Origin: an uncultured Methylomirabilota bacterium
GTDB lineage: Bacteria; Methylomirabilota; Methylomirabilia; Methylomirabilales; 2-02-FULL-66-22
Direction of reading: 5' to 3'
Length of the DNA: 64,000 bases
Assembly: GCA_963705305.1 (NCBI GenBank)
Contig: OY970067.1
Coordinates: 2,624,001 to 2,688,000 of the forward strand
In this document: positions 1-64,000 of the stretch, one piece after another
Layout of the letters: the number at the start of each line of letters is the position of its first letter
Position numbering within the stretch: the first letter of the stretch is position 1
Translations under genes and position numbers: made by a program
Notes under the pieces: model-generated
The model's database searches: none
What the model was told of the DNA's origin: nothing
Seen by the model: only the letters and a program-made list of their open reading frames with translations

Positions 1-851
1 ACGCCATCAACCAGATGCGGATGGGGGGAGAAGAAATCCAGCTCTGGGATGAGGACGACGGCTTCTTCTACGATGTCCTCCACCTGCCCGACGGACGTCT
101 CGAGCCGCTCAAGGTCCGCTCCATCGTGGGGCTCGCGCCGCTGTTTGCCGTCGAGACCGTCGAGCCGGACGTCAAGACCCACCTGCCGAAATTCCACCGG
201 CGCATGATGTGGTTCATCCGCAATCGCCCGCTCTTGGTGGGCCACATCATCCCCCAGAAGCTGCCGGGCGGGGGGACGAGGCGGTTGCTCTCCCTGGTGA
301 CGGGGGATCGTCTGCAGCGCGTCCTCGGCTACCTGCTGGACGAGGCCGAGTTCCTTTCCCCCCACGGAATCCGCGCCCTCTCCCGCTACCACCGGGACCA
401 TCCCTATGTCTTCTCCGCCAACGGGAAGGAGTATCGGGTGGACTACGAGCCGGCGGAGTCCATCAGCGGGCTCTTCGGTGGAAATTCCAACTGGCGCGGC
501 CCGGTCTGGTTTCCCGCGAACTTCCTGATGATCGAGTCGCTGCAGAAGTTCGGCCACTTCTACGGAGATCAATTCCGGGTCGAGTACCCCACCGGCTCGG
601 GCACGCGCCTGCGCCTCTGGGATGTTGGCACCGAGCTGTCGCGCCGGCTGACGCGCCTGTTCCTGCGCGGCCCCGACGGACGGCGACCGGTCTACGGCGG
701 AACGCACAAGTTCCAGACCGATCCTCACTGGCGGGACCTGATACTCTTCTACGAGTACTTCCACGGGGACAACGGCGCCGGAATCGGAGCCAGCCATCAG
801 ACCGGTTGGACCGCCCTCGTGGCCAAGCTCCTCCAGCAGAGCGGCGAGTGA
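1..851 (+). CDS. GH63/MGH1-like glucosidase, C-terminal part (truncated by window edge)
   Basis: Motifs [47 protein letters not shown] typical of mannosyl-oligosaccharide glucosidase-like proteins. Confidence 0.85.
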
Positions 852-2917
852 CGGCGAGGTGCCGGGTGATCCCGACGAACGAGGTCTCGCCGGATCCGAG
901 ACCCGCGCTCGGCGTGTCCGCCCCCGTGGACTTCGGGCGGGAGATCTGCGGCATTCTCCCGGCGGCCGAGTCGCGCGAGTGGCTGTGCACCAACGGGCTG
1001 GGAGGCTTCGCCTCGGGAACGGTGGCGGGTCTCCTGACGCGGCGGTACCACGGCATCCTGACGGCCGCCCTCCGGCCGCCCCTGGGGCGGACCCTCCTAG
1101 TCGCCAAGGTGGAGGAGCAGGTACGGTACGCCGGCCTCGTCCAACCGCTGTCCAGTAACCGCTGGGCGGACGGCACGGTGGATCCGCACGGCTATCAGGC
1201 CATCGAAAGTTTTCGGCTGGAGGGCACCTGTCCCGTCTGGATCTACGCCTGTGGCGATGCGCTCCTGGAAAAGCGGATCTGGATGGAGCAGGGCGCCAAC
1301 ACAACCTACGTCCGGTATCGGCTACTGCGGGGCCGGGAGCCGGCCGAACTGGAGCTGAAGGTCCTGGTGAACTACCGCGAGTTCCACGGCGCCACACGGG
1401 GTGCCGGCTGGCGGATGGGCGTGGACCCGGTTCCGGGCGGCCTGCGGGTGCGGGCCTTCGAGCAGGCCCGGCCCCTGCTGCTTCTGGCCGAGCAGGCCGA
1501 TGTCCAGCCCGCCCACGAGTGGTATGTGGGGTTCGACCTGGCCGCCGAGCGGGCGCGGGGGTTGGAGGCGTGCGAGGACCATCTCCATGTCGGGACGTTC
1601 CGTGCGCGGCTCGCGCCGGACCGGCCGCTCACCCTGGTCTGCTCGGCCGAGGAGTCGGCTCCGGAGGCGGCGGAGGCCTGGGAGCGACACCAGCGGTACG
1701 AGGCGAGCCTCCTGGCCGCCTGGCGCATGGCCTCGCCGACGGCGCGGCAGGCGCCGGAGTGGGTCCGACAGTTGGTGCTGGCCGCTGATCAATTCGTGGT
1801 GGGCCGTCCCCTCCCCGAAGAGCCGCACGGGCTGTCCATTATCGCCGGCTATCCCTGGTTCGGCGACTGGGGCCGGGACACGATGATCAGCCTGCCCGGG
1901 CTCCTGCTCGCCACCGGCCGCGCCCCCGACGCCCGCCGGATCCTGACCACCTTCGCCCCTTTCGTGGACCAGGGGATGCTCCCCAATCGCTTCCCCGAGG
2001 CCGGCCAGCCTCCGGAGTACACCTCCGTCGATGCCGCGCTCTGGTATTTCCAGGCCATCCGGGCCTACTATCAGGCGACGGGTGACGACGCCCTCCTGGC
2101 AACGCTCCGGCCGGTGCTGGATGAGATCCTGCACCGGTATCTTGCCGGCACCCGCTACGGCATCGGCGTGGATTCCGCCGATGGGCTGCTCCGCGCCGGG
2201 GAGCCCGGCGTCCAGCTCACCTGGATGGACGCCAAGATCGGGGACTGGGTGGTGACCCCCCGGACCGGCAAGGCGGTGGAGATCAACGCCCTCTGGTATA
2301 ATGCGCTGCGGGTCATGGCGGCGTGTGACCGATGTCTCGGCCGCCCGGCGGAGGAGTGGGAGGGCGCGGCCGAGCGCGTGCGGGCCGGCTTCGAGCGGTT
2401 CTGGGACGAAGCCGGCGCGTTCTGCTACGATGTGATCGACGGGCCAGACGGGGTCGATGCCGCGCTGCGGCCGAATCAGATTCTGGCCGTTTCGCTCCCG
2501 GACAGCCCCCTGCCGCCGGACCGGCAGCGCCGGATCGTGGAGGCCTGTGCGAGCCACCTGCTGACGAGCTTCGGCCTCCGGAGCCTGGGCCCGACGCATC
2601 CGAGCTACCGCGGCCGGTACGCGGGCGGTCCGCGGGAGCGGGACAGCGCCTACCATCAGGGTCCTGCCTGGGGGTGGCTGCTGGGCCCGTTCGCGCTGGC
2701 CCACTTCAGGGTGTACAGGGATCCCGAGGCCGCCCTGGCTTTTCTGGCGCCGCTGACCCATCACCTCGCCGACTACGGCCTCGGGAGCGTCGCCGAGCTC
2801 TTCGACGGCGATCCTCCTTTCCTGCCGCGCGGGTGCGTCGCCCAGGCCTGGAGCGTCGGGGAGGCCCTCCGGGCCTGGACGGCGATTGCGGGCGAGCGGC
2901 GCGAAGGCGGGAGTTGA
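848..2917 (+). CDS. Glycogen debranching enzyme (amylo-alpha-1,6-glucosidase family)
   Basis: [56 protein letters not shown] at 848 overlaps the upstream TGA (start inferred). Confidence 0.9.
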
Positions 2918-2961
2918 GGAGCGGCCGGGGGGGATGGGCCGGCCAGCAGAGGAACGAGACC

Positions 2962-3900
2962 ATGACAGTTCTGGGGATTGACGTTGGCGGAACCAAACTG
3001 GCGGCGGGTGTCGTGGATGCGGATGGGCGCGTCCTGGCTCGGGAGCAGACTCCCACCGAGGCAGGCAAGGGGCCGGCGCACGTGCTCGACCGGATCGTCC
3101 GGCTGGGCCGCGTTCTCCTGTCGCGCCGGGAGGTTCTCGCGTCCGATATCCGGCGCGTGGGCATCGGCTGCGCCGGACCGGTGGATCGCCGGGCCGGCCT
3201 GGTGTTCAACCCGCCGAACCTGCCGGGGTGGGTGCGGGTCCCTTTGGTCGACCATGTGGCGCGGGCCCTAGGCCTTTCCGCCGTTCTGGACAACGACGCC
3301 AATGCCGCCGCCCTGGGAGAGTCCCGGTACGGGGCGGGCCGCGGTGCGGAGAGCATGGTCTACATCACGGTGAGCACCGGGATCGGGGGCGGGGTCGTCC
3401 TCAACGGGCGGCTCTGGCATGGACTGGGGGACGGCGCCGGGGAGGTGGGGCACATGACGCTCGAGCCGGGCGGACCCCTCTGCGGCTGTGGGAACCGCGG
3501 GTGCCTGGAAGCCCTGGCCTCGGGGACAGCCATCGCCCGCCGGGCGCGCGCCCTGTTGGCGGCAGGCCGCCAGAGCCGGCTGCGCGACATGCCGGCCTTC
3601 ACCGCGGCCGAGGTGGTGGCGCTGGCCGCGGCAGGGGACGCCCTCGCGCGCGAGGTCTGGGAGGGGGCGGTCGGCTGGCTTGCCCTGGGGGTGGGTGCCC
3701 TCATCACGATCCTGGCCCCGGAGCGGATCATCATCGGGGGAGGGGTGGCCAAGGCGGGCACGCTGCTCTTCGAGCCCCTGCGGCGCCAGGTGCGCGAACG
3801 GGTCAAGCTCGTCCAGGCGGAGAAGGTGCAGATCCTTCCGACGGCCCTGGGGGATGACGTTGGCGTCCTGGGCGCCGCGGCGCTGGCCCTGCAGGAGTGA
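2962..3900 (+). CDS. ROK family sugar kinase (glucokinase-like)
   Basis: GIDVGGTK, NDANAAALGE, GEVGH and CGCGNRGCLE motifs; ATG at 2962. Confidence 0.92.
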   Translation: MTVLGIDVGGTKLAAGVVDADGRVLAREQTPTEAGKGPAHVLDRIVRLGRVLLSRREVLASDIRRVGIGCAGPVDRRAGLVFNPPNLPGWVRVPLVDHVARALGLSAVLDNDANAAALGESRYGAGRGAESMVYITVSTGIGGGVVLNGRLWHGLGDGAGEVGHMTLEPGGPLCGCGNRGCLEALASGTAIARRARALLAAGRQSRLRDMPAFTAAEVVALAAAGDALAREVWEGAVGWLALGVGALITILAPERIIIGGGVAKAGTLLFEPLRRQVRERVKLVQAEKVQILPTALGDDVGVLGAAALALQE

Positions 3901-4094
3901 ACCGCGCGATCCGCTCGAATCCGCCCGCCTCGACGGCGCCAGCCTCAGCCCTGCGGGACCTGTTCGCCCCCCGTTCCGAGCTCAGCTCTTCCATTGTGCG
4001 CTCCGTCGACGCGGCCTCCGACAGCTTTTCCGATTGCCATCGCCTGGATGGTCGGGCATACTACACCGGGAGGGTTGCTCTGCTCCGAACACGT

Positions 4095-5144
4095 ATGCGA
4101 AAGTCTCTGCACAATTCCAATGCTGGCTCACCGCCTGATCCCGATCGGACGCGACGCAGGCTCCTAGCGCTAGGGATCCTCAGCGCCGGCGTGGTGGGGC
4201 TGTCGCGGCGGGCGGGGGCCCAGTCCTTCGACTCCTCGCCGGTGGGACGGACGTTGCGCTCCGTCCGGATTTGGTGGGGGAACCTGAACCGCGAGCCCGA
4301 CCCGGGTGACTGGGAGGCCTGGGACTTCGGCCGGTTCGTATCCACCGACCGGCCCCAACCCCGGAGGTGGTCGAGCGGGGGCATCACCCTGACCTGGATC
4401 GGCCATTCCACCTTTCTGATCAACCTGGAGGGCACCACGATCCTGACCGATCCGGTCTTCAGCCAGTGGATCGGGGTCAGCCTGCCGGGCCTGCCCACAC
4501 TGGGCCTCCGGCGCTTCGTCCCCCCGGCCCTCCAGATCCGCGACCTTCCGCCGATCGACCTCATCCTCGTGTCACATGCCCACATGGACCACTACGACAT
4601 TCCGTCGTTGCGCCGACTCCCGCGAGATGTGCCCATCATCATGGCCCGCGATACGCGGGAGTTCATCGAGGGGCTGGGGTATCGTCACCTCCAGGAGCTG
4701 GACTGGGGGCAGACGGCAGAGGTGGGAGGCGTGCGCATCGAGGCGCTGCCGGTGAAGCACTGGGGGCGCCGCTATCCGTGGGATCGGGATCGGGGGTACA
4801 ACGGATTCCTCCTGACCAGGCACAAGCGCAGCATCCTCTTTGCCGGCGATACGGCGTATACCGAGCGGCTCCCTGCGGCGATTCGAGGGCGGCGGGTCGA
4901 CGTGGCCCTCTTGCCCATCGGCGGGTACGATCCGTATATCCACAGCCACGCCAGTCCCGAACAGGCTTGGGAGCTGTTCCACGCCGTGGGGGCCCGCTAC
5001 CTCGTCCCTATGCACTGGCGCACGTTCCGCCTCTCGCACGAGCGGCCGTTCGAGCCGCTCCAGCGCCTGGTCACGGCGGCAAACGGCACAGCGCCTCGAC
5101 TGGCCCTCCGCGACATCGGCGCCACCTGGCGCCTGCCGGCCTGA
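4095..5144 (+). CDS. MBL-fold metallo-hydrolase (NAPE-PLD-like), probable Tat signal
   Basis: TWIGHST, TDPVFS, SHAHMDH, FAGDT, PMHW motifs; TRRRLLALG...AGAQ twin-arginine-like leader; start uncertain (3897 or 4095). Confidence 0.8.
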   Translation: MRKSLHNSNAGSPPDPDRTRRRLLALGILSAGVVGLSRRAGAQSFDSSPVGRTLRSVRIWWGNLNREPDPGDWEAWDFGRFVSTDRPQPRRWSSGGITLTWIGHSTFLINLEGTTILTDPVFSQWIGVSLPGLPTLGLRRFVPPALQIRDLPPIDLILVSHAHMDHYDIPSLRRLPRDVPIIMARDTREFIEGLGYRHLQELDWGQTAEVGGVRIEALPVKHWGRRYPWDRDRGYNGFLLTRHKRSILFAGDTAYTERLPAAIRGRRVDVALLPIGGYDPYIHSHASPEQAWELFHAVGARYLVPMHWRTFRLSHERPFEPLQRLVTAANGTAPRLALRDIGATWRLPA

Positions 5145-5207
5145 TCCTCCCGCCGCGGGTGTCCGGGAGGTGTCCCTCCCTCCGGTCCCTGTGAGTGCTG
5201 TTCCCCT

Positions 5208-5236
5208 TTGACAAACGCTGCGCGTGGCAATATAGT
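5208..5236 (+). promoter_or_regulatory. sigma70-type promoter
   Basis: TTGACA-N17-TATAGT. Confidence 0.75.
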
Positions 5237-5502
5237 GCGCTAACTGCAGTGGGTCAGGCGCCTTCCGGGATCGCAGCAGACGGGAGGCGGGTTCCCTCCG
5301 GTCCTGACCGGGGGGTCGGATGAGCCAACGCCGCTTCTCCGCGGTGGCGGCCAGTACTCGATCAAAATTTTTTCGGAATTCGCCCTGAGGCGTGCGGGCG
5401 GACATCTTTGCACTCGGGGACATTCGGAAACCCTGCCGCCTGGGATCGCGTCCTGTCACCGCTCGGCGCCCCGGAGGAGGCGGGCGGGGCGAGGGAGGAG
5501 CC

Positions 5503-6090
5503 GTGAGCGATTACGTGTGTCGATTTTGCGGGCACGTCGTCCGCGGGCGGGCACGGCCTCCGGCCTATTGTCCGAAGTGCAATCTGACCTTCTTCGTCCA
5601 GCTCCACGCGAGCACGGAAGTAGGGGTGCCTCCGCCCCCCAGCCCGTCCCCGGCCGCTCCCCCGTCGCAGCCCGAGACCGCCGAGTCGGTGAGCCAGGAG
5701 CCGATGGATGACAGCCAGCTCAGGCGACTGCTCTCAAGTCCGACCGTCAAAGCCTCCCGCAAAGAGCGCCGCGCCGCCCGCCGCGTTCAGCCCTCCCCGC
5801 CCCTAGAGCTGCTGCTGCCCCGCCACGTGCCCATCCCGGTGCTGGATATCAGCACGATGGGCGTTCTCATCGAGCACGAAAGCGCCTTCCGATTCGGAGA
5901 AACCTTCGACGCCGAGTTTCGCCGGGCCGGTCGAAAGGTGTCGCTGCGCGCGGAGGTCGTTCGCAGCGCCGTCAGCCTCGTCAAGAGCAGCAGCGGCTCT
6001 GCGATCCGTTATCGCACCGCCTTCAAGTTTCTGGATCCACCCCTCCCCGTGCTGCTGGCCCTGCTCCCCGAGCTTCCCGGGAAAGACTAG
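5503..6090 (+). CDS. Zn-ribbon (rubredoxin-like) plus PilZ domain protein
   Basis: GGAGGAG RBS before GTG; N-terminal CRFC...CPKC; Pro-rich linker; ERRAARR (RxxxR) and DISTMG (DxSxxG) PilZ signatures. Confidence 0.72.
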   Translation: MSDYVCRFCGHVVRGRARPPAYCPKCNLTFFVQLHASTEVGVPPPPSPSPAAPPSQPETAESVSQEPMDDSQLRRLLSSPTVKASRKERRAARRVQPSPPLELLLPRHVPIPVLDISTMGVLIEHESAFRFGETFDAEFRRAGRKVSLRAEVVRSAVSLVKSSSGSAIRYRTAFKFLDPPLPVLLALLPELPGKD

Positions 6091-6323
6091 GGCCCCGCCT
6101 CCCGGCAACCATGGACGAGCAGATTTCGCCGCTGGGGGCGGCCGGTCGCGTCGCCCCGCCGCGAGAGATCAGCCGCGCATCGCCGCGACCAGGAGTCCCG
6201 GTCCGACCGCGACGAGAGCCGAGGCGGTAACCCGCCGTTCTCCAAAGGGCTCGCCAAGCACGCGCCATCCCAGCTTGAGCGCTCGGAAATTTCGCTTGAC
6301 GTTGTCCTGGCACCTGCGATAAA

Positions 6324-6340
6324 AATGTCGACATTCGACA
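6324..6340. promoter_or_regulatory. Putative GntR operator next to promoter
   Basis: 12-bp perfect palindrome AATGTCGACATT plus tandem TCGACA repeat, downstream of TTGACG (6296) and upstream of the GntR gene. Confidence 0.55.
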
Positions 6341-6371
6341 ATATGCTTTCGCCCGCCGGGCAGAGATCTCG

Positions 6372-7166
6372 ATGCCGCGCGATACGCGAAGCCGCATGCC
6401 TCCATTCCGAGCCCCGCTGCTTGACGGCGTCACCCCCGTGGCCTACCGGACCATCGCCGAGCAGGTGGCCCACCATATCCGCCGGGCCATTGCCGAGGGA
6501 AAGATCCGTCCCGGTGAGCGCCTGCTGGAGGTCGCCACGGCCCGTCAGATGAAAACGAGCCGGGCTCCGATCCGTGAGGCCCTGGCCCAACTGCAGCGGG
6601 AGGGGCTGGTGGTCAAGACGCCCAACCGGGGCGCTCGGGTCGTGGAGCTGACCGAAGACATGGTGCGGGGCGTGGCGAGCCTGCGGGGGGTGCTGGAAGG
6701 TTTCGCGGCCTACCTGGCTGTCGACCAGCTGGCCCCCGCGGATTACGCGGCGCTGCAGGCCATCGTGACCGAGATGGAGCGGGCGGCGCGCCGGGAGGCC
6801 TTCGCAGAGGTCATCGAGCTGGATTACGAGTTCCACGCCTTCATCTGCCGAGCCTCCGGGCATTCGATCCTTTACGATGTCTGGTCTGGAATGGACGGCA
6901 AGGTGCGCCTGTTCCTGTCGGCCACCAACCTCATGTACCGGGACATGAAGGCCATCGTGCGGGGCCACCAGGAGATCCTGGACGCGCTGCGCCGCCGGGA
7001 CAAGGCCCGAGCCAGCCGGGTGATGGGCGATCACCTGGGAGAGGTCGTCGGTCTCTTCTTGACCAAGGTGATTCAAGGGCGGCCCGCACGGCGGGCAAGC
7101 CGTTCCCCGTCGGCCCGGCACGTCCGGCGAGCCGGGAGCTTGGCGGCCAAGCGTCGCGGCCGCTGA
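6372..7166 (+). CDS. GntR family (FadR/FCD) transcriptional regulator
   Basis: IRRAIAEGKIRPGERL, SRAPIREALAQLQREGLV wHTH; DYEFH FCD motif; start uncertain. Confidence 0.9.
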   Translation: MPRDTRSRMPPFRAPLLDGVTPVAYRTIAEQVAHHIRRAIAEGKIRPGERLLEVATARQMKTSRAPIREALAQLQREGLVVKTPNRGARVVELTEDMVRGVASLRGVLEGFAAYLAVDQLAPADYAALQAIVTEMERAARREAFAEVIELDYEFHAFICRASGHSILYDVWSGMDGKVRLFLSATNLMYRDMKAIVRGHQEILDALRRRDKARASRVMGDHLGEVVGLFLTKVIQGRPARRASRSPSARHVRRAGSLAAKRRGR

Positions 7167-7324
7167 CCCGCGGCTGGGGGATGGGGGCGGCGATGGGGGG
7201 GCGCAGTCTCGATGGGAAGGACAGCCAGCGCGACCGGGGTGGGGACCCGAAGGTCTCGCCGGTCGGATCGCGCAACATCGGCGTCGCATCCCGTGATGCC
7301 GCACAGACGAGAGGAGGGCAGGCG

Positions 7325-8137
7325 ATGAACAGGCGCAGCTTCTGGTTGGGGTTGTTCGGGATTGCCGTGCTGCTCGCCAGCGTGGCCTGGACCGTGCCGG
7401 CCACGGCCGCGGAAGAGCAGGATACCCTGAACACGATCATCAAGCGCGGGGAGCTGATCGTCGGCACATTCGACTTCTTCCCGCCCTGGGGGTTCCGGGA
7501 CGCCCAGAACAACATTGTGGGAATGGACCCGGAGATCGCCAAAGACTTGGCCGACGTGTTGAAGGTCAAGCTCACCCTGGTCCCCGTGCCCACCACCCAG
7601 GACCGGATCAACTTCCTGCTGTCCGGCAAGATCGACGTGGCCATCTCGAACTTCACGGCGACCCTGGAGCGATCCAAGGCCATCACGTTCACCGATCCCT
7701 ACGTCATCGACGGGATTGGCGCCATCTTCCGCAAGGACGCCAAGATCAAGGATTGGAAGGATCTGAATGGAAAGCGTGTAGCCGTCACAACGGGGTCCAC
7801 GGGAGAGATCCTAGTGAAGCAGGAGGCTCCCAAGGCGAACATCCTGCGCTTTGACCAAGCCTCCACGGCCCTCCTGGCGGTCCAGCAGGGGAAGGCAGAC
7901 GCCCAGGTCGAGGATTACACGTACACGGTTTACCACGCCGGTCGCGAGAAGAGCCTGGCCTACCTCAACAAGCCGTTGTCCTTCCAGCCGTACTGCTTTG
8001 GCGTCCGGAAGTTCGATCAGGAGTGGCTGAATTACCTCAACTTCTACATCTACCGCCTGCAGCAGAGCGGCCAGATGAAGGAGCTCTACAAGAAGTATTT
8101 CGGAGCTGAGCCCTTCCGCGTCTCGCCGACCTGGTAG
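7325..8137 (+). CDS. Polar amino acid ABC transporter substrate-binding protein
   Basis: Signal peptide; RGELIVGT..FPPWGF, LLSGKID, TLERSKAITFTDPY; RBS GAGGAGG. Confidence 0.92.
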   Translation: MNRRSFWLGLFGIAVLLASVAWTVPATAAEEQDTLNTIIKRGELIVGTFDFFPPWGFRDAQNNIVGMDPEIAKDLADVLKVKLTLVPVPTTQDRINFLLSGKIDVAISNFTATLERSKAITFTDPYVIDGIGAIFRKDAKIKDWKDLNGKRVAVTTGSTGEILVKQEAPKANILRFDQASTALLAVQQGKADAQVEDYTYTVYHAGREKSLAYLNKPLSFQPYCFGVRKFDQEWLNYLNFYIYRLQQSGQMKELYKKYFGAEPFRVSPTW

Positions 8138-8153
8138 CCGGCTCCCGGGAGGA

Positions 8154-8181
8154 CGCCCCCGGCCTGTCCCGGCCGGGGGCG
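8154..8181 (+). terminator. Stem-loop after the SBP gene (mRNA stabiliser or partial terminator)
   Basis: CGCCCCCGGCC-N6-GGCCGGGGGCG perfect 11-bp stem; no U-tract. Confidence 0.45.
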
Positions 8182-8230
8182 ATACTCCACGGGGCGGTGT
8201 ACCGTTGCGAACTGAGAGGTTGGCCGCCGT

Positions 8231-8899
8231 ATGCACGGATACGTCTTCCAGTTCCGTCCAGTCTTCCAGGAGCTGCCCCTGCTGCTCAACGGGGCCCTGG
8301 TGACACTCCACATCTCTTTCTTGACGCTCGTCTTCAGCTTGGGGGTGGGGACCGCCGGCGCGCTGTGCCGGCTCTCGCGCTTTCGCTGGCTTCGCGTGCC
8401 GGCTGCCTGGTACGTGGAGTTCATCCGCAATACCCCCTTGCTCGTCCAGCTCTTTTTCATCTATTTCGGCCTGAGCCAGATCGACATCCAGGTTCCCAAC
8501 TACACGGCGGGGCTCATCGGGCTGGTGGTGAACAACGGGGCCTATCTCACGGAGATCGTCCGGGCGGGCATCGAGGCCATCCACAAGGGCCAGTTCGAGG
8601 CCGGGCTGTCCCTCGGGTTGAGCTATCCCCAGCTGATGCGCTACGTGGTCTTCCCGCAGGCCTTTCGAGTCATCTACCCGCCCATGTGCAACCAGCTCAT
8701 CGGCATCATCCTCTGGTCCTCGCTGGTGTCCACCATCTCGGTCGAGGATTTGGCGCTGCGCGGGAAGGAGCTGGCGTCGACCACGTTTCGCTCCTTCGAG
8801 ACGTATCTGGTCGTGACACTGATCTACGTCGTCATGACGCTCACCATCTCGGGGATCCTGAAGCTTATGGGGCGCCGGCTGTTCCGCCGCCCCGCTTAG
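8231..8899 (+). CDS. Amino acid ABC transporter permease
   Basis: YVEFIRNTPLLVQL, EIVRAGI, GQFEAGLSLG (EAA loop). Confidence 0.93.
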   Translation: MHGYVFQFRPVFQELPLLLNGALVTLHISFLTLVFSLGVGTAGALCRLSRFRWLRVPAAWYVEFIRNTPLLVQLFFIYFGLSQIDIQVPNYTAGLIGLVVNNGAYLTEIVRAGIEAIHKGQFEAGLSLGLSYPQLMRYVVFPQAFRVIYPPMCNQLIGIILWSSLVSTISVEDLALRGKELASTTFRSFETYLVVTLIYVVMTLTISGILKLMGRRLFRRPA

Positions 8900-8943
8900 C
8901 CCCGCCCCAGACGCGGGGACGCCACGAGGTTTCGCAGGCCGCC

Positions 8944-9606
8944 ATGCCACAGTACGTGCAAAATTCCCTCAACATCTACGATGCCATCCTCTTCCTACAG
9001 GGGCTCGGGAACACAGTCGCGCTCTGCGTGGCGGGCCTGGGGCTGGGGACGCTGATCGCCGTGGTCGTGGGCTTGGCCCGGGCCTCGCGGGTCCGCTGGC
9101 TCTGGGTGCCGGCGGCAGCCTACATCGAGGTGATTCGGGATTCCCCCCTGCTCATGCAGCTCTACCTGATCTTTTTCGCCCTCCCGCTGATGGGTCTGGA
9201 TGTGCCGATCTTCATGGCGGGGGTGGCCGCGCTGATGGTCAACTCCAGCGCCTTCATGGCGGAGATCGTCCGGGCGGGGATCCAGTCGGTGGGGAGGGAG
9301 CAGTGGGACGCGGCCCGCGGGCTGGGGATGGGGTATCTCCAGGCGATGCGCTGGGTGGTCCTGCCGCAGGCTGTCCGGGTAATGATTCCGCCGGGGGTGG
9401 GGCTGCTCATCGGTCTGATCAAAGATTCGTCCATCGTCTCCGTCCTCAGTTACCTGGAGCTCACCCGGGTGGGCCAGATCCTCATGGAGAAGACCTTCCT
9501 CTCGTTCCAGGTGTTCGGGATCGTGGCGGTGCTCTACTTCCTCCTGTGCTACCCGCTGTCGCGGCTGGCCCTGTATGCGGAACGGAGGTTGAAGGTCAGT
9601 GGTTAA
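8944..9606 (+). CDS. Amino acid ABC transporter permease
   Basis: [35 protein letters not shown] at 8944. Confidence 0.92.
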
Positions 9607-10321
9607 GGTCAAGCAGGTCAACAAGTTTTTCGGACACCTCCACGTCCTCAAGGACATCAGCCTGGACGTGAGCCGGGGGGAGGTCGTGGTCATCATCGGG
9701 CCCAGCGGCTCGGGCAAGAGCACTCTGCTCCGCTGCCTGAACTATCTGGAGCCGGTGCAGTCGGGGGAGATCTGGATCGACGGCATCCGGCTGGATCACC
9801 ACAAGACCAACATCCGCCAGGTGCGCGCCGAGGTGGGCATCGTCTTCCAGTCGTTCAACCTCTTTCCGCACCTGACGGCCCTTCGCAACGTGATGCTGGC
9901 TCCCCTGGTGGTGCGCGGCCGCCCCGGGGCGGATGTGCGGAGAGAGGCGCTGGCCCTGCTGGCCAAGGTGGGGTTGCAGGATAAGACCGAGGCCTACCCG
10001 GCCCAGCTCTCGGGCGGGCAGCAGCAGCGGGTGGCCATCGCGCGGGCCCTGGCCATGCAGCCCAAGCTGATGCTCTTCGACGAGGTCACGTCGGCCCTGG
10101 ACCCGGAGTTGGTTCGGGAGGTCCTGGACGTCATGAAGCAGCTCGCCCGCGACGGGATGACAATGATCGTCGTCACCCACGAGATGAGCTTCGCGCGGGA
10201 AGTGGCGACCCGCGCGATCTTCATGGACGGGGGGCGGATCGTCGAGGAGGGGACGCCGCAGGCGATCTTCGACCACCCGCAGAACCAGCGGACGCAGGAG
10301 TTCCTGGGAAAGATCCTCTAG
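9599..10321 (+). CDS. Amino acid ABC transporter ATP-binding protein (GlnQ-like)
   Basis: [35 protein letters not shown]. Confidence 0.95.
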
Positions 10322-10378
10322 TCCGGCTACGGGGCTCCGCCGCTATGCGGCGGCGGAGCGCGGCCAGGAGGGAGCACG

Positions 10379-11770
10379 ATGGTGGATGTACACGAGACGA
10401 CACGACAGGCCGTGATCGGTTGGGATGTGAGCCGGGTGGTCTTCCGCGACCTGGAGCGGGACTATCCCGTGGTGGAGCGGGGGGAGGGAATCTACCTGTT
10501 CGACACCAAAGGCCGGAAATACATCGACGGCTCCGGCGGCTCGTCCGTGGTCACGTCCATCGGCCACGGGAGCGCTCGGGTGGCTGCAGTCATGGCGGAG
10601 CAGGCCCGGACCATCGCCTTCAGCCCAGCCCACTGTTTCGCCAACACGCCCCACATCCAGCTCTGCCAGAAGATCGCCGAGATCGCGCCCGCGGGCATGG
10701 CGCAGACCTTTTTGCTGTCCGGGGGGTCGGAGGCCACCGAGAACGCCGTCAAGTTCGCGCGCCAGTACGAGTTCGAGCGGAACAACCGCGGCAAGGTCAC
10801 GGTGATCGGCCGCTGGCAGGGCTTCCACGGGAACACTTTCGGGGCCATGACCGCCAGCGGCCACACCTACCGCCGCCGGATCTACGGCCCCATGCTGGGC
10901 CACGCCGTGAAGATCCCCCCCTGCTACTGCTACCGCTGCGACTGGGGGCTGACCTACGGGCAGTGCCATCTGGAGTGCGCCCGGGCGCTGCGGAAGGCCG
11001 TCCGCCAGGAAGGCCCGGAGAACGTCTTGGCGTTCATCGCCGAGCCGGTGGTGGGGGCGGCGCTGGGGGGCGTGCCGGCCGTGCCGGAATACTTCGGACT
11101 GATCCGCGAGATCTGCGACGAGCTGGATGTGCTGTTCATCGCCGACGAAGTGATGACCGGGTTCGGTCGCACGGGGGCGAACTTTGGGATGGACCACTGG
11201 CACGTCGTCCCCGACATCATCGCCACCGCCAAGGGGATCTCGGGCGGCTACACGCCGCTGGCGGCCGTGTTGCTGCACGAGCGAATCATCGAGTTGCTGC
11301 GCTCGCACAAGAGCAATTTCCGCGGCGGACACACCTACTGCGCCAACCCGCTGTCGGCGCGGGTAGGGATGGAGGTCCTGGACATCATCCGGGAGCAGGG
11401 GCTGGTCGAGAACAGCCGGCGGATGGGTCTGCGCCTGCTGGAGGGGCTCCAGCGGCTGTTGGACCACCCGACGGTGGGGGACGTGCGGGGCAAGGGGCTC
11501 ATGGCCGGCGTGGAGTTCGTCCGCGACAAGCGAACCAAGGAGCCGTTCCCAGTGGAGTACCAGTTCGGCAAGCGGGTCTTCGAGGAGGCCTTCGTCCGCG
11601 GGCTGGTCGTCTTCGCCGGCAGCGGGACGGTGGATGGGGTGGCCGGCGACCACCTGCTCTTGGCTCCTCCCTTCATCATCACCGAGGGCCAGGTGGACGA
11701 TCTCCTCGGAATTTTGAACGAGGCCATCGGCGCGGTGGAGAAGGCGCTGCCGCCGGGGCTGCGAGGATAG
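10379..11770 (+). CDS. Class III PLP-dependent aminotransferase
   Basis: SGGSEATENA, FHGNT, FIADEVMTGFGRTG, TAKGISGGY (PLP Lys), GHTY. Confidence 0.93.
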   Translation: MVDVHETTRQAVIGWDVSRVVFRDLERDYPVVERGEGIYLFDTKGRKYIDGSGGSSVVTSIGHGSARVAAVMAEQARTIAFSPAHCFANTPHIQLCQKIAEIAPAGMAQTFLLSGGSEATENAVKFARQYEFERNNRGKVTVIGRWQGFHGNTFGAMTASGHTYRRRIYGPMLGHAVKIPPCYCYRCDWGLTYGQCHLECARALRKAVRQEGPENVLAFIAEPVVGAALGGVPAVPEYFGLIREICDELDVLFIADEVMTGFGRTGANFGMDHWHVVPDIIATAKGISGGYTPLAAVLLHERIIELLRSHKSNFRGGHTYCANPLSARVGMEVLDIIREQGLVENSRRMGLRLLEGLQRLLDHPTVGDVRGKGLMAGVEFVRDKRTKEPFPVEYQFGKRVFEEAFVRGLVVFAGSGTVDGVAGDHLLLAPPFIITEGQVDDLLGILNEAIGAVEKALPPGLRG

Positions 11771-11815
11771 GCCCGCGGCGCGGGTTCAATTGGGCCGACG
11801 TGCCCAGGAGGCCAT

Positions 11816-13156
11816 ATGGGTGCCCAGGTCTTTCGAGACTTCAAGAAGGAATACCCGGTCATCGTGCGAGGCAAGGGGGTGTTCCTCTACGATCGGGCCG
11901 GGCGCGAGTATCTCGACGCCGTCGGAGGCATTTCGGTGGTGAACGTCGGACACGGCGTGCCCGAGATCATCGCCGCCATGCGGGGCCAGGCCGAGCAGGT
12001 GGCCTTCGTCCACGGCGGCTCCTTCGCCAACGAGCCGGCCATGGCGCTCTCGGAGGAGTTGGCGACCTGGGCGCCGAAGGGTATGGGCCACGTCCTGCTC
12101 TTGTCCGGCGGCTCCGAGGCCACCGAGACCGCCATGAAGCTGGCCCACCAATACCACCTGGAGCGGGGGAGGGAAGGGAAGTACCGCATCATCTCCCGTT
12201 GGATCAGCTATCACGGCAACACCATCGGGGCCCTGTCCATGTCGGGGCGCACGGCCTGGCGGCGAGAGTTCACACCGTACCTTCAGAGCTTCCCAAAGAT
12301 CCACCCACCGTATTGCTACCGGTGCCCGTACGGGACGAGCTATCCGGGCTGTGGGATCGCCTGTGCCGAGGATCTCGAGCGGGTGATCTCGCTGGAAGGC
12401 GCCGAGGGGATCGCGGCCTTCATCGCCGAGCCGGTGATCGGGACCTCCGCCGCCGGGGTCACTCCGCCCCCCGAGTACTACCCGCGCATCCGGGAGATCT
12501 GCGACAAGCACGACATCCTCTTCATCGCCGACGAGGTGATCACCGGCGTGGGCCGGACGGGAAAAAACTTCGCAATCGAACACTGGGGAGTCATACCGGA
12601 CATGATCACGACGGCGAAGGCCCTGAGCAGCGGGTATGCACCGCTCGCCGCGGTGATTCTGCACGACAAGGTGTATGACGCCATCGCCTCCGGGTCGGGC
12701 CACATGACGCAGGGGTTTACCTACTCCGGCCATCCGTTGTGTTCCGCGGTCGGCCTAGCCGTGCTCACGTACCTCAAGGAACACAAGCTGGTGGAGAATG
12801 CCGCTCGTGTCGGGCGCGTCTTGCTTCAGCGGCTGGAGACGCTCAAGCGGTTTTCCATCGTGGGCGATGTGCGCGGGACCGGCTTGATCCTGGGGGTGGA
12901 GTTCGTGGCCGACCAGGCCACCAAGCGACCTTTCCCGCCGGAGGCCGGCGTCACGCGCCGGATCGTGGAGGCCGTGCTGGCGCAGGGGGTGGTGGTGGTT
13001 CCGGGCATGAGCGGTATGATCGACGGGGTGGCCGGCGACCACATCCAGATCAGCCCTCCCTACATCTTCAGCGAGTCGAACGTCGAGCAGCTGGTCGCGG
13101 CGCTGGAGTCTGCGATCCAGATGGTCATGCGGGACACGCCGCGGGCAGGAGGCTAG
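11816..13156 (+). CDS. Class III PLP-dependent aminotransferase (paralogue of upstream gene)
   Basis: SGGSEATETA, YHGNT, FIADEVITGVGRTG, TAKALSSGY, GFTYSGHP. Confidence 0.93.
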   Translation: MGAQVFRDFKKEYPVIVRGKGVFLYDRAGREYLDAVGGISVVNVGHGVPEIIAAMRGQAEQVAFVHGGSFANEPAMALSEELATWAPKGMGHVLLLSGGSEATETAMKLAHQYHLERGREGKYRIISRWISYHGNTIGALSMSGRTAWRREFTPYLQSFPKIHPPYCYRCPYGTSYPGCGIACAEDLERVISLEGAEGIAAFIAEPVIGTSAAGVTPPPEYYPRIREICDKHDILFIADEVITGVGRTGKNFAIEHWGVIPDMITTAKALSSGYAPLAAVILHDKVYDAIASGSGHMTQGFTYSGHPLCSAVGLAVLTYLKEHKLVENAARVGRVLLQRLETLKRFSIVGDVRGTGLILGVEFVADQATKRPFPPEAGVTRRIVEAVLAQGVVVVPGMSGMIDGVAGDHIQISPPYIFSESNVEQLVAALESAIQMVMRDTPRAGG

Positions 13157-13578
13157 GGGGCCCGCCGGGCGAGTTCCTGGCGGATGCTCTGCAGGTGTTG
13201 CAGGAGTCCGGACGTATTCACCTTCAGCCGCTCGGCGATCTCCCCCCAATTCAGCCGTCCCGTGGCCCACAGTCCCAGCACGGCGTCCGGCGACGCATGC
13301 CCCGCCTCGGCCAGGGCCAGGACGACCGCAACCTCGCCGTAGTCCAGTTTCTGATCGTGCAGGTCCGAGATCACCCGTGGTTTCACCCGGAAGATGCGAG
13401 CCAGCTGCGCCTCGGCAGCCGCCTCTCCCAGGCGAGTGGCTGCCTCTTCCACGCGCAGCGCAGCGTTCCCGATGCGCTCCTCGGTGTCCGCGGGTTGAGC
13501 CGCCAGAATGCACGCGTCCGGCAGCCAGACCAGAAACCAGAGCGCCAAGCATACGCTCCACGCCTGTCGTCTCCGCAT
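13153..13578 (-). CDS. Exported hypothetical helical protein
   Basis: RBS-like GAAGA before ATG; signal peptide MRRRQAWSVCLALWFLVW; YGEVAVVLALA and WGEIAERLKV helices. Confidence 0.6.
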   Translation of the reverse strand: MRRRQAWSVCLALWFLVWLPDACILAAQPADTEERIGNAALRVEEAATRLGEAAAEAQLARIFRVKPRVISDLHDQKLDYGEVAVVLALAEAGHASPDAVLGLWATGRLNWGEIAERLKVNTSGLLQHLQSIRQELARRAP

Positions 13579-13686
13579 ATCTTCACGCCTTTCTTGTTTC
13601 CGCATGACGCCGTGGCCCGTCCGTCCCGGATGCCGCTTCACGCGCCCCCCACTATCGCACGGTCCCGCCGGTGCCGGCAACCCCGG

Positions 13687-14460
13687 TCAACGCAGGAAGG
13701 CGAGGTACCAGACGATGAGCGTTTCCCCCCAGAAGAGGGCCACCACGGCCCCCAGGGCCAGGAACGGTCCAAAGGGCATGTGCTGGCGACGGCCCACCCG
13801 CCGCAGGACGATGAGGCCGACGCCCACGCCCGCGCCCGACAGACAGCCGATCAGGATCGTGAGGATCACCGCCCGCCAGCCCAGGAAGGCGCCCACCATG
13901 GCGACGAGATTGAGGTCGCCCTCTCCCATGGCGTCCTGGCCGTAGACAACCCCTCCGTAGTAGAGCACCAGGTACAGGAACCCGGCGCCGGCCAGCATGC
14001 CGATCACCCGATCGAGGATGGGCGGACCGCCCAGGAACAGGCCGGCCAGCAGCCCCAAGGGGATGCCCGGAAGCGTGATAGCGTTGGGGATGATCTGGTG
14101 GTCGAGATCGATGAAGGTCGCGGCCACCAGCGCGGACAGGAAGACGAGGAGGACGCCCCCCACCGGCGAGACCCCGAAGCGGGCGACCGTCAGGGCGAAC
14201 AGGATACCGGTCAGGCCTTCGACGAGCGGGTAGCGCCATGAGATGGGTGCCCGGCAGGCGCGGCACCGGCCGCGGAGGATGAGGAAGCTGAGGAGGGGGA
14301 TGTTGTCCCACGGGCGGATGGGCGCCCCGCAGGCCGGGCAGTGTGAGCCGGGGAACACCAGGCTTTCCTCCCGGGGCAGACGATGGATGCACACATTCAG
14401 GAAGCTTCCCACCACCAGACCGAAGAGAAAGGCGACGACGACTTCGGGAGATCCAGGCAT
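13687..14460 (-). CDS. pilD: Prepilin peptidase (A24)
   Basis: GSFLNVCIHRLP, CPAC..WDNIP..CRAC, FIDLDHQIIP, MGEGD, PFGPFL. Confidence 0.96.
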   Translation of the reverse strand: MPGSPEVVVAFLFGLVVGSFLNVCIHRLPREESLVFPGSHCPACGAPIRPWDNIPLLSFLILRGRCRACRAPISWRYPLVEGLTGILFALTVARFGVSPVGGVLLVFLSALVAATFIDLDHQIIPNAITLPGIPLGLLAGLFLGGPPILDRVIGMLAGAGFLYLVLYYGGVVYGQDAMGEGDLNLVAMVGAFLGWRAVILTILIGCLSGAGVGVGLIVLRRVGRRQHMPFGPFLALGAVVALFWGETLIVWYLAFLR

Positions 14461-14497
14461 GGGAACTGCCCTCGGGTGGTTACAGTCCGATTGGCGT

Positions 14498-15895
14498 CTA
14501 CGGCCCGGAGCCTCCGGGCCGCGGCGGAGCGCCGGTCGCCCCGGCCGTGTTCCCCGGCGCCGGACGGCTCGAAGGACGCCCGGCGGCGCTGCAGGGGCCG
14601 GGGCACTCCTTCCGCGCCTGAAAGATCATCTCGCACAGTCCGACGTAACGGAGGTCCTGGACGCTGTACCCCGCGGCCATGAGCCGCTGCATGAGACCGG
14701 CGCGCGTGTAGTGGGTGATATGCTCGTGAGCATAGGCGCCCGGCAGGAGCTTCCCGTAGATCCACTCTAGAACCCCCCAGAGCCGTCGGTCGTAGTCCGG
14801 CGTGCCCAGGATCAAAGTTCCGCCGGGGCGGAGCACGCGGGTCATCTCGTGCATGACCTCGGGGAGGTCGGGAACGTGCTCGATGACTTCGGAGCAGATG
14901 ACCACGTCGCACGCGGCATCGCGGACCGGCAAGGCGAAGATGCTTCCGTTGACCAGACGGGAATGGGACCTGCGCAGGAAACGGAGCTTGGGCAGCAGGA
15001 TGTCCAGCCCGACGGCGGCGGGCAGTCCCTGGATGATCCGGCTGGAGCCACAGCCGATATCCAGGACCGTCCCGCGACCGTCCGGCGAGGCCGCCCGCAG
15101 GAACGCGAGGATGGTGCGGTGCCGGGCCCGCTGCCAGTAGCGCTGGAGCGGGATGGGGCTGTCGAAGGCGCGGTGGTCGTAGTCGGCCGACTCGACCGAG
15201 TTGCGGAGCCGCCACATGCGGACCAAGGTCCTGAGGTAGGCCCAGCCGAACTGGAGGAGCTTGGCGTGGGAACGGCCGGAGCTCCGGGCCATGTAGTGAA
15301 AGGGAACCTCCCGGATATGCCATCCCCGGCCGTGCACGCGGATCAGAATCTCCTCCAGGACATCGAAGTCGCGCGCCGCCAACCTCAGGTTCGTGAGGGC
15401 ATCCCGCCGGTACATGCGGAAGCCGCTGGAGAGGTCACGGATGTCCATGGACAGGGCGCGACGGTAAACGCGGTTCAGGATGTGGCTCAGCAGGCGGCGA
15501 AGCAGCCCCATGTCGGCCCGGCCGCCCGGGGCATACCGAGAGGCGATCAGGATCTCGGCCGCCTCGCGCTGTCTCCAGAACTCTTCGAGGAAGATCGGAC
15601 GGTGGGACAGGTCGGCGTCCATGGTTGCCACATAGGGGGCCTGCGTGGCGGCGAAGCCGGCGGCCAGGGCGCCCGCATACCCGGGCGCCTGCTGATGAAC
15701 CACGCGGGCCCCGCGCTTGGCGGCGGCGTCCGCGGAGCCGTCGGTGGATCCGCCGTCCACCACCAGGATCTCCCAGCGGGTCCCCAGCCCGTCCAGCGTG
15801 TCGCGCAGCGCCGGCAGGAGGAGCTCCAGGTTCTCCCGCTCGTTCAATGCGGGGATCACCACGGCGAGATCCGGCGGGTCAGACAAGGACCTCAT
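14498..15895 (-). CDS. DPM1-like GT2 polyprenol-phosphate sugar synthase fused to a class I SAM methyltransferase
   Basis: VVIPALNE, VDGGSTDGS, MDADLSH, SRYAPGG, SGFRMYRR; C-terminal VLDIGCGS and CSEVIEHV. Confidence 0.85.
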   Translation of the reverse strand: MRSLSDPPDLAVVIPALNERENLELLLPALRDTLDGLGTRWEILVVDGGSTDGSADAAAKRGARVVHQQAPGYAGALAAGFAATQAPYVATMDADLSHRPIFLEEFWRQREAAEILIASRYAPGGRADMGLLRRLLSHILNRVYRRALSMDIRDLSSGFRMYRRDALTNLRLAARDFDVLEEILIRVHGRGWHIREVPFHYMARSSGRSHAKLLQFGWAYLRTLVRMWRLRNSVESADYDHRAFDSPIPLQRYWQRARHRTILAFLRAASPDGRGTVLDIGCGSSRIIQGLPAAVGLDILLPKLRFLRRSHSRLVNGSIFALPVRDAACDVVICSEVIEHVPDLPEVMHEMTRVLRPGGTLILGTPDYDRRLWGVLEWIYGKLLPGAYAHEHITHYTRAGLMQRLMAAGYSVQDLRYVGLCEMIFQARKECPGPCSAAGRPSSRPAPGNTAGATGAPPRPGGSGP

Positions 15896-17598
15896 GGCGT
15901 CGACCGCCCCTCCCCCGGGCTGCCCTCGGAGGCCGCGGACGTTCGAGCGCGCCTCAGCCGAGCCGCCAGGCGAGCGGATTGCGGGACGCGCTGCGCCCCC
16001 GCCTCGTAGATGCGCAGGGCCGCCGTCGGGTCGTGCAGCGCCTCGTAAGCCGCCCCCAGATTCAGGTAGGCATCCTCGTAGGTCGGATTCAGCCGGATGG
16101 CCTGCTCCAGCCAGGGGAGCGCGTCCGCCGGGCGGCCGGTGCGGATCAGGAGGACGCCCAAGTTGTTCCGTGGGAGGGCGGAAGTGGGCGCGGCGCTAAG
16201 CTCGGCCTCGAACTCCTCGCGGGCGGCCGGCAGGTCCCCCCAATCCAGCAGCAGTTCACCCAGATTGTTGTGGACGAGGGCCCGAACCTTGACCGGCAGA
16301 TCCGGCTGCCTCCCCATGGCGCGATAGAAGTCCAGCGGGTCGGCCCAGGGCTGAAGCCGCAGCAGGGTCAGGCCGATGTATCCGGCGATCAGAATAGCGA
16401 GGCCGACAGCGCCCCAGTTGGAGATCCACAGGGGGGTCCGGGCCTCGAGGGCGTGGGCAAGAAGGGCCCCCAGGAGGATGCACCAGCCCACCGACGGCGC
16501 GTACAGGAACCGCTCGGCGGTAAAGAAGCCAAACTGCGGGGCCGGGGCATACAGGACCAGGGCGAGCGAAGGCACGAGCAGGATCGGGAGCCAGGCCACC
16601 CAGGGAAAGAGAGAGCGGGATCGGCGCCAGGCGGCCAGCAGCCCGACCACCAGTCCTCCAAGTGCAGCCGCGCCGCCGAGGGCGGTGGGGGGCACGGGCA
16701 CTACCCGAAGGGCGCGGAAGAAATGGAGCGCGGGGAGCGGAAACAGAAGGACCCGGGCATATTCTCCCAGGATGGCCAGGAGCCCCACCAGACGGAGGCG
16801 GGCCGGCCGGAAGCCGAGCGCGAAGCCTGCCGGGGCATGCGCCAAGCCCGTGCGGAGCCCCCAGTACAGACCCCCCGCCGCGAGCAGGGGGGCCAGCCGG
16901 GCCAGCGCGCCCAGCCACCGGCGGTGCGGCGGACATTCTTTCGGGTCTGAGATTTCCCACGTGATCCAGGCTGCGGGAAGCACCGCCACCGACTCTTTGC
17001 AGAGGAGCGCTGCCAGGAGTGCCACCCCCGCCAGGCTCCCCCAGGCCCAGGCGGCAGGTCGGGTCGCCTCCCGCATCCCGAGAAGTGCCAGCAGGGCCGC
17101 CAGCGCGAACGTTGTGGAGACCAGATCCACCCGACCCTGGATCCACGCCACCGCCTCCGTATGGGCGGGCAGCACGGCGAACAACACGGCGGCGATCCAG
17201 GCGGTCATCGGCCGACGCATCGTCCGCAGCGCGACGACGTACACCAGGAGGCTCGCCAGGACATGCCAGAGCAGGTTGCTGAGATGGTAGCCTGCCGGGT
17301 TCGTTCCCCAGAGCGTCCAGTCGAGGCGGTAGAGCAGGGTGATGAGGGGGCGGTAGTAGGGCAAGATGACATCGGTCACGTGGACCTGACTCCGGAAGAC
17401 GCCGGACAGGCTGGATGGCCCCGTCACCAGCGGGTCCGCCAGGATCACCAGCGGGTCGTCGAAGACAAAATCGAAGCGGACCGTTCCGACGGAGGCCACC
17501 ATGGCGATGAGGATCACCAGGATCAGCCGGCGGACGCCGGCGTGTCGATCGGTCCCGGAGAGCCAGGCGGACAACCACGGGCCGGGCGGCTGGCTCAT
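15892..17598 (-). CDS. TMTC-like multi-TM GT-C glycosyltransferase with C-terminal TPRs
   Basis: FVFDD (acidic pair after TM1), YYRPL, GYHLSNLLWH, HTEAVAWIQGRVDL, LLCKES, AERFLYAPS, then NNLG-type TPR repeats. Confidence 0.78.
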   Translation of the reverse strand: MSQPPGPWLSAWLSGTDRHAGVRRLILVILIAMVASVGTVRFDFVFDDPLVILADPLVTGPSSLSGVFRSQVHVTDVILPYYRPLITLLYRLDWTLWGTNPAGYHLSNLLWHVLASLLVYVVALRTMRRPMTAWIAAVLFAVLPAHTEAVAWIQGRVDLVSTTFALAALLALLGMREATRPAAWAWGSLAGVALLAALLCKESVAVLPAAWITWEISDPKECPPHRRWLGALARLAPLLAAGGLYWGLRTGLAHAPAGFALGFRPARLRLVGLLAILGEYARVLLFPLPALHFFRALRVVPVPPTALGGAAALGGLVVGLLAAWRRSRSLFPWVAWLPILLVPSLALVLYAPAPQFGFFTAERFLYAPSVGWCILLGALLAHALEARTPLWISNWGAVGLAILIAGYIGLTLLRLQPWADPLDFYRAMGRQPDLPVKVRALVHNNLGELLLDWGDLPAAREEFEAELSAAPTSALPRNNLGVLLIRTGRPADALPWLEQAIRLNPTYEDAYLNLGAAYEALHDPTAALRIYEAGAQRVPQSARLAARLRRARTSAASEGSPGEGRSTP

Positions 17599-18284
17599 TT
17601 TGCCGCCTCCGGGGTGGTGCGTCCCCGCATCTCGGCCAGGACCTTCTCGATCTCCCGTTTCGCAATCTGGCGGACCACCTCATTGGAGGCGTGCTCGTAC
17701 ATGTTCTGCCAGAGCTCGAGCGCGGTCTCCAGGGCGCCGGTTTTGGTGTACAGGCGCGCGATGAAGCGGGACAGGTAGGGCGGCCGTCCGGGCAGGCGAT
17801 TGGCCACCAGCCACCAGCGCAGGGCCTCCGGGTAATCCTTCAATTCCAGGTAGGAGAGGCGCCCGAGGTCGTGCGGCAGCTCCCAGCGATCGGGATTGGC
17901 CGCGATCCCTTTCTGGTAGATGGCGATGGCCTGCGGAACTTGATGGGCGATGTCCAGGAAGAGGCCACCCAGCCGGTAGGCCTCCACGAAGTGGGGATCC
18001 AGGCTGGTGGCCAGGTCCACCAAGGGATACAGCTGGGGAAGGGGCTCGTGGGATTCGATCCGCCCCCCGAAGTACTGCACGGTACGCAGCCAGTAGAGAT
18101 CCGCGGCCAGCGGGTGAAAGCCGAGGAGGAGCGGGCGCAGGACCGCCGCGCGGGGAAGGATCAGGAAGTTCTCTTTGGCGGACTGGATGGTCGGCGCCCG
18201 GGCCTCCAGGGTCCGGTTCAACGGGACCGTGGCGGCCAGAGTGCCCACGACCAGGCCGAGTCCCAGCAGTGCACCGCGCCTCAT
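17595..18284 (-). CDS. Membrane-anchored TPR-like protein (pilus-locus accessory)
   Basis: N-terminal hydrophobic segment; LAADLYWLRTVQY, LDPHFVEAY, KGIAANPDRWEL; 4-bp overlaps with both neighbours. Confidence 0.7.
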   Translation of the reverse strand: MRRGALLGLGLVVGTLAATVPLNRTLEARAPTIQSAKENFLILPRAAVLRPLLLGFHPLAADLYWLRTVQYFGGRIESHEPLPQLYPLVDLATSLDPHFVEAYRLGGLFLDIAHQVPQAIAIYQKGIAANPDRWELPHDLGRLSYLELKDYPEALRWWLVANRLPGRPPYLSRFIARLYTKTGALETALELWQNMYEHASNEVVRQIAKREIEKVLAEMRGRTTPEAAK

Positions 18285-19048
18285 TTGAGGTCCCGCTGTC
18301 CGAAGATGATGATGGCTGTCACCAGGAGTACGGCGATGTAGGCGGTCCCGTAGAGCAGGGCCAGGGGGAGATACCCCGGCCCCAGCGGGAGGTGATAGAT
18401 GCTGGCCTCCGTGATGTTGAAGCGACTGAGGTTGGGGAGAAGCGTGTAGAGGCCGGCGGCCAGGGCGCGAACGGCGGGGCTGCCCAGCTGCTGTGCAAAC
18501 GCCTTGAGGTCCGCGCTCAATCGCCCGATGACAAACAGGGACAGGGTGAAGATAGCGCTCAGCGTCGGCGTGGTAAATGTGGAGAAGAGGATGGCCGCCG
18601 CCGTCAACAGGAGCAGCTCGACATAGGCGAGCAGGACGGCCGGCATCAGCTCGAAGCTCCAGCGGCCCTCCAGGACGCGGGTGAGACACAGGAGGCCCGC
18701 GGCCATCACCGCCACGTTGACCAGCAGCGTCAATCCGAGGCCGCAGAATTTCCCCAGAATGAACTCGGCCCGCCGCACCGGGCGGGTCATCACCGGATAG
18801 ATGGTCCGCCGGTCGATCTCCCGCGAGACCAGTCCCACCCCGATGAACACGGCGATGAGAAGCCCGACGACAGAGATGGCGGCTATCCCCAGATCCTTGA
18901 CGATCTTCTCCTCGCCCCCGACGGACAAGCTCACCAGAATGGTCGAGCTGCCGATCATAGCCAGGGCGAACACCAGGAGGGCGTACAGCACCCGATCACG
19001 GACCGCCTCGGTGAAGGCCATGAGGGCGACGGCAGCGATCCGCTTCAT
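18281..19048 (-). CDS. ABC-2 type permease (PilI-like)
   Basis: EAVRDRVLY, EIDRRTIY..TRPVRRAEFILGKF; multi-TM. Confidence 0.85.
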   Translation of the reverse strand: MKRIAAVALMAFTEAVRDRVLYALLVFALAMIGSSTILVSLSVGGEEKIVKDLGIAAISVVGLLIAVFIGVGLVSREIDRRTIYPVMTRPVRRAEFILGKFCGLGLTLLVNVAVMAAGLLCLTRVLEGRWSFELMPAVLLAYVELLLLTAAAILFSTFTTPTLSAIFTLSLFVIGRLSADLKAFAQQLGSPAVRALAAGLYTLLPNLSRFNITEASIYHLPLGPGYLPLALLYGTAYIAVLLVTAIIIFGQRDLK

Positions 19049-19986
19049 GCCTGTCCCCCGGCGCGCACCTCGGCCAGGAAGAGCGTCTCGAGGCTCCGCT
19101 TCTGGGGCGTCACGGCTGTGATGCGTCCCCCCAGCTCCATGACCGTTCTGAGAAAGGGATCGACCTCCGCCTGCCCGCCCAGCCGGAACAGCGCCCGGTC
19201 CCCCTGGACCAGTGGGGGTCCCCCGGCCAGTCCCTCCAGCCGCCGCAAGGCTCCGGGCGGAAGCCCGGCGGTCGTGACGTCCACGGACTCGACCTCGCTC
19301 CCCAGCAGCTCGTCCAGCCGACCCACCCGGACCAGGCGGCCGCCCAGCAGGATGCCCACCCGGTCGCAGATGATCTCCACGTCGGGAATGATGTGGGTGC
19401 TGAAGAACACCGTGCGGCCCTCGTCCCGGAGGCGCAGGATGATATCCCGCACTTCCTTGCGGCCGATGGGATCCAGGCCGGACATGGGCTCGTCCAGGAT
19501 GACGAGCCGCGGATCGCCCAGCAGGGCCTGCGCCAGGCCGATCCGCTGCAGCATCCCCTTGGAGTACTTGCGAAGCTGCAGGCGTCCCGCCTTCACCAGT
19601 CCCACCAGGGCGAGCAGGGCGGCGATCTGTTCCCGGGCCCTCTGCCGGGCCAGGCCGGCCAGCTGGGCCATGTACGCGAGGAACTCCTCTCCCGTGAGAT
19701 ACTCGTAGAAATTCGGGCTCTCGGGGAGGAAGCCGATCTGGGATCGGAGGCGAGCCGTTTCCACGTCCTGGTCCAGCAACCAGGCCTGACCGGATGTGGG
19801 GCGGACCAGGCCAGTCAGGATCTTGATCGTGGTGGTCTTTCCGGCGCCGTTGGGACCGAGGTATCCGAATATCTCCCCGGCCTCCACGGAGAGATCCAGG
19901 CTATGAAGGACACGCGTCTTACGTCCCCAGAATCCGCTCCGGTAATCCTTCGAGACGCCTGCGATTCGGATGGCTGGCATTTCCAC
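19045..19986 (-). CDS. ABC transporter ATP-binding protein (PilH-like)
   Basis: GPNGAGKTT, YSKGMLQRIGLAQAL, LDEPMSGLDP. Confidence 0.92.
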   Translation of the reverse strand: MEMPAIRIAGVSKDYRSGFWGRKTRVLHSLDLSVEAGEIFGYLGPNGAGKTTTIKILTGLVRPTSGQAWLLDQDVETARLRSQIGFLPESPNFYEYLTGEEFLAYMAQLAGLARQRAREQIAALLALVGLVKAGRLQLRKYSKGMLQRIGLAQALLGDPRLVILDEPMSGLDPIGRKEVRDIILRLRDEGRTVFFSTHIIPDVEIICDRVGILLGGRLVRVGRLDELLGSEVESVDVTTAGLPPGALRRLEGLAGGPPLVQGDRALFRLGGQAEVDPFLRTVMELGGRITAVTPQKRSLETLFLAEVRAGGQA

Positions 19987-20071
19987 CTGCTCAGGCCGGA
20001 TGTGCGTGCGGGCAGCCCCGGCCGCCGCGCGCCGCGTCCGGCTGGATCGAGGGGCCGTGGACGCGCGGCTG

Positions 20072-20101
20072 ATTGTAGGAGGTGGGATTCACGAGTGTCA
20101 A
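20072..20101 (-). promoter_or_regulatory. sigma70-type promoter for the ABC/glycosylation/pilD operon
   Basis: Minus-strand TTGACA-N18-TACAAT about 85 nt upstream of the ATPase start. Confidence 0.65.
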
Positions 20102-20327
20102 GACCGACGCCGCCGATTTGGCGCCACCAATCAGGACAAGACCCCTGTTGCCGGGAATCAGGGTGCTCCAGCCGCTCTGGCGCAGAGCCAACTGGCCACA
20201 GGGGCGGACACCATGCCAGGTGCGACCGGATCGGAAACCGTGCGGGCAGCTTGAGGGCAGAGGAGAAAAACAGTGTCCGGACCGACCAGGGACGGGACGC
20301 ACGCGGCGCGGGAGATCGAACGAGGAA

Positions 20328-20783
20328 TCACTCTCCCGTCCATAATCCATAGACGGACGAGTAGCCCACGGAGCCACCGGATCCAGAGTTGCCGGGCGGG
20401 CTGACCGGTGCATTGTAGGTCCCCGCCAAGCTTGCCCCCTTGCTGTAGACATAGATGTCGTCATTGATGGCGGGAACCGACCCGCTGGTGAGCACCGGGC
20501 ACAGCTGGTACGGAACGCCCCACGGGTCGTTGTCGGGGACGTTGACATAGTAGGCGTTGCGCAACGCGTCGATGCTGGGGGGATATTGATTATTGTCGTT
20601 GGCGTAGGTGACGGACATCGTAACCGCCAGCTTGGTGTCGGATGCCGCGCGCGAGTATCTGGCGCGCCGCATGGCCCCTTGAAGACTGGGGATCGCGATG
20701 GCAGCGAGAATGCCAATGATTGCCACGGTGATGAGCAGCTCGATCAGCGTAAAGCCGTGTTCTCTTGCTGCCCGGCGATCCAT
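20328..20783 (-). CDS. Second type IV pilin (paralogue)
   Basis: Class III leader MDRRAAREHG|FTLIELL; RBS GAGGTG; DPWGVPY motif. Confidence 0.9.
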   Translation of the reverse strand: MDRRAAREHGFTLIELLITVAIIGILAAIAIPSLQGAMRRARYSRAASDTKLAVTMSVTYANDNNQYPPSIDALRNAYYVNVPDNDPWGVPYQLCPVLTSGSVPAINDDIYVYSKGASLAGTYNAPVSPPGNSGSGGSVGYSSVYGLWTGE

Positions 20784-20869
20784 GGCCACCTCGTTCAGCC
20801 TCGGTGCAATCCGAGTTCCACCGGGGATGCGGCCTCTCCTCTCTACATGTACCACATGCGCGGGGGAGA

Positions 20870-20907
20870 GTCCACGGGCAGGTGGCGCGTGCCACCTGCC
20901 CGTGGAC
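20870..20907. terminator. 17-bp perfect hairpin between the two pilin genes
   Basis: GTCCACGGGCAGGTGGC-GCGT-GCCACCTGCCCGTGGAC. Confidence 0.65.
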
Positions 20908-20927
20908 AACCGCGCGACACGTGCCGA

Positions 20928-21413
20928 TCAGTTCCCCGACCAGGACCCGTACATGGCGGAGTACCCGACGCTGCCGCCCTGGCCCGTAACGGGGAAGGCG
21001 GCGCTCCCCACGACGCCGGTGGTGTTGGCCAGCGCATCGGCCGCCGGACAGGTTGACGGGCCCGCCCCCAAGCTGCAGGTCCACACGTCGTCGGTCGACG
21101 CCGGAACCTTATTGCCCCCGGTGTCAAAGATGACGTATGCGTTGTTCCACGGGTCGTTGTCCGGGACGTTGGCGTAGCCGGAGTTCCGCAGGACCGCCAG
21201 GCTGGCGGGGTACAGGTTTGCGTCGTTGGCGTACACGATCATCTGCGTGGTGGCGGTCTTCGTGTCGGCCGCCGCCCGGGAGTACTTCGCCCGCCGCTGG
21301 GCGCTCATCAGGTTCGGGATGGCGATGGCGGCCAAAATACCAATGATGGCCACGACGATCAGCAGCTCGATCAGGGTGAAACCTTTGGCTTTCCTCCGCA
21401 TCAACTTAAGCAT
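20928..21413 (-). CDS. pilA: Major type IVa pilin
   Basis: MLKLMRRKAKG|FTLIELLIVVAIIGILAAIAIPN; RBS GGAGG; sigma54 promoter upstream; downstream of pilSR. Confidence 0.88.
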   Translation of the reverse strand: MLKLMRRKAKGFTLIELLIVVAIIGILAAIAIPNLMSAQRRAKYSRAAADTKTATTQMIVYANDANLYPASLAVLRNSGYANVPDNDPWNNAYVIFDTGGNKVPASTDDVWTCSLGAGPSTCPAADALANTTGVVGSAAFPVTGQGGSVGYSAMYGSWSGN

Positions 21414-21518
21414 TGTCCATCCTCCTTCTGTCTGCCGGTGTTGAATGCCCATTATTCTGCCCACGCTTTACCTGGGAGGAGTCCGTGGGGTCCTCGCAGG
21501 CGCTCGTAGTGGGCGATG

Positions 21519-21534
21519 TGCAGGGAGTGTGCCA
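21519..21534 (-). promoter_or_regulatory. sigma54 (-24/-12) promoter of pilA
   Basis: Minus-strand TGGCACACTCCCTGCA; AT-rich tract and TGAC/TGTC words further upstream are consistent with IHF and PilR sites. Confidence 0.8.
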
Positions 21535-21689
21535 TGAACTTGTCAGATGGATCCATTTTGGTCAACACTGGCATTCAAACAAAAACAATACATTACGTCG
21601 GTGACGATGTGTCAGCTCAAGAGCAGCACATGCCACCCAGGGGTTGAGTGAACAACAATTTTCAGCCGGTGACAATTATTGCTATAGAT

Positions 21690-23916
21690 TTACGGCCGGC
21701 AAGGTCCTGGCAGGATGATGGGCAATTGCTCCAAGATCCAGCCGTCCCCCCCCAAGCGGAGCAGTGTCCGGGCGCAGCGATCCTGCAGGCCCTCATGGGG
21801 AATGTCCCTCTCCATCTGATACTCGAGAGCCACCCGTCGCTCCCCGCCGGTGAGGGACGCTATCCAGCTTACGCGAGCCGCAAGGGTGCCGGAAGACGTG
21901 TCCCTCCCACCGCCAGTTCCGTGGAGGAGTGGAGAAAGGCCGGGAGCGAGAAACCGGGCCGCGCCGGGCCAGCCGCCTTCTCCCAGGGCGTGCCAGAAAC
22001 CCTGAACTGCCTCTTCCGGCGACCGCTGGCCGGGGGGGCCCTGCGTCGCGCAGATGCCGCGAGCGTCTGGCTCGGCTAATTTTTCCGCCAGGGTCGAGGT
22101 GGTCTGCTCCCGCGACCCATCGCCGCTCTCCGCGTAGAGTGCCGCTGCGATCCGGCTCATCCGGGCCAGAAGATATCGGTCGCCTGGTGCCAAGCAGCGG
22201 GCCTCATCCGCCATGACGCGCCGGGGGGTAAAAATCGTCAGGGCGCGCTCGTAGCGCCACCGGGCCTCGGAAGATCTTGCCTCCTTCGCCAAGGCCTCCA
22301 CCAGCCCGGCATGAAACCGGAGCTGCGACGACGACGCCAGCTCAACCGCGTCCCCGAAGTGTTTCTGCGCCAGCAGCCAGCGGCCGGACGCGGCAGCAAT
22401 CTCGCCCGCCAGAAACTGGCTGTTGGGGTCCGTCGGTGCGAGGTAAGTCATCTGGTCGGCGATGCGGATCGCGTCTTGGGGGTCGCCGGCTTGCATGGCC
22501 GCCCGCGCCCCCGCCTCGTGAGCGGCAAAACTCAGGGGATTCAGACGAAGCGCCCAGCGGAGATCCCATCTGGCTGCCGAGAGCTCTCCAGTGGTGAGCG
22601 CGAACCGACCCGCCTCGGTGAGGACGCTGGCGTAGTAGCGGGTGCCGGCCACGAGGGCCGCCGCCGCCAGGATGACGATCAGGGCCAGCCGCCAGATGCG
22701 CGAGAAGCGGCGGTGGGAGCGTCCATCCGTCAGGTGAGCGGTGCTGATGCCGACCAGGACAGCGGCGGCGAAAGCGATGGCGGGGAAGCTCCAGTCCTGA
22801 TCCAGGGCGGAGTGGCAGGCGAAGGCGGTCAGGGCGGCCAGGAGCGGACCGAGGTACCGTCGTGCCGGAGCGTTCGTGGGGCTCTTCCTGATGGCGAAGC
22901 CGATCCGGCCGAAGAGCCACGCCAGCATGACCAGGAGGAACAGTGCGGCCGGCAGGCCGAACTCGGCCGCCACTTCGAGGTAAAGGTTGTGGGGGTCTTT
23001 CCCTCCCACGTACGGAATGCGCTCGTAGCGGTTCAGCGCCACGGGGAAGGCGCCCGGACCCACGCCGAGCCAGGGATGATCCCGCACCATGTCCCACGTC
23101 CACCCCAAGATATGCCACCGCCAGACGAAGGAGGTGTCCCAGGCGATGCCCCCGGGATTCCAGAGCCCGGCCATGAACTGCAGCAGCAACCGGCCCCGGA
23201 CGACCAGGACGACCGCGAGGGCCCCGCCTGCCATGCCGAGCCACAGGCGGCGGCGATGCCACCAGGAGGCCCGGTCGACGAGCGCCCAGGCTCCCAGACC
23301 GACCGCGCAGGCCAGCAGAGCTCCCCGCGACCGCGTGAGCGGGAGTCCTATGGCGGCAAGGCCTCCGGCCGCCCAGGCCGCATACCGAACGGGGGGGGTG
23401 CGAACCTCTCGCGCCAGCACGAGGGCCGCGCCCCCTGCCAGGAGGAGAAACCCGGCCATGGCATTCGGGTAGCCGAAGGGACCTGTCAAGAGCGAGGCGT
23501 ACATCCCCCACCCGCTTCCCCGGGCGAGACCGATGATGCCAGCCGCGGCCGTCACAGCCCCCGAGGCTGCCAGGGCGGCCAGAATCACGCGCCCACCTCC
23601 CGGCGTCTCGCGGGTCCCGAGGGCGGCCAAAGTGCCGGCGAGGAGATAGGCCAGGAGCAAGAGCAGACCCTGGACGGTTCGATCCGGGTATGTGGTGGAG
23701 GCCGCCGACGCGAGGGCGAGGGTCCCGGCGAGCAGCAGGGCGGGTGAGGGGCGGAGCCGAACGTTCCGCCCCGGCGGAAAGAGTCCGAGGAATCCGGCCA
23801 GCACCAGGAACAGGAGCAGGCTGACGTGTCCGACCGCGCTCTGCCCGCCGCCGACCCAGGGAAGGGCGATCAGCAGGCCGGCCAGCAGGCAGACCATCAG
23901 CGGGAGGGAGGCGTCT

Positions 23917-23930
<14 letters not shown>
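21690..23930 (-). CDS. O-antigen ligase (Wzy_C) family protein with TPR-like tail; putative pilin O-oligosaccharyltransferase
   Basis: GPFGYPNAMAGFL, LTRSRGALLA, HPWLGVGPGAF, PHNLYLEVAAEFG; overlaps the pilR 3' end. Confidence 0.8.
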
Positions 23931-25314
<1,384 letters not shown>

Positions 25315-25375
25315 GTCGCGTTCCCCCGTGCCGGTGCCCGCCGGCGGCCGCGCCGCCCGCCGGCTGCACCGGGCG

Positions 25376-27169
25376 TCAGCGCCGCGGAAGGCCGGTCTCC
25401 AGAGCCGAAGGCGCTCCGGCCGGCGCGCGCTGCAACCGTACGTAGAAGGTTGTTCCGCCCCCCGGATGGCTCTCCACCCGGATCTGCCCGCCCATGCTCT
25501 CCAGGATCTTCTTGGCGATGGCCAGGCCCAGGCCGGTCCCGGAGGGGCGGGTGGTGAAGAAGGGGTCGAAGATCTGCCCCAGATTCTGGCTGGGGATCCC
25601 TCGTCCGGTATCGCGAAACGCCAGCTCCACCCATTCTCCTCTGGCCGGACCGACGGCCGCCGCCGGGTCACCGCCTCCCACGCCGGGGAGGGCGGGCTGG
25701 AGCGGCGGGGATGCGGAAGCCGCCGCCGGTCTCAGGAGGATCGTAAGGCTGCCCCCGCCGGGCATGGACTGGATCGCGTTCAGGCAGAGATTCCAGACCA
25801 CCTGGCGCAATTGATCCCCGTCGGCCAGCACGGCCAGATTGGGCGACTCCTCGATCACTCCCAGAATGGTGTCGGGGTGCCGCTCGTGGCTGCGCTCCAG
25901 GAGGCGGAGCGTCTCGTCCAGCAGCGGGCGGACCGGTACGGGGCGGAAGAGCAGCGGCTGCGGCTTGGCGAAATCGAGGAACTGGCCGGTGATGAGCTTC
26001 AGGCGGCCCGCCTCGTTCAGCAGGATATCCAGAAGCTCCCGATTCGCCCCGAGGATAGCGAGATCCTCGCGCAGGACCTCCACCGCGCCGCTGATGGCCG
26101 CCAGCGGGTTCCGCACCTCGTGGGCGATGTTGGCGGCGAGCTGCCCCAAGGCCGCCAGGCGGTCGGAGCGGCGCAACTGCTCTTCGACCCGCTTTCGCTC
26201 TGTCAGATCCTGGAAGATGGCCGCCAGACCCAAGGTCTGGCCGTCCGCGGCCCGCAGGGGAGAGCAGGCGATGCCCAGGGGGATCGTTCGGCCGTCTTGC
26301 CGCTGGAAGGGGATCTCCGTCGTGGGCTCCTCGAGCCGTCCGTCCGGATCGGCGAAGAACTGGGGCAGGGAGGAACAGGGGGCAAACGGCGTCTCCCGCC
26401 AGTGATGGTCCTGCAGGGCCGCCAGGGTGTACCCCGTGATCCGTTCAGCCGCCTGGTTGAACGAGACCACCCGCCCGTCCAGATCCAGCGTCAAGAGCCC
26501 GCTGGAGATGTTGGCCAAGATGACCTGATGGAGCGTTTGCAGGCTCCGGAGGTCCAGGCCGCGCTGCTCCAGTTCTTGGCCGGCCTGGCGCAGCCGATAG
26601 GCGAGGTGGCTGCTCAGGATGGCTACCGCCAGGAAGGCCACGGTGTGGATCAACACCTGGTAGACCGCGTAGCCGACGGAGCGGGAGGGGGGACCCGCGG
26701 CGAACGCGACCGGGCGGATAGCCTGGGTCCACTCGCCTATGACCAGCATCCCGTACAGGCTGCTGCTGAGGAGGGCCACGATCAGGGACCCGCGGCGCTC
26801 CAGCAGGTTGGATGCCCCCAGGATCACGAAGATGTACATGAAGGCCAGAACCGAGTCGATCCCTCCGGTGTAATGCACCAGCAGGCTGACCAGGCCCAGA
26901 TCCAATCCGATCTGTACCCGGCCCTGGAAGGCCAGGTAGCGCTCGCTGCGCAGCGCCACCGCATAGATCAGGGACAGGGCGAAGGTGAGGCCGAGCAGGC
27001 CGTACAGGGGAGTGATGTCGAAGGGAAGCCGCTGGTGGAGATCCGGGATGCCGGCGGAGCCCAGCAGGATCGACGCCAGGAGAAGCCGGCCCCCGACCAG
27101 CCATTTAAGCTTGTGCATCAGGCTGGGTACGCTGCTGGTGGTGTGCAGTCCATCTGGCGTCTGCGGCAC
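25376..27169 (-). CDS. pilS: Sensor histidine kinase PilS
   Basis: Multi-TM N-terminus with TGGIDS, PAS domain, AHEVRNPL H-box, DTGRGI, FFTT, GTGLGL; start 27169 (GTG) or 27118. Confidence 0.87.
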   Translation of the reverse strand: MPQTPDGLHTTSSVPSLMHKLKWLVGGRLLLASILLGSAGIPDLHQRLPFDITPLYGLLGLTFALSLIYAVALRSERYLAFQGRVQIGLDLGLVSLLVHYTGGIDSVLAFMYIFVILGASNLLERRGSLIVALLSSSLYGMLVIGEWTQAIRPVAFAAGPPSRSVGYAVYQVLIHTVAFLAVAILSSHLAYRLRQAGQELEQRGLDLRSLQTLHQVILANISSGLLTLDLDGRVVSFNQAAERITGYTLAALQDHHWRETPFAPCSSLPQFFADPDGRLEEPTTEIPFQRQDGRTIPLGIACSPLRAADGQTLGLAAIFQDLTERKRVEEQLRRSDRLAALGQLAANIAHEVRNPLAAISGAVEVLREDLAILGANRELLDILLNEAGRLKLITGQFLDFAKPQPLLFRPVPVRPLLDETLRLLERSHERHPDTILGVIEESPNLAVLADGDQLRQVVWNLCLNAIQSMPGGGSLTILLRPAAASASPPLQPALPGVGGGDPAAAVGPARGEWVELAFRDTGRGIPSQNLGQIFDPFFTTRPSGTGLGLAIAKKILESMGGQIRVESHPGGGTTFYVRLQRAPAGAPSALETGLPRR

Positions 27170-27236
27170 CGTTCTCTCCAGATAAAGAGGCCGGAGGACG
27201 CGCAGGCGGCCTCCGGCACGTGGCGCCCGAGAACGG

Positions 27237-28442
27237 CTACTTGCCGACGACCGTGACCAGCTTGAAGATCGGCAGGTACATGGCGATGACCACCCCACCG
27301 ATGACCACGCCGAGGAAGACCATGAGCATGGGCTCCAAAAGCGAGGTCAGGTTGGCCACCGCCTGGTCCACTTCCTCGTCGTAGAAGTCCGCGATCTTCC
27401 CCAGCATGGCATCCAGGGCGCCGGTCTGCTCTCCAACCGCGATCATCTGAACGACCATGGGGGGGAACACCCCGGACGCCTTGAGAGGCTCGGCAATGGT
27501 CTTCCCCTCGGAGATGGAGGACCGGGTCTTCTGGACGGCCATTTCCACGATCTTGTTCCCGGCGGTCCGGGCGGTGATATCCAGACCGTCCAGGATCGCC
27601 ACGCCGCTGCTGATGAGCGTTCCCAGGGTCCGGGTAAACTTGGCCACCGCCACCTTGCGGATGAGGATGCCGAAGACCGGCGTGCGCAGCATGAAAGCGT
27701 CGATGGCCGTCCGCCCGACATTGGTCGAGTACCAGTACCGGAGGGAGACCACCGTCAGGATGATCGCCCCGGCTCCGTAATACCAGTACTGTATCACGAT
27801 CCGCGAGGTTTCCAGGACGACCATGGTCGGCAGCGGCAGGGCTGCCCCGAAGCCCGCGAACATGGACTTGAAGGTCGGGATCACGAAGATCAGCAGGAAA
27901 GTCACCACCAGCAACGCCACCGAGATGATGGTCGAGGGGTAGATCATGGCCGACTTCACTTTTTTCTTCAGCGCCATGGCCTTTTCCATATACTGGGCCA
28001 GGCGGTTCAGGATGGTGTCCAGGATGCCGCCGGCCTCCCCGGCCTCGACCATGTTCGCGTAGAGCGAGGAGAAGACTTTGGGATGCTGCTTCAGGGCCGC
28101 GGCGAAGGTGGAGCCGCCCTCGACGGACTGACGGATCTCAATCAGGACTTTCTTGAACAGCTTGTTCTCCTGCTGCGACGCCAGGATCTCCAGGCATTGC
28201 ACCAGGGGCAGACCAGCGTCGATCATGGTGGCGAACTGGCGGGTAAAGACAACGATGTCCTTTTCCGTGACGGATCCGCCCAGGCCGAGCAGACTGACCG
28301 CCTTGGGCTTCGCCCGCACCGCGGTGGCGATCACCTGCTGCGAGCGCAGCCGTGCCACCACCGCCTCCCGCGTTGCCGCCTCCATCTCGCCCGCGATGGT
28401 CTGGCCGCCCCGCGTTCGGCCACTATAGACAAAAATCGGCAT
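27237..28442 (-). CDS. pilC: Type IV pilus platform protein PilC
   Basis: FTRQFATMIDAGLPL, AGEAGGIL, SAMIYP, VGEQTGALD, AMYLPIF. Confidence 0.96.
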   Translation of the reverse strand: MPIFVYSGRTRGGQTIAGEMEAATREAVVARLRSQQVIATAVRAKPKAVSLLGLGGSVTEKDIVVFTRQFATMIDAGLPLVQCLEILASQQENKLFKKVLIEIRQSVEGGSTFAAALKQHPKVFSSLYANMVEAGEAGGILDTILNRLAQYMEKAMALKKKVKSAMIYPSTIISVALLVVTFLLIFVIPTFKSMFAGFGAALPLPTMVVLETSRIVIQYWYYGAGAIILTVVSLRYWYSTNVGRTAIDAFMLRTPVFGILIRKVAVAKFTRTLGTLISSGVAILDGLDITARTAGNKIVEMAVQKTRSSISEGKTIAEPLKASGVFPPMVVQMIAVGEQTGALDAMLGKIADFYDEEVDQAVANLTSLLEPMLMVFLGVVIGGVVIAMYLPIFKLVTVVGK

Positions 28443-28457
28443 TGGCCTCTCCTGCCG

Positions 28458-29563
28458 CTAGCGGCGTGGCGGCATGCCCGCGCCCGCATGGCCGGCCGCC
28501 GGGGCCCGCTGCAGCATCTGCTGGAGTTCATCCGGCTGGGTCGAGGCCCCCAGCGCCTGCTCCAGCGTGATGTTCCGCCGCAGGTAATGCTGGAGCAGGG
28601 ACTCATTCATGCTCTGCATGCCGGATTTTTCCTTGCCGGACTGCATCATGCCGTAGATCTGGTGCAGCTTGTCCTCGCGGATCAGGTTACGGATGGCCAT
28701 GTTGGGAACGAGGACCTCGAGGACCAGGACGCGCCCTTGGCCGCCGGCCCGCGTCAGCAACATCTGGCACAGGACCCCCTCCAGCACGAAGGACAGCTGG
28801 GCCCGGATCTGCGGCTGCTGGTGGGGGGGAAGACGTCGATGATCCGGTTGATGGTCTGGACGGCGGAGTTGGTGTGCAGGGTCCCGAAGGTGAGGTGTCC
28901 GGTCTCGGCCGTGGTGAGGGCGGCCTCGATGGTCTCCAGGTCCCGCATCTCGCCGATCAGCACCTTGTCGGGGTCCTGCCGGAGGACGGATTTCAGGGCC
29001 GCCTTGAAGGAATGGGTGTCGGCGTACAGCTCGCGCTGGTTCACCACGCACTTCTTGTGCTGGTGGACGAACTCGATGGGGTCCTCGATGGTGACGATGT
29101 GCTCCGCCTTCTCCCGGTTGATCTTGTCGATCATGGTGGCCAGGGTCGTGGACTTCCCCGACCCGGTGGGTCCCGTCACCAGGATCAGGCCTTTCGGGCG
29201 GTTGCACATATCGGCTACCACCTGGGGCAGCCCCAGCTCCTCGAAGGTGAGAATCTTGTAGGGGATGGTCCGGATGGCCGCGGCCACGGCGCCGCGCTGC
29301 ATGAACACGTTGGCCCGGAAGCGGCTCAGACCCTTCACGCCGAAGGAAAGATCCAGCTCCTTCTGCTCCTCGAACTTGTGCTTCTGGGCCTCGGTGAGGA
29401 CGCTGTACGCCATGCTCTTGGTCTCGGCCGGGGTGAGTGGCTGCGTCCCCACGGGGGTCATGTGGCCGTGCAGGCGGATCACGGGGGGGATGCCCGTCGT
29501 GATATGGAGGTCCGAGGCCCCCTTTTCGGTCATCTCCTTCAGCAGATCATGCAGGCTGGGCAT
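28458..29563 (-). pseudogene. pilT: Retraction ATPase PilT, frameshifted in a poly-C tract
   Basis: ASDLH, GPTGSGKSTT, TIEDPIEF, LRQDPD, AETGHL in 28754..29563; C-terminus (HQQPQIRAQLS, AIRNLIRE) in another frame; junction at G7 tract 28823-28829. Confidence 0.88.
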
Positions 29564-29605
29564 GGTGGTCGGCGCTCGCTTTCATAGGAATTGACGGGGC
29601 CTGGG

Positions 29606-31309
29606 CTAGCCGCCCGTGGTCACCCGCAGCACCTCTTCCACGGTGGTCATCCCTTCCCGGAGTTTTTCGAGCCCGGCCTCGCGGAGGGTCTTCATGCCGT
29701 TCTTCCGGCCCAGCTCCCGGAGTTCCAACGCCGAGGCCCCCTGCAGGATGGCCTCCTTGATGTTCTCCTTGATGAGCAGAACCTCGTAGAGAGCCACCCG
29801 TCCCTTGTAGCCCGTCTCGCTGCAGACCATGCAGCCTTTGCCCTTTACGGTTTGAATGGACTTTGCGTCCTCGGGGCTGAACCCGACGCTCATCAGGGCC
29901 TGATGCGGAACCGGGGCGACCTCCTTACACGCCTGGCAGACGCGGCGGGCCAGCCGCTGGGCCAGAATCACGTTGGTGGAGGCGGCGACCAGGAACGGCT
30001 CCACCCCCATGTTCAGGAGCCGGCTGATGGTGCTGGGCGCGTCGTTGGTGTGGAGGGTGGACAACACCAGGTGCCCGGTCAGGGCCGCCTTGACGGCGAT
30101 CTCGGCCGTCTCGTAGTCGCGGACCTCGCCCACCATGATGATGTCGGGGTCCTGGCGCAGGAAGGATCGCAGGGCTGCTGCGAACGTCAGGCCGATCTCG
30201 GCCTTGGTCTGCACCTGGTTGATCCCCGACAGGTTGAACTCCACCGGGTCCTCGGCGGTCATAATGTTGGTCTCGGTGGTGTTGAGACGGTTGAGGGCGG
30301 AATAGAGGGTGGTCGTCTTGCCCGACCCCGTCGGTCCCGTCACCAGCACCATTCCGTACGGCATCAACAGCCCGCTTTCGAAATCCGTGAGGGCCAGCGG
30401 GTCAAACCCCAGCTTGGTCATGTCCAGCTGGAGATTCCCCTTGTCCAGCAACCGCATGACCACCTTCTCGCCGAAGAGCGTGGGAAGGGTGGAGACGCGG
30501 TAGTCCATCTCCCTGCCCCCCATCTTGATTTTGATGCGACCGTCCTGGGGCAGGCGCCGCTCGGCGATGTCGAGTTGGGACATGATCTTGACGCGGGAGG
30601 TGATTGCCGCCTTCAGCCGGGTCGGGGGCTGCATCACGTCGTACAGCACGCCGTCGATCCGGTAGCGCACCCGGAAGGACTTCTCGTAGGGCTCGATGTG
30701 GATGTCCGACGCCCCCTTCTTGATGGCGTCGGTCAGGATCAGGTTCACGAGCTTGACGACCGGGGCGTCCTCGGCGGCCTTCCCCAGCTCGGCCACGTTG
30801 ACCGAGTCGTCGCCCTCCCGGAGGGCCTCGACCTCCTTGTCGTCGAAGGTCTTCATGATGTCCTCGACCATGCCGGCCGAGTCGAAGTATTTGTTGATGG
30901 CGTTCTTGATGGAGGTCTCCGCCGCGACCACCGGTTCGACCTTGAAGCCGGTCATGAACTTGATGTCGTCGATGGCGAAGATGTTGCTGGGGTCCGCCAT
31001 GGCAACGGTGAGGACGTTCCCCGTTCGGTTGATGGGGATGACCTGGTGCTTCTGGGCAAGCTCGGGGGCGATCAGCTTGATGACGCCGGCCTCGATCTCG
31101 AAGTGAGAGAGATTGATGGAAGGGACGCCGTACTGCCGGCTGAGGAAGGAGGTGATGTCGTCTTCGCTGATGAAGCCGAGTTTCACCAGGTTGGCGCCGA
31201 TCCGGCCGCCGGAGGTCTGCTGCTGCTGGAGGGCTTGCTGGAGCTGCTCTCGTGTGATGAGCCCTGCCTTGACCAGCATGTCACCAAGGCGCGCGGTGCC
31301 TGTCGCCAT
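29606..31309 (-). CDS. pilB: Type IV pilus assembly ATPase PilB
   Basis: MshEN-like RLGDMLV..GLIT; ASDIHIEP, GPTGSGKTT, LRQDPD, tetracysteine motif. Confidence 0.96.
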   Translation of the reverse strand: MATGTARLGDMLVKAGLITREQLQQALQQQQTSGGRIGANLVKLGFISEDDITSFLSRQYGVPSINLSHFEIEAGVIKLIAPELAQKHQVIPINRTGNVLTVAMADPSNIFAIDDIKFMTGFKVEPVVAAETSIKNAINKYFDSAGMVEDIMKTFDDKEVEALREGDDSVNVAELGKAAEDAPVVKLVNLILTDAIKKGASDIHIEPYEKSFRVRYRIDGVLYDVMQPPTRLKAAITSRVKIMSQLDIAERRLPQDGRIKIKMGGREMDYRVSTLPTLFGEKVVMRLLDKGNLQLDMTKLGFDPLALTDFESGLLMPYGMVLVTGPTGSGKTTTLYSALNRLNTTETNIMTAEDPVEFNLSGINQVQTKAEIGLTFAAALRSFLRQDPDIIMVGEVRDYETAEIAVKAALTGHLVLSTLHTNDAPSTISRLLNMGVEPFLVAASTNVILAQRLARRVCQACKEVAPVPHQALMSVGFSPEDAKSIQTVKGKGCMVCSETGYKGRVALYEVLLIKENIKEAILQGASALELRELGRKNGMKTLREAGLEKLREGMTTVEEVLRVTTGG

Positions 31310-31372
31310 TGAGACCCTCTAAGTCCTTTCCAGGCAAGCCTTCTGGCCGGGTTCCGGGCTGCGCGGATTATC

Positions 31373-31400
31373 ATGTTAATGATCCCCCTTGGCTTGTCAA
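31373..31400 (-). promoter_or_regulatory. Candidate sigma70 promoter of the pilB operon
   Basis: Minus-strand TTGACA-N16-TAACAT. Confidence 0.5.
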
Positions 31401-31539
31401 GGGAAATTCCCCGGTCCCTGTCCCGGGGCCTCGCGTGTGCCAACGATGGGGGTGGGTGCGCGCCGGTCCCCGGGGCCAACCGGGGGCAACCCGTGCGGCT
31501 GCCGGCGGGCGCTGTCCGGCCAGCGGGACGCTGGCGGCT

Positions 31540-34332
31540 TCAGGCGATGCCCTCGGCGATGGAGTGGACCAGGGCCTCCCGGATCGCCTCCATCCGTGCG
31601 GGCTCTTCCACTTTCCGGCCGTCGGTCTCGGTCACGTAGAAGACGTCCATGGCCTGATCCGCCTCGGTCGTGATCTTCGCCAGGGCGACGTCCAGATCGA
31701 GCTCCGACAGGGTGCTGGTGATGACATACAGCAGCCCCAGGCGGTCCTGGGCGCGGACGTCGATGACCGTGTACCTCTCGGAGACGACGTTGTCGAACTC
31801 GATTCGGGTGTGGATCTCGCCCCGCTGGGAGAAGGGCTTGGCCAGCAGGTCGCGCCGGTTGGCCTTGATGAGCTCCCGGACCCCCGTCTGGCCCTGAATG
31901 ACGCGGCGCAGGTCCTGGGTGAAGCGCTGCCAGGTCATTTCGTCGTCCGGAGCGGCCCTCCGGCCGTCCGTGACCTGGAAGGCGCGGATCATGACCCCAT
32001 CGGCCCGGCTGAACAGCTGTGCCGACAGGATGTTGATGCCGTGGGCAGTGAGAGTGCCCACGACATTGGCGAAGCGTCCCGGCGCCCCGGGGGCGCAGAC
32101 CAGCACCTCCGAGTAGCCGGCCATGGGAAAGGCCGACCAGCGCACCGCCGCAGGCTCTCCGCGCCGCACCCGCTCGATCAGCTGGAGGTGCTGCGCCACT
32201 TTGGCGCTGGAGGTGGTGAGCACGTAGCGGATGGGCATGAGGTCCAGGTGCTGTGTGACCAGATCGGCGCCAAACTCGGGGGCCAGCTCCGCCACCAGGG
32301 CCGCCCGCAGGTTCTGGGCCCGTCGATGCTCCTCCTCGCCCTCCGGGACGCCGCGCGTCAGGATGGTGTGAGTCCTGATGAACAGCTCCCACAGGAGCGT
32401 CCCCTTCCAGTCGGTCCAGATCTGCGGTCCCACGGCATTGATGTCCAGATAGGTGAGCAGGTAGAGCATGCGGAGCCACTCTTCGTTTCCCACCAGGCGG
32501 GCGAAGTCGATGATCAGCCGCTCGTCGTCCAGATCGCGGCGCTCCGCGATGTGGGTCATGGTGAGATGCTGCGCCACCAGGAACAGGGCGGCGGTGACGT
32601 CGCCCTCGGGGAGGCCCATGCGTGCTAACACCTCTTGGGCGAGGGCGACCCCCCGCTCGGTGTGGCCGTGCCCTTCCCCCTTGCCGATATCGTGGAGCAG
32701 GATGGCGAGCTTCAGGACCTCCGGCTTGCGGAGCTCGCCGGCGATCCGCTTGAACTCCTGCAGGCGCGGATCCTCCGCGTCGCGCAGCGCCTCCAGACCG
32801 TCGATCAGGACGAAGGTGTGCTCGTCCACCGTGTACCGATGGTAGTAGTCGAATTGCACGAGGCAGTTGATCCGGGCGAACTCCGGGATGTAGGCGGTGA
32901 GCACGCCGAGCTGGTGCATCTGGCGCAGCACCTCCGCCACCCCCCGCGGCCCCCGCAGGATGGCCAGGAAGAACCCGAGGACTCGATTCGACCGGCGGAA
33001 CGCGTCGTCGATCAGGTCCAGGTTGGCGCGGATGGCCGCCCGGGCGTCGGGGCTCAGCGTGTACCCCATCTCCAGCGCGTACCAGAAGATCTTGATCAGC
33101 CGGACCGGATCCTCGCGAAAGCTGTTCTGGTGGGAGGGGGGGATATGGATCTGGCGATTCAGCTCGGTAAAGTCATCGCCGATGTCCCGCGCCCGGAGCT
33201 TCTTCATCATGGCCTCCACGTGGGAGCCTGGCCAGACGGTGCAGTGCTCGATGAGGTGCTGCGAGAGCTGGTGGATCGCCCCCGCCCGCAGGAAGTACTG
33301 CTGCATGAACCGCTCGACCCCGTAGCTGGTCCCATCCTGAAATCCCAGGTTGGCCGCCACCGGCACCTGCACAGAGAGACTGAGGACGTCATTCTTCCCT
33401 CCCTGCAGGTAGTGGAGCTCGTTCCGGACGCGGAGCAGGAAATCCAGCGCCTGGAGGCACTGGGCCAGCTCTACGGGGGAGAGCAATCCCAGCGCCGGCA
33501 GGGCCCCCAGGTCGGACAGGCGGTGCCGGGCGCGCGCCACCCACAGGGCCACGTGAAAGTCCCGCAGCCCGCCCCACCCCTCCTTCACATTGGGCTCTTG
33601 GACGAAGACCGACCCGCCGAACTTGGCGTGGCGCTGGGCCTGCTCCTGGAGTTTTCGCTGAACGTACTGCTGGGCCCGACGCCCCTGGAGGGTCCGCCAC
33701 ATACGCGCCTGAAGGTCGGCAAAAACGGCCTGGTTGCCGACCAGGAACCGCCCCTCCAAAAGCGCGGTCCGGACCGTGATGTCGGTCTCCATCATCTGGA
33801 CGGTATCGCCGAGGGAGCGGCAGCTGTGGCCGACCGTGAATCCCAGGTCCCAGAGGAAGTAGAGCACCTGGTCCAGGATGGCGCTGACGTAGGCGTCGAC
33901 GCGCCGGGGATACAGGAACATCACGTCCACGTCGGAGGCGGGATTAAGCTCCCGACGCCCGTACCCCCCCAACGCGATCACCGCGCATCCTTCCGTCCGA
34001 TCGCGCACCGGCTCGGCCAGCCGCGCCTCGGCCAGCCGGAAGAGCTCGCAGATCACCGCATCCACCAGCTCGGCATGCAGCGCCACGACCTCGAGGCCGC
34101 CCGCGCCGGCGCGATGCATCCGCTCGAGCTCGGCCCGCTCGGCCGTGATGATCGATTTCACGATGGGCAGCAGGGCCCGGCGCAGCTCTTCCCCACTCCC
34201 GGCGGGGGCCTGCGCCTGCAGCAGCGCGCGGAACCGGCGCGCCACGTCGGTCTCGGCCCCGTACGTGATTCCCACCGGCACGGTGGCCCCCCAGCGGAAC
34301 AGGCGGGTCAGGGCACGCACGGGATCAGGCAT
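31540..34332 (-). CDS. glnD: [protein-PII] uridylyltransferase
   Basis: ALGGYGRRELNPASDVD, EPNVKEGWGGLRD, HRYTVDEHT, LLHDIGKG, C-terminal ACT domains (DRLGLLY, DVFYV). Confidence 0.95.
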   Translation of the reverse strand: MPDPVRALTRLFRWGATVPVGITYGAETDVARRFRALLQAQAPAGSGEELRRALLPIVKSIITAERAELERMHRAGAGGLEVVALHAELVDAVICELFRLAEARLAEPVRDRTEGCAVIALGGYGRRELNPASDVDVMFLYPRRVDAYVSAILDQVLYFLWDLGFTVGHSCRSLGDTVQMMETDITVRTALLEGRFLVGNQAVFADLQARMWRTLQGRRAQQYVQRKLQEQAQRHAKFGGSVFVQEPNVKEGWGGLRDFHVALWVARARHRLSDLGALPALGLLSPVELAQCLQALDFLLRVRNELHYLQGGKNDVLSLSVQVPVAANLGFQDGTSYGVERFMQQYFLRAGAIHQLSQHLIEHCTVWPGSHVEAMMKKLRARDIGDDFTELNRQIHIPPSHQNSFREDPVRLIKIFWYALEMGYTLSPDARAAIRANLDLIDDAFRRSNRVLGFFLAILRGPRGVAEVLRQMHQLGVLTAYIPEFARINCLVQFDYYHRYTVDEHTFVLIDGLEALRDAEDPRLQEFKRIAGELRKPEVLKLAILLHDIGKGEGHGHTERGVALAQEVLARMGLPEGDVTAALFLVAQHLTMTHIAERRDLDDERLIIDFARLVGNEEWLRMLYLLTYLDINAVGPQIWTDWKGTLLWELFIRTHTILTRGVPEGEEEHRRAQNLRAALVAELAPEFGADLVTQHLDLMPIRYVLTTSSAKVAQHLQLIERVRRGEPAAVRWSAFPMAGYSEVLVCAPGAPGRFANVVGTLTAHGINILSAQLFSRADGVMIRAFQVTDGRRAAPDDEMTWQRFTQDLRRVIQGQTGVRELIKANRRDLLAKPFSQRGEIHTRIEFDNVVSERYTVIDVRAQDRLGLLYVITSTLSELDLDVALAKITTEADQAMDVFYVTETDGRKVEEPARMEAIREALVHSIAEGIA

Positions 34333-34458
34333 AGTGTGACTCCGTGCTCTGGAGCGATCCCTCCGGGGGGTTTGACGCGGCTCCAATCGCTGGGCGTTCC
34401 GCCCATTCCAGCCATGGCATTCTTGGCGCCTTGGCGGTGAGATATGTTCGGAACGGGG

Positions 34459-35214
34459 CTAGCTGCCGGCGCATACCGGGCAGGCCGGGTCGCGGCGGAG
34501 CTTCACCTCGAAAAAGTGCATCTCCAGAAAATCGCAGCAGAGCAGCCGGCCCGCGAGCACGCTCCCCGCCCCGCTGAGGTACTTGATGGCCTCCATCGCC
34601 TGCAGGCTTCCCGTGATTCCCGGCGTCGCTCCCAGCACGGGAAAAACCTCGCGGGGAGGCGCCTCCCGGAAGGTGCAGGCCAGGCACGGGGTGTGCGGGA
34701 CATGCACGAAGGTGACCCGCCCCTCGAATCCCCAGATGCTCCCATGCACGAGGGGGATCTGCTTGCGGACCGCCGCGGCGTTGAGGAGGAAGCGCGTGGG
34801 GAAATTGTCCATGCAGTCGAGGATCAGGTCGGCATCCCCGACCAGCCGGTCCACATTCCCCGCCTCGATCTTCTCCGTGACCGCCTCGATCGTCACGTGC
34901 GGGTTCAGCCGCGCCAGCGTCAGCTTGGCGGATTCCGCCTTGTTCATGCCGATCCGCGAATCGTCGTGCAAAAATTGCCGGTTCAAGTTGGAGCGTTCCG
35001 GCGCGTCGAAGTCGCAGATCCGGAGCGTGCCGACGCCCGCCATGGCCAGGTTGAAGGCGACCGGGCTGCCCAGCCCCCCCGCGCCAGCGATGAACACGCG
35101 GGAGGCCTTGAGCCGCTTCTGGGTGTCTTCCCCCCAGCGGGGGATCATCATTTGCCGGGTATAGCGCTGGCGCTCTTCTTCCGAGAGCTCTCCATCCGTC
35201 CGCTCGATCGTCAT
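34459..35214 (-). CDS. moeB: MoeB/ThiF/HesA family adenylyltransferase
   Basis: RYTRQ, GAGGLGS, SNLNRQ, DCMDNFPTR, CLAC and CPVC. Confidence 0.85.
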   Translation of the reverse strand: MTIERTDGELSEEERQRYTRQMMIPRWGEDTQKRLKASRVFIAGAGGLGSPVAFNLAMAGVGTLRICDFDAPERSNLNRQFLHDDSRIGMNKAESAKLTLARLNPHVTIEAVTEKIEAGNVDRLVGDADLILDCMDNFPTRFLLNAAAVRKQIPLVHGSIWGFEGRVTFVHVPHTPCLACTFREAPPREVFPVLGATPGITGSLQAMEAIKYLSGAGSVLAGRLLCCDFLEMHFFEVKLRRDPACPVCAGS

Positions 35215-35493
35215 AAGCCCCCCTCTCCTCCTCGGTGAATCGCCGGCACCGGGACCTTGCAGTGTCCGTCCTCCTCCGATCGGGGACCGCCCCGCAACCC
35301 GGTACGTCCGCGCCGCTCCCGGGCCGCGATCCTCCCGGGGCGTCGAGGACAGATTACCTTTAGCCCAAGGGCGGGGAGATGTCAACGCGCCGGAGGGGGA
35401 GGATGGGCGGGGAGCCAAGCCTCGACGGGCGCGGCCGGGGCATCCGGCCGCCCGGGGCCCGGGGAGAGGAGGCGGTCGAGGGCGCGCCCGCGA

Positions 35494-36933
35494 TCAGTGA
35501 CCCCGGTCGGCTCGGTGGGTGCCGTAGCCGACGCTGCTCCCCAGGCCCGTGGTTCCGACCAGGCCGAGCGCGTAGGCATTCTCGTCGTGCTGGCTCAGGT
35601 CCAGTCCCATGACCTCGTCCTCCTCCTCCACCCGCAGGCCGATGGTCCAGTCGACCAGCTTTAGCAGGATCAGCGTGCCGATGAAGGCGAAGATCCAGGT
35701 CACCAGGATGCTGATGGCCTGTGCGAGCAACTGGCCAGGATGGCCGAAGAAGAGGCCGTTCCGGCCGGCCTCGTTGATCGCCTGGCTGGCGAAAAGCCCC
35801 GTGGCCAGGGCGCCCCACGTCCCCCCGACCCCGTGGACCCCCACCACGTCCAGCGAGTCGTCGTAGCCCAGACGGGTCTTGACGTTGCACGCGTTGAAGC
35901 AGAGGTACCCGGCCACCGCGCCGATGATCACGGCGGAGATGGGTCCCACGAAGCCGGAGGCGGGCGTGATCGCCACCAGCCCCGCCACGGCCCCCGAGGC
36001 CGCCCCCAGCACGGTCGGCTTCCCTCGCATCAGCCACTCCGTTCCCATCCAGCTGAGGGTGGCGGCTGCGGTGGCGACGTGGGTGGCGACGAAGGCGCTG
36101 GTGGCCAGGGCGCCGGAGCTCAGGGCGCTGCCGGCGTTGAACCCAAACCAGCCCACCCACAGCATGGCCGCCCCGGTGACGGTCAGGGGAAGGTTATGGG
36201 GCGGCATGGGCTCGCTGCCGAAGCCGCGGCGGCGGCCCACCAGGAAGGCGGCGGCCAGCGCCGAGACGCCGGAGCTGATGTGCACCACGGTTCCGCCGGC
36301 GAAATCCAGCGCGCCCAATTGGCGCACCCATCCCCCCACCCCCCAGACCCAGTGCGCCAGCGGATCATAGATGCAGGTGGACCAGAGCAGCGTGAAGATG
36401 AGGAACGCGGAAAATTTCATCCGCTCGGCGAAGGCGCCGGTGATGAGGGCGGGCGTGATGATGGCGAACATGAGCTGGTAGATCATGAAGGTCTGATGGG
36501 GAATGGTGGCGGCGTACTCCGGATTCGGCTGCAGGCCCACCCCCCGCAGGCCGGCCCAAGCCAGGCTGCCGACGAGGCCGTGGACATCCGGGCCGAAGGC
36601 CAGGCTATAGCCCCAGAGGACCCATTGGACGCTGATGAGAGCCATGATGATGAAGCTCTGCATGATCGTTCCCAGGACGTTCTGCCGGCGGACCATGCCC
36701 CCGTAGAACAGCGCCAGTCCCGGGGCCGTCATCATCAGCACCAGCGCGGCGGAGGTCAACATCCAGGCGGTGTCGCCGCTGTCGATCTTGGGTGGGGGGA
36801 CAGGTGCCGCTACTGCCGGGACGGGCGAGATGGCGGCCGGGGACGCCGTCGACTGGGCCGCGCAGGGACCCGCCAGCCCCCACCCCACCGCCAGCAGCAC
36901 GAAGATTCCCAAGAGCCACGGGGCGCGACGCAT
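35494..36933 (-). CDS. amtB: Ammonium transporter
   Basis: DTAWML, PGLALFYGG, AHWVWG, DFAGGTVVH, GWFGFNAGS, DDSLDVVGVHG. Confidence 0.96.
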   Translation of the reverse strand: MRRAPWLLGIFVLLAVGWGLAGPCAAQSTASPAAISPVPAVAAPVPPPKIDSGDTAWMLTSAALVLMMTAPGLALFYGGMVRRQNVLGTIMQSFIIMALISVQWVLWGYSLAFGPDVHGLVGSLAWAGLRGVGLQPNPEYAATIPHQTFMIYQLMFAIITPALITGAFAERMKFSAFLIFTLLWSTCIYDPLAHWVWGVGGWVRQLGALDFAGGTVVHISSGVSALAAAFLVGRRRGFGSEPMPPHNLPLTVTGAAMLWVGWFGFNAGSALSSGALATSAFVATHVATAAATLSWMGTEWLMRGKPTVLGAASGAVAGLVAITPASGFVGPISAVIIGAVAGYLCFNACNVKTRLGYDDSLDVVGVHGVGGTWGALATGLFASQAINEAGRNGLFFGHPGQLLAQAISILVTWIFAFIGTLILLKLVDWTIGLRVEEEDEVMGLDLSQHDENAYALGLVGTTGLGSSVGYGTHRADRGH

Positions 36934-37025
36934 AGATTCCTCCTCGCCGGACGGCAGCCTTGGACGGCCTGGCCGGGGCGAGCGGATTTCGGCTCGCCCA
37001 TTCCGGCCACGCCTCCGTGGGGAGA

Positions 37026-37041
37026 AGCATCTGCCGTGCCT
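37026..37041 (-). promoter_or_regulatory. sigma54 promoter of amtB
   Basis: Minus-strand AGGCACGGCAGATGCT (GG-N10-GC). Confidence 0.7.
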
Positions 37042-37150
37042 GAATCCTGGCGGATCGAAAAATCGAAGTCCGGTGGCGCCAAGCCGTGGTTTTTTCAGGA
37101 TCACGCAGGAGAAGAGGGGGGAGCGGGGTCCTGCCGGCTGGCGCGAGGCG

Positions 37151-37198
37151 TGCCTTCTGCGGGGGCACCCCGGCTGGCGCGTGCCTAATCCGTGAGCG
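37151..37198. promoter_or_regulatory. Tandem NtrC-like enhancer sites
   Basis: TGCCTTCTGCGGGGGCA (37151) and TGCCTAATCCGTGAGCG (37182), TGC-N11-GC(A/G), 31 bp apart, 110-155 bp upstream of the sigma54 site. Confidence 0.55.
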
Positions 37199-37371
37199 GA
37201 ATATCGCAGGATTGATCGATTCTACCGGTGGCTCGACGGCCACGCGGGGTTCCCGTCGGTGGGTCCGCCGGTGAGAGCGCCCGATGCCCGGCGCCGCCGC
37301 CGGGGGGTGGGGAATTGCCCATCGGCCATTCGAGGCGGCGAATTCACGACCCCTGATGTGGACGATCCGGA

Positions 37372-37664
37372 CTAGAGGGGAGATCCCGCCGCCAGGACCG
37401 CGGGCGAGGGACCAGCATCCAGGTTTTGCCGAAGGGTGCGCCCGGGCGCCTTGCGCTCGGGGGACATGCGCCGCTCGACCCACTGGCTGAAGAGGGACAT
37501 GCCGTACGTGCAGATCCAGTACACCACCGCAATGAAGCTGTACATCTCGAAGGGGCGGATGTCACGCCGGGTGACGATCTGGGCGACCTTGGTGAGGTCC
37601 ACCATCCCGATGATGGAGGCGAGCGACGTGTCCATGAACAGCACGATGAACTGGGTCACCAGGG
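37372..37664 (-). pseudogene. Orphan 3' fragment of the amino acid ABC permease gene
   Basis: LVTQFIVLFMDTSLASIIGMVDLTK...MSPER matches the C-terminus of 39875..40609; no 5' part. Confidence 0.85.
37508..37664. repeat. 157-bp direct repeat, copy A
   Basis: Aligns ungapped to 39984..40140 with 5 mismatches by manual comparison. Confidence 0.92.
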
Positions 37665-37904
37665 CCGGACCGCACCTTGAGCAAAAGTCCAAACCCCCCG
37701 CGTACGCCAGTAGCAGGCAGGGCTTGAGCGACAGGACAACAGTTGCACGGACTCTGTTCACCCCGATCAACTAAGCCTGGAAAGTCAAAATAGAACTTTT
37801 TCACAGGCTCTCAGAAATGTCCACCCCCTTCCACCTGTCCTGGCGGAGTCCACGTTTCGGAATCTACCGGGATCGCAAGTATCCTCACCAGGAAAAACCG
37901 TTCC

Positions 37905-39164
37905 TTATGCCGTCTCGGGTGCTGCCATGGCATCCTCCGCAATACCTTCGCCTCCGAATCGATGGAGGAGCAGGGCAGCAGTGGTATTACCGAAAACATT
38001 AACCGTAGTGCGGCCCATATCCATGAAACGATCCACTCCCGCAACAATTGCGATAGCTTCCACTGGAAGGTGTATCGACGTCAGGATGACGGCCAATATA
38101 ACCAGTGAAGCCGCGGCTACATTCGCGGTGCCCTTGTTCGCAATCAGGGTGGTCAAAAGAATTGTGAGAATCGAGGCGAGATTAAGATGCAGACCGTAAG
38201 CTTCTGCCAGGAAGCATACGGTCAGAGATTGGTAAAGTGCCGAACCATCCAGATTGAAGCTATATCCCAAGGGTATAACGAACGATACCACCTTGTTGGG
38301 AATACCCGCATCTTCCAAAATCTGCATATGCACTGGAAGCGTTACTTCCGAGGAGCAGGTCGTAAAGGCCAGCAGCAGCGGATCGGCGACCTTCCTGATG
38401 GTTTTGAACGGGGGGTATCCGAGCAGGGATACGATGATACAGAAAGCGATTGCGACGACTACCAGCCCGATATACATGACCCCGATCAACTTGGCCATCG
38501 CATAGAGCAGCGCGCCACCTTGAGTGGCAAACACCCAGGCCATGATGCCGGCAACCGCCACGGGTGAATAGGCTACGATGCCTTCCGTTAGCTTGAACAT
38601 CGCTTGCATGATGCCTTCGAGTACCCTCACCACGGGCTCGGTTATCTTACCCGCTTTGCCCAAGGCCAGGCCGAAGCAAATGGCAAAAAACAGAGTTGGT
38701 ATGATTTGTTGCTGAGCGGCCGCCAGAACTATGTTATCCGGAACGATATCCAGCAAAAACTTTACCCAATCGATGGAGTGCGCAAGATTTGCTGGAATAG
38801 TGCCGGTCGCCTTAAGGGCGACTCCCGCTGCGGGATGGAATACCGCGTTTAGGCCTATGCCGAGAACAATGGAGCAACCCGTGGCAAAATAAAACCAGCC
38901 GAAGGCCAGTCCGGCCAGTCTTCCCAATGTCTTAAAGTCGGCGCTCATTTTATAAATACCCAAGGCAACGGCCGAAAATACCAAGGGTATTACGATCATC
39001 TTGATCGCTTTGATGAATACGGTTCCAAGCGGCTGTAAAGCTGCCCCCAGCTTCGGCCACAAGGCGCCAATCACGCAACCAAGGATCAGGCCGATGACGA
39101 TTTGGATCCACAATGGAAATCGATTGGATGCTGAGGTCCTCCCGGTTACGGTTTGCGTAGCCAC
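37905..39164 (-). CDS. Dicarboxylate/amino acid:cation symporter (DAACS, GltP/DctA family)
   Basis: FIKAIKMIVIPLVF, AFTTCSSE, PLGYSFNLDG, VDRFMDMGRT; visibly lower GC than flanks. Confidence 0.93.
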   Translation of the reverse strand: MATQTVTGRTSASNRFPLWIQIVIGLILGCVIGALWPKLGAALQPLGTVFIKAIKMIVIPLVFSAVALGIYKMSADFKTLGRLAGLAFGWFYFATGCSIVLGIGLNAVFHPAAGVALKATGTIPANLAHSIDWVKFLLDIVPDNIVLAAAQQQIIPTLFFAICFGLALGKAGKITEPVVRVLEGIMQAMFKLTEGIVAYSPVAVAGIMAWVFATQGGALLYAMAKLIGVMYIGLVVVAIAFCIIVSLLGYPPFKTIRKVADPLLLAFTTCSSEVTLPVHMQILEDAGIPNKVVSFVIPLGYSFNLDGSALYQSLTVCFLAEAYGLHLNLASILTILLTTLIANKGTANVAAASLVILAVILTSIHLPVEAIAIVAGVDRFMDMGRTTVNVFGNTTAALLLHRFGGEGIAEDAMAAPETA

Positions 39165-39874
39165 AAGCTGCCTCCTCTCGGTTTTTTGTTCTGTACTCCC
39201 GTAGCGAGTGCAACTGGCGCGCAGTGCAGGGACTCGACGAAGGGATCCAGTCCATCGGGGCTCCAGCGGATTGCGGGCACCGAAACCCCGGCGCAGGGAA
39301 GGCGGGAATTGTCAGGTGCCAAGATCGGTGGGGACAACCGGCGGGGCAGGCCAGAGCCCCACGCGCCTGGCTCGGCACGGAGCAAGGAGCCACGGATTAC
39401 GCCGCAACGCGCCATGGGGCATGCGATGCGACACCGGGGACCTCATCTGGCGGGCTATGGGATGGGGCGGGCCACAGTCGGAGGTGGGTCAGGATCTTCT
39501 CGATCAGGTGGTACCACATATTGAGAATAGAACCATAGGGAGACAGCGACTCCAGCAGCTATCAGCAAAAATACGGTATTCTTGATAAAGATAAAACCTT
39601 TGAAGCTTTTCTTCCACAAAAACAATGCTAAAATTTTCATCAATGCACTACGTAATTCCTAAAGGCTGATTCGTCCACACCATCGTAACTATTGTTACCT
39701 GTGCTCCATTTAGCGTCGCACTCTCTTTATACACACTTGTTGTTAGGGTATTGCACGTGGCAGGAGCATTTGGAGGTGAAGGGCCTGGTGGCTCTCCCCC
39801 AGGGTGCGCGTGGCTGGGGCGCCGCGGGGGAGGATGACGGGCGCCGCTCGCCCGCCTGAGGCCGCGCGACGCGG

Positions 39875-40609
39875 TCAGCCGGCCGCACCCTCGGCGGCCC
39901 GGCGTAGGGCGGCGCGAGAGCGGTGTGCTCGCTCCGGAGACATCTTGACCTCGAGCCATACGCTGGCAAGCGACAAGCTGTAGGTGCAGACCCAGTACAC
40001 CGCCGCAATGAAGCTGTACATCTCGAAGGGGCGGATGTCACGCTGGGTGACGATCTGGGCTGCCTTGGTGAGGTCCACCATCCCGATGATGGAGGCGAGC
40101 GACGTGTCCATGAACAGCACGATGAACTGGGTCACCAGGGATGGAACCATGTTCCGGATCGCTTGAGGCAGGATGACGTGAATCATCATCTGGGCGTAGG
40201 AGAGCCCCCCTGCGGTGGCCGCCTCGATCTGCCCCCGGGGCACCGACTGGATGCCGGCACGGACGATCTCCCCGAAGTACGCGGCCTCGAAGACCACGAA
40301 GGCCACCAGGGCCACGGAGTACTCGGGGAGGTGTTGGCCCGTGATCTGGGGAATCAGGAAGTAAAACCAGAAGATCACCATGATCAGGGGGACGCCCCGG
40401 AAAAACTCCACGTACACGACGGCGGGGTAATGGATCCAGGGCCTGCGGGAGAGCCGGCAGAGTCCAATCAGGATGCCCACGAGGAAGCCAAAGATCATGG
40501 CCGGGATTGCCAGGCGGAGGGTTCCGCCGCTGAAACGTCCGAACCCCAGGAGGCCCTGGAAGATGAGGAACTTCCAGTTGGCAGAAAGAATCCCCCAATC
40601 GAAGCTCAT
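39875..40609 (-). CDS. Amino acid ABC transporter permease (GltK-like)
   Basis: [30 protein letters not shown]. Confidence 0.93.
   Translation of the reverse strand: MSFDWGILSANWKFLIFQGLLGFGRFSGGTLRLAIPAMIFGFLVGILIGLCRLSRRPWIHYPAVVYVEFFRGVPLIMVIFWFYFLIPQITGQHLPEYSVALVAFVVFEAAYFGEIVRAGIQSVPRGQIEAATAGGLSYAQMMIHVILPQAIRNMVPSLVTQFIVLFMDTSLASIIGMVDLTKAAQIVTQRDIRPFEMYSFIAAVYWVCTYSLSLASVWLEVKMSPERAHRSRAALRRAAEGAAG
39984..40140. repeat. 157-bp direct repeat, copy B (inside the permease gene)
   Basis: Partner of 37508..37664, offset 2476 bp. Confidence 0.92.
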
Positions 40610-41355
40610 GGGGCGACCTTGGCAGCGCGGCCGATCATGCCGGGAATGCGGTAACGGCGCTCTACTTGGCCCATGACGGCGGCGATGCTCAGGCAGAGGA
40701 CCAGGTAGATGACCGTCCCTGCGGTCAACGCCTCGAAGGCCTTGGCGGTGTAAGTTTCGATCTGTCGGGTCATGAAGGTCAGCTCGGCCACCCCGATGGT
40801 CATGGCCAGGGAGGAGTTCTTGAGAAGATTCAGCGACTCGTTGGTCAGGGGAGGAATGATCAGGCGGAGCGCGATGGGGAGGAGAATCAGACGGTACGCC
40901 TGCCCGGTCGACAAGCCGGTGGCCACCGACGCCTCCAGGAGCGTCTTCGGGATGGACTGGATCCCGGCGCGGATCACCTCGGCCATGCGGGAGCCGTGGT
41001 ACACACTCAAACCGACCACCGCCGACCAGAACTCCGGGTGGTGGTGGTTGATCCAGTCCTGCGCCGCGGGCGGGAGGAGCCGCGGGGCGCCGAAATACCA
41101 GAAGAACAGCCAGACCAACAGCGGGACATTCCGGAAGAACTCGACATAGACCGATCCCACGATCCGGAGGGACTTGAACGGGGCGGTGCGCAGGGCACCG
41201 AAAAAGATTCCGAGGGCGAGCGTGATGATCCAGCTCAGGGCCGACAGGACGAGGGTTGTCTGGATGCCTTCAAGGATCCAGTGCCCATACTCCCCCGTCC
41301 ACAAGATGCTCCATTGGAACTGGTATGAAGAGCCGAAGAGGGTGGCCATGGGCAT
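40606..41355 (-). CDS. Amino acid ABC transporter permease (GltJ-like)
   Basis: YVEFFRNVPLLV, EVIRAGIQSIP, LLKNSSLA. Confidence 0.93.
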   Translation of the reverse strand: MPMATLFGSSYQFQWSILWTGEYGHWILEGIQTTLVLSALSWIITLALGIFFGALRTAPFKSLRIVGSVYVEFFRNVPLLVWLFFWYFGAPRLLPPAAQDWINHHHPEFWSAVVGLSVYHGSRMAEVIRAGIQSIPKTLLEASVATGLSTGQAYRLILLPIALRLIIPPLTNESLNLLKNSSLAMTIGVAELTFMTRQIETYTAKAFEALTAGTVIYLVLCLSIAAVMGQVERRYRIPGMIGRAAKVAP

Positions 41356-41372
41356 CGTCGGTGGCGCGCGGT

Positions 41373-41403
41373 CCCCGGGAGGCCTGCGGGAAGCCTCCCG
41401 GGG
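41373..41403. terminator. Stem-loop after the SBP gene
   Basis: CCCCGGGAGGC-N9-GCCTCCCGGGG. Confidence 0.45.
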
Positions 41404-41424
41404 GGGTGCGCACCGGGCTGCGGG

Positions 41425-42279
41425 TTATTGAGGAACTACCTCGTACTCGAGGAAGCTTTTCACTTTTTCGGAGATGGGATAGTGGACATCAGCCTTGGAG
41501 CCGAACCACTTGTCGTACAGTCTGAAATACTCGCCGGTCGCGATGGCGTTCATCAAGGCGCTGTCCACCAGCAAGCGGAAGTCATCATCGTTCCTGCGCA
41601 TGGCCATGCCGTAGGGCTCGTAGGTGTAAAAATCACCCACAACGTCCCATTCGCCGGAATTCGGCGCCTTGTCCTTCAGGCCGACCAACTGGATGCCGTC
41701 ATTCGTGTAGGCGTCGATCTTCCCCTCGGCCAACGCCGTGAAGGCCGCGGCCTGATCCGGGAAGATGACGAGCTGGGCCTGAGGCACCCGCGCGCGCAGG
41801 GCCCGCTCGTTGGTCGAACCCTGCTGGGTGCCGATGCGCTTGCCGGCGATGTCGGCGATGCCGTGAATGGGACTCCCCTTCTTCACCAGGAATTGCGCCC
41901 CCGTGACGAAAAAGGTGAGGCTGAAGGAGACGCTTTCCCGGCGGGACCGCGTGTCCGTCATGGTGCCGGAGATCAGATCCACCGTCCCGCTGCTGAGGAG
42001 CGGGATGCGGGTCGCCGGGGTGCTTTCTTTCAACTCGAACTTGATGGACTTGCCCAGCTTCTTCTCGATGTCCCGATGGACGAGTTTCGCCAAGTCCACC
42101 GAGAACCCCACCCACTCGTTCTGCTTGTTGATGTATCCGAAGGGGGGCGAGGCGGTCCGGGTTCCGACGGTGAACACGCCCGTTCTGTTGATCTTCTCCA
42201 GGGTGGTCTCGGCCCATCCGGCCGTCGTCAAGCCGAGGACGAGCACGGCTACCGCCGCTACGCTCAACGCCTTTCGCAT
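41425..42279 (-). CDS. Amino acid ABC substrate-binding protein (GltI-like, Glu/Asp)
   Basis: Signal peptide; TLEKINRTG, SPPFGY, TRIPLLSSGTVD, EPYGMAMRRND; RBS GGAGG. Confidence 0.9.
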   Translation of the reverse strand: MRKALSVAAVAVLVLGLTTAGWAETTLEKINRTGVFTVGTRTASPPFGYINKQNEWVGFSVDLAKLVHRDIEKKLGKSIKFELKESTPATRIPLLSSGTVDLISGTMTDTRSRRESVSFSLTFFVTGAQFLVKKGSPIHGIADIAGKRIGTQQGSTNERALRARVPQAQLVIFPDQAAAFTALAEGKIDAYTNDGIQLVGLKDKAPNSGEWDVVGDFYTYEPYGMAMRRNDDDFRLLVDSALMNAIATGEYFRLYDKWFGSKADVHYPISEKVKSFLEYEVVPQ

Positions 42280-42381
42280 CTGCCTCCTCCTCTCTCGGAC
42301 TGTCCAGTGCCGATGACGATCGACGAAGGCGGGGGCCTCTCGATCCACTCGGGCGTCTCGCACCGCCAATCGTCAATCCGA

Positions 42382-43110
42382 TTAGTGGACCAGGATCTTG
42401 CTCAAAAACGTCCGCGTGCGTTCTTCCTTGGGATTGGCGAAGAAATCTTGCGGGTTCCCCTCCTCGATGATCCGCCCCTCGTCCATGAAGATGATGCGGT
42501 GGGCCACCTTCTTGGCGAAGCCCATCTCGTGGGTCACCACCATCATCGTCATGCCCTCCCGGGCCAGATTCACCATGACATCCAGCACTTCGTTGATCAT
42601 CTCGGGATCCAAGGCCGAGGTCGGCTCGTCAAACAGCATGATCTTGGGCTGCATGGCCAGCGCCCGGGCGATGGCCACCCGCTGCTGCTGGCCGCCCGAG
42701 AGCTGGGCGGGATAGTTCTCGGCCTTCTCGGGGATGCCAACCTTGGCCAGCAGGTCCCTCGCGATCCGCTCCCCCTCTGCCCGCGACTGCTTCCGCACCT
42801 TGAGGGGGGCGAGAGTAATGTTGGCGAGCGCGGTCATATGGGGGTAGAGATTGAATTGCTGGAAGACCATGCCGACCTCGGCCCGCAGCCGGGTGATGTC
42901 GGTGGCCCGATCGTTGAGCGGCATGCCGTCCACCACGATCTCGCCCCGCTGGATCGGCTCCAGCTTGTTGATGCAGCGGATCAGCGTGCTCTTGCCGGAG
43001 CCGCTGGGGCCGCAGATGACCACGACTTCGCCCGCGCGAATGTCCAGGTTGATGTCCTTGAGGACATGCAGGACCCCAAACCACTTGTTCACGCCGCGGA
43101 ACTGAATCAC
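42382..43110 (-). CDS. Amino acid ABC ATP-binding protein (GltL/GlnQ-like)
   Basis: [46 protein letters not shown]. Confidence 0.95.
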
Positions 43111-43229
43111 CAGGGGTCCCTCTCGTCACTGGCAGGCCGGCGACCGATGGCTGGCCGCCGCGCATTGCCGCCGCCTAGCTTGTTCGGTGGAGGGTATGGA
43201 CGTTCTTTTGCGGCAGCGGTGTGATCCGC

Positions 43230-43973
43230 TCAGCCCCGGTCTTTGTAGCAGCGCCGGCCGGCCGGCGTTCGCAATTCATCGGCCAGGGCGCGGCGGACGG
43301 CAGCCTGGGCCAGGATCCACGTCGGATCGATGACCGGCACGGACACATCCCCCGACTGGAGGATCAGCGGGATCTCGGTGCAGCCGGCGAGAATACCCTC
43401 GGCCCCACATGCGATCAGCTGCTGGGCGGCCTCGCAAATTTGCCGGCGCGGGCCGTCCAGATCCGAGCCGTGCTTCACGCCGTAGATGGCCTCCATGACG
43501 TGGGTGGCCTGCATGGCGGGATCGGGAGCGATGACGGCCATCCCCTTTGGCTCGAAGAACGACTCGAAGAGGCGAGCCTGGACGGTGCCGGTGGTGGCCA
43601 GGAGTCCCAGCCGGCGCCACTGCGGAGACTGATCCTGCACGGCGGCCAGGGTCTCGCCGATCAGATGCAGCAGGGGGACGGGCACCGAGCGCTGGAGGCC
43701 CTCGTAGAAGTGGTGGGCGGTGACGCACGGCATGGCTAGCAGCTCTGCGCCCGCCCGCACCAACACCTCGGCGGTCGCCACCAGGGCCGGAAGGGGATCG
43801 GGTCCTTCGCCGCGAATGGCGGCGGTCCGATCGGGGATCTGGGGGTTGCTGAAAATGAGGACCTTGAGGTGATCCTGGTCCGAGGCGGCCGGGGTCGCCC
43901 GGATAATCTTCTGGTAAAAGTCAGCCGTGGCCGCCGGGCCCATTCCACCGAGAACACCGATCATTTTCGGCAT
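43230..43973 (-). CDS. Aspartate/glutamate racemase family protein (aspartate racemase-like)
   Basis: IGVLGGMGPAAT, PDRT, MPCVTAH and AGCTEIP (two catalytic Cys). Confidence 0.92.
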   Translation of the reverse strand: MPKMIGVLGGMGPAATADFYQKIIRATPAASDQDHLKVLIFSNPQIPDRTAAIRGEGPDPLPALVATAEVLVRAGAELLAMPCVTAHHFYEGLQRSVPVPLLHLIGETLAAVQDQSPQWRRLGLLATTGTVQARLFESFFEPKGMAVIAPDPAMQATHVMEAIYGVKHGSDLDGPRRQICEAAQQLIACGAEGILAGCTEIPLILQSGDVSVPVIDPTWILAQAAVRRALADELRTPAGRRCYKDRG

Positions 43974-44790
43974 GGGTCCCTCTCGATCAAGGAGCCACCG
44001 ATTACTGTTTGGCTATCATTACATCCTGCCCCCTCCCTGTCAAGGAAGAGCCGCCTGCCTTAATCTCCGGCTAACGTCGAAGGCCGGTAGTGCACATCAG
44101 TCGCGCCCGCATTCATGGCTGCGGGGGCGGCTGCCCGCCTCGGACCTGGTCGCACCCGGCGGGTGGCGCCCCGTAGAGGCGATGCACAAGTTAGCCGGAG
44201 ATTTGGGGCCTGTTTGTGGTAGCCGCCTGTTCGCCTGTTCGCTGATCCGGTCGCCCGGAGTTTCCCGATTGCAGAGGCAGATCGACGGGATGCTGCCGCA
44301 GGCAGTTCTTCCCCGAAGCCGCGGGGATCGCTCCGGCGTGTCGACCGTGTCTTGCACGCCGGCGCATGGAGGAGGGCGGAGGTCGCTTGCGGCTGGAGCG
44401 TGCTCTCCGAGAGATCTGGGCTTTCCAGCCTCGCCTTGGCGGCGGATGTCAGATGGAAACGGTGCACGTACTCGTGATGTCCGGAGCGATGTTGTGGGGA
44501 CTCTCCATGTTCCGCCGTGTGAGCTGCGAGGACCTCTTGCCCGCCGACGGCCAGCCAAATCGCCTTGCCGAACGAATGCACGCCGAATCGGACATAGTTC
44601 ATTTCGACTGTTGCGAACCAAGAACGATTGAGGTAAAAGGGACAAACAAAAGGCGGTTTGGCGCGAGGATTCTCCAGTGAAGGTCAAAAATGTCCCTTAT
44701 GCCGGACCAGGGGACATGACTTGTTAAACATATTGATGGGGGCTGGGTGAGATGCTTGCCCCGACGGCTCGAGCTTGAGGAGGGCGCCGG

Positions 44791-45243
44791 ATGAAACTGA
44801 CGCGTGGCGGCGAGTACGGAATTCGTGGAGTCCTCTATCTTGCCCAGCAGGAAGAGGGCAAAGTCAGCATGCTCTCGGCGATCGCCAAAGCCCAGGACGT
44901 TCCTCCAAGGTTCCTGGCCAAGATCTTCCAGGCGTTGGCCAAGGCCGGGGTGGTCAAGTCCCACCGCGGGGCTAAGGGAGGATTCTCTCTGGGGCGTGCG
45001 GCCTCCGAGATCACCATCAGGGATGTCATCGAGGCTGTAGAGGGGCCGATTTATCTTAATGTCTGCCTCATGGGTCCCGGGGAGTGCGAGCGAGACCATC
45101 TCTGTCCCGTTCACGCCGTCTGGGAGGAGGCTCAAGAAAAGATGATGAGCGTCCTGGCTCGGACCAATTTCGGGGACTTGGCAAAATCGGCCAGGCAGCT
45201 GGAGCTGGTCAACATCTCGTCCTCGCAGCCTTCCAGGCCGTAG
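44791..45243 (+). CDS. Rrf2 family regulator with three C-terminal Cys
   Basis: EYGIRG, SHRGAKGGFSL, VIEAVEG, CLMGPGECERDHLC; RBS GAGGAGG. Confidence 0.92.
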   Translation: MKLTRGGEYGIRGVLYLAQQEEGKVSMLSAIAKAQDVPPRFLAKIFQALAKAGVVKSHRGAKGGFSLGRAASEITIRDVIEAVEGPIYLNVCLMGPGECERDHLCPVHAVWEEAQEKMMSVLARTNFGDLAKSARQLELVNISSSQPSRP

Positions 45244-45384
45244 GGCTTCTTTTGGGGGCCTCGAGGCCGCTGCGATCTCAGGCGCGGGCGGCTGGCGGGA
45301 GCGCCGGCGCCCGCTCTTTTATTGCGGCCTTTTGGGATGGCACATTTCAGGGCCAACCCGTTCGGGGCTCAAGCACCCTTCCGG

Positions 45385-45413
45385 TTGCAAATCGCCCTCC
45401 CGTAGGCTATGAT
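45385..45413 (+). promoter_or_regulatory. sigma70-type promoter
   Basis: TTGCAA-N17-TATGAT. Confidence 0.6.
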
Positions 45414-45448
45414 CCGCAGCGAAAATGCGCGATTTCGAGGTGTACGGT

Positions 45449-48085
45449 ATGCCGGCTCCGGCGAGTTATAGCTCTGCGATTGCCGACCACATTCTGCCGT
45501 TCATCAGCAAGCCGTCCCGCTACGTGGCGGGGGAGTGGAATAGCGTGATCAAGGACCCGGATGCGGTCGACGTCCGGGTGGCCCTGGCCTTCCCGGATAC
45601 CTACGAGATCGGGATGTCGCACATGGGCCTCAAGATCCTCTACCAGCTGCTGAACGCCAGACAAGGGATCCAGGCCGAGCGGGCCTACGCGCCCTGGCCG
45701 GATGCCGAGGCCTTGTTCCGCCGCCACGGCATCCCGCTCTACAGCCACGAGTCCGACCGGCCCCTGGCGGACTTCGACGTCCTCGGCTTCACCCTCCAGT
45801 ACGAACTGTCCTTTGCCACCATCCTGGCCATGCTCGACCTGGCCGGGATCCCGCTGTACAGCCGGGATCGCGACGGGCGCCATCCCCTGGTCCTGGCGGG
45901 CGGGCCGGTGGCCTTCAACCCGGAACCGATGGCCGATTTCATGGACGGTTTCCTCATCGGCGACGGCGAGGAGGCGACCCTGGAGGTCTGCAACGTCGTC
46001 CGGGAGTGGAAGCGACAGGGCGGCCGGCGCGGCGAGTTGCTGCGGGCCCTCAAGGGGATCGCCGGCATGTACGTCCCGGCCCTGCACCGGCCGGGCGAGG
46101 TCGTCCGCAAGCGAACGGCCCTCCGCCTGGACGGAGTGGACTACGGGAAGTTCCCCGTCCCCTACATGGAGATCGTGCACGACCGGGCCAACCTCGAGGT
46201 CATGCGCGGCTGCGCCCAGGGCTGCCGGTTCTGTCAGGCCGGGTATATCTACCGGCCGGTCCGCGAGCACTCGGCCCCGGCCATCCGCCGGATGGCGGAG
46301 CGGGCGCTGGCAGGCACCGGCTACGAAGAGGTGTCGCTCTCGGCGCTGTCCATCGCGGACCTGTCCTGCCTGCGGGACCTCGTGCCACCGCTGATGGCCG
46401 ATCTGGCTCCCGACAAGACGTCCCTCAGCCTGCCGTCGCTCCGGGTCGAGGCCCTCAACCGGAACCCCGAGCTCGCACAGGAGATTGGCAGGGTCCGCAA
46501 GACCGGGTTCACCATCGCCCCGGAGGCGGGCTCGGCGCGCCTGCGCACGGTCATCAATAAGGAAGGCTTCGACGAGGAGCAGATCTTCACGGCGGTTCGC
46601 ACTGCCGCCCGCGCGGGCTGGGAATCGGTGAAGTTTTACTTCATGATCGGGCTGCCCACCGAGGCCCAGGAGGATCTGGACGAGCTGGTGCGCGTGGCCC
46701 GGGAGTCGGCGCGGATCGCGCGGCAGGAGCGGTCGCGCGGCTTCGGCCTCACCGTGAGCGCCAGCTCCTTCGTCCCCAAGCCGCATACGCCCTTCCAGTG
46801 GTTCGCGCAGGAGCCGATGTCCGTGCTGAAGGAGAAGCAGGCTTATCTGCGCGCGCGGCTGCGCGAGGCGCGGATCGATTTCAAGTGGCATCAGGTCGAG
46901 TCATCGTTCCTGGAGGCGGTTTTCAGCCTGGCCGGCCGGGAGGTGGGTGCCGCCATCGCCCTGGGCATGCAGCGAGGGTGCCGGTTCGACGGGTGGACGG
47001 AACAGCTCCGCTTCGAGACCTGGATGGAGGTCCTGCACGAGACCGGCGTGGACCCCATGGCCATCGCCAATTCCCCGCGCGACCCGGCGGGACCGCTGGC
47101 CTGGGATCATATCGACTGCGGGGTCTCCAAATCCTACCTCCAGCGGGAGTACGCCAGAGCTCTCCGGGTGAAAGGGACCCCGGACTGCCACGTGGGCCCG
47201 TGCGGCAGCTGCGGCGAGATCTGCGTTCCCAGCTGGCGGCGCTGGGCCCAGGAGGTCGGCATGCTGCCGGCCGGGGAATCCGGGGCCGCCGCGCCGCCCG
47301 CGGCACACCAGGCCGCGGGCCGGAGGCTCGATCCGCCGGCGCCTGTGGATGAGCCGGTCCCGCCGAGCCCGTCCGTCCCGCTGCAGCCGGTGCAAAGAAT
47401 CCAATTCGAATTCCAGAAGGTGGGAAGGCTTCGCTACCTCTCCCACCTTGAACTGATGCGGGCGCTCCAGCGCGCACTGCGGCGCGCCGGCGTCCCCGTC
47501 GCCCACACGCAGGGCTTCAACCCCCAGCCGCGCCTTTCCATCGCCCAGGCTTTGGCCGTCGGCGTGGAGGGCCTCCGCGAGCTGGGAGAGGTGGAGCTGG
47601 TCAGGCGGGTGGATCCGGTGGGACTGCCGGCGGGCTGGAACGCGCACCTGGCGCCCGAGCTCAAGATTCTCCGGGCATGGGAAGCCCCCCTGCAGGGGCC
47701 GTCGCTTTCCACCGGGGTACGGGGTGCGGTGTACCGGATCCAGTTGCAGCCGAACGGCTGGGGTGCGTTTGTCCTGGCCGATCTCGGCACCACCGAGGCC
47801 TGTGCCGCCTTCCTGGCGCAGGACCCCATTCCCGTCGAGGTGCAGAAGAAGGGCCAATCCGTCCGCCTCGACGCGCGCCCTTTCATCCAGGGATTCACCG
47901 CCGCGAGTACCGCGGGCCGGCCCGAGTGGGCGTTGGTCCTGCGGGCCGGCCTGGGAGGCAGCGTCAAGCCCCAGGCGGTCATGCGGAGCTTCCTGGGACA
48001 GGGCGTTCCCCCCGGTGAGCTGGAGCACCTGATCTCGTCCCTGCGGATCGCGCGCACGGCCCTCGCCCTTGAGGGCCAGGGGTAG
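45449..48085 (+). CDS. TIGR03960-type radical SAM protein fused to a TIGR03936/DUF2344 domain
   Basis: KPSRY, FPDTYEIGMSH, CAQGCRFC, FVPKPHTPFQW; C-terminal RYLSHLELMR, GFNPQP; start 45449 (RBS GAGGTG) or 45425. Confidence 0.88.
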   Translation: MPAPASYSSAIADHILPFISKPSRYVAGEWNSVIKDPDAVDVRVALAFPDTYEIGMSHMGLKILYQLLNARQGIQAERAYAPWPDAEALFRRHGIPLYSHESDRPLADFDVLGFTLQYELSFATILAMLDLAGIPLYSRDRDGRHPLVLAGGPVAFNPEPMADFMDGFLIGDGEEATLEVCNVVREWKRQGGRRGELLRALKGIAGMYVPALHRPGEVVRKRTALRLDGVDYGKFPVPYMEIVHDRANLEVMRGCAQGCRFCQAGYIYRPVREHSAPAIRRMAERALAGTGYEEVSLSALSIADLSCLRDLVPPLMADLAPDKTSLSLPSLRVEALNRNPELAQEIGRVRKTGFTIAPEAGSARLRTVINKEGFDEEQIFTAVRTAARAGWESVKFYFMIGLPTEAQEDLDELVRVARESARIARQERSRGFGLTVSASSFVPKPHTPFQWFAQEPMSVLKEKQAYLRARLREARIDFKWHQVESSFLEAVFSLAGREVGAAIALGMQRGCRFDGWTEQLRFETWMEVLHETGVDPMAIANSPRDPAGPLAWDHIDCGVSKSYLQREYARALRVKGTPDCHVGPCGSCGEICVPSWRRWAQEVGMLPAGESGAAAPPAAHQAAGRRLDPPAPVDEPVPPSPSVPLQPVQRIQFEFQKVGRLRYLSHLELMRALQRALRRAGVPVAHTQGFNPQPRLSIAQALAVGVEGLRELGEVELVRRVDPVGLPAGWNAHLAPELKILRAWEAPLQGPSLSTGVRGAVYRIQLQPNGWGAFVLADLGTTEACAAFLAQDPIPVEVQKKGQSVRLDARPFIQGFTAASTAGRPEWALVLRAGLGGSVKPQAVMRSFLGQGVPPGELEHLISSLRIARTALALEGQG

Positions 48086-48166
48086 GCCTCCCGGGTCTCC
48101 GCGTCCTCCCCTCCAACGGAGGTGGGATTCCTGCGGACGGGCGGGCGGAGGTTCGAGGTCTGCCAC

Positions 48167-49720
48167 ATGAAACGCGAGATCATTGTCAATTCCTCCCTGG
48201 TGGAGACCCGGGTGGCCGTCATCGAAGACGGCACCCTGGTCGAGCTCCTCATCGACGACTCCCATTCGCAGAGCCTGGCCGGGAACATCTACAAGGGGCG
48301 GGTCCTGAAGATCCTGCCCGGCATGCAGGCTGCCTTCGTGGACATCGGCTTGCCCCGGGACGCATTCCTGTACGTGCGGGACATCTGGGAGGAGATGGAG
48401 ACGTACGAGGAGCTCCTGGCCCTCGGCGAGGAAGAGGGGGAAGGGGAGCTGCCGGCGGTCGAGCCGGAGGCCCCGCCGGCCAAGGCCGGCCGGCGCAACC
48501 GCCCGCGGCACGCGTCCCACGTTTCCATCGAAGAGCTCATCCAGGAGGGCCAGGAGGTGCTGGTGCAGGTGGCGCGGGAGCCCTTGGGCACCAAGGGGGC
48601 GCGCATCACCTCGCACATCACCCTGCCGGGGCGCTATCTGGTGTACATGCCCACGGAGTCCCATGTAGGTGTCTCCCGCAAGATCGAGAGCGAGGCCGAG
48701 CGCAGCCGCCTGAAGCAGGTGATCGAAGAGGTGAACGCGGCGCGGGAAGGCATCATCGTCCGGACGGCCGGGGTGGGGCGGGCGAAGGGGGAGATCCAGG
48801 CGGACTTCGAGTTCCTGCGCTCCACCTGGCGGGCCATCCGGGCCAAGGGGGAGACCCTCAACGCCCCGGCCCTGGTCCAGAAGGACCTGGATCTGATCTT
48901 CCGCATCTTCCGCGACCTGATCACCAAGGACGTGACCCGCCTGGTGGTGGACTCGGCCGTCGAGTACGAGCGCTGCATGGAGTACACGGAGTCGCTGTTC
49001 CCGGAGCTCCGCCAGCTCCTGTTTCTGTACACCGAGGACGAGCCGATCTTCAAGAGCTTCGGCATCGAGCGCGAGGTGGAGAAGGCCCTGCGCAGCAAGG
49101 TCTGGCTGAAGTCGGGGGGTTACCTGGTCATCGAGCAGACGGAGGCCCTGGTGTCGGTGGATGTCAACACCGGGAAGTACGTCGGGAAGCACGACTTCGA
49201 GGAGACCATCCTCAAGACCAACCGCGAGGCGGCGGCCGAGATCGCGCGCCAGGTGCGCTTGCGGGACCTGGGCGGCATCATCATCATCGACTTCATCGAC
49301 ATGGCCCGCCAGGAGAACCGGGACAAGGTCATGGCCGAGCTCAAGGAGGCGCTGAAGGTCGACCGGTCGCCCACCAATGTCTCTCTGATCTCGGAGCTGG
49401 GGCTGGTGGAAATGACCCGCAAGCGGGTGCGCCAGGGGCTGAACCAGTCCCTCAGCCAGACCTGCGCCGCCTGCGGCGGCCTGGGCTGGGTTCGCTCCAC
49501 CGCGTCGATCGCGCACCAGGCTCTGCGCGAGGTGGAGTGGCGGATGAGCCACAAGGGGCTGCCCCGGATCAAGATCCGGGCCGCCCGCGATCTGGTGGAC
49601 TGGATGAAGGCCGAGGAGGCGGAGGTCCTGGACACTCTGCGGCAGACCCTGGGCGGGGAGATCGAGATCCTGCCCGAAGAGACCTACCCGCCGGGCAAGT
49701 ACTCGCTGCTGGAAGGGTAG
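48167..49720 (+). CDS. rng: Ribonuclease E/G family
   Basis: GNIYKGRV, AAFVDIG, DVNTGKY, RLRDLGGIIIIDFIDM. Confidence 0.93.
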   Translation: MKREIIVNSSLVETRVAVIEDGTLVELLIDDSHSQSLAGNIYKGRVLKILPGMQAAFVDIGLPRDAFLYVRDIWEEMETYEELLALGEEEGEGELPAVEPEAPPAKAGRRNRPRHASHVSIEELIQEGQEVLVQVAREPLGTKGARITSHITLPGRYLVYMPTESHVGVSRKIESEAERSRLKQVIEEVNAAREGIIVRTAGVGRAKGEIQADFEFLRSTWRAIRAKGETLNAPALVQKDLDLIFRIFRDLITKDVTRLVVDSAVEYERCMEYTESLFPELRQLLFLYTEDEPIFKSFGIEREVEKALRSKVWLKSGGYLVIEQTEALVSVDVNTGKYVGKHDFEETILKTNREAAAEIARQVRLRDLGGIIIIDFIDMARQENRDKVMAELKEALKVDRSPTNVSLISELGLVEMTRKRVRQGLNQSLSQTCAACGGLGWVRSTASIAHQALREVEWRMSHKGLPRIKIRAARDLVDWMKAEEAEVLDTLRQTLGGEIEILPEETYPPGKYSLLEG

Positions 49721-49975
49721 GTACGTCCTCCCGATCCCTGCCAGCCGCGGGAGCGAAGAGCCGGCATTCGGCGCCATGGACGGCGGCTCTCTCGAAGAGC
49801 CGGTTGACCTGCTGGACCTTGGCGCCGCTCTGGCCCGCCTGATCGACCCCACCGACACCTGTAGGGGGCGACGTCCCGCATCCCAGTGGAGCCAGCACTT
49901 GTGACGCTGGGGGAAGGGCTAGCCGCCACCAATGCCCTGCCTGGCGCCCTGCTGCGAAGGGCGTTCTCAGGGGCG

Positions 49976-50069
49976 CCTTGAAAGTTTCCTTGCAAAGCGC
50001 CGAGAGCTTTGAAAGAATCTGGCCGTTTTCTTTGAAAGCGTTTTGCGCTTTTGAACCCGGCTTTGAAGG
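49976..50069. repeat. Cluster of CTTTGAAAG-like near-palindromes upstream of fic
   Basis: CCTTGAAAG 49976, CTTGCAAAG 49989, CTTTGAAAG 50007 and 50030, CTTTGAAGG 50061. Confidence 0.65.
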
Positions 50070-50074
50070 CTGTA

Positions 50075-51277
50075 ATGGAGGACTGCTGCGTGGAACCAGG
50101 GGAATTTCGAGCGCCAGCCGCAGGCAAGGTCATCCAGAGTCGCGCCGGATACACGGCTTTCGTTCCCGCGCCTCTGCCGCCTGCACTCGACTATTCCGCC
50201 GAGCTTGTGTTGACGCTCTCGCGCGCCGACGCCGCGCTCAGTGAGCTTTCAGGGCTGGGCCGTCATCTGCCGAATCCACATCTCTTGATTGCACCGTATG
50301 TCCGGCGCGAGGCGGTGCTCTCATCTCGTATTGAGGGGACGCGGGCGACCTTATCCGACCTCCTGATGGAAGAGGTCGGCGCGCACGCGGCCAATGGTGA
50401 TCCGGAGGATGTGAGGGAGGTGCGCAACTACGTCGCCGCTCTAGAGTACGGCTTGGAGCGCCTGGAGAGTCTGCCGCTGTCGCTCCGCCTTGTGAGGGAG
50501 CTGCGTGAGCGCCTCATGAAGGGGGTGCGAGGGGAGCGGGCGACGCCGGGGGAATTCCGACGGTCGCAGAATTGGATTGGCCCGCCCGGAAGTACGCTCG
50601 AGACCGCGCCGTATGTTCCACCTCCACCGGACGAAATGCAGGAAGCCCTCTCCACTTGGGAGAAGTTCCTGCACGAGCGGAATCAGCTCCCAGAGCTCAT
50701 CCAGTGCGCCCTCATTTACGAGCAGTTCGAGGCGATCCATCCGTTCCTGGACGGGAATGGCCGGGTGGGGCGCTTGCTCATCCCTCTATTCTTGATCGAG
50801 CGGGGTCGCCTTTCGCAGCCACTCCTGTATCTGTCGGCCTACATCGAGGCGCATCGCCACGAGTACTATGATCGCCTCCAGACGGTGCGGACGGACGGGG
50901 ACTGGAATGGGTGGTTGCTCTTCTTCCTCGCTGGCGTGATCGAGACCGCGTGGCAGGGGGTGAAACAGGCTGGGAGCCTGATGGATCTACGCGAGAAGTT
51001 CCGCGCCCAGCTCCGCAACAAGCCAAGGGCGCTTCTTCTGCTCGACGAACTATTCGTCAACCCCTACCTCACTGTTGCCAGGACGGTCCACCTCCTGAAG
51101 GTGTCCGACCCGACTGCACGCCAAGCTGTGCAACTGCTTGAGAAGTGCGGGATGCTGGAGGAGGTTACGGGGAGGGAGTGGGGTCGCCTATATCTCGCTC
51201 GGCCAATCCTCAACGCTATTGAGGGCAAGGTTCCCCAAAGACCCTCCGCCAAAGTGCGGAAGCGCGACGCGATCTGA
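50075..51277 (+). CDS. Fic family protein (N-terminal inhibitory motif, C-terminal wHTH)
   Basis: HPFLDGNGRVGR catalytic motif; SSRIEG inhibitory motif; start uncertain (50051, 50075 or 50090). Confidence 0.92.
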   Translation: MEDCCVEPGEFRAPAAGKVIQSRAGYTAFVPAPLPPALDYSAELVLTLSRADAALSELSGLGRHLPNPHLLIAPYVRREAVLSSRIEGTRATLSDLLMEEVGAHAANGDPEDVREVRNYVAALEYGLERLESLPLSLRLVRELRERLMKGVRGERATPGEFRRSQNWIGPPGSTLETAPYVPPPPDEMQEALSTWEKFLHERNQLPELIQCALIYEQFEAIHPFLDGNGRVGRLLIPLFLIERGRLSQPLLYLSAYIEAHRHEYYDRLQTVRTDGDWNGWLLFFLAGVIETAWQGVKQAGSLMDLREKFRAQLRNKPRALLLLDELFVNPYLTVARTVHLLKVSDPTARQAVQLLEKCGMLEEVTGREWGRLYLARPILNAIEGKVPQRPSAKVRKRDAI

Positions 51278-51288
51278 CCCGGGCTCCT

Positions 51289-51347
51289 ATTTTCGATGTT
51301 CGGCAAAATCGAAAACAACGGCCTATGTTGTTTTCGGCATCGAAAAT
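51289..51347. terminator. Nested inverted repeat after fic
   Basis: ATTTTCGATG...CATCGAAAAT enclosing CGAAAACAAC-N7-GTTGTTTTCG. Confidence 0.5.
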
Positions 51348-51428
51348 GGTGGTGCGATGAAACCCAACGGAAAGCGGCTGGCCACGCAGCAGTAGAGAAC
51401 GAAGTGGCTCGCCGCGGGCCGGAATTGC

Positions 51429-51457
51429 TTGACACTTTCGGACCTCCATGTTATAGA
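51429..51457 (+). promoter_or_regulatory. sigma70 promoter of the rplU operon
   Basis: TTGACA-N17-TATAGA with extended -10 TG. Confidence 0.7.
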
Positions 51458-51568
51458 AAATCCCCCGTCTCAGGATGAGGCGGGATCGCTTTTTTTGGTG
51501 AGGCGAGGCCTGAAGACTCGCCGATCGTGTCAGGCAGTTTCGCGCGGCCTGGAATGGAAGGAGCACCC

Positions 51569-51880
51569 GTGTACGCCATCGTCGAGTCGGGGGGGAAGCA
51601 ATACCGGGTCGAGCCCGGGGTGATCGTGGATCTGGAGCGGATCCCGGGAGAGGTCGGCGCCCGGGTGGAGCTGGACCGGGTGCTGCTGGTTGCGGACGGG
51701 GGCACGGTGCGGGTGGGCCAGCCGACGCTGGCCGGCGCCAAGGTGCTCTCCGAGATCGTGGCCCAGGCCCGGGGCGAGAAGATCGACGTATTCAAGTTCA
51801 AGAAGCGGAAGAAGTATCGCCGCAAGACCGGACACCGCCAAGAGTTGACCAGGGTCCGGATTGCCGAGATCGTCGCCTGA
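51569..51880 (+). CDS. rplU: 50S ribosomal protein L21
   Basis: YAIVESGGKQYRV, GHRQ; GTG after AAGGAG. Confidence 0.97.
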   Translation: MYAIVESGGKQYRVEPGVIVDLERIPGEVGARVELDRVLLVADGGTVRVGQPTLAGAKVLSEIVAQARGEKIDVFKFKKRKKYRRKTGHRQELTRVRIAEIVA

Positions 51881-51931
51881 GAATGCAGCGCGGGCCGGGG
51901 CGCCAGCCTCGGCGCCGGTACGGAGGACGAG

Positions 51932-52186
51932 ATGGCGCACAAGAAGGGCGTGGGCAGCTCGCGGAACGGCCGGGATAGCGCCGGTCGCCGCCTGGGCATG
52001 AAGGCCTTTTCCGGCCAGACGGTCGGCGGGGGAAGCATCCTGGTTCGCCAGCGCGGGACCCGGTTCAAGCCGGGGAAGAACGTGGGGCGGGGCGGAGATG
52101 ACACCCTGTTTGCCAAGGTGTCTGGTGTGGTCAGTGTCGAGCAGCGGGGAGGCAACCGCTTCGTCTCCGTGACCCCTGCGGCCTGA
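51932..52186 (+). CDS. rpmA: 50S ribosomal protein L27
   Basis: [16 protein letters not shown]. Confidence 0.98.
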
Positions 52187-52268
52187 GCCGCACTCCCGTT
52201 GCCGATGGTGTGCGCGGACGTGACCGGCGATCTTCCCTGCCTCCACCCCCCTCTCTCTCCACGCCACA

Positions 52269-53303
52269 ATGTTTGTTGATATCGCCCGCATCGTCGTGCG
52301 GGCCGGGGACGGCGGCCGGGGCTGCGTGAGCTTCCGCCGCGAGAAGTACGTGCCCCGGGGCGGGCCGAACGGGGGCGACGGGGGCGACGGGGGCAGCATC
52401 TTCATCGAGGCCAGCCGCTCGTTCCGGACGCTCATCGACCAGAAGTACCAGCAGCTCTACCGGGCCAAGCGCGGCGAGCACGGACGAGGCAAAGAGCAGC
52501 ACGGTGCCCGCGGCGGGGATCTGCTCGTCAAGGTCCCCCTGGGGACGGTCGTGCGCGATGCCGAGACGGGCGAGCAGCTGGCGGACCTGATGCAGGAGGG
52601 CCAACGATTCCTGGCGGCCCGCGGCGGCCGCGGCGGCCGCGGGAACGCCCGCTTCGCCACGCCCACGCGCCGCGCGCCCCGCATCGCCGATCCCGGGACC
52701 CCGGGGGAGGCGCGCAGCCTCGTGCTGGAGATGAAACTCATCGCCAACGTCGGGCTGGTGGGGCTCCCCAATGCGGGGAAGTCCTCTCTCCTGGCGGCCT
52801 GCTCGGCCGCCCGGCCCAAGATTGCTGCCTACCCCTTCACGACCCTGACCCCGAACCTGGGCGTGGTGAACATCCCGCCGTTCGGCGGGTTCGTGGTGGC
52901 CGACATCCCCGGCCTGATCGAGGGGGCGGCCGAGGGGGCGGGGCTGGGGATCCAGTTCCTGCGCCACATCGAGCGCACCCGCCTCCTGGTCCACGTGGTG
53001 GATGTCTCCGGGCCGGCGGGGGATCCCGCGGCGGCGCTGGAGACGGTGGAGCGGGAGCTGAATGCCTACCGTCCCGCCTTGCTGTCTCTCCCGCGCATTC
53101 TGGCGGCCAACAAGACGGACCTGCCGCACGCCGCGGGGTTGGCCCAGGCCAGGCGGTGGGGGGCCGCCCGCGGGATCGAGGTCGTCTCGGTCTCGGCTCT
53201 GACGACCGAGGGGGTCCCGGCCCTGGTGGAGATGATTGCCGCCAGGCTCCGGACAGCGCAGGGGGCAGTCGATGAGCTCGCGAAAGCCGCCCCCGCCCGG
53301 TAG
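52269..53303 (+). CDS. obgE: GTPase ObgE
   Basis: FRREKYVPRGGPNGGDGG, GLPNAGKS, YPFTT, DIPG, NKTD. Confidence 0.97.
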   Translation: MFVDIARIVVRAGDGGRGCVSFRREKYVPRGGPNGGDGGDGGSIFIEASRSFRTLIDQKYQQLYRAKRGEHGRGKEQHGARGGDLLVKVPLGTVVRDAETGEQLADLMQEGQRFLAARGGRGGRGNARFATPTRRAPRIADPGTPGEARSLVLEMKLIANVGLVGLPNAGKSSLLAACSAARPKIAAYPFTTLTPNLGVVNIPPFGGFVVADIPGLIEGAAEGAGLGIQFLRHIERTRLLVHVVDVSGPAGDPAAALETVERELNAYRPALLSLPRILAANKTDLPHAAGLAQARRWGAARGIEVVSVSALTTEGVPALVEMIAARLRTAQGAVDELAKAAPAR

Positions 53304-54429
53304 CCGGGCGGAGTGGCTGGCCCGGCCGAGGCGGATCGTCGTCAAGGTGGGCTCGGGCGTCCTGGCCCGTGGTGGGCTCGGGCTGGACCGGCCGACCATC
53401 GGCGCGCTGGCCACGGCGCTGGCCGGGCTGCATGCTCGGGGGGTCGAGACCATCCTGGTCTCCTCGGGCGCCATCCTGGCCGGGATGGAGGCGCTGGGAC
53501 TCCGGCAGCGACCGCGCGAACTGCCCCTGAAGCAGGCCGCGGCGGCGGTGGGGCAGAGCCACCTCATGCGGGCCTACGAGGAGGCGTTTCAGCCCTGCGG
53601 GCGGCGCGTCGCGCAGATCCTGCTCACCCGCGAGGACCTGCGGCACCGGGGACGCTACCTGAACGCGCGCAACACGCTGTTCACGCTGCTGGGCCTGCAG
53701 GTGGTCCCCATCGTCAACGAGAACGACACGGTGGCGGTGCAGGAGATCCAGTTCGGAGACAACGACACGCTGTCAGCGCTGGTGGCGCACATGGCCGACG
53801 CGGACCTGCTGGTGATCCTCACGGACATCGAGGGCCTGTACACGGCCGACCCGCACCGCTCCAACACGGCCGAGTTGATCCGCCTGGTCCGCCCCCAGGA
53901 TGCAGTGGGGGCGTTCTGCGCCGAGAACACCGGGAGCGCGGCCAGCATCGGGGGGATGAGCACCAAGGTCCTGGCGGCCCGGCGTGCGGCCATGGCGGGC
54001 ATTCCCACCGTGGTGGCCGACGGCGTGCGGCCCGGGGTGCTGGAGGAGATCCTGCGGGGGGGGGAGGTGGGCACGTTCTTCATGCCCTCGCGCAGCCGCA
54101 TGCGCAGCCGCCAGCGCTGGCTGGCGTTTGCCAGCGTCCCCCGGGGTGGGATCGTGGTGGATGATGGGGCCAAGCGGGCGCTGATCACGGGCAACAAGAG
54201 CCTCCTGCCCTCGGGCATCCGCGCAACGCAGCGGAGCTTCCGCGCCGGAGACGTGGTGAGCCTGGTGGACGCCCGCAACCGGGAGTTCGCCCGGGGCCTG
54301 GTCAACTACGGCCGCGAGGAGGTGGACAAGATCAAGGGGCTGCACTCCCACGAGATCGCGGGGGTCCTGGGGAGCAAGCCCTACGACGAGGTGATCCACC
54401 GGGACAACCTCGTGATCGTGGAGCCCTGA
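53272..54429 (+). CDS. proB: Glutamate 5-kinase
   Basis: VVKVGS, NENDTV, FGDNDTLS, GGMSTK, PUA domain, IHRDNL. Confidence 0.96.
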   Translation: MSSRKPPPPGSRAEWLARPRRIVVKVGSGVLARGGLGLDRPTIGALATALAGLHARGVETILVSSGAILAGMEALGLRQRPRELPLKQAAAAVGQSHLMRAYEEAFQPCGRRVAQILLTREDLRHRGRYLNARNTLFTLLGLQVVPIVNENDTVAVQEIQFGDNDTLSALVAHMADADLLVILTDIEGLYTADPHRSNTAELIRLVRPQDAVGAFCAENTGSAASIGGMSTKVLAARRAAMAGIPTVVADGVRPGVLEEILRGGEVGTFFMPSRSRMRSRQRWLAFASVPRGGIVVDDGAKRALITGNKSLLPSGIRATQRSFRAGDVVSLVDARNREFARGLVNYGREEVDKIKGLHSHEIAGVLGSKPYDEVIHRDNLVIVEP

Positions 54430-54515
54430 GACGCCCTTCCCGGCCTATCCCGTCGGCAGAGGGACGGTGGGCGCACGGATCCGCGCCTGGGCCGGCCCGG
54501 GCGGTGAGGTGACCT

Positions 54516-55778
54516 ATGGCGGCTTTCGACATCCAGGCCATGGCCCGCGAGGCGCGGGCCGCCAGCCAGGCATTGGCCCGCGCCACGGGGGCGACCAAGA
54601 ACGCGGCCCTGCAGGCCATGGCGGCGGGCCTGCTGGAGGGCTGCGGACAGATTCTCGCCGCCAACGCGGAGGACGTGGCGGCAGCCCGCGCCGCCGGCCA
54701 GCCTTCGGCGTTCGTGGATCGGCTGACCCTCACGGAGCAGCGGGTGGAGGCCATGGCGCGGGGGGTACGCCAGGTGGCGGACCTGCCCGACCCGGTGGGG
54801 GAGATCCCGGGGATGTGGCGGCGTCCGAACGGCCTCCTGGTGGGGCGGATGCGGGTCCCCCTGGGGGTGATCGGGATCATCTACGAATCGCGCCCCAACG
54901 TCACCGCCGACGCCGCCGCGTTGTGCCTCAAGTCCGGGAACGCCGTGATCTTGCGCGGGGGCCGGGAGGCGCTCGCCTCCAACCAGGCCATCGCCAAGGT
55001 CTTGGCGGCGGCCGTCTCCTCGGTGGGGCTCCCGCCGGCCTGCCTGGCCGTGATCCCCTCCCCCGACCGGGCGGTGGTGCAGGAGTTGCTTCGCCTGCAC
55101 GGCCTGATCGACCTCGTCATTCCCCGGGGGGGCGAGGCGCTGATCCGGGCGGTGCGCGAAGGGTCCCAGATCCCGGTGCTGGCCCACGACAAGGGGCTGT
55201 GCCATACCTACGTGGACGAGGCCGCGGATCTTGCCATGGCGGCCGAGATCGCCCTCAACGCCAAGGTGGAGCGGCCCGGCGTGTGCAACGCCATGGAGAC
55301 GCTGCTGGTCCACGCGGGGGTGGCCGAGGCGTTCCTGCCGGGGCTGGTGGCGCGGCTGCAGCAAGCGGGGGTGGAGGTGCGAGGCTGCTCCCGCACGCAG
55401 CAGATGGCGGCGGGGGTGCGGGCGGCTACCGAGGCGGACTGGGACACGGAATACCTGGATCTGACGCTCTCCATCCGGGTGGTGGACAGCTTCGCGGAGG
55501 CAGTCGCCCACATCGCGCGCCACGGGTCGGGGCTGGCCGAGGCCATCGTCACCCGCGATCAGGGGCGGGCCATGCGGTTCCTGCGCGAGGTGGACGCCGG
55601 GGCCGTGTTCGTCAACGCCTCCACCCGATTCACCGACGGATACGAGTTCGGGATGGGGGCGGAGATGGGCATCAGCACGCAAAAGCTGCACGCCCGCGGT
55701 CCGGTGGGTTTGAGCGAGCTCACCTGTCAGAAGTTCATCGTCCTGGGAGAGGGGCAGGTTCGCGACTCCCGGGCCTAA
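54516..55778 (+). CDS. proA: Gamma-glutamyl phosphate reductase
   Basis: GVIGIIYESRPNVT, CNAMET, NASTRFTDG, STQKLHARGPVG. Confidence 0.97.
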   Translation: MAAFDIQAMAREARAASQALARATGATKNAALQAMAAGLLEGCGQILAANAEDVAAARAAGQPSAFVDRLTLTEQRVEAMARGVRQVADLPDPVGEIPGMWRRPNGLLVGRMRVPLGVIGIIYESRPNVTADAAALCLKSGNAVILRGGREALASNQAIAKVLAAAVSSVGLPPACLAVIPSPDRAVVQELLRLHGLIDLVIPRGGEALIRAVREGSQIPVLAHDKGLCHTYVDEAADLAMAAEIALNAKVERPGVCNAMETLLVHAGVAEAFLPGLVARLQQAGVEVRGCSRTQQMAAGVRAATEADWDTEYLDLTLSIRVVDSFAEAVAHIARHGSGLAEAIVTRDQGRAMRFLREVDAGAVFVNASTRFTDGYEFGMGAEMGISTQKLHARGPVGLSELTCQKFIVLGEGQVRDSRA

Positions 55779-55831
55779 CGGTGCGCCGCGTGCCGGAGGC
55801 AGCGCGCCGGCACCCGCACCCCGGAGATACC

Positions 55832-56527
55832 ATGCGCCTCGGCATCATGGGCGGGACATTCGACCCCATTCACCTCGGCCACCTCCGCGCGGCGGAGGAG
55901 ATCCATTGGGCCTTCGGCCTGGAGCGGATCGTCTTCGTGCCGGCGGCCCGCCCGCCCCACAAGGAGGAGGCGGTGGCGGCCTCCCCCCTGCACCGGTACG
56001 AGATGGTGTCCCTGGCCACCGTGTTCACCCCCTATTTCACCGTCTCCCCCATCGAGCTCCAGCGGGCCGGGAAATCCTACTCGGTGGAGACGGTGCGGGA
56101 GTTTCAGAAGCAGTCGGGTCCTGCCACCCGACTCTACTTCATCGTCGGAGTGGATGCCTTCCTGGAGATGTCGGAGTGGCGGGAGGCCAAGGAGCTGCTC
56201 GACCTCACCCAGGTCATCGTGACCGCGCGGCCGGGCTGGCGGCTGGACCAGGTGGAGCAGCTGCTCAGGCCGGCGCAGCGGCGCGTGCTCGGAGATCCCA
56301 CCTTCACCTACCTGAAGGTGGGGGACATCGACCTGGAGCGGTTCGAGCGCGAGGTCGTCCCGCGGCAGGTCCTGCTGGTGGAGGTCGTCTCGCTGGACAT
56401 CGCCTCGCGGGATATCCGGCACCTGGTCGAGGAGGGGCGGAGCATCCGCCACCTCGTCCCGGACACCGTGGCGGCCTACATGGCAAAGAACCGGCTTTAC
56501 CAGCGAGCCGCGGCGGCTCGGGCGTAG
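55832..56527 (+). CDS. nadD: Nicotinate-nucleotide adenylyltransferase
   Basis: GGTFDPIHLGHL, PPHK, SYSVET, IVGVD. Confidence 0.95.
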   Translation: MRLGIMGGTFDPIHLGHLRAAEEIHWAFGLERIVFVPAARPPHKEEAVAASPLHRYEMVSLATVFTPYFTVSPIELQRAGKSYSVETVREFQKQSGPATRLYFIVGVDAFLEMSEWREAKELLDLTQVIVTARPGWRLDQVEQLLRPAQRRVLGDPTFTYLKVGDIDLERFEREVVPRQVLLVEVVSLDIASRDIRHLVEEGRSIRHLVPDTVAAYMAKNRLYQRAAAARA

Positions 56528-56607
56528 GTACCGGGGATCGAGGCGCCGTTTGGGACTTGGAGGGGGGCGGCCGGCGCGAGCCCTCAGAGTGAAAAGGAGG
56601 AGGAGCC

Positions 56608-56952
56608 ATCGACTCGAGTGAGGTGGTGCGCTGGGCGGCGGACGCGGCCGCGGCAGTCAAACCGAGCTACTTGGCGATCCTGGATCTGCGGGGCCTGTGT
56701 GCGTTCACCGATCACTTCCTGATTGCCAGCGCCGCGTCCGCGCGGCAAGTGCGGGCCATCGCGGAGCGAATCGAGGAGCGGCTGGAGCGCGCTCATGTGC
56801 CCATGTCCCATCGCGAGGGGGTGGGCGAGGCCCAATGGATTTTGCTTGACTACCATGATGTCATCATTCATATTTTCGAAGACCAAACGCGCGAATTCTA
56901 TGATTTGGAGCGCCTTTGGGGGGATGCGCCGAAAGAACAGCTTCTGGGTTGA
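56608..56952 (+). CDS. rsfS: Ribosome silencing factor (possible ATC start; first canonical start is GTG at 56623)
   Basis: ILDLRG..FTDHFLIAS, RQVRAIA, WILLDYHDVIIHIF, FYDLERLW; follows nadD. Confidence 0.93.
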   Translation: MDSSEVVRWAADAAAAVKPSYLAILDLRGLCAFTDHFLIASAASARQVRAIAERIEERLERAHVPMSHREGVGEAQWILLDYHDVIIHIFEDQTREFYDLERLWGDAPKEQLLG

Positions 56953-57250
56953 GTTCTGATCCGGGTCACATTCGATTCGCAGCCGCTGCACCACGCGGCT
57001 TTTCCTAAACCTCGCGGAGCTTGGGCCACCGCCGCCCTTCCGCGAGGATTTCTTATTCCGGGTTTTGGGAGGGGGGCGCCCGCAGCGGGGAGAGGGTTCG
57101 GAGGGTCGTACGAGCCCCCTAAGAGGCGTCGGGGAGGCGCGCGTTGCGCGTTCACGCAGGTTGAGGAGACGGCGCATCCTGGGGCAGCATGCCGCTGATG
57201 GGCCCTCACGGGGCGGCATTCGGGCCGTCCCGGCCATGGGAGGGATGAGG

Positions 57251-57622
57251 ATGTCTGTGAAGGGAGTCAAGCTGGAGAAGTTCAAGCAGGTGCTGCTGGC
57301 CAAGCGGAGAACGCTGCTGAGCGGCGTCCAAGGGTCCAAGGCCAAGAGTCTGGAGGCCAGCAGCAGCGACGGAATCCAGGATATTGCGGATCAGGCCAGC
57401 AGCGCCTACACCAAAGAGTTCCTGCTGTCCATCGGCGACACGGAGCGCCGGATGCTGGCCCAGGTCGATGAGGCCCTGGAGAAGATTCGCCAGGAGACCT
57501 ACGGGCTGTGCGAAGTTTGCGGGGAGATGATCGGGGAGCGCCGGCTGGAGGCCTTGCCGTTTGCCAAGCTGTGCATCAACTGCCAGGAAGAGGAGGAAGA
57601 GCGGGCCAAGGCTGGTCGTTGA
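57251..57622 (+). CDS. dksA: DksA/TraR C4-type zinc finger protein
   Basis: DIADQAS coiled-coil tip; YGLCEVCGE..RLEALP..CINCQ. Confidence 0.8.
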   Translation: MSVKGVKLEKFKQVLLAKRRTLLSGVQGSKAKSLEASSSDGIQDIADQASSAYTKEFLLSIGDTERRMLAQVDEALEKIRQETYGLCEVCGEMIGERRLEALPFAKLCINCQEEEEERAKAGR

Positions 57623-57894
57623 TCCCGCACAGCGGCCCCATCTGACCCGCCGATTCTATGACGACTTCCTGGGGCGATCCCGAGTTCGTTTCTCGGAGGC
57701 CCCGCGTCCGCGGGTCCGCTCGGCCCCCGATTTTCTTCCCGAGCTTCCGCGGGTGCGACGTCACGCCGCTCCCGCCGCCGCTGCAGACTTCCCTCCAGCG
57801 CAACCGCTGCGCGGCGCCGGGCTCGAAACCGCGCATGCCGGTCCACCCGATTCCCCGCCTTTCCGTCGGGCGAGTGTCCGACCGCGTCTTCAGG

Positions 57895-60396
57895 ATGCTC
57901 CTCTGCCTGTGGGGCATGGGGTGGCTCGCCCTCGCGTCCGCGCCGGCCTGGGCGCAGAGCGGAGAGGAGGGCGCCTCCGTAGGGAACCAGATCTTCATCT
58001 GGCTGGCCCGCCTGGATGATCTGGCCCACGACCCCTCGATGCTCTGGTACGCCGGGTCGGCGGCCGCCGGCGTGGCCATTCTCTGGACCCTGTTTCAGAT
58101 CCCCCGCCTGTTGCGATGGAGTCGTGGGGGCGCCCAGCCTGCGTTTTCCCGCTCGCAGACGCGCCGGGAGGCCAAGCGCGCGGCCCGCCGCGGCGATTAC
58201 ATCGGTGCCGGACGGTTCTACGAGGCGGCGGAGGACTGGTCGGCGGCGGCCGAAGCCTACGAACAGGGGCGAGCCCTGGGGGAGGCCGCCGGTGTCTGGG
58301 CCCGACAGAGCCAGTGGGCCAAGGCGGCGCGCCTCTACGAGCAGGGGGGAGACGTGTTCCAAGCCGCGGAGATGTACGCGCGCCTCGGGAATTTCCTGAA
58401 GGCCTCCGCGCTGTACCAGAAGGTGGGCGACGACGGCCGGGCCGCCGAGGCCGCCGAGCGGGCGGGTGATCTGGAGAGGGCGGCCACGCTGTATGTGCGC
58501 GCCGAGGCATTCGACCGGGCCGCTGAGCTTTACAGCCAGATAGGTCAGCCCAGCCAGGCGGCCGAGCTCTTCGAGCGCTGGCTGACTCGCCAGCGCCTGC
58601 GCATGGAGGCGGGCCATACGGCCGAGAGCCTGCGCGTGCGGCAGACCGTCGCTCGCCGGTGCGCCGACCTGTACGCCAACTCCGGGCAGCCCGAGAAGGC
58701 GGCACGCGCCCTCCAGCAGACCGGGCTGGAGGCGGATGCGGGGGAGCAGTTCTGCCTGGCGGGAGACTGGGAGACGGGGCTCGATCTGCTCCTGCGCCAC
58801 CGGGCTTATGACCGAGCGGTCGCCTTGTGCCGCGCCCACGGTCTGGAGCGGCGGCTACACGTCGTCCAGGGGGAGAGGCTGGCCGCGGAGGGGGCCGAGG
58901 CGGCGGCCGCCCGCGAGTTCGAGGCGGGGGAGCTGTGGTGGCGGGCCGCGGAGATGTACGAGCGGGTTCGAGATTATCCCAAGGCGGCGGAGATGCAGAG
59001 CCGTCACGGGGACTATGGGCGGGCGGCCGAGATGCTGGCGGCCGCCAAGCGGCCGGCCGAGGCGGCGGCGGCGCTGGAGCGGGCCGGCAAGCGACGGGAG
59101 GCGGCTGAATACTACCAGCGGGCCGGGGCTCCCCGCGAAGCGGCGCGGGTGCTGCGGGAGGTGGGCGACTTCTACGGGGCGGGGATGCTTTTGCTCCAGG
59201 CAAAGTCGACGGATGAGGCGATGGTCCTGCTGCAGCAGGTGGGACCGGAATCCAAGCGGTACCTGGAGGCCACCGTCGCCCTGGGCGACCTGTTTTTGCA
59301 GCGCGGCATGGACGGGCCGGCGCGGGAGAAGTTCGAGAAGGCGACGGCGATGCGGCCGATTGCGCCGGACTTCGTCCATCCCACCTATCAGCTGGCCGCG
59401 ATCCACGAGCGCCAGGGAAACCTGCCGGAGGCGCTCCGACTGCTGGAAAAGGTCGTGGCGGAGCAGTTCGACTTCCGGGACGTGCAGGCGCGCATCACCC
59501 GACTGCGCGAGCGCCTGGCGCCGGCCGGGGCTCCGGGGGGCGAGGCCACCCAGGTCGTCAGCCCTTCCAGCCGGGCGCGCTATCGCATCGTCAAGGAGCT
59601 GGGCCGCGGCGGCATGGGGATCGTCTATCGGGCGGAGGACGAGGTCCTGCAGCGGACGGTGGCCTACAAGGTGCTGCCCGATGCCATTCGGGAAGATCCC
59701 AAGGCGCTGGAGGCATTCTTCCGCGAGGCCCGCATCGCCGCCTCCCTGCACCACCCCAACATCGTCACCATCTTCGACGCCGGGCAGTCGGCCGACGAGG
59801 TCTACATCGCCATGGAGTACGTGGAGGGCCGCTCGCTCCAGGAGATTCTGGAGGAGGCGGGGGCCCTGCCGCTGCCGCAGGCGGTGAAGATGTTCCGGCA
59901 AGCCTGTCAGAGCCTGGCCCACGCCCACGGCCAGAAGATCGTCCACCGGGATGTGAAGCCCGGCAACATGATGATCACCCGCGACGGGATCGTGAAGTTG
60001 ATGGACTTCGGCCTGGCCGCGGTGGTCACCCAGGCCACGGCCAAGGTGACCTCGGTGCGGGGAACCCCCTACTACATGGCCCCCGAGCAGATCATGGGCG
60101 AGCCCATCTCGGCATTGTCGGATCAGTATTCCCTGGGGTGCACCCTCTACCACATGGTCGCCGGCCACCCGCCATTCGTGGACGGCGACGTGCTGTACCA
60201 CCACATCCATACCCCCCCCGTGCCGGCGCGAGAGCAGAACGCCAAGGTCCCGAAGTGGCTGGATGCGGTCATCCTGCGAACCATGGCCAAGCGCCCGGAG
60301 CGGCGGTTTTCGTCGGTGGCGTCCCTGCTGCAGAATATGGATACCTTCCTGAACAGCCTCCGGCTGGAACCCCAGAGCGGTGAGCGCACCCCATGA
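57895..60396 (+). CDS. Membrane-anchored TPR/SNAP-like repeat protein with C-terminal Hanks Ser/Thr kinase
   Basis: Signal-like and TM segments; repeated AAExY/F helices; GRGGMG, VAYK, HRDVKPGN, DFG, APE; start uncertain. Confidence 0.87.
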   Translation: MLLCLWGMGWLALASAPAWAQSGEEGASVGNQIFIWLARLDDLAHDPSMLWYAGSAAAGVAILWTLFQIPRLLRWSRGGAQPAFSRSQTRREAKRAARRGDYIGAGRFYEAAEDWSAAAEAYEQGRALGEAAGVWARQSQWAKAARLYEQGGDVFQAAEMYARLGNFLKASALYQKVGDDGRAAEAAERAGDLERAATLYVRAEAFDRAAELYSQIGQPSQAAELFERWLTRQRLRMEAGHTAESLRVRQTVARRCADLYANSGQPEKAARALQQTGLEADAGEQFCLAGDWETGLDLLLRHRAYDRAVALCRAHGLERRLHVVQGERLAAEGAEAAAAREFEAGELWWRAAEMYERVRDYPKAAEMQSRHGDYGRAAEMLAAAKRPAEAAAALERAGKRREAAEYYQRAGAPREAARVLREVGDFYGAGMLLLQAKSTDEAMVLLQQVGPESKRYLEATVALGDLFLQRGMDGPAREKFEKATAMRPIAPDFVHPTYQLAAIHERQGNLPEALRLLEKVVAEQFDFRDVQARITRLRERLAPAGAPGGEATQVVSPSSRARYRIVKELGRGGMGIVYRAEDEVLQRTVAYKVLPDAIREDPKALEAFFREARIAASLHHPNIVTIFDAGQSADEVYIAMEYVEGRSLQEILEEAGALPLPQAVKMFRQACQSLAHAHGQKIVHRDVKPGNMMITRDGIVKLMDFGLAAVVTQATAKVTSVRGTPYYMAPEQIMGEPISALSDQYSLGCTLYHMVAGHPPFVDGDVLYHHIHTPPVPAREQNAKVPKWLDAVILRTMAKRPERRFSSVASLLQNMDTFLNSLRLEPQSGERTP

Positions 60397-61007
60397 CGGT
60401 CCGCCCGGTCCGCGCCCGCTGCGGCTGGTCGTTTCCGGCCCCGGCGGCCGCCGTCGGGACCACACGCCCTCTCTGCCAACGCTGCCGCACCGCCCGGGAC
60501 TGGTTCCAGGTCGCCCGGGCTGCGCTCTGCTATGGCGAGGGCGGCGTGGCGCGGGAGGTTATCCTCTTTTGCAAGCACGGCAGACAGCTGCCCATGCTGC
60601 GACAGCTCGGGGATCTCCTGGCCGAGGAGGCCCAGTTGCGTCTGCACCTCGAGGAGTGGGAGGCCCTGGTCCCCGTGCCGCTGCACTGGTCCCGGCGCTG
60701 GCGGCGGGGCTTCAACTAGGCGGAGATTCTGGCCCGGGCGGTCGGCCGCCGCCACGGGTTGCCCGTGCTCCGACGGGCCCTCCGGCGGGTGCGCGCGACC
60801 GCGCCCCAGCAGGGGGATTACGCCGCCAGACGGCAAAACGTCCGCGATGCCTTCGCGGTGCGCGCACCCCGGCGGGTGGTGGGGCGGCGGCTGCTCCTGG
60901 TGGACGACGTCTTCACGACCGGAGCCACGGCGAACGCCTGCGCGCGGACCTTGCGCCGGGCCGGCGTCGCCGCCGTCGGCGTGCTTACCCTGGCCCGGGT
61001 GGAGTGA
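60393..61007 (+). pseudogene. comF: ComF-family phosphoribosyltransferase, disrupted
   Basis: LVPVPLH..RRGFN* with TAG at 60717-60719 where Q is expected; reading continues in frame to RRQNVRDAF and LLVDDVFTTGAT. Confidence 0.85.
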
Positions 61008-61074
61008 GTTGCGGGAGGCGGAAATCGGGGGCTGCAGCGGGGCGAAGCGGACCCTCCCCGCCGGCCGTTGGTAT

Positions 61075-61103
61075 TTGACATTTCCCGGCGCTTCCTCTAC
61101 CAT
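61075..61103 (+). promoter_or_regulatory. sigma70 promoter of the gap operon
   Basis: TTGACA-N17-TACCAT. Confidence 0.7.
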
Positions 61104-61181
61104 GAGAAATCGGTCAGATCGGAGGCTGCGGCCATCCCCCGCACCGTGCGGGGATTTCGTTTTTCCACGTCAAGGAACTGA

Positions 61182-62198
<1,017 letters not shown>

Positions 62199-62310
62199 TC
62201 GCCCGGCCCCGCGTGGCCCGACCCTGGGGTGCGGCCTCGGGAGGCGGCCCCGGGTCCCCGGGTGCGTTCGGCGGCCCGCGCTCCGGCCGGCGAGAAGGAA
62301 GGATGGCGCC

Positions 62311-63501
62311 ATGGCCAAGCTCTCCATCAGCGACGTCGATCTCCGCGGGAAGCGACTTCTCGTCCGGGTGGATTTCAACGTCCCCCTGAACGACAAGCAG
62401 GAGGTCACCGACGACACGCGCATCCGGGCGCCGCTCCCCACCATCCGGTATGCGATGGAGCACGGCGCAAAAGTGCTGCTGCTCTCGCACCTCGGCCGGC
62501 CCAAGGGAAAGGTCGTCCCGGCCCTCAGCCTGGCACCCGTCGCCCGGCGGCTCTCCCAGCTGCTCAAGAAGCCGGTGGGGATGGCCCCCGACTGCATCGG
62601 GCCGGAGGCCCGGAAGGCCGCGGCCGCCCTGGCGCCGGGCGAGGTGCTGGTGCTGGAGAATTGCCGCTTCCACGACGGGGACGAGAAGAACGACGAGGCG
62701 ATGAGCCGGGCGCTGGCCGAGCTGTGCGATGTGTTCGTCAACGACGCCTTCGGAGCCGCGCATCGCGCCCACGCCTCCACGGTCGGCGTTACCAAGTTCG
62801 TGCCCGTCGCGGCCGCCGGATTCCTGATGGCGAAAGAGCTCGAATACCTCGGCCGGGCCATGACGGATCCGGCCCGGCCCTTCGTGGCGGTTCTGGGCGG
62901 GGCCAAGGTGTCCGACAAGATCGGGGTGCTGAAGAGCCTGGTGTCGAAGGTGGACGCGCTGCTGGTGGGCGGCGGCATGGCGTACACCTTCCTGAAGGCC
63001 CAGGGGATGGAGGTGGGCCAGTCGCTCCTGGAGGCGGACAAGCTGGACGTGGCCAAGGGCGTCTTGGAGCAGGCGCGGGCCAAGGGGGCGACCTTCCTGC
63101 TGCCCATGGACCACGTCGTGGCCCAGCGCGTCGAGGCCTCGGCTGCCACGCAGCTTGCCGACAGCACCGCCATTCCGGCCGGCTGGATGGGGCTGGACAT
63201 CGGCCCCAAGGCCCGCGACGCCTTCGCCAAGGTGATCCGGGGCTCCAAGACTGTGGTCTGGAACGGGCCCATGGGGGTCTTCGAGCTGGCGCCCTTCCGC
63301 GAGGGGACCTTCGCCGTGGCGCGGGCGATCGCCGAATCCAAGGCCACCTCCATCGTCGGGGGCGGGGACTCGGTGGCGGCCGTGACCCAGGCCGGCCTGG
63401 CGGATAAGATGACCCACATCTCGACGGGTGGCGGGGCCTCGCTGGAGTTCCTGGAGGGCATCGAGCTGCCCGGGGTAGCCGCTCTCACGGAGAAACGGTG
63501 A
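62311..63501 (+). CDS. pgk: Phosphoglycerate kinase
   Basis: RVDFNVP, SHLGRP, DAFGAAHRAHAS, HISTGGGASLE. Confidence 0.98.
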   Translation: MAKLSISDVDLRGKRLLVRVDFNVPLNDKQEVTDDTRIRAPLPTIRYAMEHGAKVLLLSHLGRPKGKVVPALSLAPVARRLSQLLKKPVGMAPDCIGPEARKAAAALAPGEVLVLENCRFHDGDEKNDEAMSRALAELCDVFVNDAFGAAHRAHASTVGVTKFVPVAAAGFLMAKELEYLGRAMTDPARPFVAVLGGAKVSDKIGVLKSLVSKVDALLVGGGMAYTFLKAQGMEVGQSLLEADKLDVAKGVLEQARAKGATFLLPMDHVVAQRVEASAATQLADSTAIPAGWMGLDIGPKARDAFAKVIRGSKTVVWNGPMGVFELAPFREGTFAVARAIAESKATSIVGGGDSVAAVTQAGLADKMTHISTGGGASLEFLEGIELPGVAALTEKR

Positions 63502-63507
63502 ACGAGT

Positions 63508-63584
63508 TGAAAATGGAAAACTGACAACCGACAGCCGGTCAATCAGAGGCGATGGCCGGTTGTCAGTTGTCCGCTGTCGGTTTT
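63508..63584. repeat. Inverted heptamer-periodic repeat between pgk and tpiA
   Basis: TGAAAAT-GGAAAAC-TGACAAC-CGACAGC then GTTGTCA-GTTGTCC-GCTGTCG-GTTTT. Confidence 0.7.
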
Positions 63585-63664
63585 ACCTTGGATCGGGTCT
63601 TTGGTGCCGGTCGGCGAGGAAGAGAGCCAACCGACAGATCCTCCATCGCCCCACAGGAGAACGC

Positions 63665-64000
63665 ATGCGCACGCCCATCATTGCCGGCAACTGGAAGATG
63701 TACAAGACGGCCCGCCAGGCCGCGGAGGCGATCCACAGGCTCCGCGATCTGGTGCGGGGCGTGACGGGCGTGGAGATCGTCGTCTGCCCGCCCTTTCCGG
63801 CCCTGGCGGCGGCCGTGGATGCGGCGCGGGGCTCCGAGATTGCCATCGGAGCGCAGGATTGTTTCTGGGAGAAGGAGGGGGCGTTCACCGGCGAGGTGTC
63901 GGTTCCCATGCTGGCCGATCTGGGGTGCCGCTCCGTCATCGTGGGCCACTCGGAGCGGCGGCAGTATTTCGGGGAGACAGACGCCACGGTGCAGAAGAAA
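63665..64000 (+). CDS. tpiA: Triosephosphate isomerase, N-terminal part (runs off window)
   Basis: MRTPIIAGNWKMYKT, GAFTGEVS, GHSERR; RBS AGGAG; not in the ORF track because it has no stop in the window. Confidence 0.97.
   Translation, partial: MRTPIIAGNWKMYKTARQAAEAIHRLRDLVRGVTGVEIVVCPPFPALAAAVDAARGSEIAIGAQDCFWEKEGAFTGEVSVPMLADLGCRSVIVGHSERRQYFGETDATVQKK

Follow-up and report, generated by a model that had tools for sequence, protein, structure and literature searches.

In an uncultured Methylomirabilota bacterium, five genes joined by stop/start overlaps lie between two type IV pilin genes and the prepilin peptidase gene, and two of the five encode glycosyltransferase-like proteins. The question raised by this locus is whether these genes modify the pilin, and whether all five of them belong to the same pathway, as the original prediction had proposed.

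Organization of the pilus locus

The window, a 64,000-nt stretch of contig OY970067.1, contains a type IVa pilus cluster of the Myxococcus/Geobacter style with the following features:

13687..14460, minus strand: prepilin peptidase PilD (A24_N_bact and Peptidase_A24)
14498..15895, minus strand: 465-aa fusion of a DPMS-like GT2 with a class I SAM methyltransferase, second gene of the optional module
15892..17598, minus strand: TMTC-like GT-C transferase, 568 aa, first gene of the optional module (PMT_2, E 2e-6, and TPR)
17595..18284, minus strand: TPR protein of 229 aa with a single anchor, partner of the ABC pair and PilG-like in position only
18281..19048, minus strand: ABC-2 type permease, PilI-like, 255 aa (ABC2_membrane_2, E 1e-15)
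19045..19986, minus strand: ABC ATPase, PilH-like (ABC_tran, E 1e-27), with a GTG start; ATG at 19980 is also possible
20072..20101, minus strand: sigma70-like promoter, serving the ABC-permease-TPR-(insert)-pilD operon
20328..20783, minus strand: type IV pilin 2, 151-aa precursor, candidate acceptor (N_methyl)
20870..20907: perfect hairpin of 17 bp behind pilin 1, resembling an attenuator or terminator
20928..21413, minus strand: type IV pilin 1, precursor of 161 aa, candidate acceptor and probably the major pilin
21519..21534, minus strand: sigma54-type (-24/-12) promoter-like site before pilin 1
21690..23942, minus strand: Wzy_C (O-antigen ligase/O-oligosaccharyltransferase-like) protein with TPRs, 750 aa (Wzy_C, E 4e-22)
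23917..31309, minus strand: core type IVa pilus genes pilR, pilS, pilC, pilT and pilB, with pilT frameshifted in the present assembly

An ORF check of the window placed all cassette ORFs on the minus strand at the positions originally given; the start of the TPR gene was corrected to 18284. The four 4-bp overlaps of the original prediction (19045-19048, 18281-18284, 17595-17598 and 15892-15895) are all ATGA, and pilD starts 37 nt after the stop of the GT2-methyltransferase gene. Pfam matches for the five chained genes and pilD (ABC_tran; ABC2_membrane_2; weak TPR; PMT_2 and TPR; GT2 and Methyltransf_11; A24 peptidase) agree with the domains assigned before. The ABC-permease-TPR-pilD operon holds an optional insert of two genes, the transferase and the GT2-methyltransferase.

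The sigma70-like promoter that had been proposed for this operon was found at 20101-20072 with an 11/12 match; two such sites were found, compared with 0.7 ± 0.8 in shuffles. A TTGAC-17/18 nt-TAnAAT/TCTAAT/TTTAAT element before the ABC ATPase gene was seen by eye in 9 of 12 relatives and by a strict pattern in 2 of 12, and the site in relatives was present whatever the upstream gene. The site before pilin 1 was the sole match in the window to the sigma54 -24/-12 consensus. A similar site was present in 9 of 12 relatives, and 16 of 100 shuffles also had one. Hairpins 3' of major pilins, such as the one after pilin 1, have already been described (PMC11841053).

The two pilins had been presented as Ser/Thr-rich substrates. 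Their Ser/Thr content is indeed high (18%, against 9.6% in the window proteome), but it does not discriminate: the mean was 0.205 for 29 pilins from transferase loci and 0.183 for 28 pilins from loci without the transferase (p = 0.11). Ser/Thr richness was dropped as evidence for glycosylation.

The transferase is predicted to have a GT-C fold

The predicted model of the 568-aa protein, built from 145 sequences, reached pLDDT 94.5 and pTM 0.93, while single-sequence prediction gave pLDDT 52.5. The model places 11 long helices before residue 418, followed by C-terminal TPRs; a crude hydrophobicity scan detected 10 segments. Its structural matches were AglB (Z 23.8, rmsd 4.3, 335 aligned), ArnT (Z 22.1, rmsd 4.3, 342 aligned) and Pmt1-Pmt2 (Z 20.1, rmsd 4.9, 356 aligned), so that the structure comparison proposed for this gene, with Z of 19-24, bears out a GT-C fold at the level of the model. 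The TMTC-like layout of DD, RPL, KE and ERxxY motifs followed by TPRs was also recovered, as D47-D48, Y82-R83-P84, R156-x-D158, K201-E202 and E362-R363-x-x-Y366. The acidic pair lies in the loop after TM1, with D47 kept in 144 and D48 in all of the 145 family rows; R83 was kept in 144/145 and E202 in 143/145.

A profile search of PDB sequences with the transferase returned only chance matches to MID51, no named NCBIfam matched it, and a search of plasmids with one member of the family gave no match. Complex prediction of the transferase with pilin 1 scored 0.00 and was counted neither way.

A probable donor synthase is fused to a methyltransferase

The GT2-methyltransferase contains a GT-A domain with DxD, closest to DPMS, ArnC and GtrB. 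The best PDB match of its GT2 domain was the archaeal Dol-P-Man synthase 5mlz (E 8e-23), in line with the DPM1-like role proposed originally, and the ArnC/GtrB polyprenyl-phosphate glycosyltransferases matched at E 3e-15. DGGS, MDAD, DIGCG and SEVIEH are kept in 13 orthologues. These similarities point to a probable lipid-phosphate-sugar donor synthase. No hydrophobic segment that could form a membrane helix was present in the 465 aa, and the cassette encodes no flippase. A GtrA gene lies elsewhere in the genome (C1:2183686), and in the relative L032 a GT2-GtrA-methyltransferase fusion occupies the same slot. Close homologues of the GT2-methyltransferase were found in 18 non-pilus loci, many of them polysaccharide clusters in which they lie beside other GT-C types; the donor can therefore serve glycan acceptors.

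The ABC genes and the TPR gene behave as a module of their own

In relatives, the ABC ATPase constantly adjoins the permease and the pilin. Among 60 loci, mostly of Acidobacteriota, that were found with the TPR protein, the permease was present in all and the transferase in only 3. The TPR protein was found in 49 of 200 genomes of the phylum; of 12 genomes in family f4, 9 had this marker, 1 had the transferase and none had the GT2 fusion. Of the 37 Methylomirabilota-type loci reaching pilD, 16 carried neither glycosylation gene. Pilin-transferase-pilD arrangements without ABC genes were found at G143, G155 and G156. Loci that have the ABC ATPase, permease and TPR genes but neither glycosylation gene, and loci in which the transferase adjoins pilin in the absence of this trio, show that the five genes do not make up a single system. 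The trio behaves as a PilGHI-like module for pilus assembly, apart from glycosylation; PilGHI of M. xanthus are described as necessary for pilus biogenesis (PMC3724824). A role of the ABC transporter as donor flippase was rejected because of its distribution across loci and genomes. The single complete pathway of the original prediction is thus replaced by an optional pair of genes within a pilus-assembly operon.

Distribution of the insert and of the Wzy_C gene

Both insert genes were present in 17 of the 37 loci reaching pilD, the transferase only in 3 and the GT2-methyltransferase only in 1. Part of the locus sample was chosen via the transferase itself, and a paired test of co-occurrence, with no more than 3 independent contrasts, gave p = 0.5. 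Fisher's test applied naively (p = 1e-6) was set aside, since related loci are not independent. Linkage of the transferase to pilin was kept across relatives, as a neighbourhood survey had been expected to show; it adjoins pilin with no ABC or GT2 genes between them in other lineages (G143, G155, G156, L128 and L131).

In a 71-row tree, the window transferase fell within sets of 9 and 11 rows, both with support of 99 and all pilus-linked, and the pilus-linked label required 6 changes, compared with 22 for shuffles. Two close tree neighbours, G003 and G012, were unlinked to pili. The transferase family is very large, with 70,261 clusters at E <= 1e-30, mostly without pilus linkage, and was present in 149 of 200 genomes of the phylum, often at several loci each. 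In family f9 the transferase occurred in 104 of 127 genomes, and 3 of 8 fetched f9 loci had it beside pilin; in family f7 it occurred with GT2 and secreted proteins far from pili. A second, unlinked copy lies in a low-GC island of the same genome as the window. One to five transferase paralogues were found per locus, and in several Acidobacteriota loci the same slot held a YfhO-type GT-C, a methyltransferase-GT2 fusion and methyltransferases.

The Wzy_C/TPR gene directly upstream of the pilins had no place in the original prediction. Of 21 loci that cover the stretch from pilin to pilD, 13 contained it, some of them lacking the GT-C pair, and most of the remaining 8 stop at the pilin; it is a more constant neighbour of pilin than the pair. 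No PDB match was found for this region, and no PglL-specific Pfam domain matched within 21690-23942. We regard its product, from its domain, as a candidate second pilin glycosyltransferase, rival or partner of the first.

Proposed pathway and alternative explanations

The optional insert probably, though by no means certainly, serves lipid-phosphate-monosaccharide O-glycosylation with, we infer, the pilin as acceptor, as a variant of the TfpW kind. Judging from its DPMS match, the soluble GT2 domain would transfer one sugar from an NDP-sugar to polyprenyl phosphate at the cytoplasmic face, and the fused SAM domain might then O-methylate the lipid-linked sugar. A GtrA-type flippase encoded elsewhere, and not the ABC pair, would carry the donor across the membrane. 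On the periplasmic side, the GT-C enzyme would transfer the sugar to Ser/Thr of membrane-anchored pilin at a site formed by D47/D48, K201/E202 and E362/R363, and its TPRs would select the substrate. Such glycosylation would likely serve to make the surface of the pilus variable or to hide it, for instance from pilus phages, as has been reported for TfpW.

The same enzymes might instead tailor a glycan. The Wzy_C/TPR protein would place an oligosaccharide on pilin, the GT2-methyltransferase and GT-C would add a side sugar there or on another surface glycan, and multiple transferase paralogues would extend or branch it; three-component GtrA/B/C systems are the model for such side-sugar addition. 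The frequency of the Wzy_C gene beside pilins (13/21 full loci) and the occurrence of as many as five transferase paralogues in one locus fit this explanation, as do the GT2-methyltransferase homologues lying with PMT_2, GT87 and YfhO GT-Cs in polysaccharide clusters (10 of 12 scanned, 18 fetched). The fold matches ArnT and ALG12, which act on lipid or glycan acceptors, no less well than Pmt. However, the pilin-transferase-pilD stretches G143 and G155 contain no Wzy_C gene, TPR-bearing TMTC and TfpW enzymes use protein acceptors, and the GT-Cs scanned in polysaccharide clusters gave no TPR match; we consider glycan tailoring unlikely.

A general O-glycosyltransferase of envelope proteins (minor pilins, adhesins, lipoproteins), encoded in a slot that is a hotspot for surface-modification genes, would accord with the breadth of the family in the phylum, the f7 copies far from pili, the unlinked neighbours G003 and G012, and the unrelated enzymes that also occupy the slot. 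Against it, all 11 of 11 rows in the clade of the window protein are pilus-linked, the transferase gene is joined to the pilD operon by translational coupling, and direct adjacency to pilin is seen again in other lineages, which makes this explanation quite improbable. An active part of the ABC transporter and TPR protein in glycosylation, such as that of donor flippase, is suggested by the one promoter, the four overlaps and a cassette without any other flippase; with the trio and the transferase distributed separately, as described above, and PilGHI described as needed for pilus biogenesis, we hold this to be very improbable.

O-glycosylation of pilin by the insert could also be part of a wider arrangement, which we propose only tentatively and judge unlikely. 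The slot between pilin and pilD would hold an exchangeable array of periplasmic enzymes that edit pilin under the guidance of TPRs. The synthase-methyltransferase would make an O-methylated polyprenyl-phosphate monosaccharide, which one to five paralogues of the TMTC family would place on pilin or extend there. Many relatives also have other GT-Cs or a membrane protein of ~1,080 aa, with a spermidine-synthase-fold SAM domain and TPRs, which could methylate or aminoalkylate the pilin or its glycan.

If the favoured pathway is true, TfpW-style pilin glycosylation reaches a very large family of bacterial enzymes that is akin to the TMTC O-mannosyltransferases of humans, and pilin, peptidase, donor synthase and transferase make a small defined set for the chemistry of that family. 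A methylated sugar delivered via a lipid-phosphate donor would be an unusual protein modification. If the array is real, TMTC catalysis could be studied in a tractable bacterial system, and the pili of two phyla would carry a combinatorial code. The gain is moderate, as the TfpW concept is published, prokaryotic TMTC homologues are in print and the host is uncultured. The fused methyltransferase and the swappable slot with up to five paralogues are new here. A literature search that reached few subscription papers yielded, apart from work on TfpW, no functional study on bacterial enzymes of the TMTC family, nothing on pilin glycosylation in Methylomirabilota, and nothing on GT2-methyltransferase or MFS/spermidine-synthase fusions.

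Comparison with known systems

By position, the ABC genes resemble PilG/PilH/PilI of M. xanthus and the Xap genes of Geobacter, with ATPase, permease and a partner between pilA and pilD within a pilB-T-C-S-R cluster. The order here is ATPase-permease-TPR, whereas in Myxococcus it is G-H-I. In Geobacter relatives, inserts between pilH and pilD have been reported (PMC6060248). The Wzy_C protein resembles TfpO/PilO and PglL in its domain and its adjacency to pilin genes, but it bears TPRs and is encoded upstream of the pilins. TfpO uses a C-terminal Ser of pilin, whereas the window pilins end in Asn and Glu. Unlike Dol-P-Man synthase 5mlz and ArnC/GtrB, the GT2 protein has no membrane domain and is fused instead to a SAM methyltransferase.

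Eukaryotic TMTC1-4 (CAZy GT105), protein O-mannosyltransferases that use Dol-P-Man, have an 11 TM plus TPR layout with motifs M1-M7, and prokaryotic homologues have been noted (PMC7801869). The window transferase shares this layout together with M1 DD, M3 RxD, M7 ERxxY, the YRP core of M2 and the KE core of M4. It differs in having neither the SHKS of M2, which is implicated in mannose contact, nor the T of M4. At the M5 DW position it has F294-R295 (D-Y/W in 46/145 relatives), and M6 PxxP is incomplete, the TM9 prolines being five residues apart. DUF1736 (PF08409) did not match the window protein but matched 12 of 34 relatives at E <= 0.1 (best E 6e-9); a genome search for this domain gave no match anywhere, controls included. 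A chordate DUF1736 cluster scored 0.92 by features.

The original prediction named no characterised bacterial TMTC-like enzyme acting on pilin, but TfpW provides a precedent. It is an 11-TM GT-C that carries DDX and ends in a TPR domain; its gene immediately follows pilA, and its donor is a lipid-linked monosaccharide (10.1101/2020.04.19.049825). Compared by description with TfpW of P. aeruginosa group IV (Pa5196, PA7), the window transferase agrees in its 11-TM GT-C architecture, the DD of the first periplasmic loop, the C-terminal TPRs and the pilin linkage, and would agree in its lipid-linked monosaccharide donor and GtrA-like helper. The YX6P core is present in 139 of 145 members of the window transferase family, but the full YX6PFX7P motif in none of the 145. 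The donor enzyme here is a DPMS-like GT2-methyltransferase, whereas TfpW uses the DprE1/DprE2 D-Araf route, and one to five paralogues occur per locus. Three genes separate the window transferase from the pilins, unlike TfpW, which lies immediately downstream of pilA; the relatives G143, G155, G156, L128 and L131 have the transferase in this TfpW-like position directly after pilin.

Organization of the pilus locus

The genome around the window is a single 5.65-Mb contig, and the nearest named homologues of the window's proteins are from Methylomirabilota/NC10. Genes on the minus strand run pilB, pilT, pilC, pilS, pilR, followed in this order by:

21690..23942 (−), Wzy_C/TPR gene
20928..21413 (−), pilin 1
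20328..20783 (−), pilin 2
19045..19986 (−), ABC ATPase
18281..19048 (−), permease
17595..18284 (−), 229-aa TPR protein
15892..17598 (−), 568-aa TMTC-like GT-C transferase
14498..15895 (−), GT2-methyltransferase fusion
13687..14460 (−), pilD

The original prediction described this cluster correctly: ATGA occurs at each of the four overlaps in the five-gene chain, preceded by a sigma70-like site matching 11/12 consensus positions. This site was also found by eye 5′ of the ATPase in 9/12 relatives irrespective of the upstream gene, and is therefore part of an ABC-to-pilD operon. Pilin 1 has a sigma54-like site at its 5′ side and a perfect hairpin at its 3′ side.

A single-base frameshift in a C run near 28790-28830 interrupts pilT (28458-29563), possibly an assembly error; relatives have an intact pilT of ~370 aa. 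A small secreted hypothetical without Pfam match (13153-13548, or longer start) lies 3′ of pilD, as also in two relatives' loci (L033, L037). GC falls to about 56% across a dicarboxylate-symporter-like region (37000-40000). Elsewhere in the genome, a third such pilin stands alone beside a transposase-like gene (genome contig C1:1468839-1469237).

Two probable modules in one gene chain

A total of 117 loci with the 229-aa TPR protein as marker were collected and gave 59 clusters at 90% identity, of which 22 were removed because the contig ended before pilD. In the remaining 37, a sample selected partly via the transferase itself, the interval between TPR gene and pilD contained the two glycosylation genes together in 17 loci, neither in 16 (in one of these, a transferase precedes the ABC genes), the transferase alone in 3 and the GT2 fusion alone in 1. 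The transferase and GT2 fusion thus seem to travel as a pair, which is suggestive and not proven because the TPR-protein tree gave just three independent contrasts (p = 0.5). Whole-genome searches agreed with the locus counts that the five genes are not one unit: in family f4 (12 genomes) the TPR marker was found in 9 genomes, the transferase in one and the GT2 fusion in none; in family f9 (127 genomes) the counts were 15, 104 and 19. Sixty loci, mostly from Acidobacteriota, all had the permease; 43 of them had pilus genes and 3 the transferase.

Published work assigns PilGHI, an ABC system, to pilus biogenesis and reports inserts between pilH and pilD (PMC3724824, PMC6060248). By likeness to these descriptions, the ATPase, permease and TPR protein would best be read as a PilGHI-type pilus-biogenesis module. 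All five genes had been taken for one pilin glycosylation system; given the loci with neither gene and the f4 and f9 distributions, such an integrated system is very improbable, and the glycosylation part comprises two genes.

Fold and family of the transferase

The membrane part of a structure model built from 145 sequences (pLDDT 94.5) matched the known GT-Cs AglB (Z 23.8), ArnT (22.1), STT3 (20.6), ALG12 (20.1), Pmt1-Pmt2 (20.1) and Pmt4 (19.1); Foldseek returned ArnT and Pmt4 in among TPR matches. Of the seven TMTC motifs given in PMC7801869, the protein has DD, RxD and ERxxY in full; of two longer motifs it keeps the cores, YRP and KE; DW and PxxP are missing. DUF1736 matched 12/34 relatives and was not found in the window transferase. 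This mixture marks the protein as TMTC-like, its active site intact, and not as a strict TMTC.

The family comprises 70,261 clusters at E <= 1e-30 and is present in 149/200 phylum genomes. A second TMTC-like gene of the same genome (C1:3763364-3765094) sits in an island of low GC (about 41-55%) and looks horizontally acquired; no pilin or GT2 was found nearby.

The probable donor gene

Archaeal Dol-P-Man synthase is the nearest match of the GT2 domain, followed by ArnC and GtrB-type enzymes; fused to it is a class I methyltransferase domain of generic type. Motifs of both domains are retained in 13 orthologues. The fusion was detected in 33/200 phylum genomes. Eighteen non-pilus homologues were fetched, mostly within polysaccharide clusters; of 12 whose neighbours were scanned, 10 had a GT-C family match (PMT_2, GT87, YfhO), one DUF6311 and one a flippase-family gene alone. 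The GT2-methyltransferase is probably a portable donor module serving GT-C enzymes, and it is not specific to pilin. In one relative a GT2-GtrA-methyltransferase fusion occupies the same slot between pilin and pilD, which fits a synthase-flippase-transferase route; the window's genome has a GtrA gene outside the pilus locus. A GT2-GT87 fusion coupled directly to GT2-methyltransferase was seen in polysaccharide clusters (L254:7913-10039).

A variable slot before pilD

The slot in relatives holds 1-5 TMTC-like paralogues, a 553-aa PMT_2/TPR GT-C or a ~1,080-aa protein, and YfhO-type genes occur directly 3′ of pilD; it looks like a surface-variation cassette. The ~1,080-aa protein, at times the sole insert, combines a multi-pass membrane part, a spermidine-synthase-fold domain and TPRs.

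Copies of the ~1,080-aa protein in the pilin-to-pilD slot of relatives' loci
L035:7866-11150
L038:2067-5348
L040:7456-10683
L045:6414-9707
L051:7353-10586
L066:14719-17655
L067:687-3902

Aminopropyltransferases carry GGGDG and DSTDP where this protein has GLGSG and EPSNP, and because of this replacement it may be a methyltransferase. No literature on it was found, and it is absent from the pilus locus of the window's genome.

In Acidobacteriota pilus loci (L103, L129, L142, L143, L150), YfhO-type GT-Cs, a methyltransferase-GT2 fusion (domain order reversed) and lone methyltransferases occur between TPR gene and pilD; in L103 and L111 a YfhO gene also separates pilS from pilR. Other inserts adjoin pilins (L099:7224-9193, L123:5343-6983, L124:1919-3436). 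They comprise sulfatase-family proteins and, in Blastocatellia-titled loci, a squalene-cyclase-like/TED protein accompanied by DUF362.

The acceptor

Direct O-glycosylation of pilin by the pair is somewhat favored. In a 71-row tree, a biased sample with one row called pilus-linked from distance only, the window transferase's clade was pilus-linked in 11/11 rows and the label changed 6 times versus 22 when shuffled. Three of eight f9 loci consist of pilin, one or two transferases and pilD without ABC or GT2 gene; in two Blastocatellia-titled loci, transferases sit between pilins and permease. Five scanned Acidobacteriota loci have a methyltransferase-GT2 fusion in the slot, 3/5 also a YfhO-type GT-C, an independent arrival at similar chemistry. 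These observations argue for pilin; against it stand the majority of the family and the second copy, both without pilus linkage, a pilin Ser/Thr content no higher in loci with the transferase, and the Wzy_C/TPR gene, a steadier pilin neighbor (13/21 full loci, including loci without the pair). With both sides weighed, tailoring of a glycan by the pair is unlikely, and other protein acceptors of the transferase are quite unlikely.

At five loci of family f7 (L052, L058, L062, L243, L244), TMTC-like genes and a GT2 lie, at a distance from pilus genes, among secreted proteins and small membrane genes that may be exosortase-like; they might make up a glycoprotein system that does not act on pilin.

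Comparison with TfpW

TfpW is reported as a GT-C enzyme that combines 11 predicted helices with DDX and a TPR domain, encoded directly 3′ of pilA and using lipid-linked D-Araf with a GtrA-like helper (10.1101/2020.04.19.049825); its glycosylation is described as shielding against pilus phages (PMC11841053; 10.1101/150227). The full TfpW motif occurs in 0/145 members of the transferase family, but its YX6P core in 139/145. Judged by that core and the described features of TfpW, the window transferase would work like TfpW.
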